A stretch of 60,985 nt of DNA, filler included, from Hausera hauseri (taxonomy: Eukaryota), in the NCBI GenBank assembly GCA_046269625.1. It is 11 parts of 11 records of this genome, joined end to end, with 100 filler letters (N's around TTAATTAATTAA, not from the genome) between each part and the next. Parts side by side here need not be neighbours in the genome. Positions count along the whole stretch, not along the records: positions 9,467 to 15,802 come from JBJURY010111765.1; 10 more parts are not named here. The stretch is one strand, 5' to 3'. Under the pieces are notes generated by a model. The model was not told where the DNA came from. It did no database searches and worked only from the letters and a program-made list of their open reading frames with translations. The translations under genes and the position numbers were made by a program. Numbering within the stretch: the stretch's first letter is position 1; each line of letters begins with the position of its first letter. Of the stretch, positions 1 through 60,985 are shown piece after piece.

Positions 1-1043
1 TCCAAAACAATCAACTCGTAAAATTATCAAAAAAATGATTAAAATCATAGTACCATAGAAGATAATGGTGCTCCATAAGCCACTATAGTCATTACAGGAC
101 AATAAAGTGTTAAAAATTCTATTTGTTTATCTATGGAATTGTTCAAACGGTACAAAATACCAAATCCAGTCAATATAAGGCCGATCACCGTCGAATAAAT
201 AAGACTCCTCTAAAATCTAATTGAAAATATGGAATAAAAATGTTACCCTCTTTTGTGAATAAAAATAAAACACCAACGCAACAAACCCATTAACAATTGT
301 AGAAATAACATTGGTGAAAACAATTGGTATGTCACGTACTAGAAGACCGTATTTCAACCAACTTAAGGAACTAAAACAAAAAATAACATTATGAAATGAA
401 ATATATCAAACGATGATATGTTTGCACTGTATGGAAAAAACGAAAACGTATCTGACGTCTTCCGATTTTTGATATTTCGAATGATCAATCTGTGTCAACA
501 TTAAAACAGTTCATCATAATCTAATACACAAATACAAAAATACACCATTTTGGATAAAAGCGAATAATGAAGCTGTAATGCCGAATATATCAGTAAGTGA
601 GATCATTTCCTTCAAAAATTAGCGGGTATCTGTGTATATTGCGAGTGTTAGAAATAAAAATTGAGAAACATTACCCTAATTACAAAAAAAATTCGAGTCT
701 ACACAAAAAGTAGAAAATAAATTTTATTTCGTTAAAACATCGCTTACGTTTATTTTTTACTACTTAGGTGAGCAGCAAAAATCCAAACCGTGTTGTTTAA
801 AGAATATCTGAAGGACACTATAACGGTTTTGTCTTTTTGCTATTCAATGTGCAATGGTGTTACATTAAGATTACAGTTAGGCTTTCCAGATTTCGTTTTA
901 AAATACGGGATAAAATCCGGACAAACAAATATGGCTCATCTAGCGTTACCCGATTCTGTTTGAAAATAAAGGGCAAAAGCCGTACAAACGAATTGTTCCA
1001 GGTATATAATTGATATCCGAATTTTATTAATCGGAAATAATTC

Positions 1044-1733
1044 TGTTAGTAGTTGAAGGTGGACCCTATCCAACACCCAACTATAATAAAAATGCAATTA
1101 ATTTAACAATAGTATTAGCAGATAAGTTCTAACGTTCTCGTTAGAATCTTTGCACCAATTTAGAATGCGTGTACAGCGTGCTGTGCCTTGCGTAGTTTAA
1201 AAACAATTCTCGACCTAACTATGAAATTTAATATGATTTTAATGCTTAGTGTAGTACAAGTCCCTCGTAATGAGCGACGAAAAACTATAGAAGAATTTAA
1301 ATATATAAAATTTTATTATCAACAAAAGTAAATTACTGATAGAATAACAACTGAATATTTACACGATCAATCAGAGGAATAAGTTTGTTCAAGTCTTTCT
1401 TTATCAGTGGGTTAGCTCTACGAATTCGATTTTCTGTCCGTCGTCGATGATATCTGGCGTTTATATAGTAGTTTTAGACACATTGATTTACAGACGGTTT
1501 TCCTTAAATTTCACGTGAATTTTTTTCAATTCTAATTGATTTATCCGATTAAGTACACGTATTCGATAGATTTTCTCAGATTTGTATACAATTTATTTAC
1601 GTTTTCTAAACTTCCGTAGATTGGTTTAATTATTCAATGTATTGTAATCGATTTATTATTGTTTCGCTTTCGGTTTCGATTAGCAAGTTCATTTTCATTT
1701 ACATATTTACAACGGGCGACCACTTTCATAACA
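1044..1733 (-). repeat. 3' LTR (about 690 bp)
   Basis: Minus strand begins TGTTA at 1733 and ends TAACA at 1044; directly follows a purine tract; contains TATATAAA (~1461-1468) and AATAAA (~1312-1317); its last ~230 bp match 59610-59853 in reverse. Confidence 0.85.
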
Positions 1734-1914
1734 TTTCTCCTCCCTGAACGGCACTCTCGGATGTGCCCATTGCGTCAGTAGAGGTGTTGCGTAATCTGTC
1801 CATTCGTCCGCGTAAGTCCACTTCCGAATCTGTTTCGTTAGAGGGTGACTGCGAGTCAATAAAGTAGGATGTAGTGGCCTGTTTGGACAATATCTCCACT
1901 ATTTTTTTATTCAC
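1726..1914 (-). CDS. Short ORF, in-frame continuation of the RING ORF after a single TAG, ending at the PPT/LTR boundary
   Basis: TAG(1921) AAT GGA GTG(1914) is one frame; the ORF ends ..AVQGGEML across the PPT. Confidence 0.4.
   Translation of the reverse strand: MNKKIVEILSKQATTSYFIDSQSPSNETDSEVDLRGRMDRLRNTSTDAMGTSESAVQGGEML
1734..1745 (-). promoter_or_regulatory. Polypurine tract (AGGGAGGAGAAA)
   Basis: All-purine run abutting the TG start of the LTR. Confidence 0.8.
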
Positions 1915-1920
1915 TCCATT

Positions 1921-2529
1921 CTAGTAGTATCTCAGCCTTGTAGCTTCAGCTTTGCATACTGGGCAGGTCGTTTTCCCATTTTTGAGGGTCCACGTTTCTA
2001 TGCAGTATCTGCAGTATTTATGACTGCAGTCCTTGTTATCTAGGACCACGAAACCTTGATAGAGATCAGCATCACAAACGGGGCATTCTTCTTTTTCAGC
2101 TGCGTCGATGTTCACAAGGTTTTCATCCACTTCTATTCTTTCAAATACCAGTCCTTTCTTATTTTGGTATAAGTATCCGTACAATCTCTTTTGATTTGGG
2201 TTTATTGAGCTTTTCTTTGGGTCATCGGATACTGCGACTAAGGTCCATTCGACGATGTTTTGTTTGTCCAAATCGGGTACTCCAGTCTTCTTGTACTGTC
2301 TTTTTAGTTGAATCCTAACTTTGGTATCCACGGGAATTGTCAGTCTATTAGTACCACTCTTTGATTGGAATATTGGGCCTAAGTATCTGCCAATAGTGTG
2401 ATCTTCTTTGGCATATCCGTTTGCACTCACTATTCTTCTTGGAACGGTGGATACGTAAAATATGGCTTTTTTGATTTTCCCTTTGCTATAGTATTCGGCC
2501 ATGACAAGAATTCTTTTATATTCTTTCAC
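1921..2529 (-). CDS. Retroelement-encoded C3HC4 RING finger protein (putative E3 ligase); frame is open from about 2802
   Basis: CPVC-x13-C-S-H-KY-C-RY-C-x11-CPVC at the C-terminus. Confidence 0.8.
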   Translation of the reverse strand: MKEYKRILVMAEYYSKGKIKKAIFYVSTVPRRIVSANGYAKEDHTIGRYLGPIFQSKSGTNRLTIPVDTKVRIQLKRQYKKTGVPDLDKQNIVEWTLVAVSDDPKKSSINPNQKRLYGYLYQNKKGLVFERIEVDENLVNIDAAEKEECPVCDADLYQGFVVLDNKDCSHKYCRYCIETWTLKNGKTTCPVCKAEATRLRYY

Positions 2530-2684
2530 TTCGTCAAATTCTGTGACTATAATTGGTGTATCTTCTTCCCAGTTCTTTCGAAGAACATTAACTTCCGTCT
2601 TAAGGGTTTTGGGCTTAGTAGTTTCTAGTAGATTTTCTCTTTCTTCTTCCCATTTTTTTTGATTCGATATTCTTTTCTGATCAT

Positions 2685-3668
2685 TTATGGGTTTCTCGGG
2701 AAGTAGGTTATCTGTCGCTGGGCCTTTGCTGGTCTTGCTTCTTTTTTGTTGATGTAGTCCAGGAAAGAGGTCTTTGTCTTTTGCCTCTTCGATTTCTCTG
2801 GATTATCAGCTCTTACTGTTACTTCTTCTTGAGTTTTACTGGTTGATGGTTTCTGTTGATTGCTTTGAACTTCTGTGGGGTTTTTATAGACTGTTATTCG
2901 GAATTGGTTATGCTCACGGGTTTCGATCTGTCGATAACTAGGGTATTCACTAAACCCTTTTCGGAATTTTTGCATCAGTGCCTTGGGGTTGTTGTCAGAC
3001 ATCGCATTTTGTACACGGTTTCTGGGTTTCCATTCGTGATGCCATAGTAATGAGTTATAGATATCCTTTATAAATTTGGTCCTTTGGCTTGCTGTCATTA
3101 GCTTAGGGAATTTGAATCGATCGCCATTCATGGCTTCTAGCATCATCTTAAATTGCGATTCACGGGATGCTGATGGAAGCAGACATCCTCTTTTCCGCAT
3201 CAATGTATTTTCCACTTGGCTCACTACTGCTGGGTTCCGGCTCAATTCTCGAATTTCGGCTATGTATTCGTGCCTAATTTGTAGTCGTTCCAGTGCTTCG
3301 TGCACTCGAAATCCGGTAACGACGTATCCATATGAATAATGGCTTATATCTTCTTGGATCTCCAAAAAATCTTTTACCTTTTCGAGCTGTGACTTCGTGA
3401 TTCCAGTAACGTCGGGGAAAGTATCTTTTATCCTAGCCCGAGGTGCTATTATTTTGTTTATGATTTCCTCTCCATTAGTATTTCTGATGGAAACCTCAAT
3501 CGGAAAGTACCATTTATCGTCTTTTTCTCCATAGTTTACGGCCAATATCCGAGTATTTTGGCCATCTGAAATGAATCTGTAAGACTCTCTATTTTGCTCT
3601 ATCTCATATTTAGATGGTTTCTGTACATACAATAACGGGGGTAGCGGCTTCATTATTTTTTTTGCCAT
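2685..3668 (-). CDS. DEDDh (REXO4/ISG20-like) exonuclease-fold protein, catalytic motifs degenerate
   Basis: ILAVNY..IEVSIRNTNGEEIINKIIAP..DVTGITKSQL..DF.EIQ.DI...GYVVTGF follows the REX4/ISG20 pattern VALDCE..RVSIVN..G..LYD.YVKP..VSGI..HL..F..VQ..V..LL.GRILVGH; DxE is replaced by NYG. Confidence 0.65.
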   Translation of the reverse strand: MAKKIMKPLPPLLYVQKPSKYEIEQNRESYRFISDGQNTRILAVNYGEKDDKWYFPIEVSIRNTNGEEIINKIIAPRARIKDTFPDVTGITKSQLEKVKDFLEIQEDISHYSYGYVVTGFRVHEALERLQIRHEYIAEIRELSRNPAVVSQVENTLMRKRGCLLPSASRESQFKMMLEAMNGDRFKFPKLMTASQRTKFIKDIYNSLLWHHEWKPRNRVQNAMSDNNPKALMQKFRKGFSEYPSYRQIETREHNQFRITVYKNPTEVQSNQQKPSTSKTQEEVTVRADNPEKSKRQKTKTSFLDYINKKEARPAKAQRQITYFPRNP

Positions 3669-4245
3669 GTAATTTCGATCATGATTTTTGTCGGAAGGTC
3701 TGCAATTCTGATTTCTACAGCATAATTCATAAGGCTATAGCAACATAGCTCATAAGTGCTAAATTTCCATTGCTGTCCCCTTTTGTGTGCTCCAGGATTG
3801 TCCTACGATCCTCTATTGAATTTCTCCATTAGCGACATGTACGTATAATTGCTGATGTGTTGGCTCATGGAATTAGATCTTTTAAGAGGTATGCTCGTGC
3901 ATCCTTTGGACTTTGCATGGCGTATAATCGGATCAATCTATTCTCTTCTAAACCCAATTTTAGCCCGTTCGGTATTTTACTCTCTTGGTTGAATTCTAGA
4001 TAATTATGGTATTTCAAGTTTTCTCAAATTTGTCGGTATAGGTTTTTGAATAATGGCTTGGGGACATTGACGTGATGCTGCAAGATATTGTCGATATTGA
4101 AATTGGGATTGACTGATGAATTCTTCGCCTTCTCGGTCATACTTACTCTGCTGAAATAAAAATAAAGATTAATCCTAAGACAGATCATCGTTTTGGAACA
4201 GAAAATTTTCTCTGTCTGATAACAGGATAACCCGATCTGTAGTTG
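3669..4245 (-). pseudogene. Decayed readthrough extension / unknown domain upstream of the exonuclease-like domain
   Basis: QLQIGLSCYQT..CLRINLYFYFSRVSM, IDNILQHHVNV and YVHVANGEIQ*RIVGQSW align with contig 3 QLQIGLFYHQT..CFRIDPYFVFSFKMVSM, VDKFLQGHATV and FIHLADGEVYYRIEDQRW. Confidence 0.7.
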
Positions 4246-4254
4246 TCAGGTTAT
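4227..4254 (-). promoter_or_regulatory. Putative stop-codon readthrough signal UGA-CAA-CUA within a 9-bp hairpin
   Basis: Sense ATAACCTGACAACTACAGATCGGGTTAT; identical 28-mer at 10562-10589. Confidence 0.75.
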
Positions 4255-4566
4255 GCTATCATAAGGTCCGTCTCGGTGCCTGTTTACCCATTTATCTCCC
4301 TTATAATTTTTACAGCGTTTGTTACATTTTTTGGGAACTATAAAAATCATCGCTGTTATTATGATAAGAACGAAAATTGACAAACTGAATATAGTTATTA
4401 TCGATAAATTACTCGGCTCAATAGAACTTTCCGTGGTGAATACATTTTGAGTACTGATATCTTTATATGGCATTACTCCAACCTTGTTGCCAAGAGTTCG
4501 TTCTGTAAAGGTTTTAGAGTTCTTACCCCTCGCAGTAATTTGGATTATATAGTCATGTTTTGGCCG
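4246..4566 (-). CDS. C-terminus of env-like type I membrane protein (FN3 end, TM helix, short basic tail)
   Basis: RPKHDYIIQITA then LSIITIFSLSIFVLIIITAMIFIV-PKKCNKRCK..DGPYDSIT*; homologous to 10581-10930; likely frameshifted near 4480-4510. Confidence 0.7.
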   Translation of the reverse strand, partial: RPKHDYIIQITARGKNSKTFTERTLGNKVGVMPYKDISTQNVFTTESSIEPSNLSIITIFSLSIFVLIIITAMIFIVPKKCNKRCKNYKGDKWVNRHRDGPYDSIT

Positions 4567-4666
4567 NNNNNNNNNNNNNNNNNNNNNNNNNNNNNNNNNN
4601 NNNNNNNNNNTTAATTAATTAANNNNNNNNNNNNNNNNNNNNNNNNNNNNNNNNNNNNNNNNNNNN
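4567..4666. other. Artificial contig-joining linker (N44-TTAATTAATTAA-N44), first of 10
   Basis: Same 100-nt spacer with stops in all six frames recurs at 9367-9466, 15803-15902, 22585-22684, 29256-29355, 35857-35956, 41700-41799, 46107-46206, 50270-50369, 56674-56773. Confidence 0.98.
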
Positions 4667-5382
4667 TGCTTGTTGGAGGTTGCATGTCCTGCTTGTATGC
4701 CCGTCCTTCTGGCACGACCAGCATTTCATCCTATTCTTTGCCTGCGTATTTTGCAGTTTGAAATCCCTCCTTTCCTGTCTTGGTTTGTCAAGTTTCTGCA
4801 TTGCCACATCCCGGTAACTCCGTCGACCCTCTGTAGTGTAATTTTTGATGTTTCTATCTCTTGCGTCTTCTTTGGCACTTCGTGAACTTTCTGTATTTTT
4901 TCTTTGATTTGTTCTAAGTTTTTTTGTCACTGCGGTTGATTTTTTTTTATATCCAAATCGTCACAACAGTGAATCATTACTTCTTCTGTTAGGGCTTCCA
5001 ATGTTACTTTGTGGCTAAAGATGCTCTTCGTTAACTGTTCAATTTTGTTGAAGTAGGCGGCCGGTTCTGCCCCCTCATTCTGTAGTCAAAAGCCTCCTGC
5101 AGATCTCCACACAGTGTTGTCGGTTTTGAGAAAGCTTTTCTCAACCGGTTTTGGTAATCTTTCACCTTCTGGCTCACCAGATTGTATTTCACCTGTGATT
5201 ATTCTGCCAAAATGCACAAGACCGCGGTTTTCCAGTCCGTCTCCAACATCTTTATGAAGTCTAAGTATTTCTCGCATTTTCCAATAAAGGTTTCCACGTT
5301 GTCGCCTTTCTAAAATTCTCTTGGCATCAATTTCTTGTCGAAGAAGTTTCTTGAAGCGTTGATCGCCATGTGAGTAGATCAC
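4667..5382 (-). pseudogene. LTR retrotransposon gag remnant with CCHC zinc knuckle
   Basis: CWSCQKDGHTSRTC (Cx2Cx4Hx4C) at about 4683-4724; broken frames upstream. Confidence 0.75.
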
Positions 5383-5997
5383 GTGTCTACAATCCCAACC
5401 TCAACCTGACTTGATTATTGTAAAATAGAATTATTCATAAAAGATTTATTATAAAAGTTTTTATAACATTTATCACCTTCACTCCGGAAATGAGTCTTAT
5501 TTTCCTTCTTTTTTGAATTTCCTGACTTTCTGTTGGTTGTTTATTGAATTACTTTTAAATTAAATTTAAACCTTAATATCCGTTTCAATTTCTCCTCGCA
5601 GTGTTGAAGTTTCTTATTGTTAGACAAAGTTCTATATTCTTACAACAGTAATATCATTGAATGAAATAAGTAATTAGGCACTGTAACAATAGTGTTAATA
5701 TTAAAAAAGAGAGACTTGTTAAATATTCTGTAACTAAAAAGCCCGTCCAAAAAATATGACTCGATATGCAATTTGTTATCGGCAATAATTACTTTAATTT
5801 TTGTTTTGATGTGACGCCCAACAACTCATTTCTACTCACCCGCCTGAAGAAATTCTGTCTATTTTACAACTATATGCTTCTCGGTTTTCATCTTGTGAGA
5901 TTCAGTACGGTTTTGAAATTCTGTATACGAATGCTGAAGTCGATTTTAAGGAAGCTTACATTTCTCGTCGAGCTGTCCATTTTGAACNNNNNNNNNN

Positions 5998-7493
5998 CTA
6001 ATCCCCACTCTTTAGCTAATATCTTTCGTGAGCAAATTGAGAATTTTACTGATATGGGTAGCGGATGGAAGATGTTAAGATTTTAAAGTACTCTTTCCAC
6101 ATAGTAAAAACAAGCCCACTACCTTATTTGTCTGGAAGGTCTTATCTGTCAACACCTGACGCTTTAAGAAATGCAACGGCCGTTGTTAATGTACGGAATG
6201 ACGATAATTTGTGTTTCTTATACTTATATTATGAGGATGCACAGCTTATCAGGTCAAAGTATAGATGCAGTACTCTTTTGGATTACATGTTGGTATACAT
6301 GAAACTCGATGTATATTTGTTAGATGTTCTTTAACGATTTAGAAAGGAGGTTAAGTTGCAGGATGGATTAGGGGCGGCTAGTTTTGTTTTCGTTCCCGGA
6401 TTATCTTTGGCAACAGCACTGAAAACAAGTCCTTTTAAGACTGAGTTCCTTCAAGATCCTGAAATGTACAGTTTCTTCCAATCGGGTATTCGCCGTGATA
6501 TGAATTTTGTGAATAAACATAGAGTTACCACTAATGAAAGCATTAGTATCTTGTACATAGATGTAAATAGTTTGTATGTCTGGGCTTTATAGCAACCTTT
6601 ACCATTTGCTAATTTGACTTGGATTTATGATGAAGATAAGGTAAATAATCTGACTGAACAATTGCCTTTTGTTGACACTCAATTAGATCAACTACCTTTA
6701 GCTCCAATCAATCAATGTCCTCCTGGTTCGAAAGTTAAGAAATTGTTGCCGACACATGAGCGTAAATCCAACTATGTTATTCACTATTCGGCTTATACAA
6801 TTGTACATCGAGTTATGTGCTGCTCAGTTTGACCAGATTATAACTTTAAGGATTCTATAGATACAAATACTGCTAAGACGGCTTTAGCGAATAATGCTTT
6901 TGAGAAGAACAACAGCCTTATGCTAGCAAGGCCAGTTTAAAGATAGTTTTATTATAGCCGATGATGTAGTTGCCGTTCTACTTGATAAAGACATGGTTAC
7001 ATTATATAGGCCCTCGTACGTTGGTCACGCCGTACTTGATTTTTCTTAGTTACGGATGTACGAGGTAAATTATATTGAGTTGAAATCTTATGGACTACAG
7101 TTTAATTGTGAACTTAATATTATTGCTGGTGACACAGGCATCCTTTTCCTTGTATGCCGTGATGTTGATTTGCAATCACAGCTCTCGCAAGCAATGATAG
7201 CTAATGAACAGTTGGACACTTCGAACTATGATAAAAGTGATCCGTTATACTCAACTCGTTTTGCATCTGTAATAGAAAAATTTATGGACGAGAGTAAGAG
7301 CTGTATCGATTATCAAGAGGGGATTTTCCTACAGACGAAATCATACTCACTGAAAACTCAAAGCAAACCAGTCTTTAAATGTAAAAGCATCAATCTCAGA
7401 CAGACATACTTACAGTTGAACAGCTACCTACAATCATATAAAACAGGTTGTACGACCATTGTGGATCAGAAGCGAAATGTACTGCAACAATAA
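5998..7493 (+). pseudogene. Polinton/adintovirus-type protein-primed DNA polymerase B relic (AGDT variant)
   Basis: SGW, VVNVRNDDNLCFLY, Y.KLDVYLL.DV, GIR, LYIDVNSLY, KLL, IAGDT, LDTSNY..PLYS; many stops and internal deletions. Confidence 0.85.
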
Positions 7494-7499
7494 TTTCTG

Positions 7500-9366
7500 T
7501 GTAAGACCAGAATTTCCCAAGGAGGACTATATTTAATTCAAGGCGTTCGAGAAGAAGATCAAGGTCCAAGTAGTTATCTGTTGCGACTTAGAAGCTATTC
7601 TCCGGCCAATTCACAGCTGCAATTCCAGGCCTCAACATAGCAGCACAATGGACAATGAACCATTTCTATTCAGAGGTCCAAGCGCAGCAGCACATTCCAT
7701 GAAACGACTTAAAGATGTGGCTCATAAGCTTGTGCCTGTAGTGTTCCACAACCTCAGTGGTTATGATTCCCACTTCATTATTCGCGAACTGAGCAACATT
7801 GGAGGAAACATTGATATCATTCCCAATAGTAAGGAAAAATACATCACTTTCACCAAGCATGTAGGCCGCATCAGGCTTTGCTTCATAGACAACTTCCGCT
7901 TCATGAGCTAGTCACTGGATAGTTTAGTGAAGAACCTCCCTGCAGAAGAACTCAAGGAGACGAAGCGGTTTTTCCCCACTGCATTTGACCTGGTCAAGAG
8001 GAAAGGGTGTTTACTTATGACTGCATAAACTAATGGGAAACACTGGATGAGACCTCATTGCCGGACAAGAAGGACTTTTACAGTATCCTTTGTGATTCCC
8101 ATATCAGTGATGCTGACTACCAGCATGCCTAGAATGTCTGGCATGCATTCCAATGCCGAAAATTAGGGGAATACAGCGACATATACCTCAAGATGGACGT
8201 GCTGCTGCTCACAGATATCTGTGAGAGTTTCAGGGATGTCACAATGAAGAGCCATGCTTTGTATCCGGCTCATTTCTTTACGGCTCCGAGGATGAGCTGC
8301 ACAGCTATGCTGAGATATACCGGCATAAGGCTGCAGATCATCAAGAATTATGACATGATCCTTATTATCGAGAGAGGCATTAGAGGCGGAATATGCCAGA
8401 TTATTCACCGGTATAGCGAGGCCAACAGCAAGTATATGGCCCAGTATGATCCATCAAAGAAATCCTCATATATATAATATCTGCATGACATCAACTTGTA
8501 TGGATATGCAATGAGCGCCCCATTACCGTATGATAACTTAAAATAAGTCGAAAATCCTGAAAACATCTCTATATTTGACCTGGATCCCACTGAAGATATG
8601 GGATACATTCCGGAGGTGGATATGGAATATTGTGCTTCCATCTACGCAAGGCATCAACAGCTGCCTTTACTCCCTGACAGCAGGCCTCTGCCCCATGGAA
8701 AGTATAAGAAGCTGCTGTGTTATCTGGGTAATAGGGAGAGGTATGTATTTCACTACATCAATCTCCAGCAGGCATTTAAATATGGACTTCGTATTACCAA
8801 GATCCATAGTACCCTCTAGTTCAGCCAGTCAATGTGGGTGCAGCCTTACATAGGTCTCAATACGAAACTGCGAACAAATGCCAAGAACGATTTTGAGAAG
8901 GACCAGTTCAAGCTTTACAGCAACTCGATCTTTGGCAAGACCATGGAGAATATCCGAAACAAGATCAACATCGAACTGGTATGTGACTGGAAACGAGCAA
9001 AGAAGCTTATTTCCAAGCCTAACTTCCACAGCAGCATTATATGTGCTGAAAACTTGGTCAGCATTTATATTCTGAAAATATCACTGGTATTCAACAAGCC
9101 CATATCTGTGGGCATGGTTATCCTCGACCTGTCAAAAACCCTGATGTATCATTTCCACTACGATATCATGGTCCCCAAGTTCAAGTCCATGCAGCTGATG
9201 TATATGGATACTGATAGTTTCATCTATCAGATTCATACAGAGGACATTTATGAGGACTTTGCTCAGTTGGCAGAACATATGGATACCTGGGACTATCCGA
9301 AGGATCATCCCAACTATTCAATTGCCAACAAAAAGGTCCTTGGGAAATTCAAAGACGAGGTGAATG
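7500..9366 (+). pseudogene. Polinton/adintovirus-type PolB relic (canonical YMDTDS type), truncated by contig end
   Basis: VVFHNLSGYDSHFII, FIDNFRFM, DVLLLTDICESFR, GIRGGI, NLYGYAM..PLP, KLYSNSIFGKTMEN, YMDTDS, GKFKDE; several stops and frameshifts. Confidence 0.92.
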
Positions 9367-9466
9367 NNNNNNNNNNNNNNNNNNNNNNNNNNNNNNNNNN
9401 NNNNNNNNNNTTAATTAATTAANNNNNNNNNNNNNNNNNNNNNNNNNNNNNNNNNNNNNNNNNNNN

Positions 9467-10478
9467 TTCTGCCCAAATTACTATTCATTGATTCGATCAT
9501 CAGCTTGAAGAAGACTTCTGGTGTAGTTGGCCTACTTTTTCCTTGTACGGTCTTTTCCATTTGTTCCTGGACAATTGAGTGAGTAGCTGTTTCCCTAAGT
9601 CCGGTAATATTTGCATCGGATATCCCTAATAGCTCGATTTCCCGTTTTACGTTGTATCCCATTATCATACACCCGTAGAGGCAATGGTCTAACTCAGAAC
9701 GGACCTGTTGAATGTCTTTTCCGCGTATAAGTTGTTACTTTCGTAAACCAGTTACTTCCGCATATGATTCTTGAACATGTTTCCGTGGATTTATAATGGT
9801 AGAGTAAAGCTCAGTTCCATCTCTTTCTCTAATAGATACTTTGATAGCTATCCCATACCAACCGTCTCCTCTGCAACAATCTATCGCCATAATTCTTATA
9901 TTCCGACCATCCTGTACTAGCCTATATGACTGGTAATGTTTGTCTTTTTCCGCTTTGGTTGGGATTTGTTTGAATGCTAAAACTGGCATGCCTAAGTTGC
10001 AGTTTTTCTTATGTATCACCTCAAACATGAGTTTAACAGGGAGGATCGCTATTCTAAATTCTAGGCCATAATCGATACTTTCTAGGCCTTGTCCGTTTAT
10101 TTTCAATGTACTAAATCGGTATTGGCGTCCTTCATTACAGTTCCATCGTTGGTCCTCTATTCTATAGTATACTTCACCATCAGCTAGATGGATAAATATA
10201 TCTTCCACTTTGGCGATACTATTCCGGATCACTTCCTTAAGGCCATACGACTTAGCTTGATTGTTTTCGCGCATCGCGTATAGGAAAACTTTGTGGTTCT
10301 CTTCGGTGGTACCTTTCAAGTCATTTGGTATTTCGTTTACTTTCCGGTATTCAACGTACACTTCTGTTTGTAATACGTCATTTATCCTTCTGTATATGGC
10401 TTTCGATTTGGGAATAAAGACCGTTGCGTGTCCTTGTAGGAATTTGTCGACTCTAATTCGGCTGATCATACTTACCAT
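9467..10478 (-). pseudogene. Unknown domain plus REXO4/ISG20-like exonuclease fold (one premature TAA at 9735)
   Basis: IMAIDCC..IKVSIRERDGTELYSTIINP..VTGLRK*QLIRGKD..V..L..LYGCMIMGYNV; homologous to 2685-3668; 9668 ORF is in the same frame. Confidence 0.7.
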
Positions 10479-10561
10479 TTTGAAAGAAAATACAAAATAT
10501 GGGTCAATCCTAAAACAAAGTATTGTTCTAAAAATGAAGCAATTCTTTGTTTGATGGTAGA

Positions 10562-10589
10562 ATAACCCGATCTGTAGTTGTCAGGTTAT
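10562..10589 (-). promoter_or_regulatory. Putative stop-codon readthrough signal UGA-CAA-CUA within a hairpin
   Basis: TGA at 10583-10581 is in frame, with no intervening stop, with the ATG at 10478. Confidence 0.78.
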
Positions 10590-11100
10590 TCCATCATTGA
10601 TTCCATCCTGTGGTACCATCACCCTTAATTCCCTCTCAGTGATTTTCTGACGCTTAATACAGCAATTTTGGTAATCAATCGACAAAACTCAATTAGAATT
10701 ATGAGAGCAAATATTGATGTTCCGATAATCGATATTAACGACAAGGTTGTCCGTTCGGTTAAATTTTCCGTTTTAGCAGTTGTTTTCATCTCACTTTCCG
10801 TTTCGTCATCGGTCAGTGAATTCGTGAAGACAATTTCGTTTAAGGTTCGTACCGTGAATGTTCTATTTTTTTATTTTCTGCACCTGCTTGTACGATGTAA
10901 TCCTTTTTAGGTTTCAAGTAGGTGCATTTGACCTGATGGCTACCCTTAGCCAGCGTTAATTTTTGATTGTAGTATATTGTTCGATAGTTTATCCTTACAT
11001 CGTGGTTAATTGCTTTTTCCAAAACAAAAGTTATTTCGCGCTGTTGTGTCCAGTATTTTATCGGAATTATTTCTAGATCCTTCTGAGGCAATCTATTCAT
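10581..11100 (-). pseudogene. Env-like protein C-terminal part: FN3-like domain, TM helix and tail (frameshifted)
   Basis: YLKPKKDYIVQAGAEN resembles the FN3 L.P.T.Y.V.V.A.N signature; TLSLISIIGTSIFALIILI is a TM; ends QDGINDGIT*. Confidence 0.65.
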
Positions 11101-11252
11101 TGGAATGATTCTGGCGGATGCATGAATGGTAGACTTTGTTTCCGTAGTTGTAATTCTACTTGTTATTAGAAGCGAATTCTGCTAAATCGAGTTTCTAAAT
11201 TAGTAGCTTCCTAGATAAATATTTGACTGGTTTGTTCTAACTTCATATAAAC

Positions 11253-12869
11253 CTAACTGAATCCTATATTTGTATTTCTGGGGCAACTTGCAACATCTTT
11301 TTGGCCGCTCGACGTCGATTTGGCAGTATTGTTGGTTGTGGACTGGTCGTCCTTTTTTAGAAACTGGACCGTGATTACTTGACCGTTAATTAATCGTCCT
11401 TTTGTGTTTATTTGAACGCAATTATCCTTCGGATTTTCTGTCACACTGGCTATATTTTCTTTTAGCATCCGCTTTACTAGGTCGATGGACTGGAGCATTT
11501 CGTTGGGTTTTATCTCACAATGCTTGTTCCAAGCAGGAACGACTAATTGGAATTGTGGTTTTGTTTTATAGACTTTAGATAAGTTCGGTAAGTATAATCG
11601 ATAGGTCAGATTATAAGTGTGTCCGAAGTCCGTATCGCAACATTGAGTATGTTCTCCTGGTTCGAAATCACAATTCTTTGCTTCTTTTGTTATCACATCC
11701 TCCAGGACAATTTGAAATCTTCCAAAATTGCGGTATGGTTTCTGTGCCTTAAATCCAACGCATGTGGAGTTCGGCAAGTAGTAATAGACTATGACTGATT
11801 GTAACAATGCAATATCCTTTTGCCTTTGGGTTTCTTCTGATCTTGATCCACTTTTCCATGCTTTATATACATTTTTTAATGTAGCTCCGTCGTGCCATCC
11901 TTGAGTTTGAGTTCTCGGAATACGAGAGGCAATTAACGTTAATACTAAAGCTATCTGTACGTACGATATCGATCTGGCAATTATTGAGGAAGTCTTTAAC
12001 TCAGGCTGACGTAAATTGTAACCTTTATTCCGCCGTATCTCGGTTTTAACAACTCTCTGTACTGACACGACTTCTTCATATTGTTTTCTTATTTGTCCCT
12101 GATATTCAAGCGATAACGGTTTTGCGACCTCCCAACATTTTTGCAGTCTTGTCTGCAAAACTTCGGCAAAATTTTGCTCGAGATCCTCGAGGTTCTTTTC
12201 GTAGGGCGTCATGCCTAGATCTGTGGGTAAGATTGCTTCCCATCCATACATCATAAAGAACGGAGTAAATCCTGTCGCAGGATGTAATGTCGTACTGATT
12301 GCGTATTGTGTTCCTTCTAGGAATTTGTCCCAATCCTTTTGGTCTTTTGCCACTACTGTTGATAATATCCGAATGACTGTCGCATTCATCCGTTCGACCA
12401 TTCCATTACATTGGCAATGATACGCGGTAGTAGTTAAACGTTCGATTTCAAACATCTTGGTAATTTTTTCAATTAATTTGCTTATGAAGTTCCTTCCTCT
12501 GTCTGTTAGGATCTGTTCCATTGGTCCGTATTTGCAGATAATTTTTCTTACCACTGCGTCGGCTAGTGTTTCCACTTTTTGATCCAATAATGCCACCAGT
12601 TCGACAAAATGTGTCAATCGATCCACGTATGTTAGAATATATCTGTTGTTTTTGTAAGTTTTATGTAAAGGTCCTACTATATTCACAGGCATGGCGTGCA
12701 TAGGTCTATCTGGTACGTTTATTGGTTTTAGTTTTGCTACGTAGCCTTTTGTCTTCTTTTGTTTCGTTGCGCAAACTTTGCACGCTCCTACCCAATTCTT
12801 TACGTCAATATAGATACTTGGCCAGTAGTATTTATTCAATATTCTTTCCAATGTCTTCTTCCAAGACAT
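11253..12869 (-). CDS. Gypsy integrase fused in frame to a signal-peptide-like segment and Cys-containing glycoprotein ectodomain
   Basis: YYWP..C..C, NIVGPL (first catalytic D is N), TDRGRNF, GMVERMN, TGFTPF; then ISYVQIALVLTLIAS and a domain with sequons NST, NLT, NLS, NNT. Confidence 0.85.
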   Translation of the reverse strand: MSWKKTLERILNKYYWPSIYIDVKNWVGACKVCATKQKKTKGYVAKLKPINVPDRPMHAMPVNIVGPLHKTYKNNRYILTYVDRLTHFVELVALLDQKVETLADAVVRKIICKYGPMEQILTDRGRNFISKLIEKITKMFEIERLTTTAYHCQCNGMVERMNATVIRILSTVVAKDQKDWDKFLEGTQYAISTTLHPATGFTPFFMMYGWEAILPTDLGMTPYEKNLEDLEQNFAEVLQTRLQKCWEVAKPLSLEYQGQIRKQYEEVVSVQRVVKTEIRRNKGYNLRQPELKTSSIIARSISYVQIALVLTLIASRIPRTQTQGWHDGATLKNVYKAWKSGSRSEETQRQKDIALLQSVIVYYYLPNSTCVGFKAQKPYRNFGRFQIVLEDVITKEAKNCDFEPGEHTQCCDTDFGHTYNLTYRLYLPNLSKVYKTKPQFQLVVPAWNKHCEIKPNEMLQSIDLVKRMLKENIASVTENPKDNCVQINTKGRLINGQVITVQFLKKDDQSTTNNTAKSTSSGQKDVASCPRNTNIGFS

Positions 12870-13199
12870 ATGTTCGGCTCAATGTAAAGCATGTTCGGCA
12901 ATGAGTAGTTCTGTGCGCATTTCTTTTGGAATAACTATTAATTGTTGTCAATTTCGTTCATAATACAGGATATTATCCTGGTTTGAGGCGTGATATTTAT
13001 GTCCGTGTTTCTGCAGGTGTTTTTTTAGTTGTCGTCCTTTGGGCATTTCGCCGTTCTGTGCGAACTTAACAATTTGCTGAATAACTTTATCTTTGGCTTG
13101 CTCGGCTGTAATTCTAATTGTTTTATCCATTATTAGAGTTCGTTGTAGTTCGATCATTTGTTCGATATGCTGCCTTTTTGCTATAGTAATTGCACTCGT

Positions 13200-15280
13200 T
13201 TTTGCCTTAAGCCTTGATAGTGCATCGGCGTCGACATGTTTATTTCCCGGTTTGTATTGAAATTCAATGTTATATCGTGAGATCTCTTCAATCCAACGGT
13301 TTAGTCTACATGTCGGATTATTGGCTCATCCTTTCAATGTCGTAACTGCCTTGTGGTCAGTTACTATTATAATCCTTTGTCCGTAGACATAGACATTAAA
13401 ATGTCATAATGTTTCCTTAACGGCTAACGTTTTTAATTTGGTAACCGAATAATTCTTTTCTGCTTTCTTTAGTGAACATCTACCATAGGCTATCGGGTGT
13501 TCTAGTTCCTCATCCTCTCGTTTTTGAGCTAATTCATAACCTATACCTTCTTTACTTGCATCTGTTTTACTGATGAATGGTACGTTGAAATCAGGGTATC
13601 TTAGGACCGGTTTGCTTGTTAAAATTTTCTTAATTTCGTCGAATGCCTTTTGCCCTATTTCCGTCCATCTCCACTTAGTTCCTTTCTTGAGTATGCGATA
13701 TAGTGGCGCATTGATTTTCGAATAGTCCGGTACGTAAGGGGCATAATATCCACATAGGCCTAGCCAATGCCTTAACTCTTTGGTTTTGATATTTTGTCTA
13801 ATAGTGACTTATCTGGTCTTGATCCTCCTTCTCCAACTATGTGTCCGAGGTATGATACTGCGTTCTTGGCCCATTTACATATCTTTGATTTAGTTTCAAA
13901 CCTGCTTGTTGCAACCGCATGAGAATATCTTCAATGTATTTTAAGTGTTCTTCTTCTGTTTTTGATGCTAACATCACATAGTCTAAGTACGCGAATGCAT
14001 GATCAAGTCCCATCAGCATCTTATTCATCATTTTATTAAAAATAGTTTGTCCTGTGGTGATGTCAAAATGCATAACATTAAATTCGTATACGTTATCGTG
14101 TGTTTTGAACGCGGTCTTATATCGATCTTTTTCTTTGATTTCCACTTGCCAGTATCCCGATTGTAAGTCGAGAGTGGTAAACCATTTTTCTCATGATAGT
14201 CTGTCTAAAGCTTCCTTTACTGATGGTAGGGGGAACGAGTCTTTCATCATCAGTGTGTTTAATGCCCCATAATCTATACAAAACGAATGTTTTGAATATT
14301 ATTTTTCTTAACCATAAGTATATGAGAGTACCATGATCAGTAGCTTTGTCGAATTATGTCGGCCTTTAACATTCGCTCGACTTCTTTAGTTATCTGCGGT
14401 CTCAATGAGTGAGGAGGCGGGTACCACTTGGGCATTTTCTTTTCTTCTAGATCGATCTCGCCATTTCAGCCGGGTTTCTTCCTTAATGGAATTGTTTATC
14501 ATAGTGCTTTTGCTCTACCTATGTTTTCTTCGTTTTGTGCAATTATCGAACTGTATTTGCATAATAATTCGTGGAACTTGTAATACCCTTCCGGAGAGAA
14601 TTTGGTTTCGACGTGAGGTGGAAATTCAGCGCACTTGTATGGATTTTCTTCTACTTTTATTGCCGATACCCTAGAAGTGTGACCTAGAGTAGTGTTAACG
14701 TGCAATCGTACGGGAATTGGTGCATTGTTCACTAATCTGATAGGTATTCGTCCCGTCACTACTCTACATAGAATATTGATAATCATGAGGTTTGGGTCGA
14801 TATTCTCTTGAGGTTCAAAATATACCGGCAGATCTTCGTCTTGGCAAATCTGTGCGAAAATTATCATTTCGGTCTTGGGCGGAATATCTTCGTCTACCGG
14901 AATCCATACTTCTCCCGATTTCCTTTCCTTTATTACTTTCGTCCCTTTTATTGGTTTGAGCTCAACTAATTTTCCATTATGTACATCAATTGCCATACCT
15001 GGTATCTGTTTCAATATATCACAACCTAACACTACATCGTCTATCAACTGGTCCATTACCTCGAATTCATGTTGAAGTGCTTGGCCCATCATATAAAAGG
15101 TAGGAGTCCATTTGAATTTCGGTTTCGATACCTGTCCAAATGCTTCTAATCTACCAGGGTCCGATAATAATGGTGAGAATAGTTGGTCGCGTAGTGTGAT
15201 TGGCATTGATTCGTGTTTTATAAACGACTTTTCTGATCCTGTGTCGATTAAGGCGTATACCTTCCAATCTTCGACGTATA
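13200..15280 (-). pseudogene. Gypsy pol: aspartic protease, dUTPase-like spacer, RT, RNase H (multiple stops and frameshifts)
   Basis: ALIDTGS, VVLGCDIL, LDLQSGYWQV, KTAF, PVLRYPDF, VTDHKA, YKPGNKHVDADALSR. Confidence 0.9.
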
Positions 15281-15902
15281 TTTAAGAAAGGGTCTTCCCT
15301 CTACTACAGTTCTGTGGCAATTTGATGTTATTTTTGACTGTTATAGTAAAGATTCTGTGTCCATTTATCGTTATTTCTGGGGATGAAATGATATCTTGCT
15401 TTAATTGTCTTAATTCTCCATTCGGGTACAAATCATTATTTGTTATTTCCGTGACGCGGTCGTCAATGAGTGGTTCTTGAGGTAAGGGGCCTGAGATCGA
15501 GCATAGCCTCGGGTTCTCCCAGATTGTTGATTTTGATTCTATGTGACGAGATATTCTTTTCGAGTACAATATTCCGTGGTTGTTTTCTGTTGGTTCTTTG
15601 TTGATAACATTCATTTTCCGTAGTACTCCGTATTGTTTTGTTTTTTCATAAGGGTCTTCATAGTTAATGGGCTTTTAATAGATTTCGGATCTACATGATA
15701 CTATCGATTTGCGGTCGCAGTCTTCATATATTGGCGCTGTTGGTGGCATGATGGGCAATGGTGCGTTTATTACTGAGTACATCCTGTGCATCCTTACTCT
15801 GGNNNNNNNNNNNNNNNNNNNNNNNNNNNNNNNNNNNNNNNNNNNNTTAATTAATTAANNNNNNNNNNNNNNNNNNNNNNNNNNNNNNNNNNNNNNNNNN
15901 NN

Positions 15903-17577
15903 CCTGTGTTGTCGCTGGCAGAAGTGGATTGTTTACATTAGCCTCGGTGCTAATAGTTAGCTGTCGTTGTTCTTGAGGGTTCAGTAAGGGTTCATTTGTT
16001 GCAGCGCTTTGAGTGGGCCTGGAAGAAGTCATCGTAGCAGGTGAGTGTTCCTGATTTAGTGTCAGATTAGGTCTTTGGGTGGGCGTTGCGTCATCGGTTT
16101 GCGACAGTGTTGGGTCCCTGGGTAATCGCGTCGCATCGTAGGTCAACAGTAGATCTTTAACTTCATCAACAGTTCGTAAAGAGAAACGTTTGCCCAAATT
16201 ATGTCTCGCCCATTTGGTAGCAATTATTAAAGGGGCCTCGAAAACCCCGCCAAGATCAGAGAGGAATTCTGTTTCATTTGAAATCTGTTCTTCGTAATGT
16301 TGTCTTAAAATACCAATGGTATTTTTGGCCCAACTTTTAGCATTGTTAGCGATCAGTTCACTCGTTTCTGGGGAGGGGTTAGCCGGTTTAATAATTGTCT
16401 CTAAATTGTTGGTAATCTTCTGAATAGCAGGAGGGAGACTCTCATCATTTGACACGTACTTAAGGTGATGTTTAGCTTTCAGGATTCTGTGCAAAGTCCT
16501 GACTTTAATGGTGAAATGTTCATCATTGGACGAATTGTGTGTCACCGTGGGCTCTGAATTGTTTTGGGGACTTACGTGATGTGGCCTCCGTTGTCTCCTG
16601 AAGTGGGTTGGGCCTCTGTTGTTATTATGGTGTTGATGATCCGATGTTTGTAGATGTTCAGTGGGTCGAGGGTTCTGTTGGGGACTCAAATGATGTGAGT
16701 CACGAGATCTCCTGGTCGAGGTCCGGTTTCTGTTCAAGTGGTCGTGGTCTTGATGCTGTTGTCTCCTACTCTGTCTGTGATTCTGTTCGTCAGGTGGGTG
16801 GAATGTTTCAGCAGGCCAGAAGTTTCTCTGAGGACTCACACGGCGTGGATGTCTGGGTGGAGTTGGACTTCTGTTGTTCCTGTGATACCGGTCATGAGGT
16901 GGGTGAAATGTTTCAGCAGGCCAGAAGTTTCTCTGAGGACTCGCACGACGTGGACGCCTGGGTGAGGCTGGACCTCTGTTGCTCCCATGATAACGGTCCT
17001 GAGGTGGGTGGAATGTTTCCGCAGGCCAGAAGTTTCTCTGAGGACTTGCATGACGGGGACGTCTAGGTGGGGTTGGACTTCTGTTGTTCCTGTGACGTCG
17101 ATCGTGAGGTGGGTGGAATGTTTCAGTAGGCAAGAAGTTTCTTCTGGGTGAGGCTGGAGGTCTGTTGTAGCTGTAGTCCTGGTCTTCAGGTCGATGGAGT
17201 GCCTCAGTAGGACAAAGGTTCTGCGCAGGACTCACATAACGTTGGTGTTGTCGTTCTCTAATTGGAGATGTGTTTGTGTTCCTTCTGTAGTGACTGTGGT
17301 GGTAAGATCGGCGCCCCCGCGCAGAGCCATTGGCAGGACGAAACCCGCCTCTGTCCCAAGTCCCATCCTCACGTGCTTGCCAGCGCCGAGATGGGCGTCC
17401 ACGAGTCACCGAGGCATAAGTCCTGTGTTCAGGCCTGGAGCTCGGAGGGTCATGTCTCTCCCTCTCATCCCTCAGGGGGCTTCTGTAGGGCTGGTTCTGC
17501 TCGTGGAATCTTCTTTTACCACGGTGGTAATGGACCGTGGTCCACGGATCTTCATGTTGGTAAGGCATTTTTTTCAA
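15903..17577 (-). CDS. PLE ORF1 N-terminal part (R/S/P/H-rich, 35-aa repeats); continues in frame at 22508
   Basis: ..LLPATTQ joins AHPPPPPQHRPTVTTAGT-MTDSIP across the terminal overlap; joined ORF about 917 aa. Confidence 0.85.
16560..17150 (-). repeat. 105-bp (35-aa) tandem repeat in ORF1
   Basis: GGAATGTTTC..CAGGCCAGAAGTTTCTCTGAGGACT units near 16800, 16905, 17010, 17115 plus degenerate copies; protein SPQRNFWPAETFHPP. Confidence 0.9.
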
Positions 17578-17733
17578 AAAATGTTGTTTAAAATAGAGCT
17601 GAGCAAAAAATGTCAGTAGGCTGCTAAAAGCTGCAGAATTGTTGGAAAAAATGCAAAAAAAAGAAATGAAACTGTGGCTTGTTTTTTGCCTTTTAGCTTT
17701 TTTAATAAAAACTATTTACAATATTTACAAGAT

Positions 17734-17797
17734 ACAGCATTTATAAAGGACAACGTTTCGGCTTATGATCGAGCCTTCTTCAGGTCAAAAATGCTGT
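17734..17797 (-). ncRNA. Type I hammerhead ribozyme
   Basis: Sense ACAGCATTT-TTGAC-CTGAAGA-A-GGCT(loop)AGCC-GAAAC-GTTG-TC-..-AAATGCTGT: CUGANGA and GAAA cores, stem II GGCT/AGCC, outer stem ACAGCATTT/AAATGCTGT. Confidence 0.85.
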
Positions 17798-17826
17798 TTC
17801 AAACAGTAACTGGAACCTGCTACCCC

Positions 17827-17909
17827 TATATATAGGAAAAAATTCAAACTGTAGCTTTGAAGCAGGAAAGAGCCCCGATTGGCCCAAGGTGCATGGTTTA
17901 GTCCAATCA
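17827..17909 (-). promoter_or_regulatory. Putative Pol II promoter of the PLE (TATATATA box and two CCAAT boxes)
   Basis: TATATATA ~17827-17834, about 30 nt upstream of the hammerhead; CCAAT/ATTGG at ~17878 and ~17903. Confidence 0.55.
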
Positions 17910-18384
17910 TGTGCCAGGGGTGTGGCCAGGTGTCGATTTAAATGCACCTGTTAGGTCTGGCATTATGTTGAGGCAATAGAAAGTCCTTTTGTGAGAACCA
18001 TATAACTGGGAAAAGTATAGTTAATACTATATGGCTTCAGCACATAAACAAGGTATAATAAAATCAGGCATCAAACAATATAAAGGGTAAATAGAACAAA
18101 AATTAGCTTCAAATTACATTCCAAAGTAACGTCCAAATAAGGTTGTTCATGAAATAAAGTAAAAGTGTTGTTAAACCATCTTGTGATAAAATAAAATATT
18201 TTTTTACACACAGGACTCACATGATGTTTGGGCTGCAGAGGTCACAAAACTGTCAAACTAAAAGCGACAGCCCCATCTAGTGGACAAAGTAAGTAATTAC
18301 AAAATAAAATGAAATAAAATAAAGGAGTCCCCTGTTTGGGTTTATTAAGGTGAAGAACATGAAAATCTAGTGGTTTTGGAGTGG

Positions 18385-19085
18385 CTTAAGTTTAGGAGGG
18401 GAGAAGTAGGCTTTATTTAAAAAAACTTGGTTAAGTTTAGGGCTGATCTGGTAATAGGTTCAGGTTGGAAATGGTTAAGTTTAGTTTGGTGACTTGGTTA
18501 GGCTCTCAAGTTGGTTAAATTTAGGTTAAATTAGGGTTAATGTGGATCAGATTTGTTGGTTAGGGTTAGGAGCAAGTAAATATAGGTTCAGTAAGACACC
18601 AATTCGGTTTTAGGGTCAGATTGAAGTCAGGTTAAGTGTCATTCATGGAGCGAGATTGCCCTCTTGTGGACAACCCGGAGAACTGAACAAAAAGAGAGGT
18701 TATTTTATAGACTAAATTATTTGATCCTGATTATTTTAATAATAGATGGTTAGGTTTAGGGCATACTTGAGATGGTTCAGGTGAAAATTGGTTAAGCTTA
18801 GGGTTTGGTATCCTGGTTAGGCATTAAAACTGATTGAATTTTTGTTTTGTGTTTAATTCAAATTAATCTGGATAAGGGTTATGGTTAGGTTAAGGAAAGT
18901 TGAATGTAGGTACATTAAAGCACAGATTAGGTTTTAAGGTCGTATTGGTAAATGTTTTAGGTTTAGGAATAAGAGCGAGATTGCCCTCCAAATGGATTAG
19001 GTTTTGTAGGAATGATATTGGGGCCATCAGAGGGGCAAGGACTGAAGGTGGGACTCAATTAAGAAGGCACTGGCTAGGTTAGGTG
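18385..19085 (+). repeat. Degenerate TTAGGG/TTAGG-rich tract with an internal ~324-bp diverged duplication
   Basis: Many TTAGGG/TTAGGT words; GAGCGAGATTGCCCTC at ~18648 and ~18972. Confidence 0.7.
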
Positions 19086-19095
19086 TGAGGGAGTG

Positions 19096-19128
19096 GAAAA
19101 ATCTGCGGCCGCAGGCCGCAGATTTTTC
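19096..19128. other. Perfect 15-bp stem hairpin downstream of PLE ORF2
   Basis: GAAAAATCTGCGGCC-GCA-GGCCGCAGATTTTTC. Confidence 0.9.
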
Positions 19129-19200
19129 ACGTGTCAGAGATCCTGTTACCAGAGGCAAAGGATCCCCAAATGCACTGGCTCATCTAGAGTGAGTACCCAC

Positions 19201-21450
19201 CTATTTCTCGTTCAGCCCAAGAGGGATGTTTGTATTAAGTCTATTTATCCATATTTTTTCAGCTCTGCGTCTTTGAGCTGTGGACCAAGTGCGGTTGGAT
19301 TCCAACACTGTGGCTGTGACCGCCTGCCAGCCATGTTCAGCAAAATGCTGAACAAGAGGTAAGTGCGTATTTCTGTTTTTGTTAATGTTATACCTATGTT
19401 GGGTGAATCGTTCCAGGATGGTGTTGCCTGTTTCGCCCACATAGTTGATTTTACAAATTTTGCAAGTGATTAAATATACACAATTTTTAGATCTGGGGTT
19501 TCCTGATTGTTCTAATTTAAATACGGTCTTATCAGATCTGTTCTGTACCAAGTTTAATTGTTTGAAGAACTGACTTTTATCATTAGTTTTTTTCTGTTTT
19601 AAAGGTTTTAATTCTGCGTGGACCAGGAGGTCCCTCAAATTTTTGTTCCTTTTATAGGCCGCAATTATCCTGTGATTTGGAAGTAAAGAGTGGTCCGCTT
19701 GTAATTGGTTGAAATTTTGTTTTACGTTGCAGATGAGTAGGTTAGCCGAAGACGAGTAAGTGGTGATTAGAGGAAGCATGGGAGAAGGATCTCTCGATTT
19801 GGCCTGCAGGAATGAGCCTCTGCAAGATCTGAGAAATGACCGGGAGTAGCCACGTTTGGAGAGGGCCGCAAACAGGATCCTCACCGCTTCCTCAAAGTCT
19901 TTGTGTTGGGTGCATATTCTGTGAAATCGAAGTAATTGTGACTTAATTAGGCCTGCGTAAGTGTGTTTTGGGTGGAAACTTGTTTTAAAAAGTAGTGTAT
20001 GTGTGTCTGTTGGTTTGAAATAAACCTTAATGTCCAATTTCTTTGTGGTGTGGAATGTGTCCCCCTTATAGGTTGTGGTGTCCAAAAAATCAACTGTGTT
20101 GAGGTCAGTGGTCGATTTCAGTTGTATTGAGGGATTGAAACCATTAAGCTCCTTAATGAATTCATCAAAGTCAGCCTGTGAGTGGGTCCAAATCCCCCAA
20201 ATGTCATCCAGGTATCTAAAATAATAAAGTGGCTTTTTACTGCAGGAGTTAAGTGCATCTGTTTCCCATTCCGCCATGAAAATGTTAGCGTAGGCCGGGG
20301 CAAATCTTTTCCCCATGGCCGTACCCTTCACTTGAAGAAAGAATTGGCCATTGAAATGGAAATCATTACGCCTTAGGTTGATTTCCAATAGTTTTAGAAT
20401 TTCTTTATCTGGTCTGGAATTGTCAGGATATTTAAGAAAGGCATTTTTTATGGCATTAATACCCTGATCGATATCAATGTTCGTATAGAGGCTGTCAACA
20501 TCACATGTAAATAAAATCGATTCCTCTGGTATGATTGTATGTTTAATTTTATCTATAAAATCATAGGTATCTTTCAAGTAACTGTTGTGTAGCGTTGATA
20601 AAGGAAACAGGAAATGGTCAATGAATTCAGCTGTGCCATATGACTCGCTGGAGCAGTCTGAGACAATAGGTCTCCCAGGGGGGATCTCATGTGGTTTAGT
20701 CCATTTGGAGGGTTCTTTGTGAATTTTAGGTAATAAATAGAATTTTCTCATTCTCACTTCTGAAGAGCCTATCAGGTAGTTTTTTTGTTTGGCGTTGATG
20801 AATTTCTTGATGTATAAGTCCTGGACAGTTTTAACAATCATTGGGATGGTCTCTTTATAAATGGGTTGGTCTAATTGTTGGTAGTAGGTATTATTATATA
20901 GCTGTCTGTTGGCCTCAAAAATGTATTGTTCTCGATCCATTATGACTACAGCGCTCCCTTTGTCAGCTGGTTTTATGACTATGTTTTTGTTTTTTATTAA
21001 CTCTTTAAGGGCCTCATTTTCTACTTTGCTTAAGTTGGGTTGTGCTTTTTTGATTCTGTATTTTTTATCAAAGTATTTCAGATCCTTTTGAATTAAGTTT
21101 CTGATCCCTGGAGGAATTAAGTTATCGTGAGGTGTCCAGTTAGATTCAGGTGTGAATTTGGCGTCAATATCATTGGGAGCTTTTGTGGTATTGTCTTGGT
21201 AGTATACAGCTAATTTGATTCTTCTATGATATCGCTGAAGGTCAAGTCTGGTCTGAAGGATCCTCTTTCTGTCATTGATTGTGCCCTGGGTTGGAATAAA
21301 AGTCAGGCCTTTACTTAGGAGGGAACTTTGAGCTTTACTCAAAATAAAGTGTTTTGAAAGGTTGTAAACATTTTCATTATTAAAGTTACCTTTTTTAGGC
21401 CCCACTTTAATAGAGTTTTTGGGGCGATTTAGTTTAAATAGTATGACCAA
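19201..21450 (-). CDS. PLE reverse transcriptase with C-terminal GIY-YIG endonuclease, intact 749 aa
   Basis: LSKGLTFIP, KPADKGSAVV, YLLPKIHK, GRPIVS, DVDSLYTNI, GTAMG, FRYLDD, FLD; CVYLITC..C..NYVGETG..RFTQH..E..WI..L.T..P.GLN. Confidence 0.96.
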   Translation of the reverse strand: MVILFKLNRPKNSIKVGPKKGNFNNENVYNLSKHFILSKAQSSLLSKGLTFIPTQGTINDRKRILQTRLDLQRYHRRIKLAVYYQDNTTKAPNDIDAKFTPESNWTPHDNLIPPGIRNLIQKDLKYFDKKYRIKKAQPNLSKVENEALKELIKNKNIVIKPADKGSAVVIMDREQYIFEANRQLYNNTYYQQLDQPIYKETIPMIVKTVQDLYIKKFINAKQKNYLIGSSEVRMRKFYLLPKIHKEPSKWTKPHEIPPGRPIVSDCSSESYGTAEFIDHFLFPLSTLHNSYLKDTYDFIDKIKHTIIPEESILFTCDVDSLYTNIDIDQGINAIKNAFLKYPDNSRPDKEILKLLEINLRRNDFHFNGQFFLQVKGTAMGKRFAPAYANIFMAEWETDALNSCSKKPLYYFRYLDDIWGIWTHSQADFDEFIKELNGFNPSIQLKSTTDLNTVDFLDTTTYKGDTFHTTKKLDIKVYFKPTDTHTLLFKTSFHPKHTYAGLIKSQLLRFHRICTQHKDFEEAVRILFAALSKRGYSRSFLRSCRGSFLQAKSRDPSPMLPLITTYSSSANLLICNVKQNFNQLQADHSLLPNHRIIAAYKRNKNLRDLLVHAELKPLKQKKTNDKSQFFKQLNLVQNRSDKTVFKLEQSGNPRSKNCVYLITCKICKINYVGETGNTILERFTQHRYNINKNRNTHLPLVQHFAEHGWQAVTATVLESNRTWSTAQRRRAEKIWINRLNTNIPLGLNEK

Positions 21451-22508
21451 TGATCTAATATTTCATCGGCTGTAGATTCTGACCAGTGAATTTTGTCCTT
21501 GGTAACTTCGAAGAGGTCCTCCTTGAGAGCAGGAATAAAATCGTCAAGTTTGGAAATGTATTCATTTAGGTGATTTAAATTATCCCTTTCCTTCATGGGT
21601 AGTTCTTTTGAGAAGTTAATTATGGGTACCCGGATTGTAGCATTTGGACACTTGCTTTCAATCATTTTCAGAGACTTTTGGATTTCATTTATCAAAGAGT
21701 CCTTGTCTGTTGGTGTTCTGTTATTGATACCCACAGATATAATCATGCATTCAACATTGGGCATCATACTAGTTTTTTGGAAGACACAGTGCAGGTGTCT
21801 CCATTTTGCACCAGGAAAGCAGTGCACTGTCAGATCTGAGAGGCCCTTTATTGGAAGATTTTTCATATTAGAATCACCCAAGATGACCCACTTGGTGTCT
21901 AATTGGCCAATAGACCAGTCCTGTGATTTGTTCAAAGTGTTAGGATGGAGTATTACCTGGGTGGTGGGGGGGACGGTGCTGGATGTTGAAATGTTTTTGG
22001 TACGTGAAATGGTAACAGTGTCATTGAAGGAGATCCTTCTTTGTGTGCTGGCTCTCAGTCTGCGCTTAATGTTAAGCTGCTGCGATCTGGGAGTGATTGG
22101 TGGGTCTGCCCGGTCAGGAGAGAGCTGAAATGAGACATTTCTAGCAGGTGGAACTTTAACCTTGAGTTCGTCTTGAAGCAGTTCATCTAAGTGGATCATC
22201 TCCTCTTCAGTTCTGACTCTTTTATTCGACTGTGAAGGAGTAGGGGGTGGGGGGTGGGGGGTGAAGGGTGGAGCTTGTGACGTAGCCAGTTCAACAACAT
22301 TGGTATTGATTGGATGGCGGGTGGAGACTCTCTCTCGATGAGGAAGTGGAATCCAAGTTTGCTGCAGATCGTAGCGGGGAGGATTTGTGTCCAGATTTTT
22401 GTCTGTAGTGTTTGATCCAGAGGGGGAACATGCTGTCGGGATTGAATCAGTCATTGTCCCCGCAGTGGTGACGGTAGGTCTGTGTTGGGGCGGGGGAGGG
22501 GGGTGGGC
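21429..22508 (-). CDS. PLE ORF1 C-terminal part with SGNH/GDSL esterase domain
   Basis: VILGDSN (block I), FPGA (II), ISVGINN (III), DKIHWS (V). Confidence 0.85.
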   Translation of the reverse strand, partial: AHPPPPPQHRPTVTTAGTMTDSIPTACSPSGSNTTDKNLDTNPPRYDLQQTWIPLPHRERVSTRHPINTNVVELATSQAPPFTPHPPPPTPSQSNKRVRTEEEMIHLDELLQDELKVKVPPARNVSFQLSPDRADPPITPRSQQLNIKRRLRASTQRRISFNDTVTISRTKNISTSSTVPPTTQVILHPNTLNKSQDWSIGQLDTKWVILGDSNMKNLPIKGLSDLTVHCFPGAKWRHLHCVFQKTSMMPNVECMIISVGINNRTPTDKDSLINEIQKSLKMIESKCPNATIRVPIINFSKELPMKERDNLNHLNEYISKLDDFIPALKEDLFEVTKDKIHWSESTADEILDHWSYYLN

Positions 22509-22731
22509 CTGTGTTGTCGCTGGCAGAAGTGGATTGTTTACATTAGCCTCGGTGCTAATAGTTAGCTGTCGTTGTTCTTGAGGGNNNNNNNNNNNNNNNN
22601 NNNNNNNNNNNNNNNNNNNNNNNNNNNNTTAATTAATTAANNNNNNNNNNNNNNNNNNNNNNNNNNNNNNNNNNNNNNNNNNNNGTAAATGAACTTCAGA
22701 TATTATTTAAACCTGTAAAAAACTATAATGG

Positions 22732-23863
22732 TGTGGTGCCCACATTGTCCCACCTAAAAATGACAGGAAATATTTGTAAATTATATAGTGATTTTCGTTG
22801 TTTGAATATTCGGCATATAGGTGTGAGAATTAAGTAAAACTTTTTGACTTCTAATTTTCTGGATCACAATCAAATTATTCATACTGGATTTAATTATAAA
22901 TTTATCCAATCTGCAGTCAAATTCTGTCTAAAAGAATATTACCGAATTAATCGAAACCAATAAACGAAATGACAGAAATTCACGTTGGTGTCAGAAGTGG
23001 GATTGCAGAGACCGTCGTTCCTGGAACTAACCATCATCTTCCATGCACGCCGTTCTTTCTCAACAACGGCAGTGCATTACCGTGGATCCTTATCCACTCT
23101 GCATGGTCGGACAGTCATTATCTTAATTCTACAGACAGAACTCCATGAATATATCAAAGAAACTATTTACTAATGATCAAATGACAACCAATCAGAGTAT
23201 CCCTACAAACGTCCAACAAATGTCTTTGAGGCATAAATCATAGCATTCACACAGTCATTATATTATTGAGACAGATTCTTTACAATCTCAAAATGAGCAA
23301 TTTTCTGATTCAAATCTTGGTGTTCGTAGTCAGCTAGTTTATTTACCACTAATTCCACATCCAGCGTAGTCTCTCTTCGATGGGTTACCTGTGGCTGCTC
23401 CTGCTAGCGTTTCTCCATACCAGATTCAACAATGTCAGAAACGTCTTCGACCAAATACTCCTCAAGCTCGGTCTAGAAGGTTTCAAATTCCGGCTACTCA
23501 GGCTGAAATTAACTTCATGGGTCAGCAACGACAACAGCAACTGCGAGGTGAAGACTGCTGGTACCCAGATGATAAATGTTGGGTCCCCCAAGGCAACATT
23601 TACTTTGCCACGAGGGGGTGATGTAGTGCCCACATTGGCCTACCTAAAATGATAGCAAATATTTTTAAATTATAGTGATTTTTGTTGTTTGAATATTTAG
23701 CATATAGGTGTAAGAATTAAATAAAACTTTTATGACTTCTAATTTTATGGATCTCGATCAATTTATTCATAATTATAAATTTATTCAATCTGCAGTCAAA
23801 TTCTGTCTAAAAGAATATTACCGAATTAACCGAAACCAAAAAACTAAAGGAGAGAAATTCACA
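22732..23863 (+). mobile_element. Complete miniature non-autonomous LTR element (TRIM-like or internally deleted Gypsy)
   Basis: LTRs 22732-22984 and 23622-23863; PBS 22986-23003; PPT GAGGGGGTGA 23612-23621; 5-bp TSD AATGG on both sides. Confidence 0.92.
22986..23003 (+). promoter_or_regulatory. Primer binding site complementary to tRNA-Leu(CAA) 3' end
   Basis: TGGTGTCAGAAGTGGGAT is the reverse complement of ATCCCACTTCTGACACCA. Confidence 0.85.
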
Positions 23864-23950
23864 AATGGGGTATAATTTCTAAATCCTCCTTTGTGCTTTC
23901 AATCCGTGGTACAAAGAAGTATTGAAATATTCTAAATTAGGTGAGGTGAT

Positions 23951-24057
23951 TGTGGTGCCCACATCGGCCAGCACCCTCTGGCCCATTTGGTTGGACACGA
24001 TTGGGCGTCCGCCGCCGCGTCAGGCCCATAGGCGGGCCCCGATCTTCCGCTTTTACA
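23951..24057 (+). repeat. Short GC-rich LTR-like segment related to the contig 7 Gypsy 3' LTR
   Basis: Starts TGTGGTGCCCAC; GGCCCATTTGGTTGG core matches 36980-37080 in reverse. Confidence 0.6.
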
Positions 24058-24429
24058 GTCGTATCACTAACCTATGAATATTTACAATGATCTACGAATC
24101 TTTTCAAGAAATGGAAAGTACATTAATCAGTACAGAAATGATTTGAATTTAAGCATCGACGATAACATTTGTCCACAATATCAGTCGTTTTCATCAAACT
24201 TTAAAGAAGTAAACACTCTAACTATTGATGATGATTCGTTTTGTGATATCATGACCAAACGTTACCATTACTAAAAGAAGAAAGCGTGCATTCTTTCATT
24301 AATGAAATGGATCCGAATTCACAGCTCTCAAATCAATCAGGCACATCAAACAGTTAGACTTGAACTCAAACAAATCTCGACTGCAATCCGTACAACAAAA
24401 ATTATCTGAAAAACAGAAAAAGTTCAAAT

Positions 24430-24590
24430 ACAATTTGCACATCAACGATATTCGAGATGGTACTGCGTTGTTCACGCTGCTAGAAGTACGGAGTCATCAT
24501 AAATTGCCATTCCAGCAGCCCTATGTGGGATTCCATTGTTTGAAAAACATCACTAAAATTCTGATTTTTCTCAAATCTCAAAATTACGAT
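24430..24590 (+). pseudogene. Calponin-homology (CH1, spectrin/plectin/dystrophin-type) domain fragment
   Basis: DIRDGTALFTLLEVRSHHKLP..GFHCLKNITKILIFLK resembles DLRDG..L..LLEVLS..KLP...RFH.L.N...L.FLK. Confidence 0.6.
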
Positions 24591-24814
24591 TGGACAATAT
24601 TCGTGTCAAAAACGAAGCTCTAAATCTATCGAAATTTCTCTTGTGGAATTTGTTGAAATTTACAATTCAGTGAAGAACCCATGGAAACACTGAAGGATTT
24701 CTCAAGTGCTTTCCATGACGAAATATTAAAAGGCAAAATTCCATTTACCCAATTAAATTCCGGATTGAAACCTGAATATAAAAAGGAAAACTACATAAAA
24801 GAGGCTACCATAAA

Positions 24815-24970
24815 CCAAGAGGGATTCCAGAGGTATCGAGCAACGGAATTTTGTGGACTACAAAGTTGCCCATATAATAGTCAGAGAACTACTCATTTCC
24901 ATTGTATGAAAAGAAACTGTAAATTTACAGTCAAAAACAAAGCTGATATGGATAAACACAAAACTCGTCC
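24815..24970 (+). pseudogene. Castor (CASZ1-like) zinc finger fragment
   Basis: EGFQRYRATEFCGLQSCPYNSQRTTHFHCMKRNCKFTVKNKADMDKHK matches the castor repeat GF.R.RATE.CG...C......TTHFHC....C.FT.KNK.D..KHK. Confidence 0.75.
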
Positions 24971-25900
24971 GAATGGCGAAACGAAACGAAGAGATTTAGG
25001 GCCAACTACCCTTGTATTGCTCACTGTACTCTTCTGTATAAGGATCATTTAAATTGTATGGCACCGAAATGCAACGTTGCATTAAAAATAAAGGACAAGA
25101 TTAAATACCATATCCGTCAACTTAGGATCGATAAATTACTTCTCCATCATTGTTACACACTTTGTACATATTCCAATCATATCAACAATCACACAGTCGA
25201 CACCCCAATAGCTCATTATCATTGTATGTGGTTCTATTGTAATTACATTAGATTTGCATCCTATTTGAGACACGAATTCAACACCGGTTTCAATTTCCTC
25301 CAAGAGATTTACGATTATTTCATTTGCCATGAACCGCGATTCCATTATCTTGTCAAGTCGTACGAACAAATCCATATCGCGAGATGTCAGTAAAACAATC
25401 CAATATTTTCACTTATAATTCGATGCGACATGAACGATGGGGAATATTTATATTTGCATGACAATGTTTGTTCGTTAACTTTTCAAGGATTTGTTAAAAT
25501 GAACTAAAATAATAAAAATTATCGCGTTTGGATTCTGATTTTTCGAGATCTCCATTTTGGAAATTGTCATACATTTGCTTTTTGAATTTTAAAGTCAGAA
25601 ATTTTTGGCCATGTTGGAAGTTCTATTCGTTTGATTTTTGATCAATGGATATTGTTCAGTTGTTAACTAACGTCGGAATTTTTGAATTTGATGTAATTCT
25701 TCAAATTTTAACATTGAAAGTCCATAACTTAGATTGGTTTCTCTTTAATCATTTTGATATGAATTCTCTTGGTGAACTGGTTGATGGGATTTTTGAATCA
25801 TTGTTTGTCTTTGCATGCAATGCAGTCTTCATGTTAACAGATACCATTCATGAAGTTAATAATTGATGTCAGAAAAAGGTAACGTTTCGTTACATTGTAA

Positions 25901-28895
<2,995 letters not shown>

Positions 28896-29355
28896 TTCCA
28901 ATTCGATCCGTAATCCGACTCCATCTTGTCGCATGATGTGTGTGTTTTTAAAAAAAGAAGCATGATTTTTTTGCTGCCCGTCGCCTTTTCTAAAATATAA
29001 AATTGACTGAAAATTCAGTGTGTATGATGTTTTTTCTGGAGGTTTTGTAAAGTTTAAGATGATGACATACCATCTTATTTATAAAAATGTGAGATTTATT
29101 TCAATTAGAAAGTTTCGGTACTTTTTAAGTCTGCTAATGTATATGTTAACCATTCAGTCTAAAAAATAAAACGACTTTTTGAACTGTAGAAAATTGAGTA
29201 GAGATTTTGTTTAGAATGTGTTTAAATTCATGTGATATAGTCAAAACCAATGCTTNNNNNNNNNNNNNNNNNNNNNNNNNNNNNNNNNNNNNNNNNNNNT
29301 TAATTAATTAANNNNNNNNNNNNNNNNNNNNNNNNNNNNNNNNNNNNNNNNNNNN

Positions 29356-31290
29356 AGGCGTGTGTGACCATTCTTACCGGTGGTCTTTCATAATTTCAGG
29401 GACTATGATTGTCACTATATTTTAAAATGGGTAATAAATATATTTTAGCACTGGGAATTATCTGTAATTTCAACTACGATGGAGAAATAACTATCTTTGT
29501 TTTCTCGCACAAACCGTTCTCAGGTACATTTCCTCAATACATTGCAGTTGCTGAATGAATCATTGGCAAAGCTAGTAAATAGTTTGCAAGATGTGCCGAT
29601 AACATCAACACAGTTTCCTGCACATACTGCACGTAGAAAAGGTATATTTCCATGTGACTTTGCGGTGTCATAAGAACGGCTTTACATGACAGAAGCATTA
29701 CCATCGAAATTATCCTGTATCACCGAAGATGAATAGCACAAAACACAGGAATTTTGGGCAGAGCTCGGCAGTACAAATCTGCTGGAGTACATGTTTCGAT
29801 ATTTAAAACTGAAAGCGTACTTATTAGCTGATGTGTTTCAGACATTTCAGACTGAAGCGTTGCAGGAAGATAGATAAGAGACACTCAACTTTTATTCCAT
29901 ACCGGGAATGAGTTGGGCCTCGGTCCTGATCAAACTGGATCGAGAAACAGAGCTGTTGCAAGATCCAGAAATGTAACGACTGTTTGATGTAGATATTCGT
30001 GGTAGCACGACGTTTGTCAACAAGCACCAGGTTAATGATACTAGCAGTGGCGATAATACCACATTACTGTTGTACATTAATATTAATAATATGTATGACT
30101 GGGCGTTTTTGCAAACCATGCTGTACGGTCAACTCGAATAGGTAGTCGACAAACAAGACCTAGATGCATTAATACAAAATCTACCGAGAGCAGACAACGG
30201 AAAACAGCTCAAATGGATACCTAATGAAGTCGATCGTGTGATACCAGATGAGCTGCATGAGTTTCTGGATGAATTATTAGTTGTACCATTTAACCAATGT
30301 CCACCTGGCTTGAAGATGAAGAAGCTGCTTATGACGCATAAACCCGAGCAGAATTACATTTTCATTGGCGTCTGTTGCAACTTTAAATGCAAATTGGTGC
30401 ACGTGTCACACAGTTTCATCGCGCAATCCGATTTGCACAGGCTCCGATATTTAAATTGTACATAGATCGGAATTCAGAAAAACGAGCCTCAGCCTGTACA
30501 AAGTTTGACAAAGATTACTACAATCTGAAAAACAATTCTCTCTACGGAAAACAGGAGAGAATCTCAAAAGGGGGCATAGTGTACGTCGAGGCAACAATGA
30601 AAAGCGGTTGGTTATGTAAACCAGTAAGGTTCAATTAATTCGGTCAATGCACATTGCTGACTGATTGGTTGCCATACTTTTAACAAGAAACAAGTCATAC
30701 TGAACCGTCCAAATTATATAGGATAGGTAGTATTGGATCTGAGTAAGCTATGAATGTATGACTTGGCACGTTACCGACAAATGTTTGACGGTTGCTAGAT
30801 TAATATAATTGCCGGTGACAAGGATAGTTTCTTCCTGAAACTGGAATATGTCAATCGCGAACAATTACTGCGGCAAATGATGACAGACGGATTACTAGAC
30901 ACATCCAACTACCCACAGAATCATCCATTGTACAGCAACGTGATTACAAACAAAATTTGATGCTTCAAGAATGATAGAGAAGGTCGCATTCAGTATCGGG
31001 AATGGATATTTATACGCCCAGAATGCTATAGTCTTTTAACGGACTGTGGACCAAAAATGCGCAGAAAAGGAATTCAGCTGGCGCAGACAGAAATTTACCA
31101 TGATGATTATTGCTGTATCTATGAGAAATAAGACGGAGGAGGAGGACAATCAATGGCTGTGCCTCAAACGATAATCCAGTCAACTGAACACCAGCTGTAT
31201 AATGTGACCAGTACGAAAGTCGCTTTATCATGTAATGATGATAAGCGCGTGGGTGGGGAGAAATAAGAGTTGAGCATACGGACATTGGCG
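29356..31290 (+). pseudogene. Polinton/adintovirus PolB relic (AGD variant)
   Basis: LPVVFHNF..YD, RKGIFP, KKLLMT, LKNNSLYGK, IAGDKDSFF, LDTSNYPQNHPLYSN, LSCNDDKR; heavily decayed. Confidence 0.85.
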
Positions 31291-32160
31291 TTTGAAATAA
31301 AACACACAAATTCGGTGCTCTGACGACACGATGAAGACAGATCAATGTGACCCAATTACTGTGACAGTTACATGTTAACTGTGTTTTGTAAATAATTCTC
31401 ATTGTTCATCGTTTTGGCTTTTGCTTTTTTTAATTAATATATTTAACAAACTGATTGGGTGAGAAACAGTACAAAAATTAAAAAAACAAACTCAATTATA
31501 TTTATTAATCATAATCAAAAAAGTAAATCAAATCAGAGTAAACTTTCCCAGTTTCCATATTAGTGATTTAATGCCTTGCAGTTCCTTGTATCCTTTCAGT
31601 TTCAATGTTACATACCTTTTAGTTCCTTCCCGCGGCAAAACTTCTGCTCCCCCTCCACTTGAGTTGACAATTTTCTTTACATTTCCTTTTAGAGAAATGG
31701 ACGATGTGTCTCGGATATCGTTAGTCAACACCAAATCACTGTCAACTTTTTAACTGTGTCTTCCATTGTATCTAAATCATCGTCGCTAATCTTCTTCATC
31801 AATAGACCATATTTCACTGGTTTGATCTAACTTTTTGCACCAACTGCAACTGAATAGTGTTGCGCAGATAATGCAAATTGTATCCATTATACAACCTGAA
31901 ATCTCAGAAAGAATATATGTTGTACCTTGGATTTTTCTGCCACTCACAGAACTGTCACCTTGCTTGTTTTCATCGTAAGAATACATTTTCTAAAAAAATT
32001 AAACTGTCAGAAAAACAAACAGACACAAGCTTGTATGTGACACCAAAGAGCTTTTGAGACGGAAATATAAGCATTCTTTAATTTCTGATTTAATCCATAG
32101 ATGTTGGTCACTATCGTCATCCTTTGAAAAAACTGAAAAATGCCTGAATTCATTTATGTC

Positions 32161-32210
32161 AGAAGCATTAGACAAAGAGAAGCATTAGACAAAGAGAAGC
32201 ATTAGACAAA
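32161..32210 (+). repeat. 17-bp tandem repeat x3
   Basis: AGAAGCATTAGACAAAG units. Confidence 0.85.
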
Positions 32211-32399
32211 AACTAAAAAATATGTCAAAAGTCGACACATAAGAAATCTAAGATTCAGTGATCACATTGCAGATTCTTTACACAGGAGGAAGCAATGAAT
32301 TTAAAAAGCATGTGTTAAAATGCCTCGGTCCATTTATCAAGTCTAATGTAACATTGAAATAGAAAAAATTTGTGAATAATTTTAATACCAAATCTAGTA

Positions 32400-32660
32400 T
32401 ACCACTGGGACTGATTGTAGACATAGTTTATCAGTTTAATTGTAACGGATGCAATGCATCCTACATAGGAGAGACAGGTTTCATTTCTGTGAACGTGTCA
32501 AGGAAAATTTCCAAATAAGTCAAAATAGCAGCATGGTAGATCACCATTGTTCATGCCAAATGAGAACAGGTTATGAGGATATAATCGAGAATTGAAATTA
32601 TAAACTTAAATTAGAAACATTTTTAAATTTTAAAAATTCGGCCCTGAATTTAATTTAAAA
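32400..32660 (+). pseudogene. Penelope-like GIY-YIG endonuclease remnant
   Basis: IVYQFNCNGCNASYIGETG at ~32424-32480. Confidence 0.7.
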
Positions 32661-34867
32661 ATGTAACATTAAAAGTATAATTTAATTTTGGAATTTTCGG
32701 AAAATTTGTTTCCAAATAAGTATTTGAGACAATAAAAATTTTCTACAACTGGTGTTAACTTTGCAATGAGTATTACCAGGGGGTGGGATTTTCCAACCCT
32801 ACTCAAGCTGGGCGATGACATGGACGGCGTAGATATGACCGCGGCCAACAGAGTTATTATACTCTTTCTCCAATCTCCTACCAAATTTTTCTGGGCTTTT
32901 CTAATGCATTCATAGATTTGAAGCTGCAATTTTTCATTCCGGTTTTATTTTAGGTTTTAAATATCGATCAGTCAGTTGGTCATAAAAGTTCCATTCTAAC
33001 ATTTTTTTTTAATTTTTCAATGAACATGCATGAAAAGCGCGACTGCATTTCTTCCACAAATTAATAAATACTATGAAATATTTTTCACAATATGAGAAAT
33101 AAATTCTATGATAAACTGAACGAGAAGTACAGATTCTAATTCTTTAAAAAATTACCCATAGTCAGTTATGTAATAACAATTTCACGTATGCGTATTTCAG
33201 AATATTTATTAATTTTGTTGAAAACAATGCAGTTGTTATTTTAGTGTACCTATTTCTTGAAATGGTTGTACTTTTTAAACTGAACAACTGTTTCACTTCA
33301 AAACATAAAAAACTACTGTAGGAAGTTTTAGTCATTGTAATAAATCACTAAAAAGCAAAATTATGCACAACTATGAATTTATCCTACAATTTACTTTATT
33401 ACACCATTTTTATTCAACGTGTTTTTTGATAATTTCTGTAACTAATTAATAATTTTTGTTTAAATAATTAACTCATTTAATTTTCTAACGTTTAAAAGTG
33501 TAAATGTCAAAATCAGACGTGCTAATTTTGAACGAATTACTGGTGTTTGCTTTTCACTTAACTGCTACCACAAATTCTGCCTAGTCTAGATATAATTTAT
33601 CAAATTGTTCTGTCAATAATTTAATTCTTTTCTTTCTAATCGGGATTATAACAATTTTTAAACACTGATTCGATACTAATTCACAATTAGCAAAAAGGAT
33701 TTTAGTAAAGACTATGGGAGTAGCTTGAGAACACCCCAATCAAGTTTACTATTCTATTGTAGGGCTGTTCTCTTGCTACTTGATACGTCTTTCTTTTTTT
33801 TGTTTGAACTGTTAATCAACCAGATAGATTTAATAATGTTACCACTCAAAATTTTATACAATCAACAGGAAAATCACGGCAGATCACAGATCAGTCCGTG
33901 AATTTTTCTGTACATACAACTTATTTTATCATTCATTCGATTTTATCAACGATTAACCAAAAAAAATAATAAGTAGACAATTAAAACTGTAGATAAAAAA
34001 GGAAGTAAAACTATACCCACTTGAACAATAAAATGGCGATGCTCTCGGTATCACTGGAGTATTTGACAATAACGACTTTCACTTTATATATATATTTTTG
34101 TTTTTTCTTTCTTTTCTTTTCTTTCGTCTTCTTTCACAACGAATACGCGAACAATGTTAAAAAGGATTAAGACAATAACACGAACGATGTATATTTTTTG
34201 TGTCTATTTCTTTTTACCTGCGGGTATTTATACCTCGCAATGATGATAATTATACAAAATCAAAGTGTTAATTATCCTCAACAAAATAAAAAGGAAAAGT
34301 CTAGACAGTACGCCAACTGTTAGGTTTCCCGTCAATTAAATGTCCCAACAAAATGACTTTATTGAGGTTCTCCGTTGCGTCACCCATTGCGTCATTGCAT
34401 CTGACGAAAATGTAGCGCTTATTGATATATTGCTATGGATATTTACCACATACCAATAATGTGAAGTCTGTTGAGATGCGTCGTGGAGGTATGTAAGAGA
34501 TTGACGTTGACTTTGGTGTCGAGTGTGTGTTAATGATGGAAATCGGGTGAAGCAGAAGTGACGAACTTTGTCATCCAGGTCGTTGCCAATAGTTCGTACC
34601 TATGTTTGGTTGCCTCCTTGGTGGACTGTATTTGTTTTGTTTTAATTAACTGCGCCATTTTTTGTGTGAATATTTCCATATGTAGTCAATAATGATAAAA
34701 TTAATCGAAATAAAAGTGTAAAAATTTGTTTTACTACTGTGTTGATTGGCATATTCAGTACAAATTAAATGTGTGTATTTGAAATAAACAAACTGTTTGA
34801 AAGTCACTTCATTAATCGATATCTTATTATTAGACTTTAGTCACACATCCAATTTCACATTCGAATA

Positions 34868-35856
34868 ATGATTTTATACGTATTTGGTGGAATATTCCTC
34901 CTACTGTATCTATGGTCATTGAGTTGTAGGAAAGAGAAAATTCCAGATGGATTACGATTATTACCATTGGAAAAAGGATTTCCAATACTTGGAATAATAC
35001 CATACATCAAAGAGCCAATGCATCATTATTTTATGAAACTTGTGAAGAAACATGGTCCAATTTTCAAATTCCGAATGGGTTTACGCGAAATGATCGTCAT
35101 GAATGATTATGCCATGCTGAAGAAGACAGTGAAAGCCAATGGAGATGTTTATGCTGGTCGATGGCATACAAAACTTCTTGATATTTTCTGTGGCAACTGT
35201 GGCGTTTTAGGAGTTGATGGATACGCCTGGGCTACTCACAGATCGTTCATTTTGAAGGTTCTACGAGATTTCGGATTGGGAAAATCAAGATCCAATGAAA
35301 TAGTCCAAAGTGAATGTGAACAATTGATGATTGAATTGAAAAGTCTGAAAGGCAAACCGATGAATTTTGGTGATTCGATACCAATTTATACGGCAAATAT
35401 CATATCAAAATTTATCATGAACAAACGATTTGATAGGGAAGATGAACGAATAAAAACAATTGAAGAGGATGTTGCAAAATCGTCGAAACAAGCCAATTGG
35501 ATGCAAAATGTGCTTTTAATGTTTCCTCAAACTGATTATTCATGGATCATTTGTAAAATCGTTACTATGATTGACTCAGACCGTAAAAATGTTGAGAAAA
35601 TTAAGGACTATTTCAGAAAAGAAATTAAATCCCATTCTGAAAATTTGGATCCCCATGGTGATGGAAATGACTTAATGGATCGATTTCTTATGGAACAGAA
35701 AGAAACAGTTAAAAAAATTGGACGAGAAGACACATTCACAGAAATGCAATTAATTCGAAGTTCGTACGAGTTATTTATGGCAGGATATGAAACTACATCA
35801 ACCACACTCAATTGGAGTATGATGTTCCTTGCTAAGTATCCTGACATTCAGGAAAA
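34868..35856 (+). CDS. Cytochrome P450, CYP2 clan, 3'-truncated by contig end
   Basis: N-terminal TM, GFPILG, KHGPIF, W..HRSF..LRDFGLGK, DLMDRFL, I-helix ELFMAGYETTSTTLNW..LAKYPDIQE. Confidence 0.93.
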
Positions 35857-36962
35857 NNNNNNNNNNNNNNNNNNNNNNNNNNNNNNNNNNNNNNNNNNNN
35901 TTAATTAATTAANNNNNNNNNNNNNNNNNNNNNNNNNNNNNNNNNNNNNNNNNNNNTTATCAATAATACTAATACTACTAATAGTAATATCATTAACAAT
36001 AACAACAAATAATATAAAATAAAGATAGAGTCAGATAGTGCATAAGAATCGTATTTGTACATAGGCTCATAAATAGCATCTGAGACAACGTTTTAGTATC
36101 AGCTGTCGGAGGCGAGAGTCAAGCGTATCGGATGATAATTTTGATTATATTTCGCAGACTTTCAAGCTCGTGTTTATTTGTTGCTGCACAGAAACGAACT
36201 GCTTTCCCGTTAGACAAAACCGGCCGCATTAAACTCCAGTGCAAATGAGACTTATCGGTGAGACAGTCAACGGTTTAGATGTTTCAACACTTATTTTTAC
36301 TAATATTTTTTGTATTTCGACTTTGATTTTTTTCGAAAAGAAATTTTTGCTAGTACTGACGATTTCACTGGTTTCATCAGCTTACTTGTTACAATTTCTA
36401 ATCCAATTTCACTAAGAAATGTTTTCTTCTGCCTTGTGTGGGACGAAAAATGTGAGTAACTGGATTGTATAACGCAGTGATCAACAACAGACAATATTTT
36501 CTGCAATTGTTTAATACTCAGGCATTTACACGATGGTTTTAATGTCTTGTGAACTGTTGTCTCTAACGATAATTCCGGAATCGTTGGTAGAATATCGGCT
36601 AAACTGTACGCTCCAAGACCCTTCAATATATAGGCGTATTTTTCCTTAGGACTCACTTCACTAGCACTGGCAGATTTATTCCATATATCACTATAATTAA
36701 TATCATTTACTCGATATGAAGACTGACCATGGCTAGAAAATTCAACGATTCGTTGGCATTACTACGATCAGTGATTGTGCTGATAACATACGATGACCGA
36801 TATGTTTAATTGCTTTATGATAAATCTAAAACTTCAACTTGGGAGAAAAATATTGGTTCTTTATACTTAATTTCAGTTTCATCGTCATCTATTTCTTTGA
36901 TCTTTTATTTTCTTTGTCCGTCAACGATGGTGTAATTGGAGGAATTTTTATGATGGAAAAAT

Positions 36963-39900
36963 TGTGAAGTTTTTTGAGGCCGAAAATCGGGTCCGAATAT
37001 GGATCCGACGAGGCGACAATGGACGCCTGGCCGTGCCCAACCAAATGGGCCAAAGGGCACCGGCCGCCGTTGGCACCACATCACCCTCCGTGCAAGGTTA
37101 AAACTATAAAGAGTAAAAGCGACAGAAAGAAAAAATCGCGAAACAAAAAGTGTCTGTGTCTATTGGTCTTAGTTTGAACAAGATGTTGGGTGCCTTCTAC
37201 TGATTTTTCCCTGCTGTACATGCTAAATGTGACTCTGCGTTGTTTGTCTGTATGCGGTGTGTCTGCTTGCAGAGTTTGAAGTTGGGGTAAAATTGTCGGA
37301 TTTTGGTGTAAGTGTTGTGTCGTGTAAAGTCGAGTCAGAATGAAGAGAAGGAGAAGGTGAAAGAGAAAGAGAGATTGTTGGAGACGGACGATTGGAGGTA
37401 TTCAAGAGAATTGTAAAAGATGAGGGACTGGTAAAGGACATAGTGGCGGATGAATAAGTAGGGACAGAAATTGGACTAGAAATTGGAATTGTATTAGGTG
37501 AAAGAGTAGAAGTAGAAAATGAAACATGGGAGTTGTAGAGATAGGAAGTGTGATAGGAATAGAAATAGAAGGTGTAGAAAATGATGAAGCAGAACTAGGA
37601 GCAAAAGGAGGAGGTGGAACAGGTGTAGCAACAGGTATAGGAACAACAGGGAGTGTAGAAGTGAGAAAAGAGGTGGATGTGTCGATTGGAGAAGTATTAT
37701 CGACAAAGAAGGAGGGTTTTAAGTTGATGATATGCACTGTAAGCTCTTAGCCGTATTTAAAAATAATAGTGTTGTGTGAATGCAACGGTACCAGTTTATA
37801 GGGCCCCAGATACCGCGGCTGAAAACCGCACGGCGTTTGATTTTTAACCATACAAATTTTGCCAAATACAAATCTTCGGGTAAATATGTTTTGTCTTTAT
37901 AAAGTAACCTGCAGAACGAATCTTTGCTGACCGTAACGAAGTGATTTTGCGCCGCCCGTATCGTGCCATCTGTAGCAGTGTCGTCCAGGGCATTTAGTTC
38001 GAATAATGATAGTACAGTAGTTCCAAATAAGGCTTCAGTAGGTGAGCATCCCGTAGAAGTAGACGGAGTGTTCCGCCAACCAGCAGAATAAATGGAAGAA
38101 GATTCGTTCAACTAGTGCTGGACTCTTCCAGAATTCTTAGTGACGTTTTCAATGTTCGGTGAAAATGTTCTAAAAGGCCATTCGATTGGGGTAATAAGGC
38201 ATAGTATGAATGTGATGGATCCCCAATCGCTTAACAAGGAATTTGAACAGGTTGTATTTAAACTTTGGACCCTGGTCCGTGATGATGAAACGAGATGATA
38301 CCAACTTGGTAATCCATGTACAAATGAAAACGTCAGCTATAGTGTACGTATTTGTGCTCCGCAGAGGGATGGCTTCTGGTTATCGCGAGGAACGGTCTAT
38401 CATGGTGAGGATGAATTGATGACCGTTGTCTGGAGGAAGAAAGCCGATATGCACGGATTCGAAACGCGATGTGCAGAAAAAGTGGAACAGTGGTGGCTTT
38501 AAATGCTTAGTTATTTTGTATTTTTGGCAAGCCACACAATCCTAAAACCAATGCCTGCACATCGGAACGCATTGACGGCCATATTACTTGTCGACGAAGT
38601 AAACGAAAAGTGGCTTTAGCACCGCGGTGGTGGAGCGAATGTACACTGTTGAAAGCTTGCCTTTGCAATGATGGTGCAAGGATTATTAAGATATGACCTT
38701 GTTTGGAAGTGTCTAAAGCCACGCCGTCAACGATTGTACAAGACTCGAAAGAATTAAGCATGTCCTGAAATGGCTGGTTCTGTTGAAGTTGAGCTTGCGT
38801 AAAAATCGGTGAAAAATTAATCAAACTAACCGACCTAGATAAAAAGTCTAAAACTGAATTATTAACCCCGTTAATGTGTTTTATGTCGAAGTTAAATGTG
38901 GATAAGTATGACATCTGTCGTTCTTGTCGTGTGGAAGGATGTTTCATAGTCATGATGTTAAATAAGGGCTTGTGATCAGTTTGTATAGTAAAATGGCGAA
39001 CGACAAGTAGGTGGGAGAAATGCTTTAAAGCGAGAACGATGGCCAATAATTCTCGATCGAACGTTGAATATATTGTTTCAGGGGATGTTAGCTTACGAGG
39101 GAAAAATTCTAGCGGTTGATTTTCTCCTTTGTGGATCTGGTAAATCGCAGCACCTACTTTAGTGGCTGCAGCGTCTGTAGTAAGAATGAGTTCAACATCG
39201 GGCTTGGGGAAAGCGAGAATGTCGACGGTCTTAATTCCTTCGCGTAGCTTGTCAAATTTATCAACCAATTCAGGTGTTCACTGGATTGACTGATGTTTTT
39301 GCCGCCGCTTAAGTGTGCGAATGCTGCTGTCAATTCAGAGCAATATGGTACATATTTATGAACAAAGTGTGGTGTACCAAGGAAGCTGCGCATTTAAGTG
39401 GTCGTACGTGGTAACTAGATATTTTTAAGGACTTCAACTCGGTCTGGTTGAGGAGAGTGGCCGTCTGGTCAAGTAACATGGCCCAAAAAGTTAATGCATT
39501 TTTTGAAGAAATGGCATTTGTTAAAATTTATTTGGAGATTATGGTGGTTAAGGCGTTGGAAATTTGCACGAAGGTGTTCCTCGTGTTGTCGGCTAAAGAC
39601 TAATTGATCAGAATATCATCAATGTAAGGGTGCGCAAATGGAAATCTGAGAGAATTGAGTCGATATATCGCTGGAAAGTCTGTTCGGCATGTCGTAAACC
39701 GAATGGCATAAACGGGTACTCATAGATGCCAAAGGAGTGGTGACAGCAGTCTTTACTGTGTCTTCGGGTGCAACTGGTATTTGGTGGTATGCTTTGGCCA
39801 AATCAATGGTCGAATAAATTGTGGTTGAATTAAGGCGGTGCAAGATATCCTTGATGAGTGGCAAGAGGTACGCATCCATAATTGTCACGTTGTTCAACTC

Positions 39901-41699
39901 TCGATAGTCACCGCATGGTCTAACAGTTCCGTCCTTTTTTGTACAACATGCAAAGGTGACGACCAAGTAGATTTGGCACGACATACAATGCCGGAGTGTT
40001 CAAGTTCAAGAAATTCGGCTTCTACGGTATGCCTACGACGAGGTGACAGTGGTCGTACCATTTGGCGTATTGTTCGCTGATGCTGTGTAATTATGTGATG
40101 TACAGTGTTGTTTGCAGGAGTAAACGTACGATTTTTTTAAGTATTCGTAGACATGATGTGTTGATGAATTGCTGTAAAGTTTTAGCAACTGTGAGAGATT
40201 CGGTGATGATGGTAAAACGGTTTGAGTAGTAGCGGATGCAATTTGTGAACTGTTTGGTGATGTGCAGTCAAGTTGTATTTGGTGTAAGATGATCGAATTG
40301 AAAATGGCGTTGGATGAAGTGATTTCGACATGTAAATTAACGTTGGTGACAGTACCACAATTGGCGACATCGAACCTCGACTGGATTTCAATATTATTAT
40401 TTAAAAATTTACGGTCTGAAATATTACGAAAATTCAAAGTAGTTTTTGGTTTTCCCAAAATTGATCCCCGCGTCTCGATCGACTGCTCGGTAGTTGAAAT
40501 GCTATTGACATGCTCTGTAACGCTGCCAATGATGCAGCTCCTTATACATCGTTGACTACAGTCACCAATAAATTATGTGATAAAAAATCGGACCTTAGAA
40601 TTACCGTCTGATCGTTAGCAACTGTGAACGTCCAGTTGAAAGGTGAAAGAAATTTTGGTATGATAAAAGATAGTTTAGTCATGCCAGAAATGTGCAGCGG
40701 TTGACCTGAAGCGATGTATAAGGGTTTAATTCTGAATGGTGAATTTTGTACAGGAACGGTTTGTGGTAATAAGGAATTTGCTGCACCTGTATGAACGAGG
40801 AAATCAACGGATTGCGTTGTAGGAGCGGTGATTGCAGCCTTTAGAGTAAAGACAGCAAAAGAGGCGTGTCGGCATTCAGAAGGTGAAGCAGTGCCTTTGC
40901 CAGAGTTTCCGTGACTTCTGGAGGCAAACTTTGTTTTTTTGGAATGGTAAACTAGGACGACTATTAGAAGAAGAGGTAGCATGTTTGTCTTTGGTATGTT
41001 TTGAAAGTCAGCCTGGAATGCATGTATGGGCTTGATTTTTAAACTTTGTGTGGTAAGTGCAAACAATGGTGTCGGAAAAGAAGCTTTTATTATAAAATCT
41101 GCACCCTAGGCAGCATATTTTGGCATTTTTATTGATTCTGCTGTGATAATAGCAGATAGACGACCGCGCAGGCTATGGTGACCGGTTTCTAGGTACAGAA
41201 TAGGCGCGAGCAGCGACAAACTCCCTTCATCGGGACAGCGAAAATTCATTTAATTTATTATTAACATTGTTAATTGTTGCGTGTAGTGCTGTATTTTAGG
41301 CACGTAGCTGAATTAACTGCTGTCCTATAGTTACATTGTTGTTTTGAATACCATTTGCAGCAACCGCCGCCGAAACTATTGTTGGGGAGTTTAAGTGTAA
41401 AACGTCATGTCTTGTCGGCTAATTCGGCCAATTTTTTAGAGCCATGGAATCCTCCACGATGGTAAGTAAGGCCCGTTGAGTAAGTAATGGCAAAGCAGTT
41501 CTGGATTATGTTCTTTCGTGACGCCGATGGTTTGTAGGTGTGCCAAAGAAGTACGTAAAAAGTCTGATGGTCGTTGTGTACCTATGTTGTTGTCGTGAAA
41601 GAAGCGTTGTATGATAGTGTCCATGTAGGGTTCTGTGATCTTAAGAACGGCGTTGAAGAGTTGTGAATACGGATCAGGAAGTTCGAAGATTTGAATGAT
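36963..41699 (-). mobile_element. Decayed Ty3/Gypsy element (gag, PR, RT, RH, IN, S/T/P-rich tail, PPT, short 3' LTR)
   Basis: FLVHTGAANSLLP, KKDGTVRPCGDYRELN, IDLAKAYHQIPV..KTAVTTP, LTTDA, YSTFDRELLAI, TDHKPL, ITDQGPKF; PPT GGAGGGTGA 37081-37089 then TGTGGTGCC at 37080. Confidence 0.9.
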
Positions 41700-41915
41700 N
41701 NNNNNNNNNNNNNNNNNNNNNNNNNNNNNNNNNNNNNNNNNNNTTAATTAATTAANNNNNNNNNNNNNNNNNNNNNNNNNNNNNNNNNNNNNNNNNNNNT
41801 TAGTGAAAACAGAAGACAAATGGTCGGATTGTGACGAATTTTTCTTAATAAAATTTTAAGTGTTCAATTCTTACGAAATTGTCTAATAAGTAAACAAGAC
41901 ATTTAAATACATTTA

Positions 41916-42218
41916 TTACACATATTGGCTAATAAGCCATTCTATAAAATAATTGCCACATAACATAGTCAAAGGGTTTTGATACATAATGTCATTGTAT
42001 TCCACAGGAGCAGACATAGGCTCTAATTTCGTCACCAAAGCAGCAGGATAGTACATTCCCAGCATGTCGAATACACGAATAATATCCTTTCGCACATCTA
42101 TAGCTATCCGATGTTTACCTGGTAGATTCGCTGTATGAGTATTTACAACATATGCACCTTCATTAAGAAAATTTGGCAATAGCTCCGGCGGATAAACACT
42201 TCGGAATCGATTTTCCAA
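41916..42218 (-). CDS. Adenain-like cysteine protease of a Polinton/adintovirus (probably decayed)
   Basis: FRSVYP..LLP..YVVNT...PGKH.IAI....FD..G..YN..YQ....LCG.Y: His, Asp, Gln, Cys in adenain spacing; usual HW is HR. Confidence 0.8.
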   Translation of the reverse strand: MENRFRSVYPPELLPNFLNEGAYVVNTHTANLPGKHRIAIDVRKDIIRVFDMLGMYYPAALVTKLEPMSAPVEYNDIMYQNPLTMLCGNYFIEWLISQYV

Positions 42219-42789
42219 CTTACGTTTTAGCTGACTATGTATCTGAAGTATACTGTATTAAATAAGTAGGTAGATATGCTGGTTCCGGAGAGGGGGTACA
42301 AAGTCCACGAGTATGAGTCGTATTACGGTGGTTTAAGAGTGATTTCCGGTCAATTCGGCCAAGCGGAGTTGAATGGTGCAGTCAGTTTTTCGAAATAGTC
42401 AAAGCATAACTCAAGAAACGCGAAAGAAATTTTAGAAGCAAAAATACTGGGAAAAGATAGTGAGATTCACAAGTACAAGAGCCAAACGAAAAAATTAGTT
42501 AAAATTGTTTAGAAAAAAGTATTCAGTAAGAAAGATTTTTGTCAGTTTTGGGCGTTTACTTACGCTGTTATAGACACTTTCGCCATTGGGTGTATCGGGA
42601 AATAAATTATCGCCCCCTGTCCTAGGGTATAGAACGTCAAAACAGTTGATCATCCTTTTCTCCATTTGCAGCCAGCGTCTGTATGGTGCCTTAGATATGA
42701 TGTGTGCTGTTCAGGTCCTCCTTCCACTGTTCTGCACCAGGTACCATCGGTGTCTGTCTGTCTTTTTTCTTCTTTTCCTGTCATGATTG

Positions 42790-42970
42790 TGGTAAAGTCC
42801 TCTGGGTTCTTCCCGAGGACATACTTAATCCATCTCCATTACTGTTTATTATTTTAACCAATGTGTTTAAATCTTCCGACCGCTTCCGGCGAGGGGTTCA
42901 TGGTTACCAATGGCCTGTAGCAGGGACCTCTGTGAATTTTTCTTACGGATATGCGTGACATGATGACAAC
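42790..42970 (+). pseudogene. Possible LINE RT remnant
   Basis: SPLLFIIL.N followed by a YA*HDD-like motif. Confidence 0.3.
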
Positions 42971-43995
42971 TTTGACATACTTTTTTCTGTTGCTCTCCAT
43001 CATTCTTCTCCATTCAGCAGCTGCGGAGAAGCTGGCCTATTGTTCAGCAATGAGATATCACTTTAATTTAAAAGAAAGCAAGCAAAGAGGACAGTGCTGA
43101 TGTTTTCTCTTGCTGCAGTGGGTGCGAGGGTCTGGGCGGGGGTTGTGCTCTCCCTATTTCCTGTTCAAACCTTGGGGGAGCTGGGATTTGGATGAAGTGA
43201 GGTCATTTCTTGTTCTAACTGTAAAGTTGAGTGGAAAAGGAAAAGGGGAGCAGAGGAGAGCTCGTTCCTCTTCGTACTCACATTATGGCTGCTTTGTTTC
43301 AGACTGGGCGTCCATTTTCAGGAAGCGCACACTTTGTCACTATTATGCTGTCAAAAAATGAATATGAGGAAGAGATTATAAAATATTGGAAGCAGCATTT
43401 CACCCACCATTATGCTGGATTACATTACATATTTGCATTGAGGACACAAGAGTTGCAGCTTGTTTTGTAGCTGCACCATCTTGACATCTTGCAGTCACTG
43501 AGTTGACCGTGAACTCTTCTAAATATTAAGCTACTTTCAAGTCACATGTCAACCAGTCTCCCTAACGACTGACGCTTGACCCACTTCAGGTCATGCGAGT
43601 ACAGCTTCAAATCAACACAACGGCTGAAAAGGCTCAAGGAAGGAAGAAAATAAGAGAAACAAGTCTCCTTGTTGTTTTTAGACACGTGTCAAACTCAGAT
43701 GCCCAAAATGGGGCATTTTATGTGGCCCTCGAGAGGTTCGAAGACGCATTAATGTCTTAGAATAAGCTGCTCTAAAGCCAGCATTGACCATGAACTACAT
43801 TTCTCATAATGCATGTTGATTATTTTACCCGCAAAAATGATGACATCCCTCCACTGGGTGAAGGTGCACCAGGTTCAAAATCAAAGCTAAACTTGCAGTG
43901 TTATTTCTCCATTTCACTGCGCTTTTATGGAGTACCGAACCTGTCATAATGAGAAATAAAAACAAAAATACATACAGTTAGAAATAAAAGCAGAA

Positions 43996-44420
43996 ATATA
44001 TTGTTTTTCCATTTCCTTACACATGTTTTTTCATCAAGAAATGTCAATTTTTGGTTTTACTTTTCCTTATACATGCATTTTCATCAAGAAATGTATATAT
44101 TTTGTTTTTCCTTTTTCTTACACATGCGGTTTCATCAAGAAATGTAAATAAATATTGTTTTTCCTTTACCTCACACATGCCTTTACATCAAGGAATGTTT
44201 ATATATTTTCTTTTCCTTTTCCTCACCCATGTGTTTAAGTCAAGAAATGTCAATGTATTGTTTTTCCTTTTCCTCAGACATGCGGTTGAATTAAGTAATG
44301 TAAATACATATAGTTTTTACTTTTCTTCACACATGCATTTTTATTAAGAAATACATATATTTTCTTTTACCTTTTCCCTAGACATGCATTTTCATCCAGA
44401 AATATATATATTTTGTTTTG
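43996..44420 (+). repeat. About 50-55-bp minisatellite, about 8 degenerate copies
   Basis: TTGTTTTTCCTTTT.CT.ACACATG..TTTCATCAAGAAATGT units. Confidence 0.85.
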
Positions 44421-46728
44421 CCTTTGCTTTATACAAGCGTTTTTCCTTTTGTCATTTCCTCGTCTGTCTGTTTTACTTTATCGCATGCATTTCTGCCTCA
44501 TATGCAAATGAGGAGGGCTGTCTTGTGGTCCAGCTCCTCTACTATTGGTCAATAAACAGGAAGGAGCGACTTCCATGTATGGGCTGCAGCTCACACTCTA
44601 CATCAGTAGGTGGCGCTAACGCACCTTCTCGTTGTTTACTTACCACCAAAAACAAACCAAGAAGAAGAAGCCATGGTGCAGAGCTGTGTGAACCTGACCC
44701 ATTAGTTCTTTAGATTTAGGAGGAAGTCGTTTGTCACTTGCACAAATCTGTGTACCACCCAAGAACAGTTGGAAGACCGGGATATTTGCTGCCCGCTGAG
44801 GCCTTTGAATCGTTTTAGCTTGCGGGTGTGTCAGTCAAGGATTTTGACGAACTTTTCACCAAGCTGAAGTTGGCTTCCGATTTGGGAAATTTACTACCTC
44901 AACCGTATTTAATCTGCTCCAGCTCCAAAACCACAACACCTAGACTCATCAAACCAGGACTACATTATTCTACACTAATAAGAGAATGTTTTAAACTAAG
45001 TTTGAGATTTGTGAAAGTTTATTATGATTTATGAATCTTCTACAAATGTCGCTTTTCATCATTTTTCAGGCAACTGGACAACACTAGACCTGGTCCAGCT
45101 CCAAAACCACAACACCTGGACTCTTCAAACATGGACTAGATTATTCTACACTAATAAAATAATATTGATAAATTATCCATTTAAAGAGGGATGCACTTCA
45201 GAAAGACACATTTAGGCCATTTTTAAGATCGAGAGCTTTCATGCCCAGCTGATAAAAGCATAACAAATGACACATTTATCTATCTAGTGTCCTCGCAAAC
45301 ACGCTCATAAACGTCCAACTCACAGACATGCACGGACACTTATATTCACATAAAATGCAGTGTCACGTCAAGCCTGCCATGGCTGTGCAGAGGTGCTGTC
45401 CCACTTGTCAGCTCCGAGATGAAATGCCAGATTGCTGTCAAGAAAACACACAGCATATTTGGCTGGGCTATTTGAGCTTTTTCGTTGATTTCAGATATTT
45501 TAGTTAGGTAAACATAAGCATGGCAGCAACAAAAAGAATAGATTGAATGTTTATGATGTGATAGGTCAAACTGGCAACACAAAACTTTTGCAAATATGGG
45601 GACATTTCTTTACTTAACTGATCAATTTTGCTGGTCTATCTACCCATTCATCCTGTCACCCATCCATATATCTAAACCATATTTTAGCTTTTTCCAGAGG
45701 CTAAAACATGCTTTATGACCTGGGGAGACCCAATGCAATCCGAGAGTCTAAATTCTTAACATTTATTTGAAAATATAAGACCGTAAAAGGAAAATCAATG
45801 GCCCAGAGCAAAATCAAAAAAAAAAGTTACAAGTAATTGCTGAAATGGCCAAACATGGTTTACAAATTCTGTTTGATAACATTAGCATGTGAAACTGATT
45901 TGTGTAGAACATAACCTTAGCACGTGAAACTGAATTGTATAGAACATATAACCTTAGCACAACCTTACAAACTGATGTTTGTGGAACGACATTCTGTATT
46001 AGCTACATGGACCACGAACATATGACAATATGTTCGGATTAGTCAACGTGTTGAAAATTGATGTTGAGAGATCAAAATTAGAGAGAATTTCACGATGTGG
46101 CGGGGGNNNNNNNNNNNNNNNNNNNNNNNNNNNNNNNNNNNNNNNNNNNNTTAATTAATTAANNNNNNNNNNNNNNNNNNNNNNNNNNNNNNNNNNNNNN
46201 NNNNNNTGTAGCTAGTAATGGGAAATACTTTGAATGATTCAATTGTAACCATTTTTCACAATAAAGTGGCATTTTCATAAGAAAACAGCGAGAACTTAGT
46301 TGCGCACTTAATACAAAGATCGGATATCAAGTTTGTCGTTCATGTTATATCAAAGCACAATGTATTCGTCTATTATCAGCCAGAGGAATATTATTTCTTC
46401 CTTCTATATACATGAGAGGTTTACACATGAGCAATATCATGTTATGATTCAAATATAATACGAATATAATTCAGATATCATTGGTCAAAATGGCAAACAT
46501 TACGTTGTTTCCTAAAATGCTTTTGCATGTTAGAGGCAAATTGAAGACATGCTAAGTGATGTAACATTTTAAAAGCAGAATATTGCACAATCAAAGCTTT
46601 CTTCGCAAAAATACTTTTCGTATTACTAAGTAGCATAAAATTTTGCACTTGCAGAATCTTTTGAACTTATAAAACACTGACTAGCGGTAAGGTACTGTTC
46701 CTTGTCAGAAGTGCAAAAATGTTTTCTG

Positions 46729-48546
46729 TTAACCCTTGAACTTCAAGCAAATAAGTTACGTTTGGGATCGCGTGGGTCATTTTGACCCATAAATTGCAAT
46801 TTCATGATTAATATTATTTTATTAGCTGTGTTTGTTGTCTTATGTTAGTAAAATGAAATTAACTCATGATTAACTTTTAGTTCACCGGAAAAAGTAATAA
46901 ATAAGTGTAAACTAATAGAAGGTTATACTCTTTGAATTCAGATACTTTGATAAAGGTCAGTATTTTCTCCCGAAACATTTAGCATTTAGTTTATAAGTGT
47001 TATTTGATTTATTATTAATTTGCTATTTATTTTTAGTGCTACATTTTTTAAATAAAAATATTGTACATGCAATGAAACATTCTATTATTATTGACATCGT
47101 TTACGTACAATACAAAACTACAGATGTTTGTACAAATATAGATATTCTATTTATAACAGTCCTGCATTATTTTTCAGTGTAACCATGTCAAGAGGTGTTA
47201 AACGACTACATAGTTGTGCAAATGCCCTGAATTTAGTACTGTCAGTAACTTCTAATGACGAAAATGATGTAGAATATGAACTGCCTGAATCTAATGTATC
47301 TTCTGACAATGAATGTGACAGTTACGAAGGTGATTTGCCACAGCTTCCACTGCAGCAAATGAAATTGATAATAATGCACAAAATGAAGACGATGATAGTG
47401 AATTGGAATGCAAGCCTAACGTTTTGCCTTCTTGTAATGAAGTTATTCAGCACGTCATAGAATGCATCAATGCTGTAGTTAAAATATTTACTGAACAGTA
47501 CATCAGCAGTGTTGGAACCATATGGAAAACAAATCCTCTTCCGGATGAATGTACACAGGCCGTAAATGGATGCGGGTTGAATGCATATGATTGCCGTCAT
47601 TGCAGTGAAAATGCTGTTTCCAATTGGGATATCTTTTGATAACACTATTTTGGACACAATTATACAGTGCACTAATGACAAATCAAAGTGCATTTATTCT
47701 CATTTTGTAATCGACGCAGATGAACTATCTAAATACGTTGGCCTAGCTATACTTTTTGGCGTGTACAAGGGTAGAAATGAGCCTGTGAGAGCAATATGGT
47801 CAGAGTAAGAAGGATGGGAATGCATAGGTCGGTTTATGAGTTGACAAAGATTTGAAGAAATCACGAAATTTCTGAGATTTTATCTTGCATATACTGGACA
47901 GAGAAGACACCGGCACTATAAGTTTTCTCCAATTGAAGCAGTGTTTTATACGACCCTGTATTCTATTTGAATATGTCACCGTTGATGAAGTACTAGTCCC
48001 ATCCCGTGGCCGTTGCAGGTTTAAGCAGTACGTGTCATCAAAAGTCGCTAAATATAGCATGGGGTTTGATGTCTCTGCGATGCATCAACTGGATACTGCC
48101 TTCCTATGAAACCCTATCTTGGAATAGATAATAGAGAAAGTCACCAATGAGTTTGAGTCATCAAAACAGTCGTGACAGATAATCTCTCTACATCGTTGAA
48201 TCTCCTGCAAGAACTACGTGCTCGTAATTTAGGTCTTCTTGAAAACATGAGAGAAAATCGTCAAGAACTTCCAAAAGATTTCACCAACAAGACAGGCTAT
48301 ACCCTTTCTTCAATTTTTGGCTTCAGTGCTGATGCGACGCTAGTTTCATTTGTTCCAAAGAAAAACAAGCGTATTGTGCTAGTCTCCAGCGAACACACAA
48401 GATCTGATGTTGACGATGAGTCAAAGAAGTCCAAAATTATACTAAATTACAATCAAGGAAAAGGTGGTGTCCATCATTTACATCAAATGTGTGAAACATA
48501 CATATCACACAAACGAATTTTGAGATGGCCAAAATGCGTGTTTTAG
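46729..48546 (+). mobile_element. piggyBac transposon remnant (left end and decayed PGBD-like transposase)
   Basis: TTAA-CCCTT end at 46729; VTVDEVLVP.RGRC.FKQY..SK.AKY, VTDN..TS, R.NR.ELP, YNQGKGGV, RWP..VF. Confidence 0.88.
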
Positions 48547-48939
48547 CATACGTAGGTAGAAGTGAGCGTATGGCGCCACACCCCCAGGGAAGAAAGCATT
48601 GAGCGTGGGAAAATTTACAGGACCGTGGGAAAATATTTATGTTATCGAAAATTTTTGTCTCTTAGTAGCTAATTTATTTTGAAAGTACTATCGTGTGCAG
48701 AATTTAATTCTGCGTCGAATGGTGTATGAGTCAACTTCATATGACTTTTCCCTGTTGTGCTATAGCACAAAAATGTGTCTGATCGTGGTTTCACAATTCC
48801 CAACCCTAGAATGAAACATTCTGGCGCAGACAGGGTTTCACTATTTCCACCTCCAGAACAGAGCCAAAGTAATAAAATATAAGAGATTGAAAACTTTTAT
48901 TGATATAACATATACAAAAAATATGTACGAAGAAAATGT

Positions 48940-50269
48940 TCACATATTTATACAGTAATGTCCGTAAGCAACACTTTTCTTTTTGTCAATCCATTGACGT
49001 TTGTCGTCGAACGGGTCCAATGCTTTCTCTTTTGAACTAATTGTCATCAGCTGGTGGTTTTTACGGCCAATTTGCTCCTGATCCACCATGGTGCTGCAAC
49101 CAGTTTCATAACCCTGTAGGTAGTTACTGAACTGTAAGTCTGTCTGCTTGAGATTGATACCTTTGCATTTGAGGACTGGTTTGGTTTGGGTTTTGAGTGC
49201 ATAGGATTTCGGCAGTAGGAAAATTGCCTCTTGATACTGACTGCAGCCCTTGCTCTTGTCTTTAAATTTCCCAATTACAGTTTTGAAATGAGTCGAGTAC
49301 AGCGCATCACTCTTGTCATAGTTTGACGTATCTAGATGTTCATTAGCTATCATTGTTGGTAACAGTTGGGATTTTAAGTCCACACCACGACATTCAACTG
49401 TTTTACCGTATAAGCTACTGTTTTTAAGCTTTAAAATCTTTTTCAAAAGGATTATTTGCTGCAGCCCTCTTTGCAATATTTAGATTGATATAATCCTTGA
49501 ATACGAACTCAACGGCCCGATGTACCTTTTCAACTATAGCACCTAACTCGATGTACAATTGTAAGAGCCGATAGTGAACAACATAGTTGGTTTAGGCTCA
49601 TGTGTAAGAAGTTATTTCTTAACTTTTGAACCAGGAGGACATTTATTAATTGGGACTAGAGGCAACTGGTCCAACTTATCATGTTTGTCAGCAGGAATGC
49701 TTAAGTCGACTTCAAATATTAAACCCAGGTTTTCCGTGACAGTCAATATAGGGTAATTGTTCAATTAGGCTGTTTAACTTATTTTCATCATATATCCATA
49801 CTAAATTCGCAAATGGCAGTGGTTGCGATAAAGCTAAGCCGTATAAATAATTTACATCTGGTCCACCAGGGTCCCACAACCGGATTCATAAGCCTGTAAA
49901 TAGCTGTCGAATTGCAAGTCTGTCTGCTTGGGATTTACGCCTTTGCATTTGAGGACTGGTTTTGTTTGGGTTTGAAGGCGTAGGATTTCGATTGTAGGAA
50001 AATCACCTTTTGATACTGAACACAGCCCTTGCTCTCGTCTTTAAATTTGCCAATTACAGCTGCGAAACGAGTTGAGTACAACGGATCAGTCTTATCATAG
50101 TTTGACGTATCTAACTGCTCATTTGCTATCATTGCCGGTAAGAGTTGCGCTTTTAAGTCCACACCACAGCATTCGATGAAAAAACTGTCTATCACCGGCA
50201 ATAATATTAAGGTCACACAGAAGATGGTGCCTGTCTCCAAGTCGATATAATTCAGCTCATACATCCGTA
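48940..50269 (-). pseudogene. Polinton/adintovirus PolB relic, two rearranged copies of the C-terminal part (AGD variant)
   Basis: LKNSSLYGKTVE, LDTSNYDK.D.LYST, IGKFKDE, FDDKR; 49080-49390 resembles 49860-50175; close to 7056-7493. Confidence 0.88.
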
Positions 50270-50400
50270 NNNNNNNNNNNNNNNNNNNNNNNNNNNNNNN
50301 NNNNNNNNNNNNNTTAATTAATTAANNNNNNNNNNNNNNNNNNNNNNNNNNNNNNNNNNNNNNNNNNNNGTAAAGGCAAAACGCCGTAACTCGAGACTGC

Positions 50401-50422
50401 CGTAAGTCGGGGACTACCTGTA
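50401..50422 (-). mobile_element. Terminus of a Tigger/pogo-like element
   Basis: Reverse reads TA-CAGGTAGTCCCCGACTTACG. Confidence 0.5.
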
Positions 50423-50457
50423 ATGTGCAGGTACCAGAGAATGGCTGAACATAAAAA

Positions 50458-50960
50458 TAGTACCACTTTACAATAAGGCTCCTCTTATAGATGGCTAATA
50501 AATAGTTTATAGAAACGTTGTTAAATCCTCTATAAACACATTCTAAAGCATTAACTACTTATGCTGTAATTAAAGGTGACAGAGACAAAATTGACCAGGT
50601 TTTTGTAAAATAGTGAGCCAAATCTGTTCACCTACATTCGTCTAGAGTTGTTTTATTAAACATTTCAGACCAAGTTACTACTTTGTAAGCAGGATAACAA
50701 TAATCCTAAAAATAAAAAGTTTTACAAATGCTTATTGTGCTTACAAGGTAGTACTTAGTCTGAACTGTTTAATATAACAACTCTAGATGAAATAGAACAG
50801 TTTAGGATATTTGGCAAGAAAATGGTCAGTTTTGTCTGTCACCCTTGATTAATGCATAATAAGTAGTGATTAATATTTATACATTGTTTACAGATGTTTT
50901 AATACCTCTATACTATTTACTACCCATCTATAAAGGGAGCCTTAGTTTAAAGTGGTACCA
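50458..50960. mobile_element. Foldback MITE (about 500 bp, near whole-length inverted repeat)
   Basis: TAGTACCACTTTACAATAAGGCTCCTCTTATAGATGG versus CCATCTATAAAGGGAGCCTTAGTTTAAAGTGGTACCA; inner arms ~50640-50690 and ~50738-50787 also complementary. Confidence 0.8.
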
Positions 50961-51559
50961 TTAAAAAGTATTGAGCTACCTTAAGTTAAACTTAATTCTT
51001 TGCTTGGTGGCACCAATCTTCTTTTATTTCTTTGTTGTAATCTTTAATAATTGTACCTTTTGCATAATTTATTTTTTTGACAAATCTGTTTTCCAGCCAC
51101 CTTATTTGGTATTTATATTCAGTCCGGCATGTCATGTTGGACTTAAAAGAAACCACTTAGTTTTTTTGTTTTAATTTTGAAAGGTCTCAGTTACCCTGTT
51201 TCATTTTTACCATACCAAACTTGTTGGATGTTTATTTGTAGTGCTCAAGTTCAAGCTGATGGTGACCTGATTATTGTGGTTAAATATAGTTAGTACAGCA
51301 AATGTTATTTTTTTCTTAGAATTTGTACTTATGTTGTATTCCTTTCCAAATATGTGAATACAGACAGTTTAAAGTAATGCATTGTCAGTACTGTTTATTT
51401 AAGCTTTACATACAGACAAAATAAGAAAAAACAAATTTTGTTTTAATACTCTGAACAGATTGTCACAAAGTAACTCAAAATGTCATTTTTAAACATTTTA
51501 CACATTCTTCGATTTCAGCACAAATGTAAAAAACAATTATGAAGATTGGGAATGATGTT

Positions 51560-54290
51560 CAACAAAGGTTACTACAGAGCAGAATAAATTAATCCCATAA
51601 TTTCCATCATTCTGCAGAGGATTGAAAGTGTGCTGCATTAACTGTTGTGTCATTTATGTTTACAGCAATATCTGGAATAACAACATTATTACTGGTCTGA
51701 ATATCAGGTAAAGGCCCATTGTTATCTACTCCAAAACTTTCTAGCTCAAAAATAGAATCTACAGCTGTATTTTGTTGTGCCATGTTGTTTATGGCACCTG
51801 CATGCCACAACTGAAGTGGCGTCCGCCCGTTCTGTGTGGAGAGGCCATGGTTATTCCACTGGTTTTGAAACTCAAATGTGGCTCTTTCAATTCTTGGCAT
51901 ATATACAAAATGAAGGCAAAAAAGATGAACATCATTTCAAGAGTCAAGGATACCATGCAGCTCCATGAAATTAAAGAGATTTATAAAATGGTTCGAGACT
52001 ACCCTATTGAGCTCCGCCCACAATCTTTCAATACGCTGATTATGTACTGACAAGCCTGCAATGACACTACGTCTGTTGAGCCCCCTCCTTTCCAACATAA
52101 AACGAGCCACAAGTGTGTTTTCCATGCCATGGTCACACCTTACTCTTGAAGGCAAACCAAAATTATTAACTCCCATTACAAACAGGGACAATACAGTAGA
52201 GGCTCTATTATTGTTGCAGCACCGTAGATATGGTTCGACTGTAGCCATCCACACAGCCATGAAAAACCATCCGCCATCTCACAAGTTTGTGGTTACCATC
52301 AAAATGCCTGTTTAAATAGAAAAATATATAGGTAAAAAGGAGCTATATAAAACAATTGAGAGTACAACTGGTCAAAACAGAACAAAACTCTTGGGTGCCA
52401 CTTGCATAACATTTAAAAAGTTTTAAGAAAGCCTCAGTATTCAGTTATTTTTCATGGTACTTAAACCAAACCCCATGCAGCATCTTGGTGCTTATAGACA
52501 TGAAAAATAAGCAAAACAATCTGCTCAATAATAAATCACGTAACAGTAGAAGAAAGCTGATTTAGGTGACTTTGAGAGTGGGGTTAAATGTCGCACTGCT
52601 GTATAAGTTGCATCAGTCCAAATATGTCTAATAAAGTGGGAAAAAAACAAATATGTCGCTTCTCCGTACAAGTCACATCTATTATGCGTCACTGCTGACA
52701 ACCCGGAAACGTGGGCCGGAGTTGTGGCAAAAATAGATTGGCTGCCATTTGGGAGCGCGCACAGGAGAACTTTAACAAGAATTTAACAAAATTAACAATT
52801 AACTAACACTTAAGATTAACAAACAATTATTTGTTTGTTCGAAATTATAACAAAGGTGTGTTTCAGCTGAACTTTTCCTTAGTAAATGTACTTTAATGTT
52901 CAAATTAGCTGCATTTCACCTGGGCAGCGCGGCAAAATTCAGCTGATTTGACCAGGACTTCCAGAGCGAGACGAAGGTGGCTATTAATGACACTTGGCTT
53001 GCTAAATTAGTCGAGGGCCGTCTAGTGGCTGAAAATGGTAGTGAAAAAAGTGAAAATGGTCTCAGCCACAAATTGGTTTACATATACTGGGAAAAAAAAA
53101 ATATATATATATATGTTGCTTAGCTGTATAAGCTGCAGGCATGCTAATGTATGCAAAAAAAAAACAAAACTGCAACTTATACAGCAAAAAATACGGTAAT
53201 GAGGAAACTATTGATTTGTGGAAGTTTTACACATATCTTCATACATTATTCTAAAAATATACATTAAGCATATGTTCTTTGGGTGTAAATGGATTTTCAC
53301 TACAGTCATTAAAATTATGATGTTTAAAAGATATTTTTAAAATGAACAATACGGCTTACAACAGCAACACAGCAGTGTGTGCTTTTGATCAGTGGACTGA
53401 CTGAACATTTTGCATTAAAGCACACTTAATATAAGGGTAGCTAGTACAATGCAAAACAATGTATAATATTTATATGTAATATTTCAAGAGTTGTTCCCCT
53501 ACCATAACTGATTTGGAGTTTGAACATTATAAACCCGTCGGCGTATGGTACGCCTCCTGCGAAACAACCGTCCAATTGGATCAACCTCCTGCTTAAAGAG
53601 ATAGCATATTAGAAGTGAATATAAGAGGCACATTAATACTTCTGAACATAAAATTTTCGTTAAGTCCACATGCCTGTAGACACTGTCTGACACGCCAACG
53701 CTGAACACGAATTCCTCTATAAGCAAGGCTCCCAAGCACATAAGTTTCACCAACATTTGGAGTCCTTTGTAGAATATCTGTCACAATTCCAGTTAACTCT
53801 TGGTCTGTCATCACAGTGTGTTGTAAGGGTTGGATTTCCAAGTGTTGTCTGTGTCTGTAGAGAGTTCGGCGGTTAATACCAAAGGTAGATGCTATCTGCT
53901 GCCAGTTCATTCCAAGTGAAATGCAGTGAGAGATTTGCAATGCTGTGATGTCATATTGGGGTCAGCCAGGGAAACCAGTCCATCTTGTTGGGGGAAGCAG
54001 ACATCTCAGAGTCAATTCAGGGGATCCTTGTATCACATCATATTCTTCTAAAACTGACTGAAAGCAACTATACAGTTCTTCAATCATTGTTCTATATGCA
54101 TTATATCTTGGCTCAATAAACTGTGCTACTGATAGGATTGCAGATAAAGTCTGAGTGTGACCAGCAAGTTCTCTGTAAAGTCTATCCTGGCTATTTGTGT
54201 CACATGTTCTTTCTCTTTGAATTTGTTCTACACGCTGTAGAGCATTCCTAAAAAATTGTGTAACTTCAACTTCACTGACTCTGAATGTAA
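51560..54290 (-). pseudogene. Intron-containing integrase-core DDE transposase (IS3EU-like), with stops and a frameshift
   Basis: HTH segment WQQIASTFGINRRTLYR, GETYVLGSL..RGIRVQRWRVR, RRRVYNV..PNQLW|[57 protein letters not shown]; GT-AG intron 52308-53502. Confidence 0.8.
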
Positions 54291-54622
54291 ATAAAGGTAG
54301 AAAGCACAGCTGTAGCAGAACAACAAAAATGCTATGAAGTTGCATTGTGACAGTGTGTTTGTGACTCCAATATGTTAAACAGCTATGGTTCGTTTCCAGT
54401 CTTCAGTTCAGCTGTCCCAGAAGGAATTCTTGAAGATCGAAAAAAAAATCCTGTGGTACAAAGAAGAAGAGGGGTGGTACAATGACAATTACAATGTTTG
54501 CAGAGTACATAACAAATCCCAACATCACCAAAAGAAACCATGCATCTAAAACAAGCTGTGAGCATTTAAAATTGAACCAATGAATTCTACATTGTAATGG
54601 AGACCACATGAAACCTATAGAC

Positions 54623-54828
54623 CAGGGGACCTCAATTCCAGTCCTCTAGGGGCAGCGTCCTGGACTTTTAGACATGTCTGCTTCAACACACCTGAGACAA
54701 ATATTCAGGTCATTAGCAGGACCTTTGGAAACTTGATTACATACTAAGTAGGTAATTCAGTCATTTATTCAGGCGTGTTGGACCAGGGACACATGTACAA
54801 GTTGCAGGACTGGAATTGGGGACCCCTG
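54623..54828. mobile_element. hAT (Charlie-like) MITE, 206 bp
   Basis: TIRs CAGGGGACCTCAATTCCAGTCC and GGACTGGAATTGGGGACCCCTG; 8-bp TSD CTATAGAC on both sides. Confidence 0.92.
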
Positions 54829-56540
54829 CTATAGACATTGCAATTATGTATGTGTTATGTGATGGCAATTATCCAGACAGACATCACTACATTCTTTTTT
54901 CAGGAATAACAAGGACAAAGGCACCAGCTGTGCTGATAATCTTAAGAGAAGACCAAAAATAAACACATTACCTTCTTCTCCTGCTAGTAGACCAAGGTCC
55001 AAAACACTACTGGGCTTGGAAACGTGGAACTGCAGGACCCCACAAACTCGGTCCTGTCACAGAACAACAAGAGCATCAAAGTAATACTTGCAATTATCTT
55101 TGTGTAGACAACAGTAAAGCTAGCTCGAGACCTGAGACTCCCTGTATTTTTTTTGTTCGTTGTTTTTTTCCGTATTGAAATTAAACTAGGAAAACGTAAT
55201 AATCTGCGTTTTTATTTTAAAACTGAATTAGAAAAACAAAACGCTAATTTTATTTTGTTATTACAATTATTATTTTTAATTGTTTAAAACATGAACAACT
55301 TTTAATATAAGGTAAGTTTGTGCACCATTTGGGCCTTTCTGGCAGAACCGGAAATCACGTCTGAACTCCCGGGACATTACGTTATAACTTCTCACCATGG
55401 ATATGTTTGTCCTATTTAGAGGAAGATTTATGCAGAAGATGGCACGAGTAAAACCATTCTGCATATGTCTTTGACGACTAAAATGGCTGGAAGACATAAA
55501 CCAAACTGTTCTTTGGCGATTTGCGTCATTTCTGGTGTTGTGTCAGAAAAGGTACCCCGGCCGTGAAACGCTTCTTTGCCCCATCAAGCACTTTTGAACA
55601 GCTTTTTTCTTTTTTAACTAATAAGTTTAATCAAAATATTAAAGAATGTTTATTAGTGTAGTTAGGAGTAATATTGACAGTGTAAATTCCATAGCTGTTT
55701 CTTTATTTCTCGTTTGAAATACCAACTGATTAGTATACAGGTACTCTATATGTATAAATAAAGGGAAAATGAAAAATACTGACATTTTTTGTTGCCGTAA
55801 AAATGTCAGTCGTGTCAAAATACAGTGCTTTAAATGTGTTGTCTCTGAAAGTGATAAAAACTAGGAGTTGATTTAGCACTTTGAATTTTTTTACGAAATA
55901 AGTGCCCTGAAACTATGATTCCTGAACGCAGGTACGTTTTACGGAAGAGGTGCAATTTTCGGCACAACACCGGTATAACTACGTCAACAAAACGTATACA
56001 TTAGTTTATTTTGAAACGGAAAAGCCAAATAACGAACCGTACACGAATTCCCGAGAGACAGGTTAATAAAATGCACAGTATATTTTGAAAACAAAGTCTT
56101 TACTGTGTAGCAATATTTTACCTTGAATTCCAGGTGACACCGTTGAACTTCGGCTAGCTGCTCCAGCACGAAACAGAGAAGTAACTTCTGTATCAACAGA
56201 ATCGCTGCGGGCGGTCACACGAGCTCTTTCGTTTAAGGCGCAGGTCACACTACTTGTTGCATCCGTTGATGTCAAAATACTATTTAAAATTGCGGCTGCT
56301 TGACCAATTCTCTCCTTACTCAAAGAACTGTTAGCCGATGTTGCATCTTCTCTGGAGCTCATTGTACTCGGCTGATAACTTCCTGAAACGCTGCCGCCTC
56401 ACCTGGGGATCCACGCATGCGCAATCCGATCTTCAAATTATGCCCCGCCTCTTCCGTGACAAGTTGCACTCACATACACTACAACAAGACTTGCATTCAC
56501 ATATATGTATTGTCATTCATTCATTTATTCTAGTAAAACT

Positions 56541-56673
56541 TACACACACACACACCTATTTCCTCTCATTCAGTATAGTATTAGTTCACACACACACACA
56601 TCTATTGCCTCTCATTCAGTATAGTATTAGTTCACACACACACACCTATTTCCTCTCATTCAGTATAGTATTA
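56541..56673 (+). repeat. About 46-bp tandem repeat with (CA)n, 3 copies to contig end
   Basis: CACACACACACCTATTTCCTCTCATTCAGTATAGTATTAGTT units. Confidence 0.85.
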
Positions 56674-56773
56674 NNNNNNNNNNNNNNNNNNNNNNNNNNN
56701 NNNNNNNNNNNNNNNNNTTAATTAATTAANNNNNNNNNNNNNNNNNNNNNNNNNNNNNNNNNNNNNNNNNNNN

Positions 56774-58336
56774 ATCCGCGGCTAAATTATTGAAATATAG
56801 TGACAAACGTATAATCATTACATCAGAAGTAAGACGGGAACCTTCTGCGTGCAACTTAGTCATCAAGAATGCATTCAATCCATCCGGATCATCATCGTAT
56901 GCCTGCAGATTCAGAAAATCAAAAGTTAAGATGTCTAGTTTCTGCGCTACTGGTGGGTTATCTGCTGCCATGTTATTTACGAAATTAGTCTATAAATTTA
57001 CTTTATTATCTCCTAACTTCAGTTTTTACGAGAGGAATGTTATCGGTTCGCTCAACGGCGGTTAAGTCTGTATTAACTGAGTTTACTCTAGTTTCAGAAA
57101 GTGAACGTTTATCTAAATTTTTACTATCTCTAAATGTATTTCTACGCGTTTGGCGTATAGGCGAATTTTCCTTATCGTTAGAATCAAAATTTACTTTAAA
57201 CTTATCAATATTTGTTCTCTAGTATTCTTTTTACTTAGAATCCCTTTCAAATATAACCCAATGTGAAATTCAAACTATATTTTGATTACTTGGTGTGAAT
57301 AGTGCTGGTCGCCAGTATGTCGTTTTAATTAAGTCTAAAAGTAAAGTCTGGCGAGGCGTAAACTGTCCTGCTAGGGTCGCCCAATGTTATATTTGGGGGA
57401 GGGCCCTTATACAATTGTATAACAGTAATTACACTTGAATTTAGTTTTATTATTCAACAGGTAAGGTCTAAACGTTCTTATCTAGATAGATTGTGCCTTA
57501 ACTTATATGAAGATTTTTGAATAGTACTGCGGGTACTCGCTTGAGGTCATGTGCAGTAATTTAACAATCTCTCGACTTACCTATGTAGTATAGACTAAAA
57601 ATTTGAAAGCCTAGGGTACTCTCAAACCACTCTTAGGGAGCGGTACACACTATAAGACGTTTACAAATAACAAAGTATATTTAGCAAAATATACCACAAC
57701 TCACTCAAAGAATTTCAACGACCAAAAATATCGTAAGTTAATGAAGTTAATCACTCAGAATAATTTAGTTTCAATAGAATTGCAAGATGTCTGTATCAGC
57801 CCGGTTCCAATTCTCTGAAAATTTTGCTACTACTCTGTCATCTCTCTATTTATACCTCTACCAAGTTGATTAATTTTTATTTTCCACTGTTTTTATTATC
57901 TCGAAATTACTCAGCATTTTACCAATTGTCCACACTATTGATATTATTTTATAACGACATATTTCAGTCAATATTCAATAACTAATGGATAAATAATAAT
58001 TTATGTACATTGAATTGCTTTCTCAATTCTCGTAACAGTAATTTCGATTACAGCTATTATACCAACGCTAATTGTAGCTACCACGATCTCTCAGAACTCC
58101 AATTACAACATATATACTAGATGTAAAACCTTACAAAAACATTAAAAATTTGCATTGTACCTATCGGTCTTAAATCTAATTGTAAGTTTGCTATTATTGT
58201 TATTCATCTTTGCCAATGCTTTCATTAATATTATATTTTGTTCTTTGCTTTTATTTTAGAACGATTATCATTTCTATTCCTAACTAACTGAGTAAACTAA
58301 ATAGGCGTTTTCAGTAATTTAGCACAGGTCCCGACA
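56774..58336 (-). mobile_element. 5' end of an LTR retrotransposon: LTR (~57385-58336), PBS-like sequence, gag start
   Basis: Minus strand TGTCGG..ATAACA then TTGGGCGACCC; TATAAATA and AATAAA inside; ORF MAADNPP..YDDDPDGLNAFL from 56971. Confidence 0.6.
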
Positions 58337-59171
58337 CACGGTCGGTCTGACTCCCCAGTAATTAAATAAGTGCTATCAAATAAAAACTTAATAAGTAAGA
58401 ACGAAGTAATCCACGGGGAACCCTACACATTACCCATAGGATAGATAGGTAGGATTCTCGTTCTCTTTATTAGTGAACCCGCTATAAACGCGCATAATTA
58501 TAGGAAATTATTCGCATTAACGCTATTGTTCTCTTCAATAATTTGTGTAAGCACGTAATGTACTGTCGCTCTCCCATCTCAATTATTGGAGATTGAACAT
58601 TTTTAATAAATCACTGCGAACAGTGTCAAACTTTCAGTCAATTCGGTTTGTCGCAGTTTTTGAGTGTTGCTTGTTAGATGTATAAAAACTTACATAAGGT
58701 TTAAGCAGTGAGGTTTTTGGTGAAGCTTGTTTATTTGACTCTTCTCGTTTTCAAAATTTCCTTTTTACTTTACTGCATTATATAATGGTTTTCCAAACAA
58801 CGAATAATCTTCGACATAGTATTAAGGTAAATTTAATGATTGCTAGTAAACACATTATTATCGGTATTCTGGAAACATTTTAATAACATTTTATTTTTAA
58901 TGGCTAAATATTCATTTTGGTTACTAGGATCGTGTGTTATCCAAGGTTTATTGTTTTTGTAGCACATTTTTCGCGAGCTCTCCCTTTAAGTAAATTGAAA
59001 ATTGCTCTTTAGTCTCAAACCAGTTGCAGAAAAATATCTTGATCTATTTATTAAATGAGTAATTAGCTGAAACATAGCGTTTGATCCAAATATTATAGAT
59101 ACAAAATGTGAACTGTGGTAGAATGAGAATAAACGAACGAATGTCTGTACAGTGTAAATTCCAAATAATAG

Positions 59172-59853
59172 TGTGACAGGTGTTTATGACCATGTGAAAT
59201 TGTAAATATTGTGAATTTATTCGTGGGAAAATTAAAACATGAAAATAATCTAGATTGTAGTTAATGGAAAAACTGTGAGAAATAACAGTCAATAATAGTT
59301 ATATGAGAAAATAATAGTAGATAATGGCAAATAAATCATATAAATAAAATGACAATCGTGAGAGAAAAGAAATAAACAGGTGATAAAGTGGTATATATAG
59401 CTGAAGTAAAATGAAAGAAAACAAAAAAGTCGAAAGCTACTGAAATATCAGTGATCCAAAGCAGTTCTTATTCGGAGATTCGAAATTGACGATATTCTTA
59501 AATCGATTGTGAAATATTCTCTTGTTGAACAAACTGTTACTCTTCCATACGTAGAAATTTTGGTATATTTGATTTTTAAATATATATTGTTGTTGTAAAA
59601 TCTCTTATAATTTTGCGTCGCTCCTTAAGAGGGACTTGTACTACATTAAGGTATAAAATCTTGTACAACGTATATAGATAAGACTAGAATCTGTAAACTG
59701 AGGCATACATCGCATACAGTACCCGCAATTAAAATCAAGTACAACTTCTAACGAGAACGTTAGAACTTATCTGCTAAATAATTACAAAACTAATTGAATT
59801 GCATTCATCGTTATAGTTGGGTGTTGGATAGGGCCCACCTTCAACTACTAACA
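59172..59853 (+). repeat. LTR related to the contig 1 LTR (solo or 3' copy; left boundary approximate)
   Basis: GTCGCTC.TTA.GAGGGACTTGTACTACA and 59746-59853 match 1044-1280 in reverse; ends CTAACA; no PBS follows. Confidence 0.7.
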
Positions 59854-59924
59854 CAATCATTCAAAAAATCACAAATTTTAAACTCATTCATTCCACACAC
59901 TTATTGCTCACTTCAAAAAATCAA

Positions 59925-60665
59925 CTACTGCTTCATTAAGTCTCCAATCACCTCTTCGCGCGACGGAGCTGTGGCTTTTAGGAATTCAGAATTCATCATC
60001 TCATCTTTTCCGCATTTGTAGCACTGAGAGTCATAATTATCCACAGAGATTTCCGCTACGTTTTGAGATTTCTGGGTATAACTTATAGCATTGATATCGA
60101 AAATGACTTTGACGATGGCAATGTGCACATGTGATATTTGGGCAGTCCCGTCTGATGTGTCTGGTTTCTTTGCATGCCCCGTAATGTTTGGGAATAGGAG
60201 CAGTATCATGTCTGGAAATCTGCTTCTGACATTATCCGAATGATATGGTAAGTGTTGTTCAGTCCGTTCCATTCTTTTGTCTGAATGTCGGGAGTTATTC
60301 TGTGCATTTGAATATACGTTTATCGTTACTGGAGCATACTATCTTTGATTGAACTCCATCACTGATACTTCGGAATCATTTGATAATACATTCTTAACTT
60401 CTTCAATTTTGATGAGTCCTTCTTTCACTTTTAACATTTTCGTAGCTCCGTTTATCTTAACATCTTTAAGAATTTCAACATCATTCATAGAATTTTTTAA
60501 TAAAAACATCTTGAATGTCTCTTTGTTCAACTTGTGACTGAAAACTTGTTCCGTTAATCGATCGATTTTTCTGAAAAATTCTTCGACCGTGTCGTTATAT
60601 TTTCTGTATCGGATGGCTTCTGTCAGCACATCACCGATTGTTGATTTTTTCCAAATAATTTTCAT
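59925..60665 (-). pseudogene. gag remnant
   Basis: DTVEEFFRKIDRL capsid-like motif and degenerate CYKCGK knuckle. Confidence 0.55.
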
Positions 60666-60985
60666 GATTTTTCTTTGAAATTCATTTCCGATTTATTGGC
60701 TTCATATTTCCTGACAGTATCCACAGAGAGAAATGCTCGAACAATTGTGCATTGCATATCGTCTTTGATTCCCAATGAATGAAAGAACTACTCGAATTCT
60801 TCCACGAATAATCCAACATCGTTTGCGATTTCGTTTAATGAACAAATCCACTTGAACGGTCGCCATGTTAACCGTGTATTTTGTCAAAACATCAAGCTAC
60901 ATTTATAAAACTATATTTATATTTAAAACATTACTTTAAACAAATTATTTGAGGATTTACGTGATTTATTAAAGTGGGAAATAAT

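Follow-up and report, generated by a model that had tools for sequence, protein, structure and literature searches.

A predicted REX4/ISG20-type pseudonuclease–RING fusion as an accessory gene of an LTR retrotransposon

We analysed a 60,985-nucleotide stretch of DNA (the window) from Hausera hauseri (GenBank assembly GCA_046269625.1) and found two decayed members of a gene, here called ORF-X, whose predicted product is a REX4/ISG20-type pseudonuclease–RING fusion and which we read as an accessory gene of an LTR retrotransposon. The window consists of eleven animal-type contigs linked by N44-TTAATTAATTAA-N44, and contigs flanking a linker are not to be taken as genomic neighbours. Contig 1 (1-4566) carries ORF-X, broken, at ~1729-4140 on the minus strand; contig 3 (9467-15802) carries the second sequence. 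A preliminary description of this DNA had presented 2685..3668 (minus strand) as a feature in its own right. This open reading frame of 327 aa, whose first codon is an internal Met, is genuine coding sequence of the family but only the middle fragment of a gene of ~800 codons, as shown by the three-piece alignment to a natural homolog and by the stops in the window copy.

That homolog, P0002, provided the reference for the layout of ORF-X. Searching the 227-residue nuclease-like domain against 1.84 billion representative proteins returned six matches at E <=0.001. P0002 (E 2e-49, 870 aa) has a single uninterrupted frame with the full domain set, in the order N-terminal domain, DEDDh-like domain, poorly conserved linker, second domain and C3HC4 RING, and P0003 (E 2e-21, 333 aa) is partial. 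Together with the sequences from contigs 1 and 3 they make up a family set of four, two of them partial. Two REX4 proteins also matched, at E 1.4e-5 and 3.6e-4. In P0006, an unnamed metagenome protein of 237 aa, some motifs are family-like, D-x-E is intact at ExoI and Glu occupies the place of the ExoII Asp. The captured nuclease may have an active relative in this protein, which served, on its sequence, as an outgroup and was left out of family counts. P0004 was dropped as a repetitive protein with unrelated Pfam noise. Word-index protein searches yielded no related sequence among 659 and 666 candidates with the window ORF and, with P0002, one of 7,290, namely P0002 itself. Likewise, none of 103 pattern matches in viral contigs and none of 195 in JGI metagenomes was a related locus, and a 20-base junction pattern gave no matches.

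The alignment of P0002 with contig 1 falls into three pieces (4191-3868, 3872-2766 and 2700-1729), and relative to P0002 the contig 1 gene has suffered two frame changes and six stops (4026, 3815, 3761, 3752, 3737 and 1923). As read here, the window copies are by themselves unable to encode the full ORF-X protein. All parts of the contig 1 gene lie on the minus strand. The N-terminal domain (3669..4140, ~150 aa) is broken by a frame change near 3870 and by the five stops from 4026 to 3737. The DEDDh-like domain follows at 3024..3584 and, beyond a frame change between 2766 and 2700, a conserved domain precedes the RING in another frame (2086..2517). The C3HC4 RING finger itself (1954..2085) retains eight zinc ligands and exceeds Pfam gathering thresholds (PF13639 at 31.7 bits, PF00097 at 26.7 bits), as does the RING of P0002, and its matches in the PDB are mostly E3s. 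The pre-RING domain and RING share 50% identity with P0002 across 270 aligned residues. After the stop at 1923, a C-terminal tail (1729..1923) crosses the polypurine tract into the first bases of the LTR, and the C-terminal residues of P0002 are identical. Judged from this C-terminus, P0002 is probably element-borne, because it ends in the very residues encoded across the tract/LTR junction of contig 1.

The N-terminal domain has less to compare with. An atlas search gave no usable match, and the only other hits, to ATP synthase gamma and none better than E 0.03, were judged to be chance. Using hhalign, comparison with E. coli AlkB and with a six-sequence AlkB alignment gave probabilities of 0.07% and 0.05%, values that reflect at most six AlkB sequences and profiles alone. 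A scan of viral contigs found no AlkB sequences.

ORF-X closes the gene order of a Ty3/Gypsy-type LTR retrotransposon, terminating at the polypurine tract. The element reads pol, an env-position membrane-protein ORF, a short junction, ORF-X, polypurine tract and LTR. Two features mark it as Ty3/Gypsy. Contig 3 carries a broken pol (12050..15281, minus strand) with protease, RT, RNase H and integrase in Ty3/Gypsy order, the RT being closest to Ty3 RT (E 1e-17). Contig 1 has the polypurine tract (1734..1745, minus strand) followed by a likely 3' LTR (1044..1733, minus strand) of 690 bp, with 5-bp inverted ends, that starts with TG and finishes with CA. Contig 1 is assigned to such an element because it shares with contig 3 the end of the membrane ORF, the junction and ORF-X. 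The LTR is present as a single copy within contig 1, and contigs 1 and 3 both terminate inside the element; we found no long repeats within either contig and no Rfam matches in 1-15802. The distal 270 bp of the LTR match contig 11 (59596-59861, opposite strand) at 75%.

The env-position ORF is broken on contig 3 (10580..12050, minus strand), where a hydrophobic N-terminal segment, a Cys-containing part, a Ser/Thr-rich stretch and a hydrophobic C-terminal segment can be discerned and where it lies in frame with integrase. Its 3' end is also present upstream of ORF-X on contig 1 (4245..4566, minus strand), with a hydrophobic segment at 4407-4336 and a short tail; contigs 1 and 3 share this end. 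Over both stretches (10580-12050 and 4245-4566) it has the look of a single-pass membrane protein with a Ser/Thr-rich stalk and no assigned fusogen. No credible Pfam, PHROG or PDB family match was obtained. There was a weak match (E 0.15) to the N-terminal domain of purple acid phosphatase, which we take to be fibronectin III-like.

Between the membrane-protein ORF and ORF-X lies a conserved non-coding junction (4137..4262, minus strand). It matches contig 3 (10466-10589) at 75% in DNA over 110 bp, including 28 identical bases (4227-4254), and both copies contain a pyrimidine tract and GTAAGT-ATG; on contig 1 the tract ends in AG at 4151 and GTAAGT-ATG occupies 4146-4138. P0002 and P0003 have Val-Ser at the position corresponding to the junction. 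This arrangement may act as a splice or expression signal for ORF-X, driving a spliced or subgenomic message.

Alignments from run X1, possibly the source sample, fit a large repeat family. In all, 5,264 contigs of this run align on contig 1, most at 80-95% identity (339 at 99% or above, 956 at 95-99%, 1,930 at 90-95% and 2,039 under 90%). Summed depth stays at 3-6 over positions 1-765 and across the element mostly lies between hundreds and tens of thousands; these figures do not equate to copy number. Within the LTR, summed depth falls to 26-34 at 1378-1683, as against thousands at both ends, from which we conclude that the LTR interior varies among copies.

Further features lie on other contigs of the window. 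The region 15903-22584 has a 77-bp exact terminal overlap suggesting tandem or circular assembly; by eye we take it to be a Penelope-like element, with RT and a GIY-YIG-like C-terminus, an SGNH-like ORF and Arg/His/Pro repeats. Decayed fragments at 5760-9366 and 48943-50269, which resemble a protein-primed DNA polymerase B of Polinton/adintovirus type, are repeated between contigs 2 and 9 at 75-85%. A long intron-free stretch with an 816-codon open frame (25901-28895) lies between a repeated 256-bp segment at an earlier position in its contig and the end of that contig; to our eye its MATH-like piece followed by the 816-codon frame resembles USP7, possibly as a retrocopy. Finally, 34841-35856 is presumably an intron-free cytochrome P450-like open frame truncated by its contig end.

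We turned to the nuclease-like domain with evidence drawn from the family and evidence drawn from a structure model. A single domain sequence found SDN1 at E 0.029, and a family-only profile built from the four sequences and run against the PDB reached SDN1 at 7.7e-5, ISG20L2 at 1.9e-4, DnaQ at 2.8e-4, PolC at 1.8e-3 and ISG20 at 0.57. This family-only evidence establishes the DnaQ-like DEDDh fold as the predicted fold of the domain. The assignment to a REX4/ISG20 scaffold in the preliminary description thus lies beyond chance, given this profile, the E values to REX4 and an hhalign probability of 95.8% between the domain and a REX4 alignment. A language-model search returned RNase_T clusters at 0.94, 0.93 and 0.92. 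Pfam RNase_T (PF00929), which had been proposed as a check of the fold, gave no matches for the window ORFs, P0001, P0002 or P0003, but profile and structure comparisons both recovered DEDDh.

The structure model of 2937-3593 was built from a ten-row alignment, four rows of which were REX4 and one P0006. Its mean pLDDT is 65, rising to 79-91 at residues 11-110 and falling under 50 at 130-163 and 185-219. Foldseek matched it to ISG20L2 and ISG20 at E 1e-8 to 3e-8, and the comparison with ISG20 reached a VIA Z of 16.2 (rmsd 3.0 over 150 residues), with the next entry in a wide search at 12.7. The ISG20 ranking and the ExoIII register taken from this model are not independent, because of the REX4 rows in its alignment and the regions with pLDDT under 50. 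A single-sequence model of P0002 (pLDDT 31) was discarded. Structure thus places ISG20 and ISG20L2 first, with REX4 rows in the model and no REXO4 structure among the matches listed, whereas sequence ranks REX4 and SDN1 higher. The specific tie to antiviral ISG20 drawn in the preliminary description is not supported, as REX4, SDN1 and ISG20L2 are roughly on a par in the sequence matches and ISG20 stands at E 0.57.

Across this scaffold the catalytic residues are missing. At the ExoI equivalent of contig 1 (3528..3536), N45-Y-G47 replaces D-x-E, with a Glu one residue further. At ExoII (3294..3311), F120 stands for His and A125 for Asp. At ExoIII (3081..3098), anchoring on the last helix gives M191/R196 and the MAFFT register gives F/T, with neither His nor Asp either way, although the register is uncertain. 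On contig 3, ExoI reads DCC (motif 9887-9873) and ExoII reads GYNVKRE (9662-9639, minus strand), as had been quoted earlier along with NYG and the GFRVHEA region of contig 1. All these sites are on the minus strand. D-x-E is absent from all four family sequences (NYG in contig 1, then NTG, NLA and, in contig 3, DCC). In alignment A4 only contig 3 keeps Asp in the ExoI Asp column, where contig 1, P0002 and P0003 have Asn; read ungapped, the ExoI Glu column holds Gly in contig 1 and P0002, Ala in P0003 and Cys in contig 3. The ExoII Asp column has Ala in contig 1, Met in P0002 and Glu in contig 3, and P0003 stops short of it. Whichever of the two registers is used, the ExoIII His and Asp are missing from the two readable sequences, contig 1 and P0002, the register being uncertain; ExoIII lies outside the available sequence of contig 3 and P0003. 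One HMMER alignment moves the ExoI register by two and still finds at most one acid.

No family member (0/4) thus has the full D-E-D-H-D set, and contig 1 and P0002 have none of its five residues. Inspection of the active site across the family bears out the picture of a DEDDh fold that has lost its catalytic set. The claim that both window copies had lost it stands in full for contig 1, ExoIII included. Contig 3 (second member, 9467..10475, minus strand), which preserves the N-terminal and DEDDh-like domains with an in-frame stop at 9737-9735, ends before ExoIII; its catalytic loss is partial, since one Asp at ExoI and a Glu at ExoII remain. Some residual metal binding by the DEDDh-like domain may persist. 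Loss of the ExoI Asp appears to predate the split of the other members, because its replacement by Asn is common to three sequences that are 42-56% identical.

Since the fold is kept, the cutting residues are gone and a RING is joined to it, the ORF-X protein is more likely to bind than to cleave and may mark host proteins for degradation. The retrotransposon position and the RING fusion, both absent from the preliminary description, likely change the function to be expected. We give roughly even credence to the proposal that the protein is an RNA-binding adaptor, bringing ubiquitin-ligase activity to host proteins on element RNA or RNP. An ancestral element would have captured a cellular REX4/REXO1-type exonuclease, whose active site then decayed while the fold and a new Arg/His/Tyr set were retained. 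The ORF-X protein would be produced from a subgenomic or spliced RNA. Its dead DEDDh domain would bind RNA, by analogy with Exuperantia, Exd1 and Maelstrom, and its RING would recruit an E2 and mark a host silencing or RNA-decay factor. RING fingers of the C3HC4 type commonly function as E3 ligases, and an E3 activity is presumed here. The capture step and the RNA-binding and E3 steps draw on four sequences, two of them partial, and are inferred from these.

Which surface the domain offers bears on this proposal. Thirty-five columns are invariant where at least three family sequences are present, and the family-invariant residues that differ from two REX4 rows include R40, R62, E68, R77, H110 and Y113. 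With 30 K/R against 26 D/E, the domain is barely basic, as in REX4, and this near-neutral charge would count against RNA binding. It is in keeping with a protein-binding decoy or substrate receptor that mimics a host REX4/REXO1-type enzyme, enters its complexes and lets the RING ubiquitylate the partners. Preservation of the fold with loss of the active site and the fusion to a RING also suit such a receptor, and planarian Burro elements offer a parallel in that several ubiquitination-related domains are described for them in the available part of PMC6431247. However, a protein that mimics a REX4 surface is not what the family-invariant residues suggest, since they differ from REX4, and several of them are Arg, fitting nucleic-acid contact. 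We consider the decoy possible but hold it with distinctly less confidence than the RNA-binding adaptor.

A further question is whether the lost residues reflect no more than decay or relaxed drift. Active elements would then encode an exonuclease that works, its dead versions being passengers or mere structural spacers for the RING protein. In line with this explanation, stops and frame changes make pseudogenes of both window copies, and the family search yielded just four sequences. Yet P0002 runs uninterrupted across 870 codons with 0/5 catalytic residues, the ExoI Asn common to three members points to loss before their split, and scaffold positions are invariant. The two window copies, which the preliminary description treated as a pair, are homologous but distant, with 37% and 28% identity in two core pieces and DNA that can be aligned over only 110 bp, and we class them as two distant families; core identities among all members are 28-56%. 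Over 150 ungapped codons, identity at codon positions 1, 2 and 3 is 49, 63 and 33%, as against 27-28% for random pairs, and for the N-terminal domain (84 codons) the values are 50, 58 and 31%. The protein sequence is maintained although third positions have come close to saturation. This pattern fits purifying selection and indicates constraint at the protein level, by a crude comparison of few sequences rather than a dN/dS estimate. The constraint would date from the split of the two families, and the span spent as a dead enzyme may be shorter. Together with an intact P0002 that also lacks the catalytic set, it supports the earlier suggestion of a captured DEDDh nuclease kept in inactive form, and we regard mere decay as improbable.

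Least probable of all, we think, is that nuclease activity persists in a rearranged or weakened site and serves to trim the ends of element RNA or cDNA, a role proposed for the DEDDy ORF3 of rotifers: this reading could draw on the N-x-x-E found at ExoI in three of the four sequences, on the Asp and Glu retained in contig 3, on the acid of an I-R-E motif present in all three sequences that cover it, on P0006, which combines family-like features with an intact D-x-E, and on the active-site switch named for Maelstrom in the title of PMC2628886, but no sequence has more than two acids at the four canonical positions, the two most complete ones (contig 1 and P0002) have Ala/Met at the ExoII Asp and Arg/Cys or Thr/Ser at ExoIII, and the substitutions vary among members.

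Building on the RNA-binding adaptor, we offer as a tentative conjecture, one we would not yet bet on, that an animal Gypsy lineage combined a disarmed host exoribonuclease with a RING into an RNA-guided E3 ligase whose targets would lie in the piRNA or RNA-decay machinery. If true, it would be a retrotransposon counterpart of the viral accessory proteins that destroy host restriction factors. Counter-silencing by animal LTR retrotransposons is largely an open field, and most of their 3' accessory genes lack annotation; a conserved pseudonuclease–RING fusion would provide a testable candidate for an element-encoded counter-defence protein, and the target that it ubiquitylates would identify the host factor it opposes.

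How does ORF-X compare with known systems? In our searches of the open literature, neither a catalytically dead DEDDh domain nor a DEDDh–RING fusion came up for an LTR element; prior annotation is possible in subscription journals, Repbase Reports and supplements, which lay outside that scope. PMC4408406 and PMC8278194 were set aside as precedents, as 'DEDD' in the available portions of both denotes RNase H. A DnaQ-like domain is a known accessory of LTR elements according to the accessible text of PMC6338049. The nearest parallel comes from bdelloid rotifers, where the Juno and Vesta LTR retrotransposons, and Athena/Terminon, carry a DEDDy exonuclease ORF3 (Rodriguez et al. 2017, PMC5408684, as far as the available text goes). 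Like ORF-X, it is an extra gene with a 3'-5' exonuclease fold downstream of pol in an LTR element. The rotifer protein is, in the same source, RNase D-like with its invariant residues intact (DEED) and replaces env, whereas ORF-X is DEDDh/REX4-like, lacks the catalytic set, lies downstream of a membrane-protein ORF and is fused to two domains and a RING. We therefore rejected the rotifer-type DEDDy class (RNase D/Rrp6-like) for ORF-X, whose best matches are DEDDh and whose catalytic residues are absent.

Burro/GYPSM1, giant planarian Gypsy elements, resemble the host of ORF-X as Gypsy-type elements with captured ubiquitination-linked domains, including a RING-related motif (PMC6431247). In Burro, however, these domains lie within a 4,873-aa ORF1 polyprotein for which the available text of that paper names no exonuclease domain, whereas ORF-X is a separate 3' gene. 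With the cellular exoribonucleases REX4/REXO4, ISG20, ISG20L2 and SDN1, ORF-X shares a scaffold from first strand to last helix, with 27-30% identity to REX4 over ~113 residues; unlike them, it lacks D-x-E, the ExoII Asp and the ExoIII His and Asp, falls below Pfam detection and is element-borne.

Dead DEDD domains provide the other half of the comparison. Maelstrom of metazoans is an inactive protein without DEDD that binds ssRNA (PMC4408791, in the part available), and Exuperantia and Exd1 are likewise dead DEDD domains that bind RNA (10.1101/2025.08.03.668247, bioRxiv, in the part available). ORF-X resembles all three in keeping a nuclease fold without catalytic residues, and their RNA binding is the model for what we propose. 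They differ in being independently derived host proteins and weaker structural matches (Exuperantia Z 9.1, MAEL Z 7.5-7.9 as against 16.2 for ISG20). The Maelstrom ECHC zinc motif is absent from the family, where H110 is the sole invariant among Cys/His columns, and the likeness to Maelstrom suggested earlier does not extend beyond analogy. Exonuclease ORFs captured by LTR elements and DEDD domains gone dead are thus each already known. DEDD nucleases have repeatedly turned into binding modules, and ORF-X would be an instance of this from a mobile element.

Follow-up and report, generated by a model that had tools for sequence, protein, structure and literature searches.

The UGA codon that closes the membrane-protein frame of a decayed retrotransposon from Hausera hauseri is probably a programmed leaky stop, a reading to which we assign a probability of about 0.7. 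The first-pass annotation had proposed that readthrough controls whether a membrane protein acquires a cytoplasmic extension, and this is still the best-supported reading, in view of a stop context that agrees with that of TMV at 10 of 12 positions, a covarying 3' stem, and a downstream frame (ORF-X) that has no conserved AUG.

An invariant 28-mer in two diverged elements

The window, i.e. the whole stretch of 60,985 nucleotides that was analysed, consists of short contigs strung together with N-linkers. The motif occurs on the minus strand of two different contigs, e1 (1-4566) and e2 (9467-15802), both cut at their ends, and by their sequence the decayed elements that they carry are two copies of one retrotransposon family (Table 1). 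The 28-mer was said to be identical in both, and we find it to be so without a single mismatch; the motif has two matches, whereas 100 shuffles yielded none. No exact match between e1 and e2 is longer (the runner-up has 13 nt), and the stop codon stands at the centre of the 28 invariant nucleotides. In the flanking coding regions, e1 and e2 agree at 34-39% of amino acids and 48-55% of nucleotides; the identity of their proteins is about 37%. Because the flanks have diverged to this extent, chance and recent duplication are both rejected as the source of the identity. The eight sense codons of the core are identical in all cases, against a background of 38-42% for degenerate codons of the same residue in the transmembrane and ORF-X regions; in the tail the corresponding count is 6 of 10, which takes in two of the core codons.

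Table 1. Positions of the features in the two copies (window coordinates)
Feature	Position in e2	Position in e1	Strand	Basis or remark
Invariant 28-mer (second copy in e1)	10562..10589	4227..4254	-	motif scan
UGA closing the membrane-protein frame	10581..10583	4246-4248	-	sequence
+1..+12 context, CAA CUA CAG AUC	10569..10580	4234-4245	-	fits CARYYA; 10/12 identical to TMV
Hairpin A, 9-bp core with stop and 6-bp outer helix	10552..10596 (core 10562-10589)	4217-4261	-
Stem B, extended 3' stem-loop, from 12 nt past the stop	10501..10568	4166-4233	-
Protease, reverse transcriptase, RNase H (decayed)	13407..15281		-	Pfam RVP E 0.0019, RVT_1 E 3e-18, RT_RNaseH_2 E 4e-25
Integrase frame, no stop, through signal-like hydrophobic stretch (11928-11984) into cysteine-containing ectodomain	11253..12878		-	one decayed copy only
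Membrane-proximal ectodomain piece	10843..11112		-	fibronectin-type-III-like lead: Atlas 0.82; Pfam fn3 E 0.18, under cut-off
Transmembrane segment	10691..10747	4336-4392	-	hydropathy 2.5 and 3.0
ORF-X of e2, in frame with the stop	9468..10580		-	broken by stop at 9735-9737; cut by contig end
DEDDh-like region of ORF-X	~9603-9896		-
ORF-X of e1, several breaks		1729..4245	-	tblastn of intact relative P0002, E 3e-150
RING finger of ORF-X		~1951-2088	-	Pfam zf-RING_2 E 1.9e-07
Acceptor-like YAG	10511-10510	4176-4175	-	pyrimidine tract; consensus match only
Second acceptor-like YAG, e1 only		4152-4151	-	consensus match only
Donor-like GTAAGT	10475-10470	4146-4141	-	consensus match only
Splice-like signal region as a whole	10470..10511		-	consensus match only

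Exact motif scans of viral contigs, metagenome contigs and prokaryote genomes gave no match, and protein-guided locus searches found nothing. More copies came from X1, one public run of one study that may derive from the window's own organism and has 31% of the words of 9470-12900. We aligned 485 of its contigs, chosen at 80% likeness, on 10465-10614. The stop context had been expected to be invariant in additional copies, and no difference of at least 2% affects the stop, +1..+10 or -1..-6; this is moderate support, because choosing contigs by likeness favours invariance. Twelve differences of at least 2% are found in this stretch, none of which creates a stop, and no insertion or deletion is listed. 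Seven of the twelve lie in the apical part of stem B, one is outside both structures and one preserves a pair of hairpin A. At 10559 (67% of depth, 56 contigs) a stem B pair is lost, with no compensation listed. Hairpin A loses pairs through the differences at 10570 (7%) and 10562 (2%), and one of these two disrupts a pair of stem B as well. The summed contig depth peaks over the motif at 45,854, compared with about 710 in the median bin, and has a second peak of 25,427 at 9600-9664; we do not count it as evidence, since depth cannot rank the parts of a gene. One X1 contig omits 93 bases, i.e. whole codons, within 10476-10570, a gap that spans stem B and has ends that are not of splice type.

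The rest of the window holds other mobile and host-type sequences. Another decayed gypsy-type pol, with RNase H and an integrase zinc domain, lies at 38507-39277 (-) and is devoid of the motif. At 15903-22584 (-) there is a Penelope-like element with reverse transcriptase and GIY-YIG domains, a long upstream ORF that contains repeats of 105 nt, and an exact repeat of 77 nt shared by the two ends of the contig. Repeats at 7144-7479 and 49068-50182, on different contigs and in inverted orientation, are related (76-78% alike). A partly decayed copy of USP7 without introns, probably a retrocopy, occupies 25900-28895 (+) and has an open piece of 816 aa, and an intronless cytochrome P450 frame of 338 aa at 34841-35856 (+) is truncated by the contig end. 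A transporter fragment at 200-760 (-), which we take to be SWEET-like, contains candidate introns of 30-57 nt.

Stop context and alternative RNA folds

A stop followed by CARYYA had been put forward as a leaky context. It is present in both copies as UGA CAA CUA; the hexamer by itself means little, because CARYYA follows a stop 18 times in the window. Over the longer stretch from +1 to +12, the TMV context (taken from PMC13517186, Table 1) is matched at 10 or more positions by only these two among the window's 6658 stop triplets. The probability of a 10/12 match by chance is 9e-5 per site, and that for the six bases following the hexamer is 0.006, for a likeness that was noticed post hoc. Base pairing does not account for six of the twelve context bases, because these are unpaired or in the loop of hairpin A.

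With a stop and CAR-YYA in both copies, and long in-frame ORFs on both sides (106 codons upstream, to the contig end, and 73 downstream in e1; 35 and 281 in e2), the site has two features of type I readthrough signals. The strict Beier-Grimm nonamer UAGCAAUUA is not present, as the stop is UGA and CUA stands in place of UUA, and neither is the alphavirus-type UGA-CUA or UGA-CGG, the sequence here being UGA-CAA. Providence virus may be an exception among animal viruses in having a type I site. The sections on readthrough types in a review give types II and III alone under animal viruses, and describe the CAR-YYA context as active in mammalian cells and, with each of the three stops, in plants and yeast (PMC13517186). 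According to the reporter results given in PMC3159437, a UGA followed by CAA-UUA and a 3' stem leads to 10.1% readthrough in HEK293 cells.

With respect to other ways of decoding the UGA, an Rfam scan of 10400-10700 matched none of the SECIS families, which bears on selenocysteine insertion, and returned five weak microRNA-type matches, all far under the gathering score. A non-standard genetic code is rejected, since host-type frames terminate at ordinary stops; the host-type genes combine such stops with small, AT-rich introns, as would fit an invertebrate that uses the standard code.

A 9-bp hairpin with one U-G pair and the UGA in its 5' arm had been noted, and it withstands a shuffling control (-8.1 kcal/mol, z -4.06, 0/200 shuffles). 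Together with the outer helix it forms hairpin A, in which all 15 pairs are kept between e1 and e2, with one double and one single-sided change; in the free RNA, most core pairs have probabilities of 0.95-1.0. The data do not support the idea that this stop-containing hairpin stimulates readthrough, because a ribosome at the stop would have to open it. A better placed candidate is stem B, which shares its 5' arm (GGUUAU) with hairpin A, so that the two folds are mutually exclusive. After its 12-nt spacer, stem B starts at the same position as the stem of Sindbis virus, at +16 counting the stop, in the description of that stem in PMC13517186.

The pairs of stem B were defined from e2 alone and then checked in e1, where 18 of the 19 basal pairs are kept, with two double and five single-sided changes; in the apical part only 3 of 7 pairs are kept. 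When the 24 observed substitutions are re-dealt, p is 0.008 for the stem B pairs kept and 0.23 for the double changes. Slid controls are 34-58% paired, compared with 97% for stem B. RNAalifold recovers the stem with a covariation term of -2.25, and the tool's own shuffle control (103/500) is uninformative with two rows. Folding of +13..+82 gives z -5.31 for e2 and z -1.08 (65/500) for e1, the latter no better than shuffles. The type II feature of a conserved stem 8-12 nt 3' of the stop with compensating changes is thus found for the predicted stem B, in a comparison of two sequences only. Hairpin A and stem B have similar energies (-15.1 and -14.8 in e2, -10.9 and -15.4 in e1, respectively). 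Hairpin A is predicted to dominate in the free RNA; when +1..+12 are blocked, stem B is the minimum-energy fold in e2, and largely so in e1.

The structures could also belong to a signal of the genomic RNA, for packaging, dimerisation, export or protein binding, that overlaps the stop by coincidence, with ORF-X expressed in some other way. Hairpin A would suit such a role as the stable form of the free RNA, with a double change of its own and inactive while a ribosome is on the stop. We nevertheless regard this explanation as improbable, given that the invariant stretch has the stop at its very centre and repeats a context already known for readthrough, and that this explanation would leave ORF-X devoid of a conserved start.

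The frames on either side of the stop

In e2, the order protease, reverse transcriptase, RNase H, integrase is that of Ty3/gypsy elements; e1 is cut before pol. At 11900-12100 (-) of e2, the integrase runs stop-free into the membrane protein. This protein has a signal-like segment (hydropathy 1.9 at 11984), an ectodomain and a C-terminal anchor (2.5/3.0), which in e2 is reached in broken pieces; between the transmembrane segment and the stop, about 30 residues form a basic tail. The continuity of transmembrane segment, tail and stop in a single frame is visible in e1 alone, because the e2 frame is broken near 10665. The protein had been described as env-like: the membrane anchor is there, and an Env identity would be putative, with no Pfam Env match, a model of pLDDT 33 and a weak FN3 lead. 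Comparison with known fusion proteins gave no Pfam or useful PDB match and no homologues. Word-indexed protein searches retained 0 of 733 and 0 of 374 candidates. As nothing ties the protein to known fusion proteins, 'env-like' is a statement about position and topology only. The two AlphaFold models (pLDDT 34.6 and 33.3) were left out of the fold searches. The tail of e1 ends in Y-D-S-I-T (4249-4263, -), with N for Y in e2; the e1 version fits the tyrosine sorting motif YxxPhi, and readthrough would shift it off the C-terminus.

On the other side of the stop, a full HMMER search with ORF-X gave three matches, two of them real, namely P0001 (333 aa, E 1e-48) and P0002 (870 aa, E 1e-47). The third, P0003, was dropped as a spurious match to a bacterial repeat protein, and a profile search returned only P0001 and P0002 among 4417. 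P0002 is intact, spans e1 from 4191 to 1729 and, like e1, ends in a RING finger. Homology to DEDDh exonucleases is indicated by profile A3, built from five pieces, which matches SDN1 (E 7.6e-05), ISG20L2 (E 2e-04) and DnaQ (E 3.5e-04). The catalytic D-x-E of the first DEDDh motif is absent from all four sequences, the D being kept in one. Judged by these matches, ORF-X encodes a DEDDh-like pseudonuclease and a RING finger. In a readthrough product, ORF-X would most likely remain cytoplasmic, since neither e1 nor e2 showed a hydrophobic segment in the pieces behind the stop; none was found in P0001, and P0002 has a single one, at its called start.

The 34 open codons reported between the stop and the ATG at 10478 are correct for e2, and such an open interval of 33-35 codons is weak evidence, as 12-13% of shuffles are open as well. 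The ATG itself is not conserved, as e1 carries AGA at this position. An ATG common to both copies is found at 10469/4140. It could serve separate translation of ORF-X, whether an internal promoter supplies the mRNA or ribosomes re-initiate once they have terminated. Precedents exist in the Tca2 junction tests, which are reported to indicate promoter activity rather than readthrough (PMC2194720), and in the internal promoter proposed for the Sirevirus env in the account of PMC2829016. We consider separate translation very improbable for ORF-X, where P0001 and P0002 have V or T in place of this methionine and yet an open, alignable frame upstream of it. From the sequences compared, the downstream frame is without a conserved AUG.

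The peptide encoded before the ATG at 10478 had been called conserved, and 19 of its 35 residues are indeed identical between e1 and e2. For 15 of these 19, the codons are identical too, so that the conservation of the peptide mostly follows that of the RNA. The frame ahead of a 'VS' dipeptide is open and alignable in all four sequences (e1, e2 and, as proteins, P0001 and P0002), with 10, 10, 11 and 12 residues from a conserved arginine to 'VS', i.e. three whole-codon lengths, and a further 8-45 residues from there to the core.

The same interval contains sites that we take to be acceptor-like (YAG) and donor-like (GTAAGT) by their match to the splice consensus. Splicing is the main rival to readthrough, and we hold it to be unlikely. 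According to this explanation, ORF-X would be translated from a spliced subgenomic mRNA that enters at an acceptor-like AG in the interval, the UGA would be a real stop, and the two hairpins would regulate access to the branch point and acceptor; it may coexist with readthrough. The YAGs stand behind pyrimidine-rich runs and share the same codon phase, the first of them lies within stem B, and GTAAGT follows shortly downstream in both copies. Nearly all of the X1 depth differs from e2 at 10480, the position of the second acceptor-like site of e1, and the conserved aromatic residues ahead of 'VS' could be the read-out of a U-rich tract. In the treatment of LTR elements in PMC5408684, extra ORFs are typically spliced. 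Splicing does not explain why the unpaired bases +2..+8 are invariant and match TMV, the U-rich stretch varies among the four relatives by whole codons only, and the donor-like site has no shared in-phase acceptor in e1 or e2. The 12 joints in X1, none of which is at a splice-like site, are uninformative on splicing, since X1 is not known to be RNA. At 10470-10481 and 4141-4152 (-), the acceptor-like site lies a few bases before GTAAGT, and 'VS' is kept in all four sequences; this may be a micro-exon or a protein motif.

A possible mechanism and its relation to known systems

The stop, its context, the open frame, the domains and the pairing potential with its conservation between the two copies are established, and on them a model of readthrough can be built. 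Most ribosomes would stop after the short tail of the membrane protein, and a minority would continue and attach a predicted cytoplasmic extension of about 850 residues, with the DEDDh-like pseudonuclease and the RING finger. In the free RNA, hairpin A would sequester the stop together with the GGUUAU arm common to both folds. On reaching the UGA, a ribosome would melt hairpin A and cover +1..+12, and the released arm would then pair downstream, which would place stem B at the mRNA entry channel. Termination would be slowed jointly by the TMV-type context and this stem, and a near-cognate tRNA could decode the UGA. One membrane protein would in this way be made as a short and a long form in a fixed ratio, and the long form would hold a probable ubiquitin ligase at the membrane. 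The weakest step concerns hairpin A, which may reset or damp stem B or have a separate job. A bolder version of the model is a ribosome-triggered RNA switch, in which the stop pairs with an arm of the stimulatory stem, the stimulator exists only during ribosome occupancy, the effector of a receptor-like membrane protein (pseudonuclease and RING ligase) is switched on, and the 12-base context has converged on that of TMV; we put this forward tentatively, as a possibility that is doubtful in its full form. Tca2 is a reminder that a stop may come with conserved structure and still show no readthrough in reporters, at least in the experiments described in PMC2194720.

The signal would function as a TMV-type site joined to a stem of the alphavirus type, without being a strict member of either class. 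It shares with type I sites (TMV-type, UAG-CAR-YYA), as characterized in the relevant parts of PMC13517186 and PMC3159437, the CARYYA, 10 of 12 downstream bases, the peptide QLQI and the in-frame ORF past the stop, but differs in the UGA stop, in the animal retrotransposon host and in the conserved 3' stem, which type I sites do not need. With alphavirus-type UGA readthrough, in the description of PMC3159437, it has in common the UGA-C, the conservation of synonymous sites and a stem with a conserved base and a variable loop after a spacer of 8-12 nt. In contrast to that type, CAA-CUA replaces CUA or CGG, the 5' arm of the stem can pair with the stop, and the product is not a polymerase.

Among retroelements, readthrough is known to set Gag/Pol or Pol/Env ratios, and that of SIRE1, between pol and env, reportedly uses CARYYA. 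SIRE1, as presented in the pertinent sections of PMC2194720 and PMC2829016, is likewise an LTR retrotransposon with an in-frame stop for a 3' accessory frame, but it belongs to the Ty1/copia elements of plants and has its stop ahead of env, whereas the order here is that of Ty3/gypsy, with the integrase after RNase H and the stop behind the transmembrane segment. The arrangement is therefore unlike that of SIRE1. The rotifer Juno/Vesta elements with their DEDDy ORF3 (PMC5408684) and planarian Burro (PMC6431247), as far as the descriptions in these papers go, are also invertebrate LTR elements with exonuclease-fold or RING accessory domains. The DEDDy ORFs of Juno/Vesta are described as retaining their catalytic residues and are thought to be spliced, whereas the DEDDh-like ORF-X has no first motif, is joined to a RING finger and lies behind a leaky-type stop; the word 'readthrough' does not occur in PMC5408684. 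A literature search, with most subscription journals and Repbase outside its scope, brought up no case in which readthrough follows the membrane protein of a retrotransposon.

If the reading is true, readthrough sets the ratio of the short and long forms of one membrane protein and puts a probable ubiquitin ligase on the membrane, which would give recoding a novel role among mobile elements. The signal would unite two classes that are usually kept apart, with the context of one and the stem of the other. Within about 100 nt it would offer a compact natural test of whether the TMV bases +7..+12 matter, and of whether a hairpin that contains the stop tunes a downstream stimulator.
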